DNA from: Stramenopiles sp. TOSAG23-2
Lineage: Eukaryota
NCBI GenBank assembly: GCA_900128395.1
Contig: LT649234.1
Location: 1-64,000 of the forward strand
Length of the DNA: 64,000 bases
Direction: 5' to 3'
Shown here: in pieces, positions 1 to 64,000 of the stretch
Layout of the letters: each line of letters starts with the position of its first letter
How positions within the stretch are numbered: position 1 is the stretch's first letter
Translations under genes and position numbers: made by a program
The notes under the pieces: model-generated
Seen by the model: the letters and a program-made list of their open reading frames with translations, nothing else
Database searches by the model: none
What the model was told of the DNA's origin: nothing

Positions 1-458
1 TATATACCAGTATACTAATAACTATACCAAAAGTATTATGAATTATTATTATCATATTACATATTATATCACATTATCACAGAGCACAGTGTGGGAAAAC
101 GTAGATTTGGACCAGGAAATGCCTCTGGTGTCCAGAGAAGCACAGAGTGCCACAGCGAGATTTAGATTTTACGATTTTACATATTACGGTAATCGGTAAT
201 ATGTAATATACGAGTATTAATATTATTAGAATATTATAGTATTAGAGCTCCCAGAGCTACAGCAGCACCAACAGCTTTTATTTTTTTTTTTTTGTTGGGG
301 GAAATTTTAATATTTGAGATTTGCCTTTTTATGTTTTTTTTTGTTGGGGTTTTTTGGTGGGGGGGGGGGGGGGGAGGGGGGAGTGGGCGTCGTGTTTTTC
401 CAAGTGGGCCATGTTGATCGCAAACTATTTGTATATAAATAATATGCTTATTTATTGA

Positions 459-626
459 TATCACCTTGATAGTATTAATAAGAACGATGACTGGAGCTGG
501 ACTCCCTTGGACAGGGCATATCATAATAATGATAGTCCAATTCAGCAAGAGATTATTCAACGTATACGTTCAAAAGGTGGTAAACGTAAGAGGGAACTTT
601 ATATAAAAAACAAAAAACATGTATGA
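459..626 (+). pseudogene. C-terminal ankyrin-repeat fragment
   Basis: My translation (not in the ORF track) is YHLDSINKNDDWSWTPLDRAYHNNDSPIQQEIIQRIRSKGGKRKREL. It matches the ankyrin pattern IN..D..G.TPLD.A...EII.LL.SKG. It is preceded by an in-frame TGA and has no start codon. Confidence 0.55.
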
Positions 627-1068
627 TAAAAATAAATGATCTTCGTAAAAAATGAAACAAAAAATATTCGTTATAATATGCCATAATTTTACTCTTCTTG
701 TGGTAAATAATATGATATGCTCAATAACTCAATCTCAAGAATAATATTCTATCCTACTAGATATAGTGAAGCTCGAATGCACGTCTGCAAACTAATACGA
801 CTTCGTACTCCACATACATGAGTAGGTTTCTATCTTTCCGTGTTCGGAGTAAATGCACAAATCTAGTAAAAGACACCTACAAAAATCTAGTAAAAGATCT
901 ACAAAAATCTTTTCAACTTTCTTCAACATGGAATATCACCACACCACCACACCATTGTACATACTTGTACCGTAACCAGGTAACCCACATCATCAAAAAA
1001 ACTACCTCCAAAAATAAATAGAACATATCTCATTATATATATTATTCTCTTACTCATATATTATACGA

Positions 1069-1353
1069 AGCGTATAAATTTCTTTTACTCCCGGAAATTA
1101 ACATCTCAAATCAAAAATGATTTAAATACTCATTTATACCTACTTTTCATTCTTAAATGTATAAGGTTGTAGATCTGTTTCCTTTATCAATCTGTATTTA
1201 TATTACTATATATTATTTCTCTTACTCATAATATTATTATATTATTTCTCTTACCATATATAAAAATTTTCTCTTACTCATATAGCGTATAAATTTCTTT
1301 TACTCCCGGAAATTAACATCTCAAATCAAAAATGATTTAAATACTCATTTATA
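1069..1353. repeat. ~70-bp direct repeat, two copies (1069-1138 and 1284-1353)
   Basis: Identical AGCGTATAAATTTCTTTTACTCCCGGAAATTAACATCTCAAATCAAAAATGATTTAAATACTCATTTATA, interspersed with TTCTCTTACTCATATA motifs. Confidence 0.9.
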
Positions 1354-1526
1354 TAAACATTAGTAAATTGTTTAGTATTCAAAAGAGTCTTCCTCTGTCT
1401 GTGATTTAGAGTTAGGTAAAAAAGCTAATCCTTCATAAAGTTGTAAGTCACATCCTTTAATCAATCTGTATATATTAATATAATATATATAATATTTTAC
1501 CAGATTGTACAAAACCAATATCCTCT

Positions 1527-3053
1527 CTAACTCAACCACAAACCAATATTTTCTATTTCTTGTTCCCTTGCATTTAATAATTCTTTGGAATCATATAAAT
1601 CATCTCTAAAGCGAAGGTCTTGATGATGTGCACTATTTCTGATCATGATATGAAAAACACTCCCATCTGGGCTAGTTGCATTCATTGGAACGCCACCAAC
1701 AGACCAAGGGTCCTTGTCACCATCACTAAAAATCATATTTGTTGTATGTTTTACAATATCTTCACCATTGCCATATGCACGTAACATCCATAATTCTCTT
1801 GTCAACGTATTTGGATATCTTTCTCTACAAACTGCTTCCACCTCTTTAATCTGATCTTTGTCTTCAACATAAAAGCCATTCCCATCACTTGTTAGCGGTT
1901 CTAGAATCAATTGTGTACATGCTTGATAATTCCATGTTCGATAAATTGATCCCAACGATGGTTTTGACAATGATGAAGGAAATTGGTTGTAAAAATTGAC
2001 ACCACTACTGCCGCCTACCATTTCCATACTAATATTATGGCATTCTAATTGTCCAGTATAGTTTACAAACACATTTATTGCATCATTCATACCAGATAAT
2101 ATTTCATCAGCCTTTAACAATCGTTTGCATGCGACTTGTACAGGGTTTGCTGGCATGTTCGTCACAAACGTTGCTGCATATGGATAATCAAGCATCGCAA
2201 GAGTTGCCGCAGCACCTTTAAGATAAAACAACAATTTTGACACTTGATTAACTGTTGTTATTGGCTTACATACATTAAAGTAATTTGATAATGATTGGAA
2301 ATCAGTTGTTTTTGATACAATTTGAAATGCATCATCCAAAACCTTACCGCAAGTGGCATCACCATATTCTGTAAATACTGAAATAAATGAATCATAAAAT
2401 TCTTTTTCCTTATTTTCAGTTGGATAAATATCCACAGGTGCACTTGCAGCTAATGCACCAACACTGATATGTGGATATTTCAAACGATGCCAAGCTGCAA
2501 GCATCCCACCATAACTACCTCCGAATAAAACAACTTTGCAGGCATCTTTACTTTTCTCACATCCAAAAATACTTTCCTTATTAGATAAAAAAATTGTCGT
2601 ATCAGCAAGTGCTTGTTCAATAGTGAGATATCTTAAATCTTCCGCACTTAAAGATGATTTTGGTAATGACACCCCATAATACCTATGTTCTAAAAATACT
2701 AATAACGCATCGAATTTAGGTGCCATATCAAACATTGCACCACTGTTATTGTAAAAATCTTCAATTCCACCCTCATTTCCAAAATAAAAAAGGATTGGTC
2801 CTGTATTCTTTTTCCACCACTTATCATAAAATAAATATTTTTGTTGAAAAGTTAATGACCTATCATTGTTAGTATTACTGCTATAATATGAAAAATGATC
2901 AATTGTTTGGTTGAAATATTTTGTTGTTGGTGGGAATTCTTTTATCGTTCCTTTTGCACCACGTGGTATTGTTGTTGAAGCACCATTTGTTACCATACAA
3001 TATAATATAGCAATAATCAATATTAATATTATTATTGTTCTTTTCAACCTCAT
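1527..3053 (-). CDS. Serine carboxypeptidase S28 family (lysosomal Pro-X carboxypeptidase / DPP7-like)
   Basis: Signal/anchor helix, QTIDHF, GPILFYFGNEG, EHRYYG, EQALAD, GGSYGG nucleophile motif, DPW, AHHQDL. First ATG at 3053. Confidence 0.93.
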   Translation of the reverse strand: MRLKRTIIILILIIAILYCMVTNGASTTIPRGAKGTIKEFPPTTKYFNQTIDHFSYYSSNTNNDRSLTFQQKYLFYDKWWKKNTGPILFYFGNEGGIEDFYNNSGAMFDMAPKFDALLVFLEHRYYGVSLPKSSLSAEDLRYLTIEQALADTTIFLSNKESIFGCEKSKDACKVVLFGGSYGGMLAAWHRLKYPHISVGALAASAPVDIYPTENKEKEFYDSFISVFTEYGDATCGKVLDDAFQIVSKTTDFQSLSNYFNVCKPITTVNQVSKLLFYLKGAAATLAMLDYPYAATFVTNMPANPVQVACKRLLKADEILSGMNDAINVFVNYTGQLECHNISMEMVGGSSGVNFYNQFPSSLSKPSLGSIYRTWNYQACTQLILEPLTSDGNGFYVEDKDQIKEVEAVCRERYPNTLTRELWMLRAYGNGEDIVKHTTNMIFSDGDKDPWSVGGVPMNATSPDGSVFHIMIRNSAHHQDLRFRDDLYDSKELLNAREQEIENIGLWLS

Positions 3054-3657
3054 CAACAATTATTATTATTGGACTTACGAATAAATATTTTGTAGGACAA
3101 ACTTCAAAAAATTTTCAAGTTATGTACGTATCTATCATAAAACGTAACAAATATTTCTTTGTTATTGAATTAAATTGTATCTCTTTGCAAAGTTCTTGTC
3201 TACAATAATTATATACAGTAATACTACATATACTAGTAGGTTTGTGAAAAGTGTTGTTCCACTTGAAATTATAAAATATCTATCGATATGCTTGCCCGCT
3301 TGCGGGCTTGGCATCTTGCCTTAGGCTTGTTACTAATTTTTGTGTGTGTGTATCTTTTTTATATAAAATAATGTACCTCCTGTGTAGTAGTGCTGTAGTA
3401 AATAATAAAAAAAGTGGGCAAAATTTATAATAAACAATGCTGTGTAGTGTTAGTGTTAGTCCCACTTCTTCTTTCCAAAAATAAATAATAAACATACAAG
3501 CAGTTGCACAAGATAAAGAATTAGAATAAAAAAAGATATGCGCATAGCATCCTGGATGTACAACTAGGTATTTCTGTACATACCAAAAAAACGAAATGTG
3601 CAAAGAAAACAATTATACCAATTTTCATTCTACCACAACTTAATATACCGTAAAAAA

Positions 3658-4518
3658 ATGTCAAAAGCACGATTACGCCCAATGCAATTGTTTAATATGA
3701 GCGGAAAAGTATGCATAGTAACAGGTGCAAGTTCTGGATTAGGTGAAAGATTTGTACGTGTATTACATGCAGTAAATGCGTCTGTCGTTTGTTGTGCAAG
3801 GCGTTTAGATCGATTGCAACAATTACAAAAAGAATTAGGGACATCAAGGGTATTTGTTGTAAAGTGCGATGTCGCAATTAAAGAAGATCGTGATCATTTA
3901 ATTCAACAAACATTGGAACGTTTTCAACGAATTGATGTGTTAATAAATAATGCTGGTGTTAGCTTAGATGATGGGCAACCTGCTACAAAATTAAATAGTG
4001 AAACCTTTTTAAAAGTGATGAATATTAATGTCAATGCATTGTTTTTTTTATCCCAAGAGGTTGGTAATATTATGTTGAAACAGAAGAAGCACGATCCTAA
4101 TTCAAATGATGGCGTGATTGTCAATAATGCAAGCGTTCATGCATTTGGCGCATCAGCACCAAATTATAATTTGTCCTATAGCACATCAAAAGCAGCTGTT
4201 GTTAATATGTCACGTGAATTAGCAATTCAATGGGCTACCAGAGGTGTACGTGTTAATTGTTTAGCTCCTGGTTATTTTCCATCTGAAATACATACATCGG
4301 AAGCAATGCCAAAAAATATGACGTTAGAAAATGGGACTGTATTAGATGAAAAAGGTGAATTAAATCCATACAGCAAACATATCATGAGTAATATTAGTAT
4401 GAAGCGATTAGGAAAAGCTGATGAATTAGATGGAGCATTATTGTTTCTATGCAGTAATGCATCTTCATATGCTACTGGGATGGTATTACAAGTGGATGGT
4501 GGCTGGACACATTATTGA
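3658..4518 (+). CDS. Short-chain dehydrogenase/reductase (classical SDR)
   Basis: TGASSGLG, NNAG, YSTSK (YxxxK), VRVNCLAPG, VDGG. First ATG at 3658. Confidence 0.95.
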   Translation: MSKARLRPMQLFNMSGKVCIVTGASSGLGERFVRVLHAVNASVVCCARRLDRLQQLQKELGTSRVFVVKCDVAIKEDRDHLIQQTLERFQRIDVLINNAGVSLDDGQPATKLNSETFLKVMNINVNALFFLSQEVGNIMLKQKKHDPNSNDGVIVNNASVHAFGASAPNYNLSYSTSKAAVVNMSRELAIQWATRGVRVNCLAPGYFPSEIHTSEAMPKNMTLENGTVLDEKGELNPYSKHIMSNISMKRLGKADELDGALLFLCSNASSYATGMVLQVDGGWTHY

Positions 4519-5136
4519 ATATTATATATCATTTTTAGTGTGTAATGCGTGTTTTATGTACACTGGGATGGAAGACACACAACAAAAACGAGAGAGAATA
4601 TTTTTTATAACACACATATTATATATATACTTCGTATATTATAACATGATGAGATGTGTTGTTCCACTTGAAATTATAAAATATCTCATTGCTTGGTTAC
4701 TAATTTTTTAGTGTATCTTTTTTATAAATAATAAGGCAAAATTATCCTTTTTGTTTTCTCAACAACAGCAGTGCTGATGTGTGTAGTGTTTCCGAATAAA
4801 ATAGTAATATAAATACTGTAATATAATACAATACTAAAATATATACTTAATATTTTATCTGTGCCTACTCTACATGTATCAGTAAAATAGTGTTGTAGGT
4901 ACTTACGCACTTATAATTTAATACTGTACGTTAGGGAGCTCATTAATATATCTATCATGTATTATACACATGCTACCAGGTATGCACACATACTTTTTGT
5001 GAATACACATATTTTTGTTGCATTTATATTTTAAAATATATATATGTTAAAAAAATCATATTCATATATAGTGGCTTATCCTCCTTAAAAAGTTAGTTTT
5101 ATATTGCAATATTATTTAATTAAATACATATAGACA

Positions 5137-5907
5137 ATGGATAATAACAATAATAATAATAATAACAAGGAGGCATCGTCTACTAAAACAACAGTTTACG
5201 GTATTGAATTTTTTAAAAAAGAAAAGGAATCTGAAGCTAATAATAATAATATTTTTAGTACTGTTGAAAATCGTAAAAAATTAAAACCTATTAGCGATGG
5301 TGTAGAACCGTGTATACACAAGACCACACAGCCTGAATACAGTTTATTTAATCCTATTTTACATATGAAATTTCTTTCTTTTGATTTTTGTAACTTAGAT
5401 TATGTTCCTGATAATTTAAAAGATGTAACAGAATCTGGATTGAACCAAGTTGCGCTGGTTGCTGCTTTGCTTATGACAATTCAAGCACCTTTGATAATGG
5501 ATCTTGTGGAGACACCTGACTCAAATGCAATGAAAATACCAAGTGTAGCCATAGCCCTGGCAAGTTTTTTATTATTTTTTACCAGTCTATGCTTTAGTAT
5601 CTTTATGGTAGCAATGCTGGAATCATTCCAATCTCTTGACGAGGTAGCATTGTGGTTAAAACTTATTGGTTGGAGGGCAACTCTTCCACATTCACTATTT
5701 ATGGGTGGTCTATGGTTATGTGTAATGACAATGATGCTGTATTTGCTTTTAAAGGTGGGTGCATTATTTGCTCTTTATGCTGGGTCCGGGGTTATTTTAA
5801 TTTATTTGATTTTACATGCTCAGTTAGCGACAGCATTAAAAATGGTATATATGTCGAGAGAGAAAGTAAGGAAAGGGTGGAGGATTGATGATGGGGAAGA
5901 AGAATAA
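5137..5907 (+). CDS. Four-TM membrane protein of unknown function
   Basis: 256-aa ORF with four hydrophobic helices. The first (NQVALVAALLMTI) loosely resembles PGG-domain helix 1. Confidence 0.75.
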   Translation: MDNNNNNNNNKEASSTKTTVYGIEFFKKEKESEANNNNIFSTVENRKKLKPISDGVEPCIHKTTQPEYSLFNPILHMKFLSFDFCNLDYVPDNLKDVTESGLNQVALVAALLMTIQAPLIMDLVETPDSNAMKIPSVAIALASFLLFFTSLCFSIFMVAMLESFQSLDEVALWLKLIGWRATLPHSLFMGGLWLCVMTMMLYLLLKVGALFALYAGSGVILIYLILHAQLATALKMVYMSREKVRKGWRIDDGEEE

Positions 5908-6331
5908 AGAGAAATAAAAAAAGATAATATTAGCGAGATTGGAAACAACGAAGAGGTATTTTAATTTATCAGAATTAAGAAAGGGATCCAATGCAAAGAA
6001 ACAAAAAAGTAGCGAATGACATTTTTTAAATATTACCATTATTTTGACCGCATAATCGTACGTACAAACAAAAGTAATAATACGTATAATTTTATATATA
6101 AATATATATATATATCATAAATTATGCATTAATTAAATTATATCATATGATACTTTGTATGATATGTGTAAACTTAACAACTTTAATTATAATACGAAGT
6201 ATATGTGTAAATATTGAGAGAAAAAATCATTATATATATATCATATCATAGACACATTATTTACGAGCTACGCACTCAACACACATTTGCACTTCGTATA
6301 TATATAAAATCATCCTTCCAAGATCATACAT

Positions 6332-8152
6332 TCAATCTTGGTACATCTTTTTCTTATTTTCATCAAAAATATATTTCTTAAAATTCATTGTTAATTTCAT
6401 ATTTTTCTTTATTTTACTTGGATCATCAAACGATACTTTGACTTTTCCTGATTTTCCAAATGGCCCATCAATATTACCAACTTGATTTTCAGGTGAATTC
6501 AATTTCATATTTAAAAATCTTGTCATATCTGAATTTTTCTCAAACAAACTTTTTACAATCACTGTACCATTTTTATCAACACGATCAACAACGCCAGATC
6601 GTTGCTTTAATTTATATATTTTCAAAGCATCTTTCAACAACCCTGAATCTTTTCCAAGCGGTTGAATCAAACGACCATAAAATGCAATACGAAACGTAGC
6701 TGCATTTACATCCGTATCTAATCGTGATCCAATCAACAAGCTACCAACAGGGCACATGACGGGTCCATCAAATTCAATCAATGCCCATTGCCCACCTTTA
6801 CCACCTTGTTTTCCACCAAGCAATTCATCTTGATACAAATAATCATTATCCGCATTAAAATCATTTAATATAGTTGTCCCTCCTCCTTTACCTTTACCTT
6901 GTTGAAGTATAGCCAATTCTTTCGAACCGAAAAACGTCACAGTAGCCATAGCGGTAGTATGGCCAATAGAAATATGAATTTTAGTTTTTGAACGACATTT
7001 ACCTTTGAAAAAAAATGCTTTTACACGACGTACATGCGCAACTGCACTGTGAATGGATGGTACAGAACCAGGCGTTGCAACAAAACCACGCTCCATCGAT
7101 TTTGCATCTAATCCAGCTACACATATACCTAAGCGATCACCTTGAATAGCACTTTCAACAGGACGTCGAAACATTTGTATCGATTTAATTTTCTTTTCAA
7201 CTCGTAATGTTGGTAATTCCACTGTATCGTTAATTTGTAATCCACCTGATAATACCGTACCAGTTAATATCGTACCTTTACCTTTAATTGAAAAACAATG
7301 ATCAACTGCAAACAATAAATTACCATCTCCCGATCGTTGTGGTATTGATATTTTATCTTTTAATTCATCTACTAAAGTATTCATCCCAATAGAATCTAAT
7401 TTACTAACAACGCCACCATCTTTATCATCAACATTATTATCATTATTACCATCATCGGTATCCTTTTTCTTATCCTCATCAGTTGTTCCATCATCTAATG
7501 ATAATTTGTTATCCATATCACTTTTTAATCGATCTGCTTCTGTAACTGCTGCTCGTTTCTCACCACCAACTGCAGCAGCAACAGGTATCATGGAACAATT
7601 TGCAAATTTCGTTTTATTAAATACATTACTTAATTTTTTCTTTAAATTTTCAATAAATGTTTCACGTTTTTCTTTTTCGATTAAATCAATTTTATTTAAA
7701 ACAACTACAAGTTCTTGTGCATTTGAACATACTTCACCAATAATTAAACATTCTGCAGTTTGCATTTGTATTCCTTTGTTCACATCAATGACTAAAATCA
7801 TAATATCTATAATTTGCGCACCAGTGATCATAGTACGTATCAAAGAAGCATGACCTGGACAATCTACTAACGTAAATTGTAATTTATCATAATTATTTGC
7901 TATCTCTGGATTTTCTTTAATTAATTTCTCTGGTAACGTAGTTTTAAATGCAGAAAATCCAAGATCAAGTGTAATTCCTCGGCGTCTTGATTCTGGATGT
8001 TTATCCAATGACGCAGTGGATAATTGCGTACTCAATGCTTTGACTAGACTTGTTTTACCACTATCAACATGTCCTAATACACCAACATTGATATTTAATA
8101 TTCTTGGATCTTTTTTCTTTTTCTTTTTCTGTTCTGTTGCAATGCTTGCCAT
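6332..8152 (-). CDS. EEFSEC: Selenocysteine-specific elongation factor (eEFSec/SelB)
   Basis: NINVGVLGHVDSGKTS, RGITLDLGFS, DCPGHASLIRT, NKID, VDHCFSIKGKGT, GSRLD and C-terminal G.IDGPFGKSGK. Likely ATG at 8152. Confidence 0.93.
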   Translation of the reverse strand: MASIATEQKKKKKKDPRILNINVGVLGHVDSGKTSLVKALSTQLSTASLDKHPESRRRGITLDLGFSAFKTTLPEKLIKENPEIANNYDKLQFTLVDCPGHASLIRTMITGAQIIDIMILVIDVNKGIQMQTAECLIIGEVCSNAQELVVVLNKIDLIEKEKRETFIENLKKKLSNVFNKTKFANCSMIPVAAAVGGEKRAAVTEADRLKSDMDNKLSLDDGTTDEDKKKDTDDGNNDNNVDDKDGGVVSKLDSIGMNTLVDELKDKISIPQRSGDGNLLFAVDHCFSIKGKGTILTGTVLSGGLQINDTVELPTLRVEKKIKSIQMFRRPVESAIQGDRLGICVAGLDAKSMERGFVATPGSVPSIHSAVAHVRRVKAFFFKGKCRSKTKIHISIGHTTAMATVTFFGSKELAILQQGKGKGGGTTILNDFNADNDYLYQDELLGGKQGGKGGQWALIEFDGPVMCPVGSLLIGSRLDTDVNAATFRIAFYGRLIQPLGKDSGLLKDALKIYKLKQRSGVVDRVDKNGTVIVKSLFEKNSDMTRFLNMKLNSPENQVGNIDGPFGKSGKVKVSFDDPSKIKKNMKLTMNFKKYIFDENKKKMYQD

Positions 8153-9229
8153 GATGGTATGTATGTATATAGAGTATATCAATAAAATATCTTTCTTTAA
8201 TTATTATCTTTTACAAATTAATTTATTTTATATATATATATATATATAAATTTATATATATGAAAAAATCTCTATATATCTTTTCAATGAAATAAATGCA
8301 ATCTTTAGATACGAATGATACTGATGAAGAAGATATAAATAATAATAATAATACTAAGCATGTAGAAGGAGTATCCCTACAAACGTTTGTATCAATTGAA
8401 TGGCTATATATATTTGTAGAATGGGGTCTCAGGGGTGTAAATTCATTAATATTTTTAATATTTTTTCTTTCGTCGCGCATCATATTTTTTTTATTATGAT
8501 ACATATGATATACGGATATTTACATTCAATGCTATTTTGAAATATTTATCATTAGTTTTTGGTGTGTTAGTAAGGAAAAAAACACCCACGCCCTCGTACA
8601 TGCATTTATATAACCAATTATTATACTAGATATCAATTTTTAAGGAAAATAAATAACAAATTTCAAAGTATAAGAACATAATTTACATAAGATTCTTCAG
8701 TAGTTTTAATAGATTTTTTGTATACTTATTTATACTTGTATTAAAATATACATAGATTTAAAATGAATATTTGTGTAAGTACGCTAATTGATACTAAATA
8801 GAAATTTTTTATCTGCCATGCCTCTTCATTATTACGTAGAAAGACATTTCTTTTTTTTCTATATAGGAAACATGTGAAAAAATAGGTGTGAAATCTTCAT
8901 ATTGTGCTATTTGATGATGTAAATAAAAAATTTGATCGAAATAATCAAGGAACATTTTCATCGGTATCAATTGTCAATTATCTCCTTAAAGTTGCATTTA
9001 TGGAAACCATTGGAAAATGAGTAAATTTCAGCTTTCTACAATGATGATATGCACATATCAATGATTTCAATGTTTCATTTTTTACTCTTTTCATCTTTTA
9101 ACAGAATTTCGAATGGAAAAATTTGTTCAACATTGGATTTTTCACCAAACGTGCAAACCCTAAGGCAAATCTCCTCCTCTTTATATCTTTTTCAACTCCA
9201 TTTTTTTTTTAATTATTATTTTTTTTATT

Positions 9230-9669
9230 TAGAGTTATCGACATTAAAGATGGTGAATTTTTTTTTTTTTTTTTTTTTTTCAATTTTTTTTCCAGCCCTC
9301 TAGTATGGAAATAGCATTAATAGGATAAAAATACCATTACATGGACGATTTCAGGAAGGAGTTAAATTTTTCATTGTGCGTGTTTGTTGTTTTGAGTGAT
9401 TTTTTTCAACTTTTTTTTTCCAGCCCTCTAGTATGGAAATAGCATTAATAGGATAAAAATACCATTACATGGACGATTTCAGGAAGGAGTTAAATTTTTC
9501 ATTGTGCGTGTTTGTTGTTTTGAGTGAAAATTTAAATCCTTCCTGAAATCGTCCATGTAATGGTATTTACATCCTATTAATGCTATTTCCATACTAGAGG
9601 GCTGGAAAAAAAAAGTTGAAAAAAAAAAAAAAAAAAAAAAATTCACCATCTTTAATGTAGATAACTCTA
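9230..9669. mobile_element. Fold-back / MITE-like element with ~140-bp inverted arms and an internal 128-bp tandem duplication
   Basis: The left end TAGAGTTATCGACATTAAAGATGGTGAA..CCAGCCCTCTAGTATGG.. is the reverse complement of 9525-9669. The unit starting at 9292 is repeated at 9420. TA lies at both ends. Confidence 0.75.
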
Positions 9670-9753
9670 CTTACAACAAAAAATCTTTTTTTGAAAATTG
9701 AATTTAAATTAGTTTCATTAATACAAAATATATATTTATATTATATGTTTATA

Positions 9754-9930
9754 CTCATAATCAATAAGTTTTATAACCAAAGATAACTAGTAAATATAAG
9801 AATTGATATCACATCATACCATATCATATCTCTCCTCCAATTCTCATAATCAATAAGTTTTATAACCAAAGATAACTAGTAAATATAAGGATTGATATTT
9901 CATCATACCACATATCATATTCCTCCTCCA
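9754..9930. repeat. 89-bp-period tandem duplication upstream of CSN2
   Basis: CTCATAATCAATAAGTTTTATAACCAAAAGATAACTAGTAAATATAAG.. occurs at 9754 and 9843 with a few substitutions. Confidence 0.9.
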
Positions 9931-9989
9931 CACATTTATTGAATAATTTAACATAATATAATAATAATAAGACGGATTAAAACAATAAT

Positions 9990-11624
9990 ATGTCAGAAAG
10001 TGAAGAATATGATTTTGAATATTCAGAGGAAGAGGAAGAATTAGATGATAATGAAGTTTTGTTGGAAAATTTATATTATGATTCAAAATCTATATTGGAT
10101 GAGGAAAAAGATAAAGCTATCAATGGATTTCGTAAAATAGTAGAAATGGAAGAAGAACCAGGAAATTGGAGTTTTAAAGCATTGAAAAAATTATGTAAAA
10201 TATATTGCCTTAGCTTTGAAAATGACAAATTAATATCAACATATGAGGAACTATTGCAATTAATAAAAAAAGATGTTGTAACACGTGCCGTTTCTGAAAA
10301 AGGAATTAATTCTATTTTAAATAAATTACAAAATAAAACAAATCTTATTAAAAAATCAAATCATGTACATGACATTAAAAACTTATTGCAACAACAGCAA
10401 GAAGAAAATGCAACGAAAAAAGCAAATGGTAACTCTATTGCAAATGGAAATACAAAGACCACAACGACTAGTAGTGCTGGACAGACGTTTGAAAAAATAT
10501 ATGAATTAACATTACAAACTGCAAGAGAAATTAGGAACGATAGATTATGGTTAAAAACATATTTAACACTTGGTAATTTATATGCTGAAATAAGGGAATT
10601 TGATAAATTAATTATTGTATTAAGAAATTTACATAATGCACATGAAGATGCAAAAGAAAATAATAAAAAGAAAAATGCAGATGGAATTATTATAAATAGT
10701 AGTACTACTACTAACAACAACAACAACAACAAAAACAGCACGAATAATAATGATAATAGTAATAATATAAATACAAATAATTCAAAACAAGTAAATGAAA
10801 AAAATATACTAAGTCTTGAAGTATTTACTGGTACTATTGTTTTAGAAATACATGCATTACAAATTTTATTATATACGGCACAAAAAGACAATATTAAATT
10901 AAAATCATTATATGAAAAAGCATTACAAATACGAGGAACGGTACCACATCCAAGGATTTTAGGTGTAATTAGAGAATGTGGTGGTAAAATGCATATGCGA
11001 GAAAAATTATGGGATTCAGCACGTCGAGATTTTTTCGAAGCATTTAAATCCTATGATGAAGCTGGTGATCCATCCCGTATTCGATGTTTAAAATATCTAG
11101 TATTAGCAAATATGTTAATGGGTTCAAAAATAAATCCATTTACAAGTCAAGAAGCGAAACCATACGAGTTTCATCCTGAAGTAAAAGCTATGACAAAACT
11201 TGTAAAGGCATATGATAGTAATGAAATACAAAAATTTGAATCTATATTGAAAAAAAATAGAAAATCTATTTTAGAGGATGATTTCATCAAACTTTATGTA
11301 GAAGAATTATTACAAACAGTCCGTATCAAAGTCATTAAAAAAACTATCAAGCCATATAATAGTATTCGTGTAAGTTATTTATCATCAATTTTAAGCATTG
11401 AAGAGAATTCATTATATGAATTATTATTAACATCGATAATGGATGGTGTAATAAAATGTAAAATTGATCAAGTAAATGGAATATTAATATTTAATGATAG
11501 GCATGATGTGAAAACGCAACCAAATGCTCGCGACGAAGCATTAATTGCATGGACAAAAGCATTAAAGAAACATAGTAAATTATTATCGAATCGATCACAT
11601 AATTTAGTAATGACAAAATATTGA
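9990..11624 (+). CDS. COPS2: COP9 signalosome subunit 2
   Basis: Acidic N-terminus (YDFEYSEEE), LENLYY, W.FKALK, NDRLWLKT, PHPRILGVIRECGGKMHM, DFFEAFKSYDEAG, LKYLVLANMLM, and a PCI domain. Confidence 0.95.
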   Translation: MSESEEYDFEYSEEEEELDDNEVLLENLYYDSKSILDEEKDKAINGFRKIVEMEEEPGNWSFKALKKLCKIYCLSFENDKLISTYEELLQLIKKDVVTRAVSEKGINSILNKLQNKTNLIKKSNHVHDIKNLLQQQQEENATKKANGNSIANGNTKTTTTSSAGQTFEKIYELTLQTAREIRNDRLWLKTYLTLGNLYAEIREFDKLIIVLRNLHNAHEDAKENNKKKNADGIIINSSTTTNNNNNNKNSTNNNDNSNNINTNNSKQVNEKNILSLEVFTGTIVLEIHALQILLYTAQKDNIKLKSLYEKALQIRGTVPHPRILGVIRECGGKMHMREKLWDSARRDFFEAFKSYDEAGDPSRIRCLKYLVLANMLMGSKINPFTSQEAKPYEFHPEVKAMTKLVKAYDSNEIQKFESILKKNRKSILEDDFIKLYVEELLQTVRIKVIKKTIKPYNSIRVSYLSSILSIEENSLYELLLTSIMDGVIKCKIDQVNGILIFNDRHDVKTQPNARDEALIAWTKALKKHSKLLSNRSHNLVMTKY

Positions 11625-11766
11625 GGAGGGGAGACGGGAAAAAGAGATCGTGTGTAAAAAAAATATAAAAAAATATTTTATAATATTCGTACTAGTTTAT
11701 ATGTTAAGAGTCTTTTATAAAAAATACATCATATGATATTATGTCGTCCGTCGTACGAATATTTTT

Positions 11767-13905
11767 TCACACAGTATTAAATTCACCTTGCATTAATTGT
11801 ATTTTATTACCACGACTACATGCAATTAAACTACCCCATATATTATTTGTACCGACACATTCTACGTTACCAATATCAACACTACCTTTACTTTCTAAAA
11901 CACCTGTTTCAAAATTAAAAATACTCAACGTATCCGTCTTTGCACCATTTGTTAATATATTTTTACCATTAGCAACAAAACACGGATGATAAATACTACC
12001 ACGTTGATTATCATATATATGCGAATGTCCTTTCAATTGTTTCACGGGATTTTGAAATTTTCTTAAATCCCAAACATTTATAGTATTACCAAAATCTGCA
12101 CTAATTAATGAATGTTCTTCTGTTGGATGCCATGAAATACTATTTATTGCATAATGATGGGCATTATCATCACTTTGTGTAGTTAATCCTTTTTCAACGC
12201 GTATATCATAGATGAATATGGTGGAATCATTTCCACCAGATGCAATTATATTATCATCACGAAACGAAGTAGATTTTACAACACCAGTGTGAAAACAATA
12301 TTCATGTAATGGAAGAATACCTTTTCCTTCCTCATGAATTTTGGACACAACAACACTTTTATCTTTTGATCCAGTCACAATTTTACCATTTCGCTCATGA
12401 GCACAAAAAATACCATTATTATGCAAATTATTATTTGTCGCTAAAATTTTTGGACGTATATCTTTTTTACGCTCTGTATTTAATTGTTTTGTCATATCCC
12501 ACAATGTCAAGACAGCATCGTTACTTGCTGTCATCAAAACGTGTTTCTTGTTGGAATTGATACTATTTATTAATTGAACAGTAGAAATCCATCCTGAATG
12601 AGCTTTAAAACTCATTAATGGTTCTATGAAATCATATTCATCTTCATCTTCTTCATATGTACGTACTATATCATGTATGCCAAATGCAGAAACCATTCCA
12701 CCGTGTCCACCAGCTATGAATACATCTGGTTGCTCCACTTGTTGGAATGATATTGAATAGATTTTCTTTAATTTTGGATCAGAGAAATATTTATCATTGT
12801 TTCCAACATTTTTTAAACGTTTTAATGTTGTTGTATTATTAAATGTACTGGTTGATGGTAATGCAACTTTTTCCACTCTTACTTTGTTTTTATTATTGTT
12901 ATTATCATTTCCATTCTGATCATCGTCATAACATGAATATGCAAATATATTCGAAATATCAAATGGTAATTCTTCTTCTTTTGGTTCTTCAATAACACGT
13001 GAGCTAGAAGATCCATAGCTATTATTGTTACTATTACTACTTTCCACATTTTTTTCTAAATCATTTTCATTATATGATATATTTTGTTGTTGTTGACGTC
13101 TTGAACGACGAACTGGTCTAGTAGATACCAGTTTTTGATTCGTTTGCTTACGTTTCTTTTTTGTCGATTTCAATTTTACCTTCTTTTTCTTCAAAGTATT
13201 TGAAATCGCTGCTTTCGCTTTACCAAGGCCCAAACTTTCCAAAATACGCTTGTTTCGTTCAATATTTTCTAATCGACGTTGTTCATATAATGATAAACCA
13301 GTAACAGCATCATATTGAATATTGTTTTCTTCCACTTTATCTACTTCTTTTTTTTGAGGTGCTGCCTCAAAAGCAGAATCATTTTTCTTCTTCGTTTCGT
13401 CCTTTTTTTCCCCATCAACTGTGATGGTATTTAAATTATTGTTTTTATAATTGCTATTATTATCATTATTATCTTTGTTATTTAGCATTGTGGTTGTCGA
13501 TGATGCAGATGGTGATGATACAAGTTCATTGTTATTATTATTACTATTATTATTTTTATACATATTAAAAGATACTTTTGCTGTAGTTTCATTAATTCCA
13601 ACATCACTGAGTTTCTTCTTTTTATTTTGTTTATTCTGTTGCTTTGGTATTTTTCTGGTAGTTGTTTTCTTTTCTGCCTCTACAAAAATGGTATTATTCT
13701 TGCTTTGAATACTATCGCTTTCACAAGTTTTTCTTTTCTTCTTTTCATTATTATTTGATGGTGTCTTGTTATTATTATCGTTTCCTTTTTTTTCCTTCTT
13801 CTTATTTGTCGCAGAATTTGTTTTTGATGATGTGGAAGAAGTTGTTTTTTTTGATTTTGAGAAAAATGAAAATAACGATGCTTGTTTTTTTTTCTTGCTT
13901 TCCAT
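11767..13905 (-). CDS. WD40-repeat protein, WDR76/Cmr1-like, with N-terminal PIP box
   Basis: KQASLFSFF (QxxLxxFF PIP consensus), LSLYEQRRLENIERNKRILESLGL helix, and several WD repeats in the C-terminal half. Confidence 0.75.
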   Translation of the reverse strand: MESKKKKQASLFSFFSKSKKTTSSTSSKTNSATNKKKEKKGNDNNNKTPSNNNEKKKRKTCESDSIQSKNNTIFVEAEKKTTTRKIPKQQNKQNKKKKLSDVGINETTAKVSFNMYKNNNSNNNNNELVSSPSASSTTTMLNNKDNNDNNSNYKNNNLNTITVDGEKKDETKKKNDSAFEAAPQKKEVDKVEENNIQYDAVTGLSLYEQRRLENIERNKRILESLGLGKAKAAISNTLKKKKVKLKSTKKKRKQTNQKLVSTRPVRRSRRQQQQNISYNENDLEKNVESSNSNNNSYGSSSSRVIEEPKEEELPFDISNIFAYSCYDDDQNGNDNNNNKNKVRVEKVALPSTSTFNNTTTLKRLKNVGNNDKYFSDPKLKKIYSISFQQVEQPDVFIAGGHGGMVSAFGIHDIVRTYEEDEDEYDFIEPLMSFKAHSGWISTVQLINSINSNKKHVLMTASNDAVLTLWDMTKQLNTERKKDIRPKILATNNNLHNNGIFCAHERNGKIVTGSKDKSVVVSKIHEEGKGILPLHEYCFHTGVVKSTSFRDDNIIASGGNDSTIFIYDIRVEKGLTTQSDDNAHHYAINSISWHPTEEHSLISADFGNTINVWDLRKFQNPVKQLKGHSHIYDNQRGSIYHPCFVANGKNILTNGAKTDTLSIFNFETGVLESKGSVDIGNVECVGTNNIWGSLIACSRGNKIQLMQGEFNTV

Positions 13906-14151
13906 AATATTTGATATATATATATATATATATGATTTATTGAATTATAATAATAATATTTTTGGATTCTTTTTATTCTAGATTTTTATATATCTTGTTT
14001 CATGACTACTACCAGATAAACACATATAATATATATATTTGAAATTTGAAATTATTTGTTTTTGTTTTTATACTTTACAGGTTAAGGTAACTTTGTCCTC
14101 GGATCTTCTTTCTATTATCATTTAGTACATATTTTAGTATAGTTAAGATTT

Positions 14152-15285
14152 TTAATTTACCCTGGTTAACCCCTTAAAATGATTGAAATTTTTAAATTCT
14201 TCCATATTTTCCTTCTTAACTTGAGCCGACATCTGTCCTTCTTCGTGAAATTTTATAGGATTAAAATACTTCGGTCTCCACTTTTCGTATAAATAGTTTT
14301 TGTGCCGTTTTTCAATACTAGACTTTTTAAACCAATCATATATTGAACCCCAAGTGGGCGAATTGCTATTCACCTCAATGCTTTCATACGATGATTTGTT
14401 GTTTGCCGCATCATACCCAACTTGAATATATTCTTTACAAAACTTGTCATACGCAGCATAATCGTCAGCACCACAGATATTTTTATGAGCACAACTAAAC
14501 GAGAACCAAGTATCGTGGCTTGAGATAAATTCTTTATTAATGTGGTATGCGTAATCCCAAAATTTTTCAATGTCTTTAGGATTTTTTTTCTCTGGCGTTT
14601 GTTGAATTGTTTCAAGGACTTGAGTAACTTGTTTTATTACTTCTATACTTTTTTTTTCAATCTCAGTGGCCTGATGATCATTGTATTTCATCCTAATCCA
14701 ATCTAACAAATCCTCGTCGGCTTTTCTAGGCAATACATCATTTTCCTCAAGACATTTTCTCGCTCGTAACTTTTTACTTCTCTTACACGGTGATTTCGTT
14801 GGCGGCAGTAAATGTAAAGTATGGATTAAAAATTCAACATTATTGATTTCAAACTTTTGAACTTGCTTTCCTTTCGGTGTCTTCAAATTTTCAAGTGTGT
14901 CGCACAACTCTTTATCTTCGCTAATATCTACACAACACCCAAAATTGCCTTCAGTTCCTGATTCCCATACACCTTTAGAACCACATTCTTCCTTAAAGTT
15001 GTTAAATAATAATTCTGCTTGATCGTGTTTTACAACATTTCCTTGATTTTGTCCATAAATATCAAAATCAATTCCAAGAATATACGATCCGTTTGGCTGG
15101 CGTCCACACTTAATTGCCCATTGTGTGCTTGTTTTGTTCAATTTGGGTAAAAATTGTTTTTTGTAATCTTCTATTGGATTTTTTTCGTCTAGTTTCCACG
15201 GTGCTGGGGTATTCTTACCACGGTTGTAAAGCAAATATTCTCCAATGGTGTTTTTGAATGGATGGTCTTGGCTAAAATCTATCAT
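14152..15285 (-). CDS. Virus-like primase-polymerase (prim-pol) + PriCT-2 domain protein, no helicase
   Basis: AIKCGRQPNG...LGIDFD (DxD), HLLPPT (cf. VVAPPS), then a PriCT-2-like stretch HDTWFSFSCAHKN...YDKFCK...YD...YESI...TWGSIYDW. Likely ATG at 15285. Confidence 0.7.
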   Translation of the reverse strand: MIDFSQDHPFKNTIGEYLLYNRGKNTPAPWKLDEKNPIEDYKKQFLPKLNKTSTQWAIKCGRQPNGSYILGIDFDIYGQNQGNVVKHDQAELLFNNFKEECGSKGVWESGTEGNFGCCVDISEDKELCDTLENLKTPKGKQVQKFEINNVEFLIHTLHLLPPTKSPCKRSKKLRARKCLEENDVLPRKADEDLLDWIRMKYNDHQATEIEKKSIEVIKQVTQVLETIQQTPEKKNPKDIEKFWDYAYHINKEFISSHDTWFSFSCAHKNICGADDYAAYDKFCKEYIQVGYDAANNKSSYESIEVNSNSPTWGSIYDWFKKSSIEKRHKNYLYEKWRPKYFNPIKFHEEGQMSAQVKKENMEEFKNFNHFKGLTRVN

Positions 15286-15354
15286 CTCTAAATAACTATT
15301 TTGATTCCTTTCTAAGTCCTTTATTATTAATATACATAAATTAAACAATGTATA

Positions 15355-15567
15355 TTAATTTGCTTCTATTGCTTTCGCCGCCGCTGCCGCCTTTTTCTTC
15401 TCCATATGCTTTCTAACATTTTTTAAGTTGTTCAATCGTCCCTTCTCTGTCTTCCTGTAACGCTTGATTCTTTCCAGATTTTTCTTTTTACGCTCCAAGT
15501 CTTTGTAATACACCTCAAGTAGCTTTTCAACTGGTATGCCTTCAATGATTATTTTTGGATCTACCAT
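15355..15567 (-). CDS. Small basic virus-like protein
   Basis: 70-aa K/R-rich helical ORF, tightly packed between two co-oriented ORFs, with AAATTGATTTAAAAA upstream. Confidence 0.6.
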   Translation of the reverse strand: MVDPKIIIEGIPVEKLLEVYYKDLERKKKNLERIKRYRKTEKGRLNNLKNVRKHMEKKKAAAAAKAIEAN

Positions 15568-15570
15568 CTT

Positions 15571-15610
15571 TTAATGTATATACATTAACATTCGTTTTTA
15601 AATCAATTTC
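15571..15610 (-). promoter_or_regulatory. Virus-type promoter candidate plus 18-bp palindrome
   Basis: Minus strand reads GAAATTGATTTAAAAA, close to the mimivirus early motif AAAATTGA. The perfect palindrome TTAATGTATATACATTAA (15571-15588) lies just before the ATG. Confidence 0.4.
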
Positions 15611-15622
15611 GTTAAATATTAA

Positions 15623-15826
15623 TTACTTCATCCCCTCAAGTAATAAAAATTGTTTTGTAAGAGGACAGTAATCAATGATTTTATATTTCTTCGGCTTTTC
15701 CTCTAAATATTTCTTGAGCTTTTGTAAATCGTTTTCTTTACATTCTTGACATACCTTCATCAACCTTGTATTCCAAATATACTTGAACGATAATAAATTT
15801 GTTTTGTCGCACAATTCGCAATCCAT
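15623..15826 (-). CDS. Small CxxC..CxxC zinc-finger protein, virus-like
   Basis: MDCELC...VCQEC; preceded by AATATATTAATAA-ATG. Confidence 0.6.
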   Translation of the reverse strand: MDCELCDKTNLLSFKYIWNTRLMKVCQECKENDLQKLKKYLEEKPKKYKIIDYCPLTKQFLLLEGMK

Positions 15827-15906
15827 TTATTAATATATTGGGTGAAATTTATTTGGTGGATCTTGCGCCCATTTTGATGGAAGAGCGATAGGTGTTGGTT
15901 GTGGGG

Positions 15907-18875
15907 TTACAACACTAAGCCATTGTACTCGCTATCAGTCAGTTGTTTCCCAGCTTTTTTCCACGCCTCTCGCATTTGATTTTTGCCTTTGTCCGTGATT
16001 TGTTTTTTGCCTAGCTGCCCTAAGGAAAGGTAGTTCAATGCGGTCATCTTGGCCAGGGCGGGCGCTAAATGCTCGCACCCTTTGTCCGTGATTTGGTTGC
16101 AGCGTAAGTCAAGCCTTTCCAATGCGGTCATCTTGGCCAGGGCGGGCGCTAAATGCTCGCAACCTTTGTCCGTGAATTTGTTGAAGTCTAAGTTAAGATA
16201 GTTCAATGCGGTCATCTTGGCCAGGGCGGGCGCTAAATGCTCGCAACCTTTGTCCGTGATTTGGTTGCCCTCTAAGTCAAGGCTCCACAATGCGGTCATC
16301 TTGGCTAGGGCGGGCGCTAAATGCTCGCAGTCCGTGATTTCGTTGCCGCTTAAGTCAAGCGTTTTTAATCGGGTCATCTTGGCCAGGGCGGGCGCTAAAT
16401 GCTCGCAACCTTTGTCCGTGATTTTGTTGAAGTCTAAGTTAAGATAGTTCAATGCGGTCATCTTGGCCAGGGCGGGCGCTAAATGCTCGCAACCTTTGTC
16501 CGTGATTTTGTTGTATTGTAAGTAATTGTTGTAATTTAAGTTAAGCTCTTTCAATGCGGTCATCTTGGCCAGGGCGGGCGCTAAATGCTCGCAACCTTTG
16601 TCCGTGAATTTGTTGAAGTCTAAGTTAAGATAGTTCAATGCGGTCATCTTGGCCAGGGCGGGCGCTAAATGCTCGCAACCTTTGTCCGTGATTTTGTTGA
16701 AGTCTAAGTTAAGATAGTTCAATGCGGTCATCTTGGCCAGGGCGGGCGCTAAATGCTCGCAACCTTTGTCCGTGATTTGGTTCTTCTCTAAGACAAGCTC
16801 TTTCAAGTTCGTCATCTTGGCCAGGGCGGGCGCTAAATGCTCGCAACCTTTGTCCGTGATTTGGTTGCTGCGTAAGGAAAGCTCTTTCAATTTAGTCATA
16901 TTGGCCAGGGCGGGCGACAAATGCTCGCAACCTTTGTCCGTGATTTTGTTTTTGTTTAAGTAAAGCGTTTTCAATGCGGTCATCTTGGCCAGGGTGGGCG
17001 ACAAATGCTCGCAACCTTTGTCCGTGATTTGGTTCTTCTCTAAGACAAGCTCTTTCAAGTTCGTCATCTTGGCCAGGGCGGGCGCTAAATGCTCGCAACC
17101 TTTGTCCGTGATTTGGTTCTTCTCTAAGACAAGCTCTTTCAAGTTCGTCATCTTGGCCAGGGCGGGCGCTAAATGCTCGCAACCTTTGTCCGTGATTTGG
17201 TTCTTCTCTAAGACAAGCTCTTTCAAGTTCGTCATCTTGGCCAGGGCGGGCTTTTCAATGCGGTCATCTTGGCCAGGGTGGGCGACAAATGCTCGCACCC
17301 TTTGTCGGTGATTTGGTTGTTGTTTAAGTAAAGCGTTTTCAATGCGGTCATCTTGGCCAGGGCGGGCGACAAATGCTCGCAACCTTTGTCCGTGATTTGG
17401 TTGCCGCTCAAGCCAAGCTCTTTCAAGTTCGTCATCTTGGCCAGGGCGGGCGCTAAATGCTCGCAACCTTTGTCCGTGATTTGGTTGCCGCTCAAGCCAA
17501 GCGTTTCCAATGCGGTATTTTTCTTTAACAGTTCCGCGACGATAAGCATATCCTCGTCGGTTAAGTTTTTACTGCTCAAGTCCCATTCTTTGCTCATATC
17601 CCAAAAAAAGAAAAAGCCAAGCTCTTTCAATGCGGTCATCTTGGCTAGGGCGGGCGATAAATGCTCGCAACATTTGTCCGTGATTTTGTTGTTGTTTAAG
17701 TAAAGCGTTTTCAATGCGGTCATCTTGGCCAGGGTGGGCGACAAATGCTCGCACCCTTTGTCCGTGATTTGGTTGCAGCGTAAGTCAAGCCTTTCCAATG
17801 CCGTCATCTTGGCCAGGGCGGGCGATAAATGCTCGCAACCTTTGTCCGTGATTTGGTTGTTGAGTAAGGAAAGCGTTTCCAATGCGGTCATCTTGGCCAG
17901 GGCGGGCGACAAATGCTCGCAACCTTCATCGTGTATGCCACACCCACTGTGAGCGCGCTCCAAATTTAGATCAATAATGGAAGTGTTGTGCTTCAACGCC
18001 GAGGCCAACGACTGGACTTGTGCTGGTATCAACTTTATCCCTATGTTTAATTCAGTGATGGTGTTGTTGGTAATCGCACGCAACGGCAACCCAGCGCCCA
18101 TCTCTATCAAGGATTTTAAATACCCGCACAGCCCCAACTTTTCTTTCCGCATTTCAAAGGCCACCTGCGCCACCCTGAACGCAATGGACAGCCCACTGAT
18201 AATCAACGATTGGATCAAGGCCGTTCCTGCTTCCTTCGTGATTCCTAAACAATTGTCTTCGTTCCCATCACAATAAAAGAAAATATACACTTGAAGAATG
18301 GTCTGTGGAAAGGATTCCAACAAACTTTCGCCCAAGGTGCGCAGTGCCTCGTATTGTGCCATAAAGGTGACCAACCCGTTCGGCAAGCACCTCTCCAACC
18401 CTTTGTAAAACGGCATCAAGATATCTAGGAACAGGGGGGAAATTGGAATCACAGGAAAAATCAATCCACAGCAGAAGAAATCACAAGCATTCCATTCTCG
18501 TTCCTTACTCAAATAGCGCATAATCCCCACGACCGCCACCACATAAGGCAATGCGATACAAATAACCATTATGTTAAACCACCCATAATGCTTAAACCGA
18601 TAGAAGGTGATACACAATATCACATCCGTATAAACGTCTAGAAAATACAGTGCCAAATTGATAGCGGCCAGGCAAAAATTGCCACACCAAAACACTTTTG
18701 GAAACTTTTGTTGGCATCCATCCACCTGCTTCCTCAAGGCACTTTTCTGCCGTCTTATATGGGAAACACGGCCTGCTGCGATATCCACCACCACTCCTCC
18801 CACCGCAACTGCCGCCATAGTATTGTTGGCCGTGTTCAAGACCGACTCCACCGATTTAACATTCTTTTGGTTCAT
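15907..18875 (-). CDS. XK-related (CED-8/Xkr-like) membrane domain fused to RI-like LRR array; frameshifted near 17251
   Basis: TM region has LYFLDVYTDV and LRTLGESLLESFPQTILQVY (XK signature). It is followed by 28-aa repeats xLxLxxNxITDKGCEHLAPALAKMTAL. ORFs 17232..18887 and 15907..17466 join across a 52-nt deletion. Confidence 0.75.
15985..17930 (-). repeat. 84-bp tandem repeat array encoding LRRs (~21 full units plus partials)
   Basis: Near-invariant GTCATCTTGGCCAGGGCGGGCGCTAAATGCTCGCAACCTTTGTCCGTGAT alternates with a variable ~30-bp segment. Confidence 0.95.
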
Positions 18876-19188
18876 TTTTTCTACCAAAATTGTTTTTTAA
18901 TCTATTTTTTTCTTGGATCGTTAAATTTAATTTTGCTTTTTGATTTTATTTTTGCTTTTTTGCGTTTGCGGTCAAAAGGCAGGGGCGAAATAATGACAAA
19001 GAAAATCAACCACAATAGGTAGGGGTTTTATCCAAAATTGGATGGGTGTGAAGGAAAAGTGTTTTGTTTTGTTGCGCGTTGATGTGCGTATGTGCGTATG
19101 TGCGTTTCAATATTGTGGCAATTAAAAAATATTGAACTTGCCTTGAGCTAATAATAACAAAAAAATATCTAAAAAAGACATTTTAGAA

Positions 19189-19550
19189 TAGCAGGGTCAC
19201 AGCATTGGCTAACAATAGAAATGCGTATATGAATTTCTTGAAAATCACAACACTTTTTCCCATACTAATCGCCTGCTAACGACTGATGTTAGAGAAAATC
19301 ACTAGCCACCATAGCGATAGCATTACCAAATGGCTTTTCGCTTCATTTTGCCTATTTTTATACTTAGACACTACCAAAAACACCCATTTTGATAGGGCAA
19401 ATAATGACCATATCTTCTACTTGAGATGCGATAACACTAGCTTGAATACCGCCTATCACAAAATGCTTTATGATTATTCACAAAATCACTACTATGTTTA
19501 CTGATTATAGAAAAAATCACTAAATCCATCTACCTGCTATGACCCTGCTA
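19189..19550. mobile_element. Putative non-autonomous TIR element (16-bp TIR) with AAAATCAC repeats
   Basis: TAGCAGGGTCACAGCA (19189-19204) versus TGCTATGACCCTGCTA (19535-19550) is a 15/16 inverted match. AAAATCAC occurs at 19241, 19295, 19482 and 19513. Confidence 0.5.
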
Positions 19551-20216
19551 AAAATACGAGATTAGTGATTTTCGTCCAAATCACTAACCCTCTTATGATT
19601 TTTGATAAAATCATTAAAAAATCTTGATCTTATACCAATTCTTATACTTGACATCTCCCTACATACCTGGTGGCTCTCAAGTTTTCGGTAACAAAAATCA
19701 CTTACATTGTTCAAGATAGATAGCTTGATTTAATTGCCATCGCTCAAAAAGGGGGAGGGGGGGGAGGGTGCGGGGAGGGTATTATGGTTTGTGGGGAGTT
19801 TAGCCTCCCCCTCCCTTTCCCTTACCATATACCATCACAAATATATGAATTACTTGATAATTTGTTACCATAAGAAAAATGAAAAAGGGGGAGGCTAGAA
19901 AAAATAGATTTCTAGAAAGTTCAAAATTATTTTCAACTTAAATAAGTTTAGTATTTACCCCTCCCTTTTCCTCCTTTCCCTCCCCCCCTTTTTTGGAAGG
20001 GGTATTAACATTCAACAACTATCGGGGTGAAGTGTGACCATATACCAAGCGCGGATGAAATATTTATTAACGATTTATTAACAGAATGTAGTGTAATTCA
20101 TTAACTAACTGATATAGATCGTTTATGAGCTAACACTATTTCAACTACTTATTAGAATACGAATCGGCATCCCTATACCAGATATTCTAGACCCGAGTAT
20201 ATGAGATGTAATATTT

Positions 20217-21920
20217 TTAAAAACATTGAAACTGATTGAAACCTTTACGTATAATATTATCCATAATTTTTTGCCGTGATGCCTCTGTACCAATACCATA
20301 TTTCATACTGTCTTCCTTGCCAAGAATGGCGCTATAAGTTTTTTCCAATGTTAATGCGACACCGGTTAATTCTCTAACTTGTTGTGCGATAACGCATAGA
20401 TTTGGGTGAAATAATTTCATTTCCTTACTTTTTTTTCTCTTTGAATATTTATCGCGCTTGCTATCGCTTTCGATATATTTGTTTAATAATTTTAGGAATT
20501 CATCATCTGAGATTTCTGGAGAAGCTTGCGGGAATAACGAACGTAAAAGATTAATGGATACAGATCTTTTTATATCTTCGTCTTCTAAATTTACTATACC
20601 AGATACAATTTCATCATTCACTTTTTTCAATGTATCAAAATCTTTTAACATATTTGGGCTTAATTGAAACTCACTTTCATCCTTTAGAGTAAAACGCCGT
20701 GACATATAACCTTTTAGCTGATTTGGAAATATTTTAGTTAAATCCACTGGATTGCCATCTAAATCATGACCATTTACAAATCCATTTTCATATAAGCGAT
20801 TGTAAGTATGCATAGTAACAGAAGCGTTATGAATTGCTGCTGTCATTTCAAGATCAGTGCGTATTTGTTTCGACTTTGGTAAGACTTTACAGCTAGTCGT
20901 TGATAAAAGATCCATTATAGCATGTATATTCAAAGTATTAATAACCCGTTTCTGTAGTTGTTTTGGTTGCTGTTGTGGTTGCTGTTGTATTATATCATCT
21001 TCATTTTCCGATTCTGTTTCATCTTCTATAGTTGAAAGTTCTGGTATAGTTGGTAATTTTTTCAATGTTAAACCATCTTCACTTTCCGGTCCAAGGTATC
21101 CATTTTCTAATAATTTATCCATCATAGTTTTCCATTGTTTCAATGGCAACCATTTTTTACTATGATTGAAATCTTGTTTCCATTCCCAGAATGCACAACT
21201 TACTTGTTGTTCCCCTGGATCATCTTTAGAATTATATAAATAGTCCATAACATTATAAGCATCCCATCGTTTTTTTGATGGCATCCATGTATAATGAAAT
21301 TGTGTTCCATCACCTGTTAGGTATTCTTTATATTTACCTGTTTCTTCGTTAAAACCTCTCGACCAAGTTTTTTTGTCAAAGCCAACACGTAAAAACGCAA
21401 AGCCAGAATATTGTGGTATATGTTTATACCAGGAGTGAGAGCGAGCAATTGTAAATGAATAATCAACAATTTGACGCGGAGCAATATTATGAGATTCCTC
21501 GTCAACTTGAACTTGTTGCAACAGCTCCAAAACACGTGGTTTCAACAAATTTCTCTCTTCTTTTTCTGCTTCATAGTACTTTTGCATTTGCAAAATAAAA
21601 TGATTCGACGTATTTCCAGGCAATTCTTCTTTTTGTAAATATTGCCTCCACAACAAATTAGCATTTGGCTCATGTAGCAATGCCTTTTCCATTGATTTAG
21701 AAATAAATGTCATTTTCATGGTTTCAACATATTTTAAATAAGTACATATATGCACTAATAAATCAACGTGAATGTCTGCAAGCATTGGTTTTGCTGCTTT
21801 AATTTCGTCACTATTATTACTAATTATATTTTTTTTTTCGTCAGATATTATTACATTTTTTGTATGCTTTTCCTCCTTCGTTACAGTTGTTCTTTCTTCA
21901 TTTTTGCCATTGATATTCAT
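20217..21920 (-). CDS. F-box-like protein with uncharacterised C-terminal domain
   Basis: LADIHVDLLVHICTYL...ISKSM...LLWR fits the F-box consensus; 567-aa ORF. Confidence 0.65.
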   Translation of the reverse strand: MNINGKNEERTTVTKEEKHTKNVIISDEKKNIISNNSDEIKAAKPMLADIHVDLLVHICTYLKYVETMKMTFISKSMEKALLHEPNANLLWRQYLQKEELPGNTSNHFILQMQKYYEAEKEERNLLKPRVLELLQQVQVDEESHNIAPRQIVDYSFTIARSHSWYKHIPQYSGFAFLRVGFDKKTWSRGFNEETGKYKEYLTGDGTQFHYTWMPSKKRWDAYNVMDYLYNSKDDPGEQQVSCAFWEWKQDFNHSKKWLPLKQWKTMMDKLLENGYLGPESEDGLTLKKLPTIPELSTIEDETESENEDDIIQQQPQQQPKQLQKRVINTLNIHAIMDLLSTTSCKVLPKSKQIRTDLEMTAAIHNASVTMHTYNRLYENGFVNGHDLDGNPVDLTKIFPNQLKGYMSRRFTLKDESEFQLSPNMLKDFDTLKKVNDEIVSGIVNLEDEDIKRSVSINLLRSLFPQASPEISDDEFLKLLNKYIESDSKRDKYSKRKKSKEMKLFHPNLCVIAQQVRELTGVALTLEKTYSAILGKEDSMKYGIGTEASRQKIMDNIIRKGFNQFQCF

Positions 21921-22367
21921 CGCTATTTGTAAAATAGATTTTATATTATAAATATTTCAAACAAGTAATACAATTTACAAATGACTTTCTTTATTTCTAC
22001 GTAGACCTCATCGTCGTCTTATATTGTTTGTTTATGGGGTTATATAAGTGCTTGTCAGTTGTAAATAATACATATATGAATTTTATGTGCGTATTTTAAT
22101 ACATACAGCTTAGCCAGTTAGTAGTTAGAATATTATATTACCTGGTAGAATATATATATTAATAGTCGTCTATTATAATATTAGAAATATTGAACTATCT
22201 ACCACCTGTTGTGGTAAAAGCCTGATCCCAGCTAGCATCACAATAGCATTGAATGGTGGACTGTAATTATTTCAATTATATTTTAATTTAGAGATGTTTT
22301 TATTATATATATAAAAAACAAATCACGACGAGACAAGAAATTAATAATCTAGTGTGTAATTTTATTT

Positions 22368-25300
22368 TTACTTCTTCTTCCTTTTACTTTTACTACTCTT
22401 TTTATCAACTTTCCCTTTTGTATTGCCTCGCTTTGCAGCCCTTGCAGCAGCTCTTTGTTTTCTCTTTTCATCACGTTCTTTTGCTCTTGCAGCAGCATCC
22501 ATTTTCCCAGAGCCTTGTGCACGTCTTTGTAACCTTTTTTGTCTCTTTTCACGCTCTGCATCATCAGCTTTTTTCTTTGCCAATTTTGCTTCTGCGCTAT
22601 TTGCTTCCTCTTCTGCTTTTCTCTTTGCCATTGCTGCTTCCATTTTCTTTTCAGTTTCTTCTTGTTTCTTAAGTTTCTCTGCAAGTATACGTGCTTCTTC
22701 TTCCTCTTTAGCTTTTTGCTCAGCAGCTGCTTTCTCAGCCATTTTTTGGTCATATTCTTCCTTATTTTCTTCTGCAAGTTTCTCCAACCTTTCAGCTTCT
22801 TCACGTTTAGCCTTTTCTTCCTCTGCTTTTTTTTGACGTTCTGCACGCTCTTCTTCTGCAATACGTTTCTTTTCCGCTTTTTCTGCTTCTTCCTTTTCTT
22901 TTTGTGCTTTTTCCATTTGTTCTCGTAACTCTCGTGCTTTTTTCATAGCTGCCTTTTGTGCCTCCTCCAATTCTTTCTTCTCGCGTTCGGCTTCTTCTTT
23001 TTCTCTTCTTTCCTCCTCAATTAATTTCTGCTTCAAACGTTGTGCAGCAGCTTCTTTAGCAGCAGCATCTCGTTTAGCTTGAATTTCTGCTCTTGCCAAT
23101 GCTTTTTGACGTTTTTCAGCACGCTTTGCAAGTAATTGCGTAATACGGAATTTAGGATAAAAATATGGCGCTGCAAGCACTTTTCCAACCATACCACCTG
23201 GTATGTCATCGTCCCATCTTTTCTTCACCTTAATACGGTCTGCACCTCCAGCTTTTGCATCAAATTTTCCAGCAACCCTAGCATTTGCTTGTTCAGTAAA
23301 GCTCATTGTTTGTGCACCACGTCGCGCTTCACGCGCCTTTCTTCTTATTTCTGCTTCGCGTCTTAAACGTGCATTTTCAGCCTTTTCTCTTTGACGTTGC
23401 GCATACATTTGACCAGCCAATCTAGCTGATTCTCTCGCTAGTTGTGCCTTTTTATATGTATCTCGTATACCTTTTCGTATTGTCATTTTTGCATTTAACA
23501 AAGTCATATTGAAACCTTTTAATTCAAGTTGTCCATGATCAGCTGTTAACCACCACATTGCAAATTCACCAAAGTCAATTTCTCCACTTCCATCACGATC
23601 AATAGCTTTAAGAGCTTCTGCAATTTGCTTTCTATCCATCAATTCACCAACTTCATAGGCTAATTGTTGGAATTCTTTCGCATCTATTTCACCACTTCCA
23701 TCAGCATCAAAGACATCGAATGCAGCTCTAATTTCTGCAAGCTCAGTTTCATTTGCAGTTAAGAAACCACGCAAGCGATCGGCGTAACGATCTTCGCCCA
23801 TCATACTACCCCATTCGTGTGAAATTGGTTTCAATTGCTTCAATGAAATATTTCTTCGACGTTTTTGCATCATTAAGCGGAATCGTTCCATACGACGTCG
23901 TCTACATGCAACTTGCAACGCAAAACGCAATGCCAATTCTTTCTCCCGTCTTTCCGCCAATGCAAGCCTAACAGCTTCTAATTGCTCATCGCGTTCTAAA
24001 CTATCTTGGACCCATCGCATTTTATGATGCGACAATGTTGGCACTCCATTTTGATTCATGATGACAAGTTGAGAGATGATTCTCTCCGCTACTCTTCGTA
24101 AGTTTCTATGGCGATCTATGCCATTCAACAATCCAGGAATATCCTCACAAGCCCCGGTTAATACATCTTCATCAGGAACGATAACCATACGCTGTTGCGT
24201 AGCAGGCTCAAAACCAAGAATAAACAGACGACCCAAGCCTTGTGCAGGCGCTTTGCTTTTCCCCCGAATAGCTTGCAAAATAACCAATCGACCATGCGGC
24301 GGCAATCTTCGAACAACTTTACAAACAGTTCGATCCAATGCAATTTTGGATTTGTTTTTTTGCAATGTTAAATGTTTTAGCATCCATTGAATCATATTGT
24401 CACGGTCATATAATGGACGATGCCCCAAATGATCTTCACGACCTTCTCTTGACGCTGCTACTAATGATTCTAGTTCATACTGATGTACCTTTGTTGAAAT
24501 AATGCGCATATTATTGACTTCAGCAGCATACTCTAACGCAGATCGTCTATACGTTCTTCTACTATATTCAGTACGAGTGTCTTCATCATCTAAAACAGTC
24601 GCAGCCAGCAATGGTTTTGTACTAGTAGCTTCTTGATAGAGTTCTTTTAATAGAGCTGGCTTACAATTTTGTCGCAATGAACGTCGTTCATTCATGTTTT
24701 TCTTCCATCTTGGCAAGCGTATTTTTTTCGCTGCAGCTGCAATCTGTGCATTTTCTTGTGTCATGTCCATGTCTATCTTTTCATCCCGAGAAATAATTTC
24801 ACCCTTCTTCCCCTCAGAATGATCAATTTGATCTTCAGCAACTTCAGTTGACTTTAATGTTGGAACTGGTTGAGATTTTGTTGGAACCCAATCACCAGGT
24901 TTTAATTCCGATAATCGTTTTGCTGCACTAAGGTCTGACTTGATAATATCATTTCCACTAACGCGACCTTTTTCACCTCTCATCATCCAAATAACATCAC
25001 CAACGACATCTTTTTGAGCCAATATAGAAGCACGAAGATTTCTAGTGATAGAGTAACGATAAAATAATACCGCACCTGTTTTTGGCAACACCATTCGTTC
25101 TATACGACGCTCCGATGCGGGATTTCCTTGACCCAGTAGATGCAGCACGGCATTTTGCCAAGTGGCCAAAGATAGCCGTAAAAGAGATGCTCTTTTAGCA
25201 CTATTTACGGGCAAGAAGACCCCAGTGAAATGTGTTGGCATGGCATTGGAATTAGTAGCAATATTTAAATCATCCGAGACTTCATCTCGTTCAAATAAAT

Positions 25301-28300
25301 CTAAACTGCTTTCAGTAGCTGATTTTTTCTTCTCCATAGCTTTGTTTAAATCCCACTCTAAATCATTTTCTGCATTTTCACCTGTTTTAGCAGCACTTGC
25401 AAGATCTTTTAAATTTAAAGTTGGTTTATCTTCCACGTGGCGTATATGTTGTGTTTTGTGATCATTCGCTGCAAACTCTTCCACAAATAAATGTTCAAAT
25501 GTGGCGCTAGTCTCATCATCCATATCTAAACCTTCCATATAGTCATCTGTTTTTTTTGATGATAATGCAAGATCAGCTCCCTCCACGGTGCCTTTCTTGT
25601 TCTTCTTTTTCTTTTTCTTCTTACCTTTCTTGGCACCTTTTTTATGCCCATCATCTACAGATCCATCATCGCTTGGAGCATTCATATTTGAAGGAGTTTG
25701 CACGATCCAATCCTCGTTTCCACCACTCGTGCTCCTTGAGCTTAATGAACCACCTTGTGAAGCGGCTGAGGATGCGCTTTCGACCGGAATAACATCCGGT
25801 GCATATGCCATTAAGTTATCAAATGTACCATCAACTTCATCTGCAATTGCTTTTCTACTTAAAGCGCCTTTGAAATCGTGAGCTATTTTCAAGACAGTAT
25901 CCTCCGCGAGTAAATTGGAAATCGCTCCAAGGATATTTTTCTTATCGATATGTTTATCCCATGTTAATTTAGTTTCCTCTTCATTTACATAAGTTGCAGA
26001 AACACCTAAGTTAGAGCCGACACCTCGCAGTGTACGGCGTGAGAACCATCGTTCCTTTCGTATATTTAATTCAATTGCTGTATCATATGCAATTTCTTTC
26101 CCAACTTTTACAGCAAGTCGTTTTTGCAACTCTTCTTTGATTCCGTGAGTTTCCAAACCGCGAACTTCAAGCGCCTTTCTGAGTGCAAATGTTTGCATTT
26201 CAAATGGCTTTGGGTATTCTTTTTGCATTCCTTCCTCCTCCTGTAATTCTTTGACAGTTGGGGGCACAGCAACAGCTAATTCTTCATCTGCTACTTCAAT
26301 AGTCCATTGCTGAGATGATTCTGGATGGTATGCTTCGTACCTTGCACCACCCTGACCACGCCATAAACTAACTAACAATCGCATAGGTGTCCCATCTGGC
26401 CCTTTACAAAGTTTCGATGTTCGTAACAATGGACGAGGTTTCTCTTCCAATCTATTTGGTTTTCCATCTTGTGTCTTATCAACTTTACTGAGCCAACTTA
26501 AACTGGAATATGCTTCATTACCACTTCCAGTGCAATAAGGCAGCAATGCAGCACGTTTGCAGAAACGATACTTTTTACCATGTACTGGTAAGGCTGTTGT
26601 TCCAGCACTAGGTGACAAGGAAAGCATGAGACCACCTTCATGCCCCACCGTATTTGGACGCAAAACCAACATATCCACCATTTCAATCGCAGCTTTATTG
26701 ATACCTAAATGTTTTCTCCAACGTTTACCATCTAAATCATCAGCATCGATCACCACAGCATGGGTCTCGGCACGCGCTGGATCATATACTTCTACCCGCA
26801 ATATACTACTTAAATCCATTGCACTACCATGTCGACGGCCAACTTGGGATACACCTTGCACAGTTACTATAGCAGTAGTATTTCTAATTTTTCTAACAGT
26901 CCTGTACCAAACCTTTCCAAAGTCTCTTGAATCCCTCTCATGATCCATTTGTTTTTTAATTGACATTGGATCATCGATCGAGTATGGTTTTTTTCCCAGT
27001 CGTCTCCATCTGCGTTTCAATTTTGATTTAGTTGGTCTCCAATTACCTTTACCAGCCTTTTGAAGCGCGTGCATCACTTCTGGAGGAACCTCACTTAGAT
27101 TTTGTAAATCACTTGTCTTCCAAAAATGTATCCCTTCCGGTAGTAGTACAAACGATTTCGTTTCATCCGGCAATCGCGGCGTACCTTCGTCAACTGCAAT
27201 TACTTTCTTCGTTCGAGGAAATTTGTAACCCAACTGAAAGACTACACTCGCATACATATTATCTTCAATCCCTGATGTCGTTAAGAGCTCGCTGACTTTG
27301 TCGACTTTCAAACCAAATACGCTATCAGTATTTGTTACGTATCTTAAAGATTGGAAGACGCTAGGATACATTGTATGAGAATTTGGTTCTTTTTCATCAT
27401 CTATATTGGCAAAAACAGGTTCCCATGCTTGTACTTTTTTCTCTTCAACGACTTCTTCCTCGACGTCTTTCACGACAACTGGTGGAAACGCAATTCTTGA
27501 TCTATTTTCAAATGTATTCATAAGTTCCGAGTCAATCATAGCTTCATCATCCCTATCGCCATATTTTAATGATATTCCCATACCAACTCGCCTGGATAAT
27601 TGGGTCAAACGTTGCAACCTATCTGCAGCTACGTTTTCTATACGAGGAATCTTTTCAACTGCTTTCTTTTTCTTCACTCTCTTTTTTACAAGCTTCTTAG
27701 TAACCTTTACGCTTTTTTTAATATTTTCCAACATATATGTTGTTGCTTCATCAGCCACATGTCGATATGCTTCTTCATTTGCCATTAATATTCTCTCTTC
27801 TTTTGATCGGCGTCCATCGCCTTCCCAAACGGTTTCTGGTCTCATTCGCACCCAAATGTTACGACTATCCTTGTAAGAACCAAATTGTCGTACCATAATT
27901 TCAACAACAAAGTGAGTAGCATTGATTAAGCGACCTTTGACATGTCTCCCACCAAAGCAACGCGTGCCGTAAAATATTCGTTTCCAATGTTCTTTAGGTC
28001 GTAACCGAGATATAACTAATCGCAAACCACTCTTTAATTTTTGATGCGCCACCTCACGCCTCCAAGCGCTACATACTCTCAAATGCTTTTTACGTTCCAA
28101 AGTTTCATCGTAAAATTGACCCGCGCAATCACGGATGGCACTTATTAAACGATCACACGTAGCCTTACCTAGATCTCTACTTGCTTTCGCATCATTCAAA
28201 TTCTTAGCCAACATACGTAACAATGCCATTGGTTTATGTTTACCACCATCAGCTTCTGCAACATCTTCAGCCGCTAATGCTAAGTCACGCAGACGCAAAT

Positions 28301-31300
28301 ACTCTACTTTTGCATATTCTAATTCCTTTTTCAACGCATTTAGTCGCCCAAATGTATGTATACATTTCAACGCAGCAGTCTCCGCCATTTTCTCCAATGC
28401 TCTCAATCGTAATGTCATCATCTTATGGCGTCCAGCATCTGGATCAGGCCTCAAAGCAAGCAAATCAAGCATGTATTTCCACATTTCAATACCGCGATCG
28501 CTTAATAATTTAGGCTCGTCCTTTAGCACTACTCTTAATCGATCCCGAGAAACATTTATACTATGTCGATGAGCACTTCTTGGATCATGCGCTTCTAGTA
28601 TCATATCTCCACGTGAATTTTCTAAGACGCTAACAGTCATTTGCTGCCCACTAATATTCCTAGTCTCTTGATGTTTTATCATGTATGTCTCTCGCAATCT
28701 TTTCCTTAAAATCAATATCTTCACCCCAGCACCACTGTCTTCTCGTAAACCCCTTGATTGGCCTTTGCGTATATCTTCCATGAAGCCCATAGCATCCCAT
28801 TGCAATGTGCCAATGCCTTCCCAAGGTGGTGGAGGTTGTTTTGGAACAGTGATAAATGTTAATTTATCGACTATACGACGCAATAAATCCGGGCTGTAAA
28901 CATTGGTTTTAACAGAGCTTTCCCAGTAATCAGCCCATTTTGGAACCTCGCTTAGCGCTGCAGTAACATCATCAAAAAGCACTCGCAAGGAACAGCCGAG
29001 TCCACTGCGGGGATGATAAGCCTCAAAAACTAAATCGCCGTTATTTTCATGTATGGATAATACAACATAACCACCACCAACTTTTCTGCCTTCACTAAAT
29101 ATTTGCACTCCTTTTCCACTAGATTTTTGTTTGAGCATATCACGCCACCAATAACAGCGTTCTAATCTTTCAAATAAGATACGACGCCGTTTACGTAATA
29201 AAAATTTGTCTAAAATAACATCATCTTTATCGTACCTATTCAAACAAAGTAATTTAATCAAACGCTCGATGACGACACGTCGTCGATTGTCGAATACATT
29301 CCTTCGTTGCACAAAACCTCCATGGGGTTTACCTGTGCGTAGGGACCACATGTCTACAGATGCAGCATGGAATATCACACTGCACTTAGGACATCTCAAA
29401 ACTGGACCCCCTCGACCATCTACACCTATGTTAACACCTGAATATGGGTGTGGACGCAGTGCGATCTCATGATCTTTCACCGACGTTAAGCGTTGACGTG
29501 CTCGAAGCCTGTGGCCACATCCTTCCGTTGGACAAAAAAATTGTGTATCTGCATCTTCTTCTATAGGATCAAATAAGTCTCTATTTTCATGCCCTAATGC
29601 ATCAACTAAATCTGGGCGATTGAATGAAAGCAAAATATGCTTCCGGGTTTCAGGCTCATAAATTGAAATGGCAATACCCCCAACGAACGGAGGAAGTTTA
29701 TTTTGACTAGACATCGGATCTTCATAGACACTGATTATTGCTAATTTCCTATGTGGTTTTTGATTTAAAAATGGTTGCGATACTAAGAACATAGCTTTTC
29801 TATATCTCATATTCCAACCACCAAATACAATAGGAACCGGGCGTAATGGCTGTATATCAATTGTCCATTCGGGTTCAAAGAAGACCAACGAACGCCTCCC
29901 ATTTGTACGCGGTAACGCGCGGAGAGTTAACATCTTTAAAATTCTGTGAACAATTTCAACCATCATTGGTCTGGCAACTTTACTACTTTCAACAATACGT
30001 GTACATTCGCGTCTTGCAACAATCGATCGTTTCAAGGCTTTATCATATAAAACTTTTGCATCATCAACTCGACCTTTTGCTTTTTGCATAATATATTTAG
30101 CTTTAAAATGATGACGTCTTGCTTCCTCGCGTTCCAATGTACGCAAAATCAAAGATTTCTTCGCTTCATATTTTCTTTTAATCCAGATGTGATCATTAGC
30201 ATTTTCCAATGGATCGAACGAAAAACTTTCATTTGACCGACTCAAGTCAGCAAATACTGCTAATTGCTTTTGTACAAAATGCATTGAATTATCACTAGCA
30301 TATATCATAGCTTGCAATTGAATTTGCGTACGGAAATATAATCTATGCGCTTTTAAATATAAGTGTTTCATATGTGCAGCAAATGCAGCTATTTCACGAA
30401 ATGCTTTTTCAACTTTGTCTAATGCTTCTTTTTTCTCCATGGCATCCTTTTCACAAGCAAGAGCAAACCGTTCAACATCCCTGGCATTTTTGAAAGCTTC
30501 AGCAGATTCACGCAATGGTTCAAAACGATCACGGCGATATACACCAATATTTTGCCTCAAGCAATAATCACTAGGCAAGCGCTCATATCTACAAGCAGTA
30601 GGCACCAGTGCATCCATTGCCTGCCCTCGTCTTTTTGTGTCTAGTAGTATTCTTCTTCTCATTTCTTTTTCGGAGACAGACAAACTGTAAACAACACTTC
30701 GCATCGCACTGTAACCACGTACCAACATACGTTCTATCGGCCTTTCCGTTTTACATGTACATGGACCGTGCTGCACCACCATTCGCTGTGTGGCTAAATC
30801 CCACCGCGCCCTTGGACGCCATTTTAAACAAGAATAGCAAGTTGCAATTACTTTACGATATTTATAATCGTAATGATTACTTCTAAAGACCTGTAAAACA
30901 ACATCTTCATTATCCATTTGATGTGTTCGTGAATACACAGGCTTTAATATAGCACGTCGAGCCTTTTTAATTCCTTGTTTGAGAATCTCTGGGACAACTC
31001 GTCTAGCAGTCAAAGCACACGCCATTTCTCTTGCAACATGCAATTTTACTTTAATTTTTCGGTTTTGCCTAATCATCATGGACAGTGATCGTGCAACATG
31101 GCCACGATAAACCCTTTGACACGTATTTGCAGCAAGAGTTCGAGCACGATACCGTGCAACTGCAGCTTCTGCTTTGTCAGCATCTAACAAAAGCAAGGAA
31201 CCTTTAATTTCCCTTGCAAATTTGACAAGTGCAATCACTCTTTTTACATCTATTAAATCAGGATTTCGAATACTTTTAATTATCAGTCTTTGAACCTTAC

Positions 31301-34300
31301 TACGTAATTTTGCCCTGTCCTCACCATCTCGTTTCAACTTTAGTTCATAATAATGATGTTGCGAACGTTTTCCACGAACGGTGAATCCATTCTTAGTGAA
31401 GTTCATACCATCAAAACAAACTCTAAATTCACCCTGGTTTGGATTCAACCATATACCTTTTTTTTTCGACTGTTTTGGTAAGCGTTTTTGTGGTACTTTT
31501 AATGATACACCACCTTGAGAATATCTAGCAATCTTAACCGTTGCTCTGCTTTGCAGATCATCTTGTATTTCTTTCTTTTTTCTTTCCTCTTGCAGAGCTT
31601 CACGTTCCTCTTCCAATGCAACTTCATCAACACTTTCACCACTATCACTATCTCCATCTTCATCAACTTTTTTAAAGTCAAGATGAATTTCAGCTGTTAA
31701 ATCTTCAAAAAATCCTTTTGGTGGAATAAAGAAACCATTTCCGACAGCATATGCAGGTGGAGGTGGAGGTGGATCGATGATATTTTCTTTGGTTACAAGT
31801 AGTTGTTGTTGATCTTTATTATCAGTTGTAGTGGTAATCCCAATTGACGTCTGTTCCATTGGTTTAGAACTGACAATACTGCTACTTGTCGTAGTACCAC
31901 TAAGACCGACTGATCCTGCTTTCATCTCTTGTTTTACTACTCCAACAGTTTGACTTGGTTGTTGTTGTGTTGTTATTGATTGCGATGAGGTTGTTTGCTG
32001 TTGAGATGGCGCCGTTACTGTCTGTTTTTGCTCTTTATTTATTACATTACTTTGTGCAATACTATCTTCCTCATTATTATTCATTTTCTTTGTTTGTGAC
32101 AAGCTATTTTCTTCATCTTCTTCTGTTTCATTCGTTTTCTTCTCTTTTAATTCTTTACTTCGTTTCATATCTTCTTCTATAGTATCCATCATTTTTGCTA
32201 TTTCCAGCTCTTGCAATATGCTATAACCTGAGCGTTGAATACGTTCCATATCTAATACTTCAACATCTTTTCCCTCATTACGTTTCACAAAATCCTTTAA
32301 TTGTTTCCTGCTGAATGGCATTTGCGGCATGTATGTTTTATTTTCACCAACAGTTAATGTTGTACCAACTGCTAAATGTCCAAACCATTCAGTAGTACCG
32401 TTAGAATATTTAATAATTTTAGCACCGGGCTGTCCAAACTTTTCACCTTCCCTATTTTCTGCTCCACCATTAGTTGATTCTTCTGAAATTTTTTGATAAT
32501 CAAATGGTTTTAAAATATCATCTAAATCATGTACCATACTAAACGGATTACGCACCAATGGAAATCTAGGACCTAAATATTCCCTTAAAGGTTCACATTT
32601 ATTTAAAAAATCCATATCGTGAGGAATTTTCAGGAGATAATTCATGCCATTCCACAAAAATGGGGCATTGAAGCCAACGCCTCCTTCTAAACTTTTAACT
32701 TTACATATTTCACATACAGATTGTTCTTTGCCAAGATGCTTGACCTTACTTTCCACGGCCCAATGACCACATGGTCTTTGAAAAATGACACGTTCATACA
32801 TTCTATCGACAGTCGTATTATGCATTACCGCTTGTTCATTTCTAGCTTTGTCATATGCAGTTGCTGCATCGTATTCCGTTTTAAAATAGCCAATTGAAAT
32901 CCATTTATCTGCCTTCTTGTCTAACGTACGTGGACGCGAGAATCGTTTTACTTTCGATTCATATGGTGGACAACCACGGTACAATAACTCCCCTTCTACT
33001 AAAATTTTCACAGCAAAACCTTGTGCAGCAGCTGCTCTTGCCAATGCACCTGGACCTCCACCATGTTTCATCTTTAAACGCTGCAAGCGTACTGCATCAC
33101 GCCATTTACTAATATTTTCAACAACTTCTACCGTTGCCGCGCGCATTTGTGCCATTAAATCCAACAATGGCCTTACATCACTTTCTCGTACATATGAACC
33201 GACATTATCTTGAAATCTACGTGTTGCATTATTTTGTTCATTCATTATGGCAGAAAGTAAATCTTCCCGTTGAGTCAACGCTTCGATTACTTTGCGTTCT
33301 AATCGCGCATCGACTTCCATTCGCAATTTTGCACTCCGTGCTTTTTCTTCTTGAGACGTATAATAATGACGCTTTGAACATACTTCTTTACTATTTGGAC
33401 ATCGTAACAAAACCCAATCTTTACATAAGGGTGGTACTTGATCATCATGCAAACCATCAATTACTAAAACGCCACCACCTAATTTAATAACCGTTGTATC
33501 GTCCATTGCGGTTTGATAAAATGTATTAGGGGCTTGTAATACTTGCATTTCTGTATCTACACGTGGTTCATATGCTTTTTGAATTTTCTTTTTTGCTTGT
33601 ATGATTTGAGCAGGTGATCCATCATCCATACCTTGCTCATCCACGATTGGAGGCAATTTAAGACGACCTTCCTCACCGTCTTCATCGATGGTATCCTCCT
33701 TTAAAGATTGAGATGCTTGTTGCAATTGCTTTTGCATTTTTTCCGCTTCCATCTTTTCAGCATGGTCTTTCCTATCCAACCGTGCTTGTAAGCGGTCGGC
33801 TAAATCCAATCGTCCCATCGCTTGTCCTTCCATAATTAAACCACGAAATGAACCTTTTTCTGGTGGTGGCAATGTATCTAATATTTCATCTAATGGAGGT
33901 GGTTCAGGCAAATCTTCTTTTATTTTAGCTTTTTCCCATGGTGGTAACACTCGCTTCCGCCTCTTTTTCCTACGTTTTTGTACACTTGTTTGCTCTTCTA
34001 TTGCTTTCATTTCCTCATCACGTTTATTTGCTTTCCCTTCATCTAAAAAATCTGGATCAACATCCTTTAACACAGTTAGACGATCGATTTCACTAACATC
34101 TGGCACGGCATATGGTTGAAATCCATGTATTTGTATATGTTCTCTCCATTTTTTAACTTCAATTTCCACTGCTTTTGCATGTCCGACTAAAAGTTCATAT
34201 GCTTCTTTATCTTCCATCAATTTTCTTCTAGCCGCACCACGTTCTTCGAATGTCATACCCGGTCCAGCTTTTTTTAAACGATCTGTTCTAGCTGCTAAAT

Positions 34301-42813: not shown

Positions 42814-43352
42814 CTTTTGTTGTTGTTGTTTGTACGTTGCTTTACCGTATTTCTTGTTGTCTTATTACTTATTTTTTTTGTATGTGTGTTTAAATAATAA
42901 AAATAATACCGTAGTATATATAATATCAATAGTGTGTGGTGTGTTTTTTGTTGTTCATCATTGATGAAATTAAAATCATCAGTGCCCCACCAGCCTTTTT
43001 TTTCTTGTTGTAGTAGTAGTAGTATGTTGTTGTTATTACTACTATGTACTACCGCTATAATAACTCTATTCAAATACTATAGATACAAACAAATAATAAA
43101 CGACATTTACAAATTTGTATATATACATATAATTAAACATTATTATTTCTTCTATAACTTGTTTGAAAGATTTTTTCAAGTGTGCTCTATCTCTGACATA
43201 GATATCAAAATTTTTTTTTTGTTATAAAATTTGTACATTTATATAATACACAAAAATAATATACAACATTATCTGTAGCAGTTGTAAATCAATATAAGAA
43301 TAAATAGTAGTAAAACTTGTCCAACTCGTTTCAAAACAATTTATACATAAAA

Positions 43353-45488
43353 ATGGGTGCAGTGACAAATATGTTTTTCTTGATAATTAGCATTGTTTTT
43401 GGATTCATTACATTCATTTATATAGATAGCGCTATATTTGTAAAACATTCATTGTGTAATATATACAAACTACATACACAACGTGGCACAAGAGGTTTAA
43501 GACACTTTAGTGATTATAATAATATATATAACAAAGATGTACAATTGAAAAATAAAAGTCAAGGTTTGCATATCCTATCTAATAATACAAAGAAGAAGAA
43601 TATTTCTGCAATGAAAACAATTTTTGATAGAATTAAAACATCTACAGCAAGTTCTGCTATAATTGTAAATAATGTGAGTAAGACAAATATGAGGTTGGGA
43701 CCAATAGAAATTACTAATGCTAAACGTTGTAACGCGTATCCATCTAAAAAATTCAAAGTTCTTGCAAGTGTACATAGAATTTTCAATCAACATATTAATA
43801 CTAATAATAGCAAATCAATAGAAGGTATGATAAAGCAAAAATTTCCATCATTTGTTTTCGAAAAAGGGTGGTTAACATTAACTAACATAAATATAAAAAA
43901 TAGAGATGGACGTGGCCATTCGAATGTATATAAAAAAGAAAATAGAAGTAACTGTCAACAAGGAAAAAACTCATATACATGGGATTCTCATGCAAAGGAA
44001 TGTATGTATCCAGTTCCGCAAACCAATAGAATGCTTGCTCTTATTGAACTTGGCCATTCAACAGCATGTAAGTTTAACTCTAACGCTTGTAAAATTTTTC
44101 TCAAAGCTATAGGTGACATGTTTCATCGCCTTGAAGCTCTTGAAAAGCAATGCGTAGATATTGTAAAATCTGGAAAGATAAGCACGCATTTTCCTGATCA
44201 TAGAAGTTTTAATAATTTAGGTACAGTTGAAAATGAGAATGAAGCACCTTCTCGTATTATTGTATCGATAACAACTATTCCTAGTCGTTTCGAGAACGCC
44301 GATGCTATAACAAAAGCAATTAAATCTGTACTTTTTGATCAAGTCATGAATGCTGATATTGTATGGATTTCTGTTCCAAAGATTAGTAGACGCTTTGGAA
44401 ATGCATACCCACCTGTCCCTTCAAAGTTAAAAAAGTTGGAACGAGAAAGTAATGGTCGCTTTTCTGTTTTAACATGTGAGGATTTTGGCCCAGCTACAAA
44501 GTTAATCCCAGCATTGCAACATGCTCGACCTAATGATATCGTTATAACTGCTGATGATGATAGTCTATATCAACCATGGGTTATTGGTAATTTAGTTCGA
44601 ACCAGCGTTGAAAAAGCTCCAAATTCAATTGTATCACATATAGGATATAAGTTAAAAGGTGGCAAACCGAGACATCCAAATTTTCAATATTACAGTCTGC
44701 AATGGCATGCAAAAAAGTTAAGGGAAGTAGATTTTATTGCTGGTTTAGGTGCCGTCCTTTACAAACGTCGATTTTTTTTCAATGCTGAATTATCTAAAAT
44801 ATTTCAGACGTCTGAAATATTGATTGATAATGCCGAAGGTGAGCAACGAAGGAAAAATTTAAAATTTACATCTTTCCTGGAAGCTGCATTAGAAACAGAT
44901 CAATTTATTGAAGGCCGATACGTTGATGATGATTATATCTCTGGTATAGCAAGCGTCATGGGCGTTTCAAGAATTATAACTCCAGCATGTGATGATTGTG
45001 GATATGGTGTTATATGGAGTCAAGTTACAGAAGCAAATGCGCTTAGTTCCGGCCATAATAAAGACAAGAATATAGAAAGGCAATTTCATGTTATATCTAA
45101 TTTTCAGAAATTAAATCTTTTACCAACTGCTTGTAAGCGTGGATCGAAAACTAAGACTAGAAAAACCATACATAATAGGAAAAAACCAAAAGTGAAAGAA
45201 AAACCACTATTAATTACTCCTCTAGCAATAAATGGCACGAACAATTCTACAACGAATCGAAACCATACAACATTATCGTTAAATGCTAATGTGATACCAT
45301 CTAAGGAGAAAGGTATATACAATTCTACAACGAATCGAAACCGTACATCATTATCGTTAAATGCTAATGTTATACCATCTAAGGAGAAAGGTATATTTGA
45401 TATTAAATTTTTATCTTTAATGAGGGAATGGTATGACAATCATGACTGCATTGGATATGATGATCAATGTCAAAATTGTTTTGTGTAA
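43353..45488 (+). CDS. Type II membrane glycosyltransferase-like (GT-A fold)
   Basis: N-terminal TM helix; IIVSITTIPSR, DFGPATKLIP, ITADDD, VDDDYIS. Confidence 0.8.
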   Translation: MGAVTNMFFLIISIVFGFITFIYIDSAIFVKHSLCNIYKLHTQRGTRGLRHFSDYNNIYNKDVQLKNKSQGLHILSNNTKKKNISAMKTIFDRIKTSTASSAIIVNNVSKTNMRLGPIEITNAKRCNAYPSKKFKVLASVHRIFNQHINTNNSKSIEGMIKQKFPSFVFEKGWLTLTNINIKNRDGRGHSNVYKKENRSNCQQGKNSYTWDSHAKECMYPVPQTNRMLALIELGHSTACKFNSNACKIFLKAIGDMFHRLEALEKQCVDIVKSGKISTHFPDHRSFNNLGTVENENEAPSRIIVSITTIPSRFENADAITKAIKSVLFDQVMNADIVWISVPKISRRFGNAYPPVPSKLKKLERESNGRFSVLTCEDFGPATKLIPALQHARPNDIVITADDDSLYQPWVIGNLVRTSVEKAPNSIVSHIGYKLKGGKPRHPNFQYYSLQWHAKKLREVDFIAGLGAVLYKRRFFFNAELSKIFQTSEILIDNAEGEQRRKNLKFTSFLEAALETDQFIEGRYVDDDYISGIASVMGVSRIITPACDDCGYGVIWSQVTEANALSSGHNKDKNIERQFHVISNFQKLNLLPTACKRGSKTKTRKTIHNRKKPKVKEKPLLITPLAINGTNNSTTNRNHTTLSLNANVIPSKEKGIYNSTTNRNRTSLSLNANVIPSKEKGIFDIKFLSLMREWYDNHDCIGYDDQCQNCFV
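45241..45396 (+). repeat. 78-bp in-frame tandem duplication
   Basis: NSTTNRN(H/R)T(T/S)LSLNANVIPSKEKGI is encoded twice (45241-45318, 45319-45396). Confidence 0.92.
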
Positions 45489-45906
45489 AAATTTATAGAA
45501 GCAGTATTGTCGTCGTCTGTAGTCGAGCTTGTCGTCTAACACAATGAAAAATTTCTGAAATCGTTCACATACTTTAAAAAAAAATATATTAAGTATATAT
45601 ATTTTTATACTAAGATTCCTATTTGTAAGAGTAGTGCTATTTACATGCTAATCATGCAACCTAAAAACGTTACACGTTTGTAAATAAAATAAAAACACAC
45701 ACACATTTCATCCTTTTGACTAGCACACTGTTACATACAAAACATTGTTGAAAAAGTATTTTTCTCAGATTTTAAAATACAAAACAGAACTTTTACGATA
45801 ATATAAATTGTAATATTTAAAATCTATTTTATAGGAGTAACAATTAGTTTTTTTTAATTGTTTTTGTGTGTGCATTTTAATTATATGACCTGTAAATTAA
45901 TACGCG

Positions 45907-46824
45907 ATGTCTGGAAAATCATGTGAAATAACTACGATATTAAAATCAAATTTAGTATCCAAAGTTGAGCGTATAAAAAATAAATTTCATAATGCAAATG
46001 TAAAATTACAAGTGCATAATCATATACATAAAAGAGCTATTGATTGGAATAAGCATGGCAAAAAAGATATAACATCAACCGGTTTAGCAAAGAAAGTTGA
46101 ATTTGAAAAAGAAATAGACATTGATGAAGATGAAACGGTAAAGAAAGAAAATGTAAATACAAAGAAGAAGGAAACTACGAAAACACCGATTCATGTTAAT
46201 AATAAAAAAAAAGAACCTAGTGTACAAGAAATATTTATTTTATTAACGAAAAGTCATGGACGATCAATTATAAATGAATTTATTTTAAGTGGAAAGAAGA
46301 AAGTAAGCATGCGTGATTTTATAAGAGCCGTGGATGATATTCGAATGGAAAATGTAACAATGGATGATATTGCAAAATGTTGGCCATTGTTTGATATTGA
46401 TGGCGATGGGGATGTTTCCTTAGATGAATTTAGTTACGTATTAGCAAATTGGCGACATATTTTACATAAAAATTTTTCTAACGACATAGCTATTACAAAA
46501 AATGCAAAGTCTATAAGAGATTTTGAGGATACGCTTGTGCAAAAGTATTACAATGCACCGTTGCCTCCAAAGCCAACAGTTTTTACTGCCCGCCCACAAT
46601 CATCATCATCACCAAATAAAAGAAGAAATGTCACACGAATCGAACGTCCAGCTGTAGTAGCAAAGAAGCAAATTAATAAATCACAATTGAAAGATCATTA
46701 TATTGATCGGAATATTGATTTAAATAAATTATATTTTCGAAATACATTTAATGATACAAATAAAATTGATAATAAAGATGACAGCCGCGTATTCGAAAGT
46801 CAACTTTCAAATCGATCGCTGTAA
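45907..46824 (+). CDS. EF-hand protein
   Basis: FDIDGDGDVSLDEF EF-hand loop. The gene possibly continues in another frame to 47039. Confidence 0.75.
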   Translation: MSGKSCEITTILKSNLVSKVERIKNKFHNANVKLQVHNHIHKRAIDWNKHGKKDITSTGLAKKVEFEKEIDIDEDETVKKENVNTKKKETTKTPIHVNNKKKEPSVQEIFILLTKSHGRSIINEFILSGKKKVSMRDFIRAVDDIRMENVTMDDIAKCWPLFDIDGDGDVSLDEFSYVLANWRHILHKNFSNDIAITKNAKSIRDFEDTLVQKYYNAPLPPKPTVFTARPQSSSSPNKRRNVTRIERPAVVAKKQINKSQLKDHYIDRNIDLNKLYFRNTFNDTNKIDNKDDSRVFESQLSNRSL

Positions 46825-47732
46825 CTCTTTCACCAGAAAAAACAATCATACATTCACCGACATACGATCTTGCATCAAGTATAGATTATCATAATTCATA
46901 TTTACACGGAAGTTTAATGGTGACGAATCCAAGGTACATGCACCAAAAACGGATAAGTAGTACCAAAAAAGGGCAACATCGCATTTACCAATTAGCAATA
47001 AAAGAAATGAGAAATATTTATAAAACTTCAAACCACTGAGGTATTAGGGGATATCTGTATTAAAATGTCAAAACTAGATGGGTGTTGGAGAGCCAGTAAA
47101 AGCACAACAATAAAATTATACGAAGTACAGTATTATATAAAAGGATAATTATATGATATTATATATATTATTCGTACCGCGGTATTAAAAAATACAATCA
47201 TACACACATCGTAACATCATTGCGATAGAGTTTTAATTATATTTAATGATTTTATAGAAATATTTACCTATTCTAGACCTATCAATATGTTTTTTGTCCA
47301 TTTTGGGCCAAAAAAGTCCTCTGTATTTTTGGTCTTTAGAATACAAATTATATACTAAATATATTTACCTATATATATGGCTTATTTTTGTCTATTTTGG
47401 GCCAAAGACGCTGTGGATCTTATAAAATTTAATGATACGTTCGTATAGTAATGATTGCAGCAGAGCGTTTAGAGAAGAAATACGTATTAGAAAACGGACA
47501 TGATGTTGATCGTAAATAATCGAGAGGGATATATTTAATAAATTGGTATTTTTTTGCAAAACATATTAATTTGTAATTAAATGTACGTTATAAACATAAT
47601 TTTTTTACAAAAAGACTTCCTAGCTATCGTTCACGCTTGTTCACACAACACTAAAATACTTGATACTCAAAAATTTTTCATATGTTTCGCGATGACAGTT
47701 TGAAAGAACAAAATGGCAAATTAAAGAACAAT

Positions 47733-49100
<1,368 letters not shown>

Positions 49101-50445
49101 TTATTTAAAGGTTTTCTTTTAAAAATTTTATGTTTTTTAAAATGAATTTATTAATTTGTTTTTGTTTTTGTTTGTTTGTTAAAACTTTTACGAATATGTT
49201 ACTTGTATATGTGTACACACATATATATATATATATGGTCTATGTGTGTTTAAATCAATGGTGTGTAGTGTTATTATTGTTAGTTTTAAACAAACAACAT
49301 GAAATAACTCGTATTACTATTGCGTTTTTTGAACGATTTTTAAACTGTAATCTTAGCAAAGCAAAATAGCATAATCACAGCATTAAATTTGGTTTATTTT
49401 CTCCCCGCTAAAACGAAAAAGCTGGAGTAAAATGTCGTTTTATCGTTTAAAACTTAAAGTGTGGGGTTCAAAAAGTTGTAACTATCTATACGTATAAATT
49501 AAAAATATATCGTTATTTATCTAATCAATTTTTTTTATAAATATCGTATTAGCCATAGAGTATGGAGCCTATTCGCACAAGTTCAAAAAATAAACAAAAA
49601 CTCACGGTTTGAAATCCCTTCTCAGCTTTTTTTTGTTTTCGTGGTACAACAGATTAATGAAATAGCATTGGCATAGCATTAGGAAAATGGAAGACACAAC
49701 CACCAAAAAAACAAACCGTATAAAGTCTGGTATATGGTATACTCACCAGAGAGAGGATTAACACTAAAAATCTTAATACAATACTTAGTAGTGAGCTACT
49801 ATTACAATGCAGAGTTTTGCGTTTGTACAGTGGTACAGTAGCTTTTATTTTAGCGTACCACGGTAGTGCCATAGACTACACAGTACACACCACGCGCTAC
49901 TAATGGGAAAAGTGGTGGGTGTAACTTTCTTTCCCTATCTAAAGATACTATTGCAATTTGCTATTACCATGTGTGCTATTACCACTATGTTTTCTAATGA
50001 TTTTTCAGATGAAAAAGAAACCGTCGTTGTTTTAGAATTACCACACATCACTGAAAAGAAGTGGTGGTGCTATTTCTATGTGAATCTGCTATATTACTCT
50101 AATAACAATGGGAAGAAAGATTTTGGCCAGCTGAGCAACCTGCCTGAGGAGTTGCTGAGATCCCAGAGATCCCAGAGATGCCAGAACAAAAAAAATCACA
50201 AATCCTTTTTTTAATAATTTCACATCATCGATTTGTTGTGGCGCTTTTAGCAAAATATGTGGTCAGTGAATTGCAAAAAAATGTGATGAGATATGATATG
50301 ATGTGCAATAAATAGTCTAATAGTCTAATAATAATAAATAATTTTTTAATAAAAATAGAATAAATTATAGGGAGGAAATATGTAAGATTGTAAGGATATA
50401 AAAGAAGAAGACAACAACAAAGAAAAACAACAACAAAGAAAAACA

Positions 50446-52671
50446 ATGCCGAAACGCCCTATATCGTCTAGCTCCAGCTCTTCTTCTTCGAGTTCGAGCT
50501 CTAGTAGCGATGATTCAGAAGACGAAGGACAAAAAATAGTGAATATGAAAAGTGTACAAGAAGATGATAACAATAATCAAACCAGTAATAAGGAAAAAAC
50601 AAATAATAATAAAAGAAGAAAATTAAATGATGAGATCAGTGATAATAATAACAGCACTATGAATATAAATGATACAATAGAACCGGTAATAACGACAACG
50701 ACGACGACGATAATAAATAATACTAATAACAATAAACCAAATAATAATGAAGATACAGCAACATCGAAAGAAGCTAAAGAAACAATAATACCTGGTTCAG
50801 AGGAACATCAAAAATCAACATGGATAAATTTACAAGCAAAGTTACATAGTTTATTGAGTAAATTAACACCGAAAACATTAGTTGAAATATTACCGCAGGT
50901 ATTTGCATTAAATTTAATCCGTAGTCGCGGCCTATTTGTAACGAAAATGTTGTTTATTTTATCCGGAACGAAAGGACATGATACTGATGCTACAGCAAAA
51001 GTATTTGCATCATTAACCTCGGTGATTAACACTAAATTACCACAAATTGGAGAATTATTAGTCAAACGAGTTTTATTTGAATTTCGACGAAACTTTAAGA
51101 ACCATAAAATTAGGAATGCAATCACGCGATTAAAATTGTTATCTCATCTAATCAATCAACAAATATGTCATGAAATATTAGCATTGCAAATAGCAAATTT
51201 TTTGATCTCAAAAAAATCCATCAAAGGATCAATTGATTGTTTAGATGTTTTATTATGCCGTACTGGTAGAATTTTGGAAGAAACATCATCCAAAGCAACC
51301 AATAAAATATTCGATCAAGTACGAATTATGTTACAAGAGGGTACAGTGGATAGATATTCCCAGCAAAAAATCGAAAAGTTATTAAAAACGCGTAAAAAAG
51401 GTTTTTATTGGCATAAAACCATTGATGAAGGATTAGATTTAGTGGAAAAAAACGATCGAGTCACTCATACAATGCAATTGAATGACAAAATTGATATAGA
51501 AGAAACTTTAAACAAATATCAATTTGATGACAACTTTTTAAAAAATGAAGAAAGTTGGAATAATATACGAAAAAGTATATTAGGGATAACAGATGAAGAT
51601 AGTAATAATGACAGTAGCGACGATGGCGATGCTAGTAGTGATTCGGATGATGGATCAACTGGAGATGATGAGGGAAGTGATTCGGATGACGATGATGATG
51701 ATGATTTGCCACCAGCAATGAATTTAAACGATGCTGGTCCTAGTAAAACAACTGATTTAACAGGTGCTGATTTAGTTGATTTAAGACGTAAAATATATTT
51801 AGTAATCATGTCTTCATTGGATTATGAAGAATGCGCACATAAGTTGTTGATGCTGCGTATACCAAAAGCAAATCAAATTGAAATTTGTACTATGTTACTT
51901 GAATGCTGCTCGCAAGAACGAACATATGTTAAAATGTATGGTTTGTTAGGATGTCGTTTTTGTTCCGTGGATGCCTTATACCAGACAAATTTTAAGATAT
52001 GTTTTGTGCAACAATACAATACATGCCATCATTTGGATACAAATAAATTAAGAAATACTGCAAAATTTTTTGCTCATTTAATTTGTCATGATGCATTGCC
52101 ATGGGACACAATGTCATGTATAACACTAACAGAAAAAATGACAACTAGTTCTGGACGTATATTCATTAAAATATTGTTCCAAGAAATGGTTACTTTTCTT
52201 GGTATTGTACAAGTTCAAAACATTTTAAACGATCCAATATTGATAAAAAAATTGCCAGGTTTGTTTCCAACGGAAGATCCAGATCATATTCGTTTTGCTA
52301 TTAACTTTTTCACGGTGATTCAGCTTGGCGCCTTAACAATTGGATTGAGAGAAGCATTACGTGTAGCACCAAAGAAAATATTAAAACAAGTACAAGAAAA
52401 ATTAAGAGATTCCGATGGTGAAGATATGGATAGTGACAGTTCAAGTAGTAGTAGTAGTAGTAGCAGCAGCAGTAGTTCTTCATCTAGCAGCAGCAGCAGC
52501 AGTTCTAGTAGTTCATCCTCTAGTAGTGATAGCAGTGACAGCAGTGATGACGACAATGATGATGATAACAGGAGGAAGGAAGTTGATATTGGTCTCCAAA
52601 AATCAGTTGATAATGATAATAAAAAAGAAGGCGGGGGAGAAAGCGAACCAACAAAAGAAGAACAGCAGTAA
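50446..52671 (+). CDS. CWC22: Pre-mRNA splicing factor CWC22 (MIF4G + MA3)
   Basis: NLIRSRGLF, INTKLPQIGELL, LRRKIYLVIMSSLDYEECAHKL, ECCSQERTY, TTSSGRIFIKILFQE, RFAINFFT. Confidence 0.95.
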   Translation: MPKRPISSSSSSSSSSSSSSSDDSEDEGQKIVNMKSVQEDDNNNQTSNKEKTNNNKRRKLNDEISDNNNSTMNINDTIEPVITTTTTTIINNTNNNKPNNNEDTATSKEAKETIIPGSEEHQKSTWINLQAKLHSLLSKLTPKTLVEILPQVFALNLIRSRGLFVTKMLFILSGTKGHDTDATAKVFASLTSVINTKLPQIGELLVKRVLFEFRRNFKNHKIRNAITRLKLLSHLINQQICHEILALQIANFLISKKSIKGSIDCLDVLLCRTGRILEETSSKATNKIFDQVRIMLQEGTVDRYSQQKIEKLLKTRKKGFYWHKTIDEGLDLVEKNDRVTHTMQLNDKIDIEETLNKYQFDDNFLKNEESWNNIRKSILGITDEDSNNDSSDDGDASSDSDDGSTGDDEGSDSDDDDDDDLPPAMNLNDAGPSKTTDLTGADLVDLRRKIYLVIMSSLDYEECAHKLLMLRIPKANQIEICTMLLECCSQERTYVKMYGLLGCRFCSVDALYQTNFKICFVQQYNTCHHLDTNKLRNTAKFFAHLICHDALPWDTMSCITLTEKMTTSSGRIFIKILFQEMVTFLGIVQVQNILNDPILIKKLPGLFPTEDPDHIRFAINFFTVIQLGALTIGLREALRVAPKKILKQVQEKLRDSDGEDMDSDSSSSSSSSSSSSSSSSSSSSSSSSSSSSSSDSSDSSDDDNDDDNRRKEVDIGLQKSVDNDNKKEGGGESEPTKEEQQ

Positions 52672-53243
52672 AAAATGGTATATATATGCATGAGATGTAA
52701 TATATAATATTATGAATATGATATGCCAGAGACACAAAAAATATACGAGAAGTATCATGTACGAGCTCGTACGTTTTCGTACACAAAGAAAAAATGAAAA
52801 AACTCTTCTGCGCTTCGTATTATAAAAACGATGGTTAAAATCTAAAGTATTTTATATATCAAAATTTATTTTTAAAAAAGATATAATACGAAAAGTATTA
52901 AAAATTATATAATATGCCATACCAGGCACTTTGTACGCGTACTTCGTATTTTTATATTCGTATGATACGAAAGCTCGTATGATATGATACTTATATATCC
53001 ATTAGAAAAGAAACTAGATTTTATATAATGTATTTTATACTATCTTATATTTTAAAAAATTTGTTTGTTCTCTTTTGCATTTTTTTAATTTTTGGCTCTT
53101 GTAAAAATCTCATCATACAGACACACACACCACAAATATGCGCGCGCACACACACATCAAAATAATATCTCCGCGTATTATATGTGTGTATGATAGGCAC
53201 AAAAATATAAACTTCGTCCTCTTCTGCTTTCACACATTTTAAA

Positions 53244-54659
53244 TTATGTCATGTTCATTAATTCTCGTAATAATTCTTCATCTTCCTTTTTCACAAACCG
53301 TCCTTTCACTCGCAATCGAGAATCGGCAAAATTTTTTCTAACATCATATTTAACACGTTTTGTCCAAATTCTCCTTTTACGTTTTTCCATAAACCTTTGA
53401 ATACGTAATCTTCTTGATTCTGGGGAATAAATACCAATTTTATTCGATCCATCATCGTTTTTATTAGAAGATCGACCTGGTATTGCCACAGGCTTTGATC
53501 CTAAATTTGAAGAGTTTGACGACGAGGAATATGAAGACAAACCATTTCCACTACTATCTTTTGAGCTGTAATAACTACTGCTACTTGTTTCTTTTTTAGC
53601 ATTATTATTATTGTTGTTGTTGTTGCTAGAGTACCCACTACTTTTTTTAAGTCCACTAGATTTATGTTTATTCGCATAGGACGAGCTTGAAATGGATGAT
53701 TTTGATTTACTACTTAATGATTTACTATATTTACTAGATGATTTCGATTTGCTTAATGCTGCTGTGGATTTTGCTTTGTAACTTTTACTAGTATTACTAC
53801 TATTGCTACTACTTGATTTAGTAATACCGATAGTACTATTTTTACGAGATCCGGGTGCACTATAGGAGGATACCGATCCACTACTACTACGAAAGCTTTG
53901 TGATCTATTTTTGCTTGTTGGGGATGTACCGTAAAAATCTAAACCGCCGTAGCCATCTTCACCACCATCTATAGAAAAAGCATGTCCAGTACGAAAATCA
54001 TTAACGGCATCATCGCCTAATTCACCAAATAAATTATCACCACCAGTGCCTGGTGCATCAAAAATTTGAGAAAAAGTCCTTTCCCGATTTGATTTTCTAC
54101 GTTCTTTATTATTGTTATTGCTATTGTAATTATTATTATTATTGGTTTTACTACTGTTATTATTATTATTGTTATGATCAATATCATTTGGTATGGAAAA
54201 AGATTGTGATTGAGGCCTTGTTCCGATAGCAGGATCATCGTAAAATGTAAACGGCATCATATCGTCTAAGTCGTCGCCAAAAGCATCGTTTTCAGTGCCA
54301 TCTAAACCTGCACCTTCGTCAAAATCAAACATATTTATATCCATTTGCTCAATACCTAACTCAGCAACTAAATCGATGGAAGACCTCCTGTTAAAAGCAT
54401 TAGATGTAAGCAATTTTCGGATTGGTCGGGGATTCCCTTTTTCATATTCTTCCAATGCATGTGCCATGTTCGAATCGCCACTGATAATCATATCTTTTAC
54501 AAGACCCTTTTGGTTTTGATTTATTGTGCCATCTTCACATAAATCGGATGCACTTCTTAAACGTCCTGATACACTACCAGAACGTGGTCTTTTCGAGGAT
54601 GGTGCCTCTAAACTGCCTATAGGCATTGATGGTGGTGTATGCGATAAAGGAAATTGCAT
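53244..54659 (-). CDS. CCT-domain protein
   Basis: IGIYSPESRRLRIQRFMEKRKRRIWTKRVKYDVRKNFADSRLRVKGRFVK. Confidence 0.92.
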   Translation of the reverse strand: MQFPLSHTPPSMPIGSLEAPSSKRPRSGSVSGRLRSASDLCEDGTINQNQKGLVKDMIISGDSNMAHALEEYEKGNPRPIRKLLTSNAFNRRSSIDLVAELGIEQMDINMFDFDEGAGLDGTENDAFGDDLDDMMPFTFYDDPAIGTRPQSQSFSIPNDIDHNNNNNNSSKTNNNNNYNSNNNNKERRKSNRERTFSQIFDAPGTGGDNLFGELGDDAVNDFRTGHAFSIDGGEDGYGGLDFYGTSPTSKNRSQSFRSSSGSVSSYSAPGSRKNSTIGITKSSSSNSSNTSKSYKAKSTAALSKSKSSSKYSKSLSSKSKSSISSSSYANKHKSSGLKKSSGYSSNNNNNNNNAKKETSSSSYYSSKDSSGNGLSSYSSSSNSSNLGSKPVAIPGRSSNKNDDGSNKIGIYSPESRRLRIQRFMEKRKRRIWTKRVKYDVRKNFADSRLRVKGRFVKKEDEELLRELMNMT

Positions 54660-56211
54660 TTTTGTGTTCTGGCTATTATTACTACTATTGCTATATTACT
54701 ATTATATCGAAAAAATATATGTAAATCCAAGAAAAATTTATATATTGATATATTAACTATGTGCGTTATGTACTAATGAATGATATTTGTATATGAATCA
54801 ATACTATAACAAAACGTTTTGGCTTTCAGAAATTTTTTCTTCCTTATTCTCCCTTTTTTTTTTGTGCGTGTGTACGTTTTTAGTTTAATTTATATACTAA
54901 TATATATATATTCTTTTCTCTCTATATATATATATATTAGAGGGTATGCCTAATGATTCGTATATCAATGTATATATATATATATATATTTAATTGAATC
55001 TCGTTATAAATATATATCTATTACTTAATGAATTGCTATATCTTTTTGTGGAAATGGAGGATATATGTACATATGTTTTGCTATGCATGCACACACTTTG
55101 CACATCCGAACTTTACACTTGTTTGGGGGAATAAATAATATTCGCAAGTTGAAAGGGTGGGATATTAAGGGATTTATATTATAATATAAACATACATATA
55201 ATTGTATTTAATGATATTTTATTATTAGATCAAATCCATGAATACTTAAAATAAGAAAGTAAAAAAAAAAAGGAGCTGAATATATCGCTACAAGCCGTAT
55301 TTTATAATTTTACGTGGAAAATGATTTTGGATACAATTTCCTTAGACTATAAAATAGTGTAGTATATAAATTATATACCCTATCACTTTATTTTTCATAA
55401 TATAACTCATAACGTATAATAATTGCAAAATCCACAATCTTCCTCGATCCTTACATCACCACAATATTACTAAATACAGGTAGATACCATTAGAGAGGAT
55501 CCGCTCTAGGCTCTAGATAGATAGATCCTACCATTGTGGTCTATCAACTTCATTCTTTTTTGGATACTGATGTAAGATATGCAGAGGACAGAATAGTCTA
55601 AAACCTACTCCGGGTACCTGAGCATAGATCTATACAGTAAACTTAGCATTGCAAGCGAAGCGTATATAAATAAAACCATGTGAGTACGCTCTATTAATAC
55701 GTTTAGAGGGGATCTTGGAGATAGGGAGATATTGGATATGGCCCTGCTAAGACTACGTCCTCGTATAAATAAAACCATCCCTATTTTGACACGTGCACAC
55801 ATCAGTTTGCCAGTTGTTTGCCAGTTTGCATGGCAACCATGATGAATTATTTTTTTTTGCACTTCGTATTGCCAGATTGCCAGATTGCCAGCGGGCCAGG
55901 ATTGCCAGATTGCTATTTCTTCTTTTATGTGTGCTCTTGCGTGCTCTTCTTCTTTCCAGCTTTTTTTCTTCTTCTTCTTCTTCTTTTTTTTTATATATAC
56001 TTATTTTATTAATATTAATTTATTAAAATATAAATATATGAAAAAGGAATAATAAATATGAAGTCTTTTATCTTGTTGAAAAGATAAATCAGGAGGAAAA
56101 TAGATTTATTATCATACAAAAAGATATATATATATTTTTTTGTTTTTTTTTTGTTTTGGCGTTGTAAGTAGTATTCTGCATTATTATTATATAAATAAAG
56201 GTATATAAAAC

Positions 56212-56451
56212 ATGCCACCGTTAATTGGTAGGGTCGTATCGACTGCGATGCAAAAAACAGTTGTAGTACGTGTGGATAGGATTTTTAAACATAAAAGGTT
56301 AGGTACTTTCATTAAACGTAGGAAGAAATTTATGGCACATGACGAAATTGAAGCGTGTGATTTTGGTGATACTGTAAAATTAAAAGAATGTAGACCTTTA
56401 AGTAAAAGAAAGCGATGGGTTGTTGATGAAATATTGAAAAAAGCAGATTAA
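56212..56451 (+). CDS. MRPS17: Bacterial-type (mitochondrial) ribosomal protein uS17
   Basis: [18 protein letters not shown]...KKFMAHDE...[18 protein letters not shown]. Confidence 0.9.
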
Positions 56452-56808
56452 GCGAGAACAATGGAAAACAAATGATGTGTATAAAAGAAGTATATTCATT
56501 GGATTATAAAAACAAATAATATATAATATTTATAATATTCGCGTATTTTTTTATCAAAAAAATAAAAAAGTAAAAAGTTATGTTTTGTAGTGTGAAATTT
56601 TTTTACGCTTCGTATGAAAAATATCAAAAATTACGGTCGCACCATCAAACACAAAAACTGTGTGTTGATATATCTCTCTATATTAATAAAAATATGTATA
56701 AAAATGTAATGTAAATATATGATACGATAATATAACACAGTATTCTATGATACGCGTATAATTTTACGAGTATATTATTATTACAACACACTCTCTCAAA
56801 AAATCTTT

Positions 56809-57477
56809 TCAAGCACTACTTCGTAAAATCAATGCAAATGCTGCTATTAATAAACTAACCAAGGAACCAATAACACGCTCGTACATTTCTAGAGTCACAG
56901 GGATTCCAAATATCATCCAAATAACACTTCGCCGTTGAATTTCTAATCCATCAAGAAAATATTTTAATGCGCCATTATTATCACTATTAAAACATTCAGA
57001 TAAAATCAATACATAATCACCACGATGGATTGATTCCAAAAAACGAGTATATGCTATTGATGGCTTCATTGATATAGTTAGTAATATATACAACCCATAC
57101 ATCCATAAGGTTTCGGTTATAATCATAAATACTAACCCACCAATGTCAAGAATATAATCACTTTGAAAACTTTGGAACACAAAGTCTATACCCCCCAATA
57201 TTATATATAAAATTAAACTGAAAATGATTAAACCAACTGAATTTCCTAATATCCGAACAGATCGTTTCACATTTACAGCAATCGTCTCCAGTGATTGAAT
57301 AAAAATTTTAATTATCTTTTTCGCCTCTTTACGATTAATAGTATTTGGATTCATTATTTTGTGATCATCATCACAGTCAGATTCAAAAAATTTATATATA
57401 ACTTTATTGATCTTTTCTGACATTTGTTTTATTTTAAATGCAATAACTTCAGATTCTACAACCATATATCCATACAT
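56809..57477 (-). CDS. C-terminal part of a multi-TM protein, gustatory-receptor-like (7TM ion channel) candidate; 5' part disrupted
   Basis: Several TM helices ending LKYFLDGLE...WMIFGIPVTLEMYERVIGSLVSLLIAAFALIL. The 5' end runs into an (AT)n tract. Confidence 0.5.
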   Translation of the reverse strand: MYGYMVVESEVIAFKIKQMSEKINKVIYKFFESDCDDDHKIMNPNTINRKEAKKIIKIFIQSLETIAVNVKRSVRILGNSVGLIIFSLILYIILGGIDFVFQSFQSDYILDIGGLVFMIITETLWMYGLYILLTISMKPSIAYTRFLESIHRGDYVLILSECFNSDNNGALKYFLDGLEIQRRSVIWMIFGIPVTLEMYERVIGSLVSLLIAAFALILRSSA

Positions 57478-57807
57478 GTATATATATATATATATGTGCA
57501 TCTATCTATTTTCTTATATGTTGGAAAAGTGATTGTAAAAAGGCTCCGCGTTCGAATTATTTAAAGAAGTGCAACAACAAATATAGAAGAAGAAGAACTA
57601 CTTATCATTGAAAAAAAGAAGTATCAAAAATATAATACTCGCGTACAAAAAATAACATGTTTTACATCACAAAAAAATCATATCTTGAAGAAAGGTCTGG
57701 TGGTAAATATACGATAAAAGAAACTTTCTCATATGTATCAATTCCATTTTCTTAATTTCTCTCTAACTTTCTTCTCTCTTTCTTATACATGTATATAATA
57801 TTTGTTG

Positions 57808-59271
57808 TCAAACAACAATTTTGAATTTATCATATAAAAAATATTGCATGGCATATGCACCATATTGATGACAACTACCAAATGGTTCTTGTTCACATGC
57901 ATGTATTTCGCCAGGTACAGCAATTAATTGAGATGGAATGGAATAATTTTTCAATGCTTCCATTACACGTTTTGAACGATCAATTGATACACTCATATCT
58001 GCAGTACCATGTATGATCATAGTTGGTGGTGAATTTTTATTTATATGATTCACTGGATCATAAAATTGTTTCATTGAATCTTTATTCATTGTGAAACGAT
58101 AATATATTGAACTATCATCTAATTTATTATTATCAACATCATGTTCAGTTGGTACCATACCACATAAATCAATAATACCTTTGACACCATTGCTATTAAA
58201 TTTAAGATACGTATTGTTTTTCCCTGTAGCTATTAGTTTCTCCTCCTCATCAAACCATGCAAGTTTATATCCTGCCATATATGCTAAATGACCACCAGCA
58301 CTATTACCCATGACGACGCTTCGATTCATATCAATTCCAATTTTATGTGCACCATTTATATGTAAATATTTGAAAACATCACGGACATCGGATAATATAT
58401 CTGTTCCATTCCAACCATGTTGTAATAAACGATATTCAACACTAATAAATGCAATGCCACGACTTCTTATAAATTCAACCAATGCTACTGGATAATCCTT
58501 ACGTGTTCGATAAACCCAACCACCACCATGAAAAAAAATCACGACAGGCAATCCACCATGATGATGATTACCACGTAATATATCCGTAGACGGTAAATAT
58601 ACATCTAATTTTAATTCTGGATCGTATTCAACATATCGAATACTATTTTTATCAAAACTCATAGATGGAAAAGATCGTTTCTCCATTGTTGGATCAATAG
58701 TTTTATATACTAATGTTAAATCAGGTTGATTCAATTGTTGTACTGTTATCATAATTAATTGACCAAAACATGACCATAGAAATAAGTTAACTTTCTCTGA
58801 AATAGCATATGGTAGCAACGCATTTGTACCCCATAGTAATTTTGTTTCTTCCACCAAGGCTGGTTCAATTTCACTTGCATGTAATATTGGATATAATAAT
58901 AAAATTAATGATGCTATTAAAACCAACGGGCGTAGAATTCGTAACCATAACGGCCATTTCTTATCACTTAATGGTAATGTTGTTTGTTTAAAATACATTA
59001 ATACATGTTCAACTATATATGCAATTAATTTAATAAAAGTATCTAAAAATATTAAACCAATAAACATCATACGCAATACAATTAAAGCTATAGTAGTACC
59101 TCCTAAACTTTTTGCATAAAAACCATTTGTTGCATTGAATATTCCAATAAATAATTTAATTGATAAATCCAATACTTTGAATATATCTTTCACGTATCGT
59201 GTACAACATGGCGTTGGTATAAAACAGAAATACCCTTTCGTGAAGGATAGATGGTGTCGTTTTTGCAACAA
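57808..59271 (-). CDS. Membrane-anchored alpha/beta hydrolase (HSL/GDXG esterase); start uncertain
   Basis: LKLDVYLP, FFHGGGW, VEYRL, GNSAGGHLA, IHGTAD, H near the C-terminus; N-terminal TM helices. Confidence 0.88.
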   Translation of the reverse strand: MLQKRHHLSFTKGYFCFIPTPCCTRYVKDIFKVLDLSIKLFIGIFNATNGFYAKSLGGTTIALIVLRMMFIGLIFLDTFIKLIAYIVEHVLMYFKQTTLPLSDKKWPLWLRILRPLVLIASLILLLYPILHASEIEPALVEETKLLWGTNALLPYAISEKVNLFLWSCFGQLIMITVQQLNQPDLTLVYKTIDPTMEKRSFPSMSFDKNSIRYVEYDPELKLDVYLPSTDILRGNHHHGGLPVVIFFHGGGWVYRTRKDYPVALVEFIRSRGIAFISVEYRLLQHGWNGTDILSDVRDVFKYLHINGAHKIGIDMNRSVVMGNSAGGHLAYMAGYKLAWFDEEEKLIATGKNNTYLKFNSNGVKGIIDLCGMVPTEHDVDNNKLDDSSIYYRFTMNKDSMKQFYDPVNHINKNSPPTMIIHGTADMSVSIDRSKRVMEALKNYSIPSQLIAVPGEIHACEQEPFGSCHQYGAYAMQYFLYDKFKIVV

Positions 59272-59341
59272 TAATCAATATTCATCACTAACATGTAATG
59301 CATTTTTCAATTTTTCTTCTTCTTTTCAAAACAAATTAGTA

Positions 59342-61520
59342 ATGAATGGTAACGATAATAATAACACCAAGAACAAGTTTCATCACAAGGTATTGATACA
59401 AAATAAAACAATATCTAATTATCATCACATCAATTATATTGATTTTAGCAACCGTGATAATGTACGAATGTTTCATACTAGATCTTCTCAGGAGGAGGAA
59501 GAGACAACATCAGTAAAGTTTTCAGAAGAGGAATTAAAACTTATATCAATAAGTTCTACGGAAAAGAATTTGAAAGTTAAACATGGAAAAATAGCAGAAC
59601 AATTGAAAAAGATGGAAAAGCAAATGATATCGAAAGAATCATATTTTAAAGTGCTTCGTTCAAGACACAATAAACAAACTCTTAGCATCTGTTTCTCTGA
59701 TATGAAACGTAGGAAAATTCATTTTAATTTCAATTTATATGCTTTCTTTATAGAAAAATTCGGCAATAAAGGAGATTTTCATATGGTAGAAAGTTTGTTA
59801 AATGAACTGAAAAACAAGCAATATACATTAAATATTGTAATCTATAATATGTTAATCCAAAACTATGGCACTTACAAAAAATATAAAGAAATGGAAATGT
59901 ATTATAATGAAATGATTAAAGAAGGAATCCAGCCGGATAATATCACATATAATATATTAATTAATCAATACAGTCAATCAAATAAAACATTACAAAAAGT
60001 TCATTACTATTACAATGAAATGAAAAAAAATCGATACAACAAATATATTGATGATAACGATGATAATAATAAATCAAGCATCCACCCAGATATTTATACG
60101 TATGCAACATTAATTCAAGCATTTGGGAAACGTAAAGAATTTGAAAAAGTGGATATTTATTTAAAAGAAATGAAAAAAATATAAAATAGAACCAAATATC
60201 GTCATTTACAATATATTAATGGATATATATTGTAAAAACAAAGATGAAGATAAAGTTATCTTTTATTTTAATGAAATGCAAATCCACGATATTGAACCTG
60301 ATATATTTTCCTACACTGCATTGATTACATTACATGGTAATATGGAGAAAATGGAGCAAGTCAAGATGTATATTGATGAGATGAAAAACAAAGGCATCAG
60401 TTTGACTGGTGAAACATATGGCTTATTGATTGAAATCTATGGCCGTGTATCAAATTACGATGCAATTGATAACTTGTTAAAAGAAATGAAAAGTAGAAAC
60501 ATTCGACTTGATTATAGGATTCATAATATCTTGACAAAAATATATACAGATGTAGATCATTTAAATAAAGTCGATTTATATTTTGATAAAAATGACTTTG
60601 AATTTGAGGACATGAATAATTTTTTAGAATACGAATCAAATAAAAACGTAAACAATGAAAGTTATTCAGAAGAAGCGAAGAATGAGGATAACAAACAACT
60701 ATTTGTCATCGACACATACAAAGAAACGCTTCAAAAGTTAATGATCAAAAGTATGGCAACAAAGAAATTTGATTCGATCACATTATTTTTATATCAAATG
60801 GAAATGTATTACAAGGAAAAAAATCAAAATGATATTGACTTTTATAATCAATTGATTGAAATTTGTATAACGATAGGACATTATGAAAAATCACTTGATT
60901 ATTTTTATGTTATAAAAAACAACCATTTTCTTGCTCCAAATTCAGAAACAAAAAGGTTGTTTAAGAAACAATTAACTGCAGTTAGAAAAGAAAGGAACAA
61001 ACAAAAAAATTCAGGAAGAAAGGAAGAAAAACAACGAATACGAGAAGTACGAAAAGAGAAAAAAAGGCAAATTTTTGAAGCTGCTTTTGAAAATGCAGAA
61101 AAAACAGCATTCGATTTAATATGTCTCCCCGAAAGCGAAGTTGAACGATTGTTAAATGAACCACATACGGATCCAAATGGCAACACACACAAACATGAGC
61201 AAATTAGATGGATGTGGTTTTTAAAGAAGAAAGAAGAAATACTTCCTGCTAAAGTTGCAGAAGAAGTAGATGCAGGTTCCATTACTATTATTGAAGATAA
61301 TATTGCTCTCAATGATGATGTAGAAATACCTACTTTTTGGAATTCTGAAGATGGTTTAGATCATACTATTCACTTTAAACTTTCAAGGTTTTTACGCCAA
61401 GAAGCCTTTTTAAATAAATGTAGCGAACATTATAAAAAAATGAATTGTTCGATACGCATTAAAAGAATATCTGGTAATAGTAGATGGAAAATATTAATTA
61501 GATCACTTAGCAGAGAATGA
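59342..61520 (+). CDS. PPR-repeat protein, frameshifted at ~60173-60179; start uncertain
   Basis: Repeats IVIYNMLIQNYG, PDNITYNILI, PDIYTYATLI, PDIFSYTALI. Removing one A from the A7 run joins the two ORFs as KEMKKYKIEPNIVIYNILMDIYCK. Confidence 0.85.
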
Positions 61521-61775
61521 AAAATGAAAAGTAAATATTATTTGGAGTAAAATGAATTTTGAGGAAGGGAGGCGAAGGGGCCGAAAACAAGAGAGAAAAC
61601 TTTGTTTCTAAAACTGTACATGCTTCTTAAATGAAAATGTATTTTTTAAAAAAAATAATTTTTTTTGTACAAACACTGGCGCATAAAATATATCTTCGTA
61701 CGTTCGTATCATAATATATGAAGTAGTTTGTACATGTATGATGATGTATCTCATTAAAACTTGCGCGTTAATTTT

Positions 61776-64000
61776 TTACTTTTTACCTTTTGTTTTCTTA
61801 TCTTTCACATTTTTTGGACCACCATTATCATCTCTTTTCAAATACCGTTTAGCAACCTTCACAGGTGCAAAAAGTAATTTCTGCCAAAAATGAGATTCAT
61901 CATCATTGAAATTCTCATTTGAAATCGCATATGCATCATTCAATACAGCAAATAATAAGGATGCCATGAAAAAGTTAATCGTTAAATTGAAAAGCGTGTA
62001 AAATAGAACCGTCATCAATGGATCCGCTACTTTGATATTTGCATAATCAAATTCACCCATCAACATCACTAATAAAGAATTTGTAGTACCAATCAACGAA
62101 TTGAATTCATCGACTTCAGGCCCAAATGAAAAATGAGCTATAATAACAAATGCATACCCAACAATAATTAAAATGAACAAAAACGATAAAAATACGGAAC
62201 CGCTTGCATCAAGGGTTTGCCATACTTTCGAAATCGATAAATTCTTTTGTAAAATTTTAAATGAGCCCATTCCTGCTAAGACGGCATTCAAAACAGATAA
62301 ATTAATTCCATGAGAAAAATATTCAGCTTGTCGTTCAATTTGTATATAATGTGGCAACGTAATATCAACTTGACGGGAAACAACTAAATCGTAAAATACC
62401 TGCACTAACAATTGAGTAGTTAAACCTACGATTAATACAATATCGACAATATTCCACACGCAATTAAAATAAGCACTAAATCCATATAATGCAAGTTCAC
62501 ATATCATATCGTATGCTATCTTAACTAAATAAGCAAAACACAGAATATCTGCCCATCTTAAGAACGTCATGTCGTCCGGACTTCTACTACCCGCTTCCCC
62601 ATACAACGAAAGCCACACAACATCAATATCAATATTTTTTTTAATGTAGCCAGCAGGTGTAAATTCAAATAATATTTTCACGGCTGAAATGGAATAGTAA
62701 TTTGTATTTAATAAATTAAAATTGATGTAAAGTGCCCTAGTATCATCATCAATCCACATCTGATCACGTAAGCGCCACAACTCTAACTTGGCCCTTTGGC
62801 GCATGTGTGAAAGCTCAATTGCAAAGCCACTTCTATCAAAAAATGAACTGCCACTAAATACAGTGAACGAATTGAAATCACGACCTTGTTTGTATTGAAA
62901 TCCTTCATACGCTTTTCCTGGACCATATGCTTGGTCACCACCTAATGATGCTACATACAACCGTTGTCGATCCATACTATATGGAACATAACAACCATGA
63001 CTATCTATACTGGGCACACCTTTCAATTGTTCCAACGTATCGGTACAACCGCCTGAAGCTCTATAGTTACCAGATCTATATTGACGTAAACGTACACCAC
63101 CAATCAATTTATTCGCACGCAATATAAATCGACTTTCCTCTGAAGACAATGCCTGGGATGTATAATGAAATTGAGGATAAATAGCATTTAAAAATGGACC
63201 TTCCAGCCATTGCCAAACTTGATCAATATCATGAATTTCATCAAATGTATAATGACGCTCACCATCAATTGAAAGTTTAAATGGCTCGGATGTCAATAAA
63301 TCATTCAAAGAATGAATGATATCGTTTGTAACAGGGACACGGCGTCTTTTTTGTACAGCAGAGACAAAAAAATACAGGAAAAAGCAATACAAAGTTAAAC
63401 GTATCCATATCGACATGTACTCCGCAATTTCTTTTTCCTCGTCACTACCAGAATCATTCAACGCACGGAAATTCCTTTCTGCAACAACTTTCGGCGTATG
63501 GAAAAAAGGTGATAATTTAGCACCAGATGAATTCCTCCATTCTTTAATTAAACTTTGTGCATTCACTTCCGAGGAATCCGAATCATCGCTATCGGAATCC
63601 GAATCTAGCCCATCAAAATCCATGCCAAAATTGGATTTTTTCTTCTTCCTGATGTCATTTGAACTGTTACCAATATTTTCCATTCCATCCTCGGGTCGTA
63701 TGCGTGAAATTAATATAATTTTAGGTGGTTCGTCATATTTCGATAATTCCTCCATAATACTAGCTTGTGGAGGCCACATTAAATTTAAATGATCCCGAAG
63801 TGTACCATCATCTGGTAGAATCTCCCAATATTTACATGCATCATTATTTAACTGTTCAAATGTATATTCCGGCGTCACGCGAAAGCTACAATATTCGCCT
63901 ATTCGTTGATAAAAAACACTAACATTAATTTGTGACTCCTCACCTTTACCTCCACCATGGTCAGCTAAGTCATCTTTACCTTTAACTTTTTGTTTTAAAC
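61776..64000 (-). CDS. Polycystin (PKD2/TRPP-like) cation channel, 5'-partial
   Basis: VWQWLEGPF, NKLIGGVRLRQYR, WIDDDTRA, FEFTPAG, WNIVD, AHFSFG..F, LNDAY. The frame stays open to the window edge. Confidence 0.9.
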   Translation of the reverse strand, partial: LKQKVKGKDDLADHGGGKGEESQINVSVFYQRIGEYCSFRVTPEYTFEQLNNDACKYWEILPDDGTLRDHLNLMWPPQASIMEELSKYDEPPKIILISRIRPEDGMENIGNSSNDIRKKKKSNFGMDFDGLDSDSDSDDSDSSEVNAQSLIKEWRNSSGAKLSPFFHTPKVVAERNFRALNDSGSDEEKEIAEYMSIWIRLTLYCFFLYFFVSAVQKRRRVPVTNDIIHSLNDLLTSEPFKLSIDGERHYTFDEIHDIDQVWQWLEGPFLNAIYPQFHYTSQALSSEESRFILRANKLIGGVRLRQYRSGNYRASGGCTDTLEQLKGVPSIDSHGCYVPYSMDRQRLYVASLGGDQAYGPGKAYEGFQYKQGRDFNSFTVFSGSSFFDRSGFAIELSHMRQRAKLELWRLRDQMWIDDDTRALYINFNLLNTNYYSISAVKILFEFTPAGYIKKNIDIDVVWLSLYGEAGSRSPDDMTFLRWADILCFAYLVKIAYDMICELALYGFSAYFNCVWNIVDIVLIVGLTTQLLVQVFYDLVVSRQVDITLPHYIQIERQAEYFSHGINLSVLNAVLAGMGSFKILQKNLSISKVWQTLDASGSVFLSFLFILIIVGYAFVIIAHFSFGPEVDEFNSLIGTTNSLLVMLMGEFDYANIKVADPLMTVLFYTLFNLTINFFMASLLFAVLNDAYAISNENFNDDESHFWQKLLFAPVKVAKRYLKRDDNGGPKNVKDKKTKGKK

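Follow-up and report, generated by a model that had tools for sequence, protein, structure and literature searches.

Endogenous polinton-like viruses and virophages fill the genomes of protists, and such insertions are common; to our knowledge, it is rare for the exact limits of an insertion and a matching empty site to be known together. Full endogenous elements of this kind measure 15–30 kb (Bellas et al. 2023, PMC10120064). Mavirus-like virophages carry a variable gene of FNIP/FGxxFN repeats, which belong to the LRR class, at the end of the genome (PMC10945749). Set against these systems (PMC10120064, PMC10945749), the locus described here likewise sits in the nuclear genome of a protist and derives from a small dsDNA virus that encodes a primase-helicase; its GC content is off that of its host, its genes are compact and co-oriented, and its relatives encode an ATPase of the A32 type and a lipase and have a capsid-like gene. 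It differs from the full polinton-like elements outlined there in its length of about 6 kb, in lacking a capsid gene, ATPase, integrase and terminal inverted repeat, and in being cut within the primase-helicase. Its repeat gene resembles the mavirus-like FNIP gene in being an LRR-class gene near one genome end, at a place that varies between similar genomes. Unlike the FNIP gene described there, it has RNI-type repeats (LRR_6) fused to an XK membrane domain, is much GC-richer than the viral backbone, and is known here from an endogenous copy alone.

The window analysed is the whole stretch of 64,000 nucleotides at the start of contig LT649234.1 of Stramenopiles sp. TOSAG23-2. As a preliminary description had observed, the list of open reading frames places four co-oriented minus-strand genes between a WD40 gene and a gene for a 567-aa protein (Table 1). 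They are tightly spaced (80, 55 and 69 bp, with the primase counted from the ATG at 15285, the start common to its relatives), and none of the four has a poly-Asn tract; both points agree with that description. Its label 'F-box' for the 567-aa gene finds no support in Pfam at E ≤ 0.01.

Table 1. Coordinates of the island, its genes and its flanks in the window
Feature	Position	Strand	Remarks
Inserted island	14182..20224	-	6,043 bp; virus-derived fragment including XK-LRR
XK-related + LRR gene (XK-LRR)	15907..18887	-	XK domain about 17961–18875, then 22 LRR units, mostly 84 bp
Truncated primase ORF	14152..15285	-	377 aa from ATG; AEP prim-pol about aa 5–208, PriCT-2-like about aa 234–336
Basic Lys/Arg-rich protein	15355..15567	-	70 aa; same place in L001 (2690–2893)
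Cys-rich (CxxC...CxxC) Zn-ribbon-like protein	15623..15826	-	67 aa; in L001 (2433–2636) and L003
XK-LRR upstream region	18888..19340	-	No L001 match; upper part with repeats of the AAAATCAC type found in the viral non-coding region
Viral left-end non-coding region	19341..20218	-	Conserved blocks 19341–19479, 19730–20075 and 20130–20218, and variable repeat-bearing spacer
7-bp direct repeat, left copy	20225..20231		TTTCAAT on the minus strand; within the final codons of the host 567-aa gene; read from the sequence
7-bp direct repeat, right copy	14182..14188		Read from the sequence; 7 = overlap at the X6 joint
Host WD40 gene	11767..13905	-	Pfam WD40; other flank
Host 567-aa gene	20217..21920	-	'F-box' of the preliminary description; last codons took the insertion

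The island and its empty site

A real island lies between the two host genes, with bounds that differ from the 14080 and 20000 first proposed (Table 1). In a metatranscriptome (RNA run X6), a contig brings position 14181 directly against 20225, skipping 6,043 bases, with seven letters that fit either side; this joint is a single contig from one RNA library, with 90% likeness and a shorter side of 85 letters. Both ends of the island fall within about 10–35 bp of the limits of viral homology found by blastn. When the island is taken out, the eight bases past the right repeat copy finish a penultimate Ser codon and give a Phe codon and a stop. The 567-aa protein in the window ends in QFQCF, and P0117, which is 95% identical to it and belongs to a cluster of 45 sequences, ends in QFQSF, the C-terminus predicted for the empty form, and so supports that form. 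The host reading frame stayed open, and the penultimate residue went from Ser to Cys. The island entered as a single block, flanked by a 7-bp duplication. Flanks that lack the island, which the preliminary description had proposed to look for in relatives, are seen in the empty form shown by the X6 contig and P0117.

A spliced intron was considered as the source of the X6 joint and rejected: no GT..AG occurs on the coding strand within the 7-nt play, and the joint matches both viral-homology limits and the C-terminus of P0117. It is conceivable that the X6 contig, taken alone, arose from a template switch of reverse transcriptase at the 7-nt repeat, but P0117 is not explained in this way. The right end of the island is a break within a gene. 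No integrase was found in the window, there are no terminal inverted repeats, and no inverted-repeat pair links the two ends of the island. Inverted repeats had been described on both sides of the genes; the good ones lie only within the island's upstream non-coding part (19746–19993 and 19189–19550).

The insertion is recent, as the viral ORFs have no internal stops and their dN/dS to relatives is 0.03–0.35. Contigs of X6 also match 15180–15661, with 0–2 differences each. Sequence spanning the junctions, which the preliminary description had proposed to look for, is present in contigs from each of two runs, X1 and X2, at all four places, namely both host junctions and both junctions between XK-LRR and the backbone; a 6,201-nt contig of X1, for example, matches 13000–13877 and 13946–16060 and spans the right junction. 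Since the two runs share organism and study, and the window may itself derive from one of them, their independence is incomplete. In a metagenome (X3) the viral and host parts are covered and most of XK-LRR is uncovered, an absence of cover that is not evidence. Rfam gave no RNA gene in 13800–20400 (E ≤ 0.1), and there is no tRNA in 12000–22000.

A truncated primase-helicase

The identification of the last gene as a prim-pol holds, with HMMER relatives, an AlphaFold model and a fold search in agreement. The ORF itself has no Pfam or PHROG match, and phmmer against the PDB gave no match. HMMER returned 93 relatives, most of them 760–1000 aa long; in a Pfam search of 16 relatives, PriCT_2 was found in 14, the DUF5906 helicase in eight, D5_N in three and AEP_C962R in two, with PriCT_2 falling over the region aligned to the window primase. 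The AlphaFold model reached a pLDDT of 86.3, against an unusable 37.7 from the single sequence. Its best Foldseek matches were the prim-pols of pRN1, ASFV and NrS-1 (probability 1.00 to 3m1m and 1rni, both pRN1). In VIA comparisons, the AEP domain aligned with the pRN1 prim-pol at Z 10.5 and rmsd 3.5 Å over 162–164 aa, and model residues 234–336 aligned with ASFV PrimPol 295–397 at Z 9.0 and rmsd 3.0 Å over 98 aa. The protein is like pRN1 ORF904 (PDB 1rni, 3m1m) and ASFV PrimPol (PDB 8iqh, 8wwa) in its AEP fold followed by a PriCT-like helical domain, and in its DxD, but unlike them in sequence, at 10–12% identity. It departs from C962R/D5-type primase-helicases in having no Pfam AEP match and in missing the helicase half. 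The closest BFVD matches are giant-virus primases. By its modelled fold, the window primase belongs to the AEP/prim-pol superfamily.

Motif I of AEP enzymes is an acidic metal-binding pair, motif II is sxH and motif III is an acidic residue. In the window primase the acidic DxD pair of motif I is D73-F-D75, which is invariant in all seven aligned sequences and conserved in at least 90% across 61 sequences. Further conserved residues in the 7-sequence alignment are S109, T111, G113, N114 and E151, of which N114 is an invariant Asn within SGTxGN, at a place where His might be expected.

Within the primase-helicase family, the window copy counts as an incomplete member, reduced by truncation to a remnant. 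It comprises the first ~365 residues of a primase-helicase of ~850 aa, the alignment stopping where the relatives run on for ~450 aa, and the final 12 codons and stop of the ORF (14152–14188) are host DNA. A C-terminal SF3 helicase with Walker A is absent from the window primase, which stops after residue 377; the full-length relatives in the loci L001 and L002 carry DUF5906 (E 3.6e-16 and 2e-16). The earlier speculation that the primase drives recombination of the LRR array has no support; the protein has been cut down to a remnant and lacks the helicase half.

Viral relatives and the class of virus

Metagenome relatives at 82–92% nucleotide identity keep the order of Zn-finger gene, basic protein gene and full primase-helicase; L001, at 82%, is one that does so. 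The basic and Zn-ribbon-like proteins are encoded by conserved small viral genes. The former has 72% amino acid identity to its L001 counterpart (dN/dS 0.12) and the latter 90–91% to those of L001 and L003 (dN/dS 0.03–0.13); neither has a Pfam family at E ≤ 0.01 or a PHROG. The blocks of the left-end non-coding region match L001 by blastn at 1768–1908 (82%), 1242–1585 (82%) and 238–329 (75%). Nested G-rich inverted repeats in this region are kept, with paired changes, and the DNA fold of 19730–20075 reaches only z = -1.71. Hits to the AAAATCAC-type motif lie at 19241 and 19295, and an inverted repeat pairs 19189–19204 with 19535–19550.

Viral homology flanks XK-LRR, at 15878–14213 and 20218–19341 by blastn, and homology to L002 ends at about 14189–14197. 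The slot that XK-LRR occupies holds a 135-aa ORF in L001 and differs again in L003; it is covered in full only in L001 and for 264 bp in L003. The preliminary description had proposed a test of whether prim-pol and LRR genes occur together on other contigs; tblastn found no relative of XK-LRR in any of eight related loci.

The replication genes probably correspond to the 5' portion of a polinton-like or virophage-like virus genome (Preplasmiviricota). In L002, a primase-helicase with 84–85% nucleotide identity to the window is linked to three large ORFs. One of these, of 485 aa, resembles double-jelly-roll capsids in the ESM Atlas (score 0.98, 229/256 features, with a recognition of 1920 that is below the tool's mark of 2300), and all 30 of its listed Atlas neighbours are in clusters that are 92–100% viral, several with capsid families. 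It has no Pfam match and no PDB sequence match, and shows no pairwise similarity to the capsid candidate of L004. That distant relative has a Pox_A32 packaging ATPase (E 2.8e-8) beside a 465-aa ORF, together with a lipase and a chromo-domain protein. The packaging ATPase was found only in L004, and the contigs of L001–L003 end before its possible place. Neither a double-jelly-roll major capsid protein nor a penton protein is encoded in the window. No relative could be confirmed in IMG/VR when it was scanned with the 7-sequence alignment or the L001 primase-helicase.

The XK-LRR gene

The animal proteins Xkr8 and XK are known for lipid scrambling. The gene in the island has Pfam matches to XK-related (E 6e-12) and to LRR_6 (E 2.6e-64). 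The former scores 45.6 bits against a gathering cut-off of 24.8 and covers profile positions 2–177 of 337. The protein is thus like XK-related proteins (PF09815) in its N-terminal multi-pass domain, above the Pfam cut-off, and unlike them in that the profile match is partial and that 22 LRR units follow, fused to the domain. In the window sequence the gene consists of two overlapping ORFs (17232–18887 and 15907–17466), with an apparent frame break at a 32-nt partial repeat unit (17242–17273). X1 has a depth of 0 and X2 one of 14.6 in the bin around the break (16976–17259), and the LRR array is not spanned by any of the listed contig pieces, so that the break is provisional.

XK-LRR was first described as GC-richer than its surroundings, and its figures agree (GC 0.46–0.50 and GC3 0.57–0.68, against a GC3 of 0.15–0.30 in 13 host genes). 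The viral genes have a GC3 of 0.29–0.44, so XK-LRR fits neither virus nor host. Because its GC3 is as far from the viral genes as from the host, long residence in the virus is unlikely. Sixteen XK-domain relatives carry LRR or ankyrin repeats, and proteins with XK and LRR or with XK and ankyrin occur in metagenomes and in one EukProt proteome, which suggests that the family may be cellular. Neither the XK domain nor the LRR peptide pattern ITDKGCEHL was found in scans of IMG/VR.

Origin of the island

We favour, with moderate confidence, the reading that the island is an endogenous element of polinton-like or virophage-like type, truncated and no longer able to replicate, that probably brought XK-LRR with it as cargo. 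Much of the prim-pol virus with LRR cargo put forward at the outset stands, namely the viral replication genes, the position of XK-LRR between viral stretches and the absence of the whole block from the empty site; the cargo itself is unproven, as no relative has XK-LRR. A nested origin, in which the viral fragment came first and an XK-LRR cassette of about 3.3–3.5 kb with its own upstream DNA arrived later by ectopic recombination or repair, seems rather unlikely to us. It would suit a GC3 unlike that of the viral genes, the lack of XK-LRR in every relative, an 11-nt direct repeat near the cassette borders (19393–19383 and 15878–15868), and about 300 bp upstream of the XK-LRR ATG that are G+C-richer than host intergenic DNA, as if a flank had moved along. 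However, the cassette would then occupy precisely the slot whose content also varies between L001 and L003, with its stop only about 28 bp from the L001 blastn match and with virus-like spacing (80 bp to the Zn-finger ATG). No transposon features (transposase, LTR or poly(A)) were seen at XK-LRR, the lack of decay in the viral ORFs leaves only a short interval for another event within these 6 kb, and the 11-mer could be due to chance (roughly 0.01–0.03 by our own arithmetic for two AT-rich segments).

Other readings have far less in their favour. The replication genes may belong to a mobile prim-pol element of a non-viral kind, similar to a plasmid or a transpoviron, and not to a capsid-encoding virus. 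Capsid, packaging ATPase and integrase genes are all absent from the window, the capsid call in L002 is a language-model likeness with a recognition below the reliability mark, and Pfam and PDB sequence searches of that candidate were blank. We judge this very unlikely, given that L002 joins the same primase-helicase to three large ORFs, one of them with viral and capsid Atlas neighbours, that L004 has its Pox_A32 ATPase next to a 465-aa ORF, and that the contigs of the relatives, at 10–18 kb, are in keeping with polinton-like viruses. The alternative of the preliminary description, a host defence or receptor locus in which a resident XK-LRR captured viral DNA downstream, fits the co-orientation of the genes and the frequency of LRR arrays in immune receptors. 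It has almost nothing left to recommend it, with viral homology on both sides of XK-LRR, a codon usage unlike that of 13 host genes, and an empty site from which XK-LRR and the viral genes are both missing, and it was rejected. An assembly artefact, whether two loci misjoined through LRR repeats or an amplification chimera, was rejected as extremely improbable: several LRR units are identical and the interior of the array is unbridged by contig pieces among those listed, but the outer flanks adjoin in the empty-site form, so that both halves belong to one locus, and the same four junctions appear in contigs of X1 and X2.

On the favoured cargo reading, the island is the leftmost 6 kb of the genome of a small dsDNA virus, which entered the final codons of a gene in an AT-rich marine protist as a unit. 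The virus would have had left-end non-coding repeats, then an accessory-gene slot, the Zn-ribbon-like and basic genes, and the primase-helicase. In an intact enzyme the AEP domain would make primers and the SF3 helicase would unwind DNA; as neither the helicase nor any capsid gene is present in the island, the element is unable to replicate or spread. XK-LRR would have been captured by the virus from a GC-richer cellular or viral source and then integrated as cargo, and we infer that capture most likely preceded integration. What the small proteins and the non-coding repeats do, and how the fragment was joined to the chromosome, are likewise inferred.

Implications

An XK-LRR passenger is unusual, unlike a viral insertion as such. 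Both ends of the island are defined to the base, a fragment and not a whole genome was inserted, and the host gene was kept open. If XK-LRR was not cargo, the locus would be a dead viral fragment of the ordinary sort that had itself received another insertion. We raise only tentatively that the virus may have been a vehicle by which a GC-rich XK-LRR passed from another protist or a giant virus, unameliorated, into an AT-rich marine protist, with the empty site still present in close relatives; in the virus, the protein might have served as a variable factor for interaction with the host or a giant virus, a membrane-anchored counterpart of the mavirus-like FNIP genes. If XK-LRR was indeed viral cargo, a small DNA virus would have moved a large cellular-type gene between eukaryotic lineages, and the theme of variable repeat proteins at the ends of virophage genomes would extend to a membrane-anchored form.

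Genomic setting and limits of the insertion

The window belongs to the nuclear genome of a cellular eukaryote and carries genes for tubulin, GINS Psf3, eEFSec, PPR proteins, a polycystin channel and a CSN2-like PCI protein, with long, intron-poor, Asn-rich ORFs and a G+C content of ~30%. The stretch is contained in two small sequencing runs from one organism (X1 and X2) and in marine metagenomes and metatranscriptomes. As the preliminary description held, four closely spaced minus-strand genes lie between two host genes, one encoding a WD40 protein and the other a 567-aa protein. The spacers measure 80, 55 and 69 bp. A neighbour of this locus is a single 4,308-aa ORF (22368-35294) whose G+C of 0.39 is higher than that of its own neighbours.

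Genes of the island and the host genes on either side
Feature	Position	Strand	Remark
WD40 gene	11767-13905		island flank
377-aa ORF (prim-pol)	14152-15285	minus	start at the ATG common to all close relatives
70-aa basic ORF	15355-15567	minus	
67-aa Cys-rich ORF (Zn-finger gene)	15623-15826	minus	
XK-LRR	15907-18887	minus	
567-aa host gene	20217-21920		other island flank

A contig from a marine metatranscriptome (X6) joins 14181 to 20225, skipping 6,043 bases; seven letters at the joint fit either side, and the shorter side measures 85 letters. The corresponding 7-letter repeat (minus strand TTTCAAT) is found at 20225-20231 and 14182-14188. The joint matches both limits of viral homology: in window coordinates, similarity to one related metagenome locus (L002) stops at ~14189-14197, and similarity to another (L001) starts between 20188 and 20218. 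Within the 567-aa gene the insertion point falls among the final codons, and the gene product ends in QFQCF in the window and is predicted to end in QFQSF in the joined form, via bases 14181-14174. A 95% identical relative representing a cluster of 45 sequences (P0117) ends in QFQSF, which is support for the empty site independent of the X6 contig. Joint and protein ending together bear out the arrangement envisaged in the preliminary description, with the flanking genes adjoining without the island. Two other relatives (P0118 and P0119; 93-96% identical) end in VRVKV, not IRKGFNQFQ(S/C)F, which could reflect another allele, a different 3' end or a discrepancy between gene models. The first bases of the island give the host gene back a Phe codon and a stop codon, which is why it survived. 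The primase ORF takes its last 12 codons and its stop from host DNA.

Contigs from X1 and X2 span both host junctions and both junctions of XK-LRR with the backbone, giving, at the level of contigs, the junction support asked for in the preliminary description; since the window may itself derive from one of these runs, they amount to no more than one independent confirmation. Because the outer flanks adjoin in the empty form, the island cannot be the product of a mis-join through the LRR repeats. Contigs of X2, X1 and the metagenome X3 have loose ends at 14196, 18929 and 19012, matching the window to these points and then diverging over as many as 255 letters; they may stem from further copies or variants of parts of the island, in the same organism or in relatives.

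Viral origin of the island

The 377-aa ORF has no match in Pfam, PHROGs or PDB sequence searches. An exhaustive HMMER search returned 93 relatives (33 at E <= 1e-10), most of them 760-1000 aa long and aligned through their first ~350 residues; among 16 submitted to Pfam, PriCT_2 was found in 14, the DUF5906 SF3 helicase in 8, D5_N in 3 and AEP_C962R in 2. The predicted structure (pLDDT 86.3, with a 61-sequence alignment as input) places the pRN1, ASFV and NrS-1 prim-pols at the top of the Foldseek ranking. With VIA, the first domain superposes on pRN1 (Z 10.5, rmsd 3.5 A, 162-164 residues) and the second on residues 295-397 of ASFV PrimPol (Z 9.0, rmsd 3.0 A, 98 residues), in agreement with the earlier reading as a prim-pol. 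The best BFVD matches are giant-virus primases, with which ESM Atlas agrees, and D73-F-D75 and other family-invariant residues are kept. The protein stops where its relatives extend ~450 residues further into the helicase, and is the N-terminal stump of a primase-helicase.

One metagenome scan yielded eight related loci. In L001 (82% nucleotide identity), genes for a 67-aa Zn-finger protein and a 67-aa basic protein accompany a full primase-helicase gene, with the order and spacing of the window, and L003 is 92% identical across the Zn-finger-to-primase stretch. In L002 (84-85%) the primase-helicase is followed by ORFs of 717, 485 and 305 aa. The 485-aa ORF has no match in Pfam or PDB sequence searches and falls among viral capsid clusters in ESM Atlas (score 0.98, 229/256 features), at a recognition value of 1920 that lies below the tool's mark of 2300. 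L004 is a distant relative (45% in its AEP part) that encodes a lipase, a chromo-domain protein and a Pox_A32 ATPase. This gene set and the contig sizes of 10-18 kb are consistent with polinton-like viruses or virophages as described in PMC10120064.

Structure and origin of XK-LRR

XK-LRR matches the XK-related family (45.6 bits, cut-off 24.8) and LRR_6 (E 2.6e-64) in Pfam. Its array comprises 22 repeat units, 21 of them in frame (84, 78, 102 or 204 nt) and the last a C-terminal cap. A 32-nt unit at 17242-17273 shifts and breaks the reading frame; since several units are identical and the array is spanned by no X1 or X2 contig piece among those listed, the break may be real or an assembly error. 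At 17560-17650, unit 4 (204 nt) has an odd in-frame insert. Over 17455-17656 an X6 contig departs from the window at 11 letters and through insertions of 1 and 2 bases, and related LRR genes therefore exist in the environment.

We lean towards XK-LRR having been captured as cargo before integration. By blastn, window 15878-14213, 20075-19341 and 20218-20130 align with L001 2385-4029, 1242-1908 and 238-329, respectively, and therefore viral homology flanks the gene on both sides. It lies inside one inserted block, co-oriented and tightly packed, shows no transposon features, and occupies a variable slot, filled by a 135-aa ORF in L001 and by yet other sequence in L003. A variable FNIP repeat gene of the LRR class marks the genome end of mavirus-like virophages according to PMC10945749.

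Later entry of the cassette (XK-LRR with its upstream region) as a nested insertion is less likely. Several observations count against cargo. The linkage of prim-pol and LRR genes that the preliminary description suggested looking for on other contigs did not recur among the loci compared: XK-LRR is in none of the eight related loci, with the slot fully covered only in L001, and two IMG/VR scans, for the XK domain and for an LRR peptide, found nothing. The gene is GC-richer, as first described; its GC is 0.46-0.50, and its GC3 of 0.57-0.68 lies well outside that of the viral genes in the window, L001 and L002 (0.29-0.44); values are 0.31-0.44 in the three small island genes and 0.15-0.30 in 13 host genes. 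An 11-nt direct repeat (minus strand ATCAAAATGGG; 19383-19393 and 15868-15878) lies near both cassette borders, and could be coincidental, a promoter word common to both or the scar of a recombination. Sixteen XK-domain relatives (40-74% identity) comprise 11 with LRRs, 3 with ankyrin repeats (one has both kinds) and 3 in which only the XK domain is present; because they come from metagenomes and one EukProt proteome, the family may be cellular.

Non-coding region

Inverted repeats had been described on both sides of the island; the good pairs all lie within 19189-19993 and are not terminal repeats. Within the conserved left-end non-coding block, 19746-19993 (L001 1321-1572) holds four copies of a purine-rich motif in two nested inverted pairs. 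The motif reads AAAAAGGGGGAGG in the window, AAAAACAGGGAGG in L001, with every copy changed in the same manner between the two. Over 92 predicted pairs there are 7 both-sides changes, 4 of them paired changes in G-rich/C-rich stems, and the DNA fold z-score is only -1.71. The block could be a protein-binding array, an origin or a structured transcript. A cluster of AAAATCACTA-type repeats at 19241-19703 gathers in 463 bp 8 of the 29 window matches with up to one mismatch, including all 4 exact ones; it is absent from L002 and from L001 (one 1-mismatch match, at 4762), and resembles iterons or promoter elements particular to the window variant. In L001, ORFs of 279 and 135 aa flank the conserved region (starts 392-456 and 1964-2028), their 65-nt starts being 85% identical and their upstream sequences alike. 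The window lacks both, with 55 bp replacing the former and XK-LRR the latter.

Mechanism, age and significance

The island, 6,043 bp inserted as one block, is flanked by a 7-bp duplication and breaks off within the primase-helicase; it has neither integrase nor terminal repeats and cannot replicate. It would have arisen when a linear viral genome, either broken or not fully replicated, was joined into the chromosome at a staggered break, through end-joining by the host or through a one-ended integrase reaction that repair completed. The insertion is young, because the viral ORFs are free of internal stops, dN/dS to relatives is 0.24-0.35 in the primase part, 0.03-0.13 in the Zn-finger gene and 0.12 in the basic gene, and X6 contigs show 0-2 differences each to 15180-15661 (matches from an RNA library, which do not prove transcription). 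Compared with the adjacent host gene, X6 contigs differ at 8 of 508 letters and at 2 of 371.

The island is thus real, well delimited and young: an endogenous piece of a virus of the polinton-like or virophage-like kind. Among the papers listed in literature searches, none links XK-related genes with such viruses; the supplements of PMC10945749 and PMC10120064 may list cargo genes. Endogenous polinton-like viruses and virophages are the subject of many papers, and fragments of this kind are known; what is unusual here is the XK-LRR passenger gene.

Follow-up and report, generated by a model that had tools for sequence, protein, structure and literature searches.

A 22-unit leucine-rich repeat array with a near-identical scaffold and diversified beta-strand codons follows an XKR-like membrane domain in a marine stramenopile gene

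Diversified surface codons in leucine-rich repeats (LRRs) occur in immune genes of both plants and animals. In plant resistance-gene and other immune LRRs, the xxLxLxx positions are hypervariable and unequal intragenic recombination alters the number of units; in lampreys, an incomplete germline VLR gene is completed in somatic cells by drawing on the donor LRR cassettes that flank it, and the resulting LRRs are extracellular, 24 residues long and bounded by cysteine caps; and LRRs of the ribonuclease-inhibitor (RI)/NLR type are mostly cytosolic. Near-identical repeats in which diversification is limited to a small set of surface codons are also a hallmark of fungal non-self recognition genes, for which the NLRs of the Podospora het-d/het-e/NWD family, as treated in passages of PMC1805685, PMC4986451 and PMC12222747, provide the paradigm of “high internal conservation” (HIC) repeats. 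Such repeats evolve in concert through unequal recombination in register, with diversifying selection on the binding face, and are polymorphic in number and order among individuals, with exchange between paralogues. The relevant passage of PMC4986451 sets the HIC criterion at an internal repeat identity of >85% over at least 100 residues, and part of PMC12222747 refers to an LRR-bearing NLR of a sea urchin that shows HIC.

Here we describe a gene at positions 15907-18875 (minus strand) of the window, that is, the 64,000-nt (64 kb) stretch that was analysed of contig LT649234.1 of the AT-rich marine eukaryote Stramenopiles sp. TOSAG23-2, in which an XKR-like membrane domain is followed by 22 LRR units. 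We favor, as the probable but by no means certain reading, a germline membrane-protein gene in which the XKR-like domain is joined to a concertedly evolving LRR solenoid of the RI/NLR type that is under diversifying selection.

As assembled, the gene is read in two frames, and all of the features that follow are on the minus strand. ORF A (17232..18875) starts with an ATG at 18875, runs for 547 codons to a TGA at 17232-17234, encodes the XKR-like domain, an N-terminal LRR cap and seven units (1-7), and has the out-of-frame C-terminus ...ALKSPPWPR. The XK-related-like helical membrane domain (18096..18767; helices 37-260 of the model) is followed by the N-terminal capping LRR region ITELNIGIKLIPAQVQSLASALKHNTSIIDLNLERAHSGCGIHDEG (17922..18065), which is kept in homologues. 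Next come units 1-3 and the initial 54 nt of unit 4 (17616..17921), with the cassettes ETLSLLN, ERLDLRC and KTLYLNN and then a KELG that is cut short; at this point lies a 120-nt in-frame insert (17496..17615), composed of a T-rich linker (FFFFWDMS) and a divergent 28-residue LRR unit, KEWDLSSKNLTDEDMLIVAELLKKNTAL, and flanked on either side by CTTGGCTT. The end of unit 4 (ETLGLSG) and units 5 and 6 (KELGLSG and KTLYLNN) occupy 17298..17495. Unit 7 (17252..17297) is truncated, with 32 nt between two anchors, i.e., a 52-nt deletion that shifts the frame, and its breakpoint (...GCATTGAAAA directly followed by GCCCGCC) lies near 17251/17252. Units 8-22 (15985..17251) are in the second frame, within a stop-to-stop ORF at 15907-17568 (ORF B). 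Their cassettes are, in order, KELVLEK three times, KTLYLNK, KELSLRS, KELVLEK and NYLNLDF twice for units 8-15, and KELNLNYNNYLQY (with 18 additional nt), NYLNLDF, KTLDLSG (lacking 6 nt), WSLDLEG, NYLNLDF, ERLDLRC and NYLSLGQLGKK for units 16-22. The C-terminal cap KNQMREAWKKAGKQLTDSEYNGLVL and the stop (15907..15984) complete the gene. The original prediction, which concerned the array, had not mentioned the 32-nt frameshifting partial unit, the 120-nt insert, the XKR-like N-terminus or the island of elevated GC3 described below.

The periodicity of the array is evident from several measures. With Tandem Repeats Finder, arrays of period 84 were detected at 16034-17251 (14.4 copies), 17252-17516 and 17628-17926; a 14-nt scaffold anchor is present in 22 minus-strand copies, with a spacing of exactly 84 nt in 17 of 21 intervals (204, 32, 102 and 78 nt in the other four); and the 19 matches to a 26-nt scaffold motif at up to three mismatches all fall within 16067-17852, compared to none expected based on 100 shuffles. 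The 84-nt (28-residue) period and the significant match to Pfam LRR_6 (E of 2.6e-64 in ORF B and 9.2e-23 in ORF A) place the units in the RI/NLR class, for which a period of 28-29 residues and an LxxLxLxxN(x)L motif leading into a helix are typical. No Pfam match to NACHT or NB-ARC was obtained in ORF A or ORF B, and none to ROC or COR in the gene. In the AlphaFold model of ORF A, which covers units 1-7, the LRR part alternates strands and helices with pLDDT values of 84-95, and the best fold matches are NOD2 (E of 2.3e-11), NLRP3 and ribonuclease inhibitor. The beta-strands of the model coincide with the cassette centres, that is, the variable codons are located on the strands of the solenoid, consistent with the suggestion of the original prediction that the x positions form the binding face. 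The same prediction spoke of a receptor, which is an unproven label for a protein whose LRRs are of the RI/NLR, usually cytosolic, type; the LRRs may instead lie on the cytosolic side of the membrane, where they could have a binding or sensing role, and a tie to lipid scrambling is conceivable.

The division of each unit into a constant and a variable part was assessed using the 16 in-register units of 84 nt. Invariant columns amount to 55 of 84, in line with the roughly 54 near-invariant bases predicted originally, while 19 of the 29 variable columns are in codons 12-21. Within this stretch, the structural codons are fixed or nearly so (L14 is TTG, L17 is CTT and N22 is AAC in 16/16 units, and L19 is TTA in 15/16), and their neighbours differ at up to three bases. 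The five x codons of LxxLxLxxN, which were defined a priori, coincide exactly with the five codons of the 28 that vary most (a chance of 1 in 98,280) and carry 61% of all pairwise nucleotide differences, in agreement with the originally noted placement of the variable part in the xxLxLxxN strand. The comparison of exposed and scaffold codons that had been proposed gave a pN of 0.546 and a pS of 0.163 (pN/pS of 3.34) for six variable codons, partly picked after inspecting the data (codon 13), vs. a pN of 0.036 and a pS of 0.134 (pN/pS of 0.27) for the other 22 codons; the L and N codons interleaved among the variable ones showed a pN of 0 and a pS of 0.063. These ratios come from units that are not independent samples, with pS derived from 35.7 synonymous differences over 218 site-pairs. 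The scaffold is thus conserved at silent sites to the extent that pS is low but, contrary to a strict reading of the earlier claim, not zero. Between units whose cassettes are not the same, differences are found at 5.5% of scaffold sites vs. 53.6% of variable-codon sites (109 pairs), and the contrast is 3.6% vs. 58.5% among such pairs in units 13-21 (15 pairs). The 16 units have a mean pairwise amino-acid identity of 77.6%, i.e., lower than the 85% HIC cut-off, and a mean nucleotide identity of 85.5%; with six of 28 positions variable, unit identity could hardly rise above about 79%. Some units are nonetheless identical (units 8-10, which form a run of 100% identity, together with unit 13; 14 and 17; 15 and 20). 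This pattern of variability is that of fast-evolving recognition proteins.

Moving to the N-terminal part of the gene, the match to Pfam PF09815 (XK-related) has an E-value of 6e-12 and a score of 45.6 bits against a curated cut-off of 24.8, and extends over residues 73-243 of the ORF when read from a TTG start and over profile positions 2-177 of 337, i.e., half of the profile. The N-terminal domain was modelled separately because the fold search with the whole of ORF A was dominated by the LRR part, and this model reached a pLDDT of 81.4 and a pTM of 0.73. Four of its five best PDB fold matches are XKR8, XKR9 or XKR4, with probabilities of 0.96-1.00 and weak E-values (0.096-0.42) and TM scores (0.37-0.43); a sequence search of the PDB with the N-terminal 270 residues returned one weak match, also to XKR4 (E of 0.77).

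The gene belongs to a family of 203 representatives at an E-value of 0.001 or better. Searches for proteins of similar length with ORF A and ORF B, and for shorter proteins with ORF B, found no database protein above 73% identity, and hence no allele or paralogue at 90% identity or more, and none of the proteins found by the same ORF A and ORF B searches reproduces the array. The closest relatives are from environmental contigs. Relatives have the same scaffold with other cassettes, and two to eight LRR units vs. the 22 found here. Twelve aligned homologues have the N-terminal domain and cap in common, and the C-terminal cap motif MREAWKxAGK recurs in P0009, P0010, P0246, P0252, P0260, P0263 and others. 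The MLIVAELLKKNTAL unit of the 120-nt insert is also present in P0246, and P0004 has comparable module starts. XK-related was detected at an E-value of 0.001 or lower in 24 of 44 related proteins scanned, eight of these 24 scoring under the curated cut-off, and relatives also show the XKR-like domain joined to repeats of other types, either ankyrin or decapeptide. A protein atlas returned two clusters, one of LRR_6/XK-related proteins (score 0.90) and one of decapeptide-repeat proteins (0.82). Across 35 related database proteins with a total of 102 units, entropy is highest at unit positions 16, 20, 21 and 18. Our literature searches found no paper joining XK-related, leucine-rich repeat and protist, and the matches listed on XK-related/scramblase phylogeny in unicellular organisms include no XKR-LRR fusion by title.

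How might such an array have arisen? All of the cassettes listed in the original prediction are present, and its statement that identical cassettes recur at non-adjacent positions agrees with our unit assignments: KELVLEK is found in units 8, 9, 10 and 13, NYLNLDF in units 14, 15, 17 and 20, KTLYLNN/K in units 3, 6 and 11, and ERLDLRC in units 2 (17754-17837) and 21 (16078-16161), with the same cassettes occurring beside differing neighbours. The longest exact internal repeats are 165, 143, 140, 137 and 116 nt, which rules against the duplication of multi-unit blocks. Two scaffold variant sites 9 nt apart show all four combinations, which fits exchange inside the scaffold; at the same time, the 66-nt scaffold differs by about 1 nt between units with the same cassette vs. 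about 3.6 nt between other pairs, and such co-travelling of scaffold variants with cassettes is what ordinary whole-unit duplication through unequal exchange predicts. Hence, the proposal that cassettes are shuffled through the scaffold is supported by the differing contexts and the four variant combinations, while the co-travelling variants fit the duplication of whole units. Under the reading that we favor, the identical scaffold of roughly 54 nt would allow unequal exchange in register, slippage or conversion, which would duplicate, delete and re-order whole units and keep the scaffold near-identical even at silent sites, while selection would act on amino-acid diversity at the five to six beta-strand (concave-face) codons of each unit. 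The array would in this manner have expanded to 22 units, and the outcome would be a long protein-binding surface that could be rapidly re-tuned.

A different possibility is that diversification is programmed or somatic, i.e., that cassettes are copied or recombined within a lifetime in the style of lamprey VLR assembly or of the somatic recombination suggested for brown-algal ROCO genes, so that the receptor differs from cell to cell or clone to clone. We regard this as highly improbable. It is true that identical non-adjacent cassettes are found in different contexts, that the constant scaffold could act as recombination homology and that the analogy has been raised for Ectocarpus in part of PMC3341825. 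However, donor cassettes bearing the scaffold are absent outside the array in the 64 kb window, so the original idea of a dedicated, VLR-like shuffling device found no counterpart there; the scaffold variants co-segregate with the cassettes, as in whole-unit duplication; no reverse transcriptase or deaminase was detected in 25 ORFs scanned, which were chosen from 32 ORFs of at least 150 residues; the 28-residue LRRs are of the RI/NLR rather than the VLR type; and the evidence base is a single assembled sequence. For the same reasons, two specific systems were rejected: a diversity-generating retroelement (no reverse transcriptase in the 25 ORFs and no scaffold copy outside the array) and a VLR-type assembly (all 19 scaffold matches are inside the array, with no flanking donors in the window).

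It is important to consider the frameshift in unit 7 as well. As assembled, the gene is frameshifted, with the consequence that the protein may lack the cap and the 15 units that lie downstream, and the copy at hand represents either a recently disabled allele or a local misassembly. The original description of an intronless array holds in that the units are contiguous in open frames; however, they do not form one clean ORF (the 32-nt frameshift and the +120, +18 and -6 nt changes). Splicing could in principle restore the frame, given 37 GT..AG pairs whose length is 2 mod 3, seven of them period-keeping, but such pairs are trivial since AAAG followed by GT is present in every unit, and without independent evidence an intron is a possibility only.

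If the assembly is at fault, the array would be real but its unit number and order, the 32-nt unit and perhaps the 120-nt insert would be assembly products, which we consider rather unlikely but the most serious of the alternatives discussed here. Exact repeats of up to 165 nt exceed typical short reads, and, based on part of PMC12222747, short-read assemblies of such repeats drop or invent units; the sole defect is one out-of-frame unit amid in-frame variation; the nearest relative, P0001, on a 1.5-kb contig, likewise ends out of frame (...SWPR); and the lack of a database protein matching the array points in the same direction. On the other hand, the +18, -6 and +120 nt indels all keep the frame, the divergent unit of the insert is present in the independent relative P0246, both caps are conserved and correctly placed, and an artefact could not produce site-specific variability that recurs across 35 other proteins. 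A decaying pseudogene or neutral minisatellite-like expansion, in which slippage followed the loss of function and the cassette differences are inherited but no longer selected, would also account for the frameshift and premature stop, the identical units noted above and a unit count that is extreme compared to relatives. This seems quite unlikely to us: 453 codons past the frameshift are still open, with the conserved C-terminal cap intact, all but one of the four length changes keep the frame, and the scaffold pN/pS is 0.27.

The base composition of the gene deserves separate mention. A GC island at 15900..18880 matches the coding region (42-55% GC vs. about 27-36% in the flanks), with borders at the ORF ends, and GC3 ranges from 0.57 in the N-terminal domain to 0.67 in the array vs. 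0.15-0.31 in 17/17 other window genes measured. Such values, together with relatives that are at most 73% identical and from environmental contigs, could signify a recent foreign transfer, with composition and repeat structure reflecting a GC-richer donor of the XKR-LRR gene. We deem this transfer unlikely, as the flanks carry no mobile-element genes, target duplications or convincing terminal inverted or direct repeats (the best candidates at the island borders are 15-27 nt long with 69-93% identity), the amino-acid composition is not distinctive, and the same signal could come from GC-biased gene conversion in a recombining family. Amino-acid composition was in fact set aside as a transfer signal, since the FYMINK/GARP ratio of the N-terminal domain (1.42) is within the range of the window (0.87-3.33) and close to that of the homologues (0.92-1.66), and is therefore uninformative. 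Concerted evolution alone leaves the GC3 oddity of the whole gene unaccounted for.

Returning to a concertedly evolving XKR-LRR gene, there are several implications. If the device is the same as in fungi, it extends to a marine picoeukaryote lineage, a setting in which innate immunity against plankton-controlling viruses is almost uncharted, and is tied here to a scramblase-like membrane domain, not a NOD. More speculatively, and improbably in our opinion, the XKR-like domain with swappable, fast-evolving repeats, which are RI-type LRRs here and ankyrin or decapeptide repeats in relatives, might represent a NOD-less sensor-executioner immune class in marine protists, in which the binding of a viral or parasite protein by the hypervariable LRR face in the cytosol would gate lipid scrambling or membrane breakdown by the XKR-like domain and cause an abortive-infection-type death, with concerted evolution as the population-level source of specificities. 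The 203 family representatives offer concrete candidates for testing. A practical warning also follows: such arrays are likely broken, collapsed or frameshifted in assemblies, and they appear to be absent from short-contig protein catalogues, in which the closest entry is 73% identical.

Several described systems provide points of comparison. As in plant resistance-gene LRRs, diversifying change is concentrated at solvent-exposed beta-strand residues; however, silent sites in plant LRR units have usually diverged, in contrast to the homogenised scaffold of this gene, whose units are moreover joined to other domain partners and belong to the RI/NLR type with a 28-residue period. With lamprey VLRs the gene has in common that the concave face of the LRRs is the diversified (here predicted) binding surface, but the window contains no donor cassettes and the units are RI-type. 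LRRC8 channels are an architectural analogue, as they too combine a membrane domain with a long LRR solenoid C-terminal to it, and animal XKRs are not known to carry an LRR domain. The likeness to the scramblases XKR8, XKR9 and XKR4 (PDB 8xej, 7p14 and 9boj) consists of the above-cut-off Pfam match and the best fold matches, while the matched animal chains have about 320-360 residues and no long C-terminal repeat region, in contrast to the LRR array of this gene. Brown-algal ROCO LRRs, as covered in part of PMC3341825 (see also PMC11378527), are similar in having shuffled units, an LRR domain under diversifying selection and a protist-grade host, but have one repeat per exon and exon shuffling, as opposed to the contiguous, intron-free run of units found here, which is not accompanied by a ROC-COR domain. 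The fungal HIC NLRs differ in being built of WD40, ANK or TPR repeats, in their NACHT/NB-ARC domain, the place of which is taken here by the XKR-like membrane domain, and in their host, which here is a marine unicellular eukaryote and not a fungus. They resemble this gene in having tandem units that are near-identical at the DNA level, a small number of hypervariable codons in each repeat, which lie on the (here predicted) binding surface and show more nonsynonymous than synonymous change, and unit types that recur re-ordered, as well as, based on passages of the sources cited above, frameshifted or stop-bearing repeats in some alleles and arrays that are difficult to assemble; in both cases, moreover, N-terminal domains are paired with different repeats (in relatives of this gene, ANK and decapeptide). 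That is, the gene may represent the same device as the HIC WD40, ANK and TPR domains of fungal NLRs, built of LRRs and with an XKR-like domain in place of the NOD.

The LRR array predicted from the sequence was confirmed, on the minus strand. Period-84 arrays were placed between 16034 and 17926 by Tandem Repeats Finder; a 14-nt scaffold anchor occurs there in 22 copies, spaced by exactly 84 nt in 17 of 21 intervals (the remaining four being 204, 32, 102 and 78 nt), and a 26-nt scaffold motif gave 19 matches at ≤3 mismatches, all confined to the array, as opposed to none in 100 shuffles. The unit product is 28 residues long, CEHL[A/S]P[A/T]LAKMT-x-L-xx-L-x-L-xx-N-x-ITDKG, and is assigned by Pfam to LRR_6, the ribonuclease-inhibitor (RI)/NLR type (E 2.6e-64 for ORF B, 15907-17568 (-), and 9.2e-23 for ORF A, 17232-18875 (-)).

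For comparisons among units, we used the 16 units of 84 nt that are in register, omitting units 4 (insert), 7 (partial), 8 (junction), 16 (+18 nt), 18 (-6 nt) and 22 (last, with an insertion). A constant scaffold with variation at the xxLxLxx cassette was upheld: 55 of the 84 columns are invariant, codons 12-21 contain 19 of the 29 variable columns, and the codons lying between the variable ones are conserved, silent sites included (TTG 16/16, CTT 16/16, TTA 15/16, AAC 16/16). Variability among the 28 codons is highest at exactly the five x positions of LxxLxLxxN (1 chance in 98,280), positions that were taken from the LRR consensus, independently of the present data; these account for 61% of pairwise nucleotide differences, or 72% with codon 13 added. 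The comparison of nonsynonymous change between exposed and scaffold codons, proposed in the original prediction, gave pN 0.546 and pS 0.163 (ratio 3.3) for codons 13, 15, 16, 18, 20 and 21 vs. pN 0.036 and pS 0.134 (ratio 0.27) for the other 22 codons (Nei-Gojobori, 12 distinct units), values to be read with codon 13 added post hoc, the units non-independent and the synonymous sites few. Further, among the 109 pairs of units with different cassettes, 5.5% of scaffold sites differ vs. 53.6% of variable-codon sites. The x residues would lie on the concave face, as expected from established LRR structure rather than from a surface calculation here.

Every recurring cassette named in the original prediction was found again in the array. 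The longest exact internal repeats (165, 143, 140, 137 and 116 nt) span about one cassette plus the scaffold on either side; hence, identical cassettes differ in their neighbours, and no block of several units has been duplicated. The proposed shuffling of cassettes is borne out to this extent, but scaffold variants travel together with their cassettes: TTG-TCG always precedes KTLYLN, GGG always comes after ERLDLRC, and the scaffolds of same-cassette pairs differ by ~1 nt vs. ~3.6 nt in other pairs. Two scaffold variants 9 nt apart occur in all four combinations. Judging from the sequence, such a pattern is expected if whole units have undergone repeated unequal exchange or conversion, in register and by way of the scaffold, and a cassette-specific mechanism is unnecessary to account for cassettes and scaffold together.

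Four features escaped the original prediction: the split of the array over two frames, an insert in unit 4, an N-terminal membrane domain and a compositional island. As assembled, the array occupies two frames. Unit 7 is reduced to 32 nt, equal to a 52-nt deletion with a breakpoint near 17251/17252, and consequently ORF A (ATG at 18875) terminates in ALKSPPWPR-stop at 17232; the second frame carries units 8-22 and the conserved C-terminal cap, down to 15907. The nearest relative in the database, P0001 (348 aa, from a 1.5-kb contig), has the C-terminus ...KELNLVGFYVSWPR, whose WPR-stop is the scaffold LAKMT out of frame and resembles the out-of-frame truncated unit of the window; the ending in both may reflect either a genuine lesion that recurs or a repeated error of assembly. 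Within unit 4 there is also an in-frame insert of 120 nt, composed of a T-rich linker and a divergent LRR unit, KEWDLSSKNLTDEDMLIVAELLKKNTAL, with CTTGGCTT at both borders. Since the short relative P0246 starts with the same MLIVAELLKKNTAL unit and module starts in another relative, P0004, are similar, the insert looks like the start of a second LRR module rather than junk.

Neither ORF has a database match at ≥90% identity; the closest protein reaches 73%. Twelve aligned homologues have the N-terminal domain and the LRR N-cap in common and only 3-8 LRR units, and a scaffold-anchored scan found 2-7 units in 20 relatives vs. 22 in the window gene. Many relatives carry a near-identical scaffold (NQITDKGCEHLAPALAKMT) and C-cap (MREAWKxAGK) with entirely different cassettes, and the unit positions of highest entropy are 16, 20, 21 and 18 (102 units, 35 database proteins). 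A hypothetical protein of Candidatus Protochlamydia amoebophila (P0159, 716 aa) aligns with the array over 43% of the query, with 51% identity, indicating similar RI-type LRR arrays in an amoeba symbiont.

The first ~260 residues form a helical membrane domain, which matches Pfam XK-related with 45.6 bits (cut-off 24.8) over profile positions 2-177 of 337. Modelled alone from 56 aligned sequences (pLDDT 81.4, pTM 0.73), its five best PDB fold matches include four to XKR8, XKR9 and XKR4, all weak (E 0.1-0.4, TM 0.37-0.43). The LRR part of the ORF A model (pLDDT 84-95) has short beta-strands at each cassette centre (e.g., residues 334-336, T-L-S of ETLSLLN), and the best fold matches of this model are NOD2, NLRP3 and ribonuclease inhibitor. 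In two relatives (P0248 and P0259), short N-termini that are borderline F-boxes (E ~4e-4, at the cut-off) precede the same LRR module; RI-type LRRs together with these F-box-like relatives suggest that the LRRs may be cytosolic. At E ≤0.001, 203 representative relatives of the N-terminal domain were found, and 44 of these were scanned with Pfam: the partner is LRR_6 in 15, Decapeptide repeats in 16, ankyrin repeats in three and Filamin in one, while five have XK-related only, one EF-hand only and three no match. By its predicted domain content, the family is modular, pairing a membrane domain with a repeat domain. The 16 relatives carry 'Decapeptide' (PF25296)/pentapeptide repeats, some fusion relatives also have EF-hands, and decapeptide or ankyrin fusions include P0393, P0397-P0399, P0410, P0415 and others, and P0335, P0336 and P0408.

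The gene (15900-18880) is a sharp compositional island with borders at the ORF ends, its GC at third codon positions (GC3) being 0.57 in the N-terminal domain to 0.67 in the array vs. 0.15-0.31 in each of the 17 other genes that were measured; candidate causes are biased gene conversion and recent transfer. The window comes from a eukaryote that is poor in introns and AT-rich, and it also encodes eEFSec, alpha-tubulin, GINS Psf3, PCI, PPR, a polycystin channel and a CCT-motif protein. Four of ten window proteins have exact copies in the protein collection, where the sources listed for their clusters include a marine plankton survey. The eukaryote-type selenocysteine elongation factor (6332-8182 (-), eEFSec domains III and IV) implies that the source organism probably makes selenoproteins. 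Elsewhere, immediately upstream of the PCI-domain ORF (start 9990), intergenic DNA contains two tandem duplications (128 nt x2, 98% identity, 9274-9527; 89 nt x2, 92% identity, 9754-9930), and an unannotated 723-codon ORF (43317-45488) carries two copies of a 78-nt unit (45241-45396, 96% identity) at its 3' end. A single ORF of 4308 codons (22368-35294 (-)) has one EF-hand pair near residue 3854 as its sole Pfam match. Two adjacent PPR-repeat ORFs (59135-60184 (+) and 60219-61520 (+), 34 nt between) may belong to a single gene that a frameshift or short intron divides; the former overlaps the 5' end of an opposite-strand BD-FAE hydrolase ORF.

The original prediction thus holds in part: the repeat observation itself is confirmed, and VLR-like assembly fails, its defining features being absent from the 64-kb window searched, as are those of a diversity-generating retroelement and of exon shuffling as outlined for Ectocarpus in PMC3341825. 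The best reading of the array's history is an unusual form of ordinary germline evolution, in which concerted evolution of the LRR repeats would hold the scaffold uniform and diversifying selection would act on the binding face of the units. The same device underlies the high internal conservation (HIC) architecture of the WD40, ANK and TPR sensor domains of fungal NLRs. PMC1805685 and PMC4986451 describe exchange of these repeats within and between genes and positive selection on a few surface codons, and PMC12222747 describes HIC repeats omitted or created by short-read assembly, frameshifts or stops in some alleles, and a sea urchin LRR NLR with HIC. In contrast to the fungal genes, the window gene has an XKR-like partner domain and no NOD, and its units share 77.6% amino-acid identity, below the 85% HIC cut-off. 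The gene is a new variant of the known fast-evolving repeat sensors, itself a putative sensor, and its chief interest lies in the XKR-like partner domain and the host lineage.
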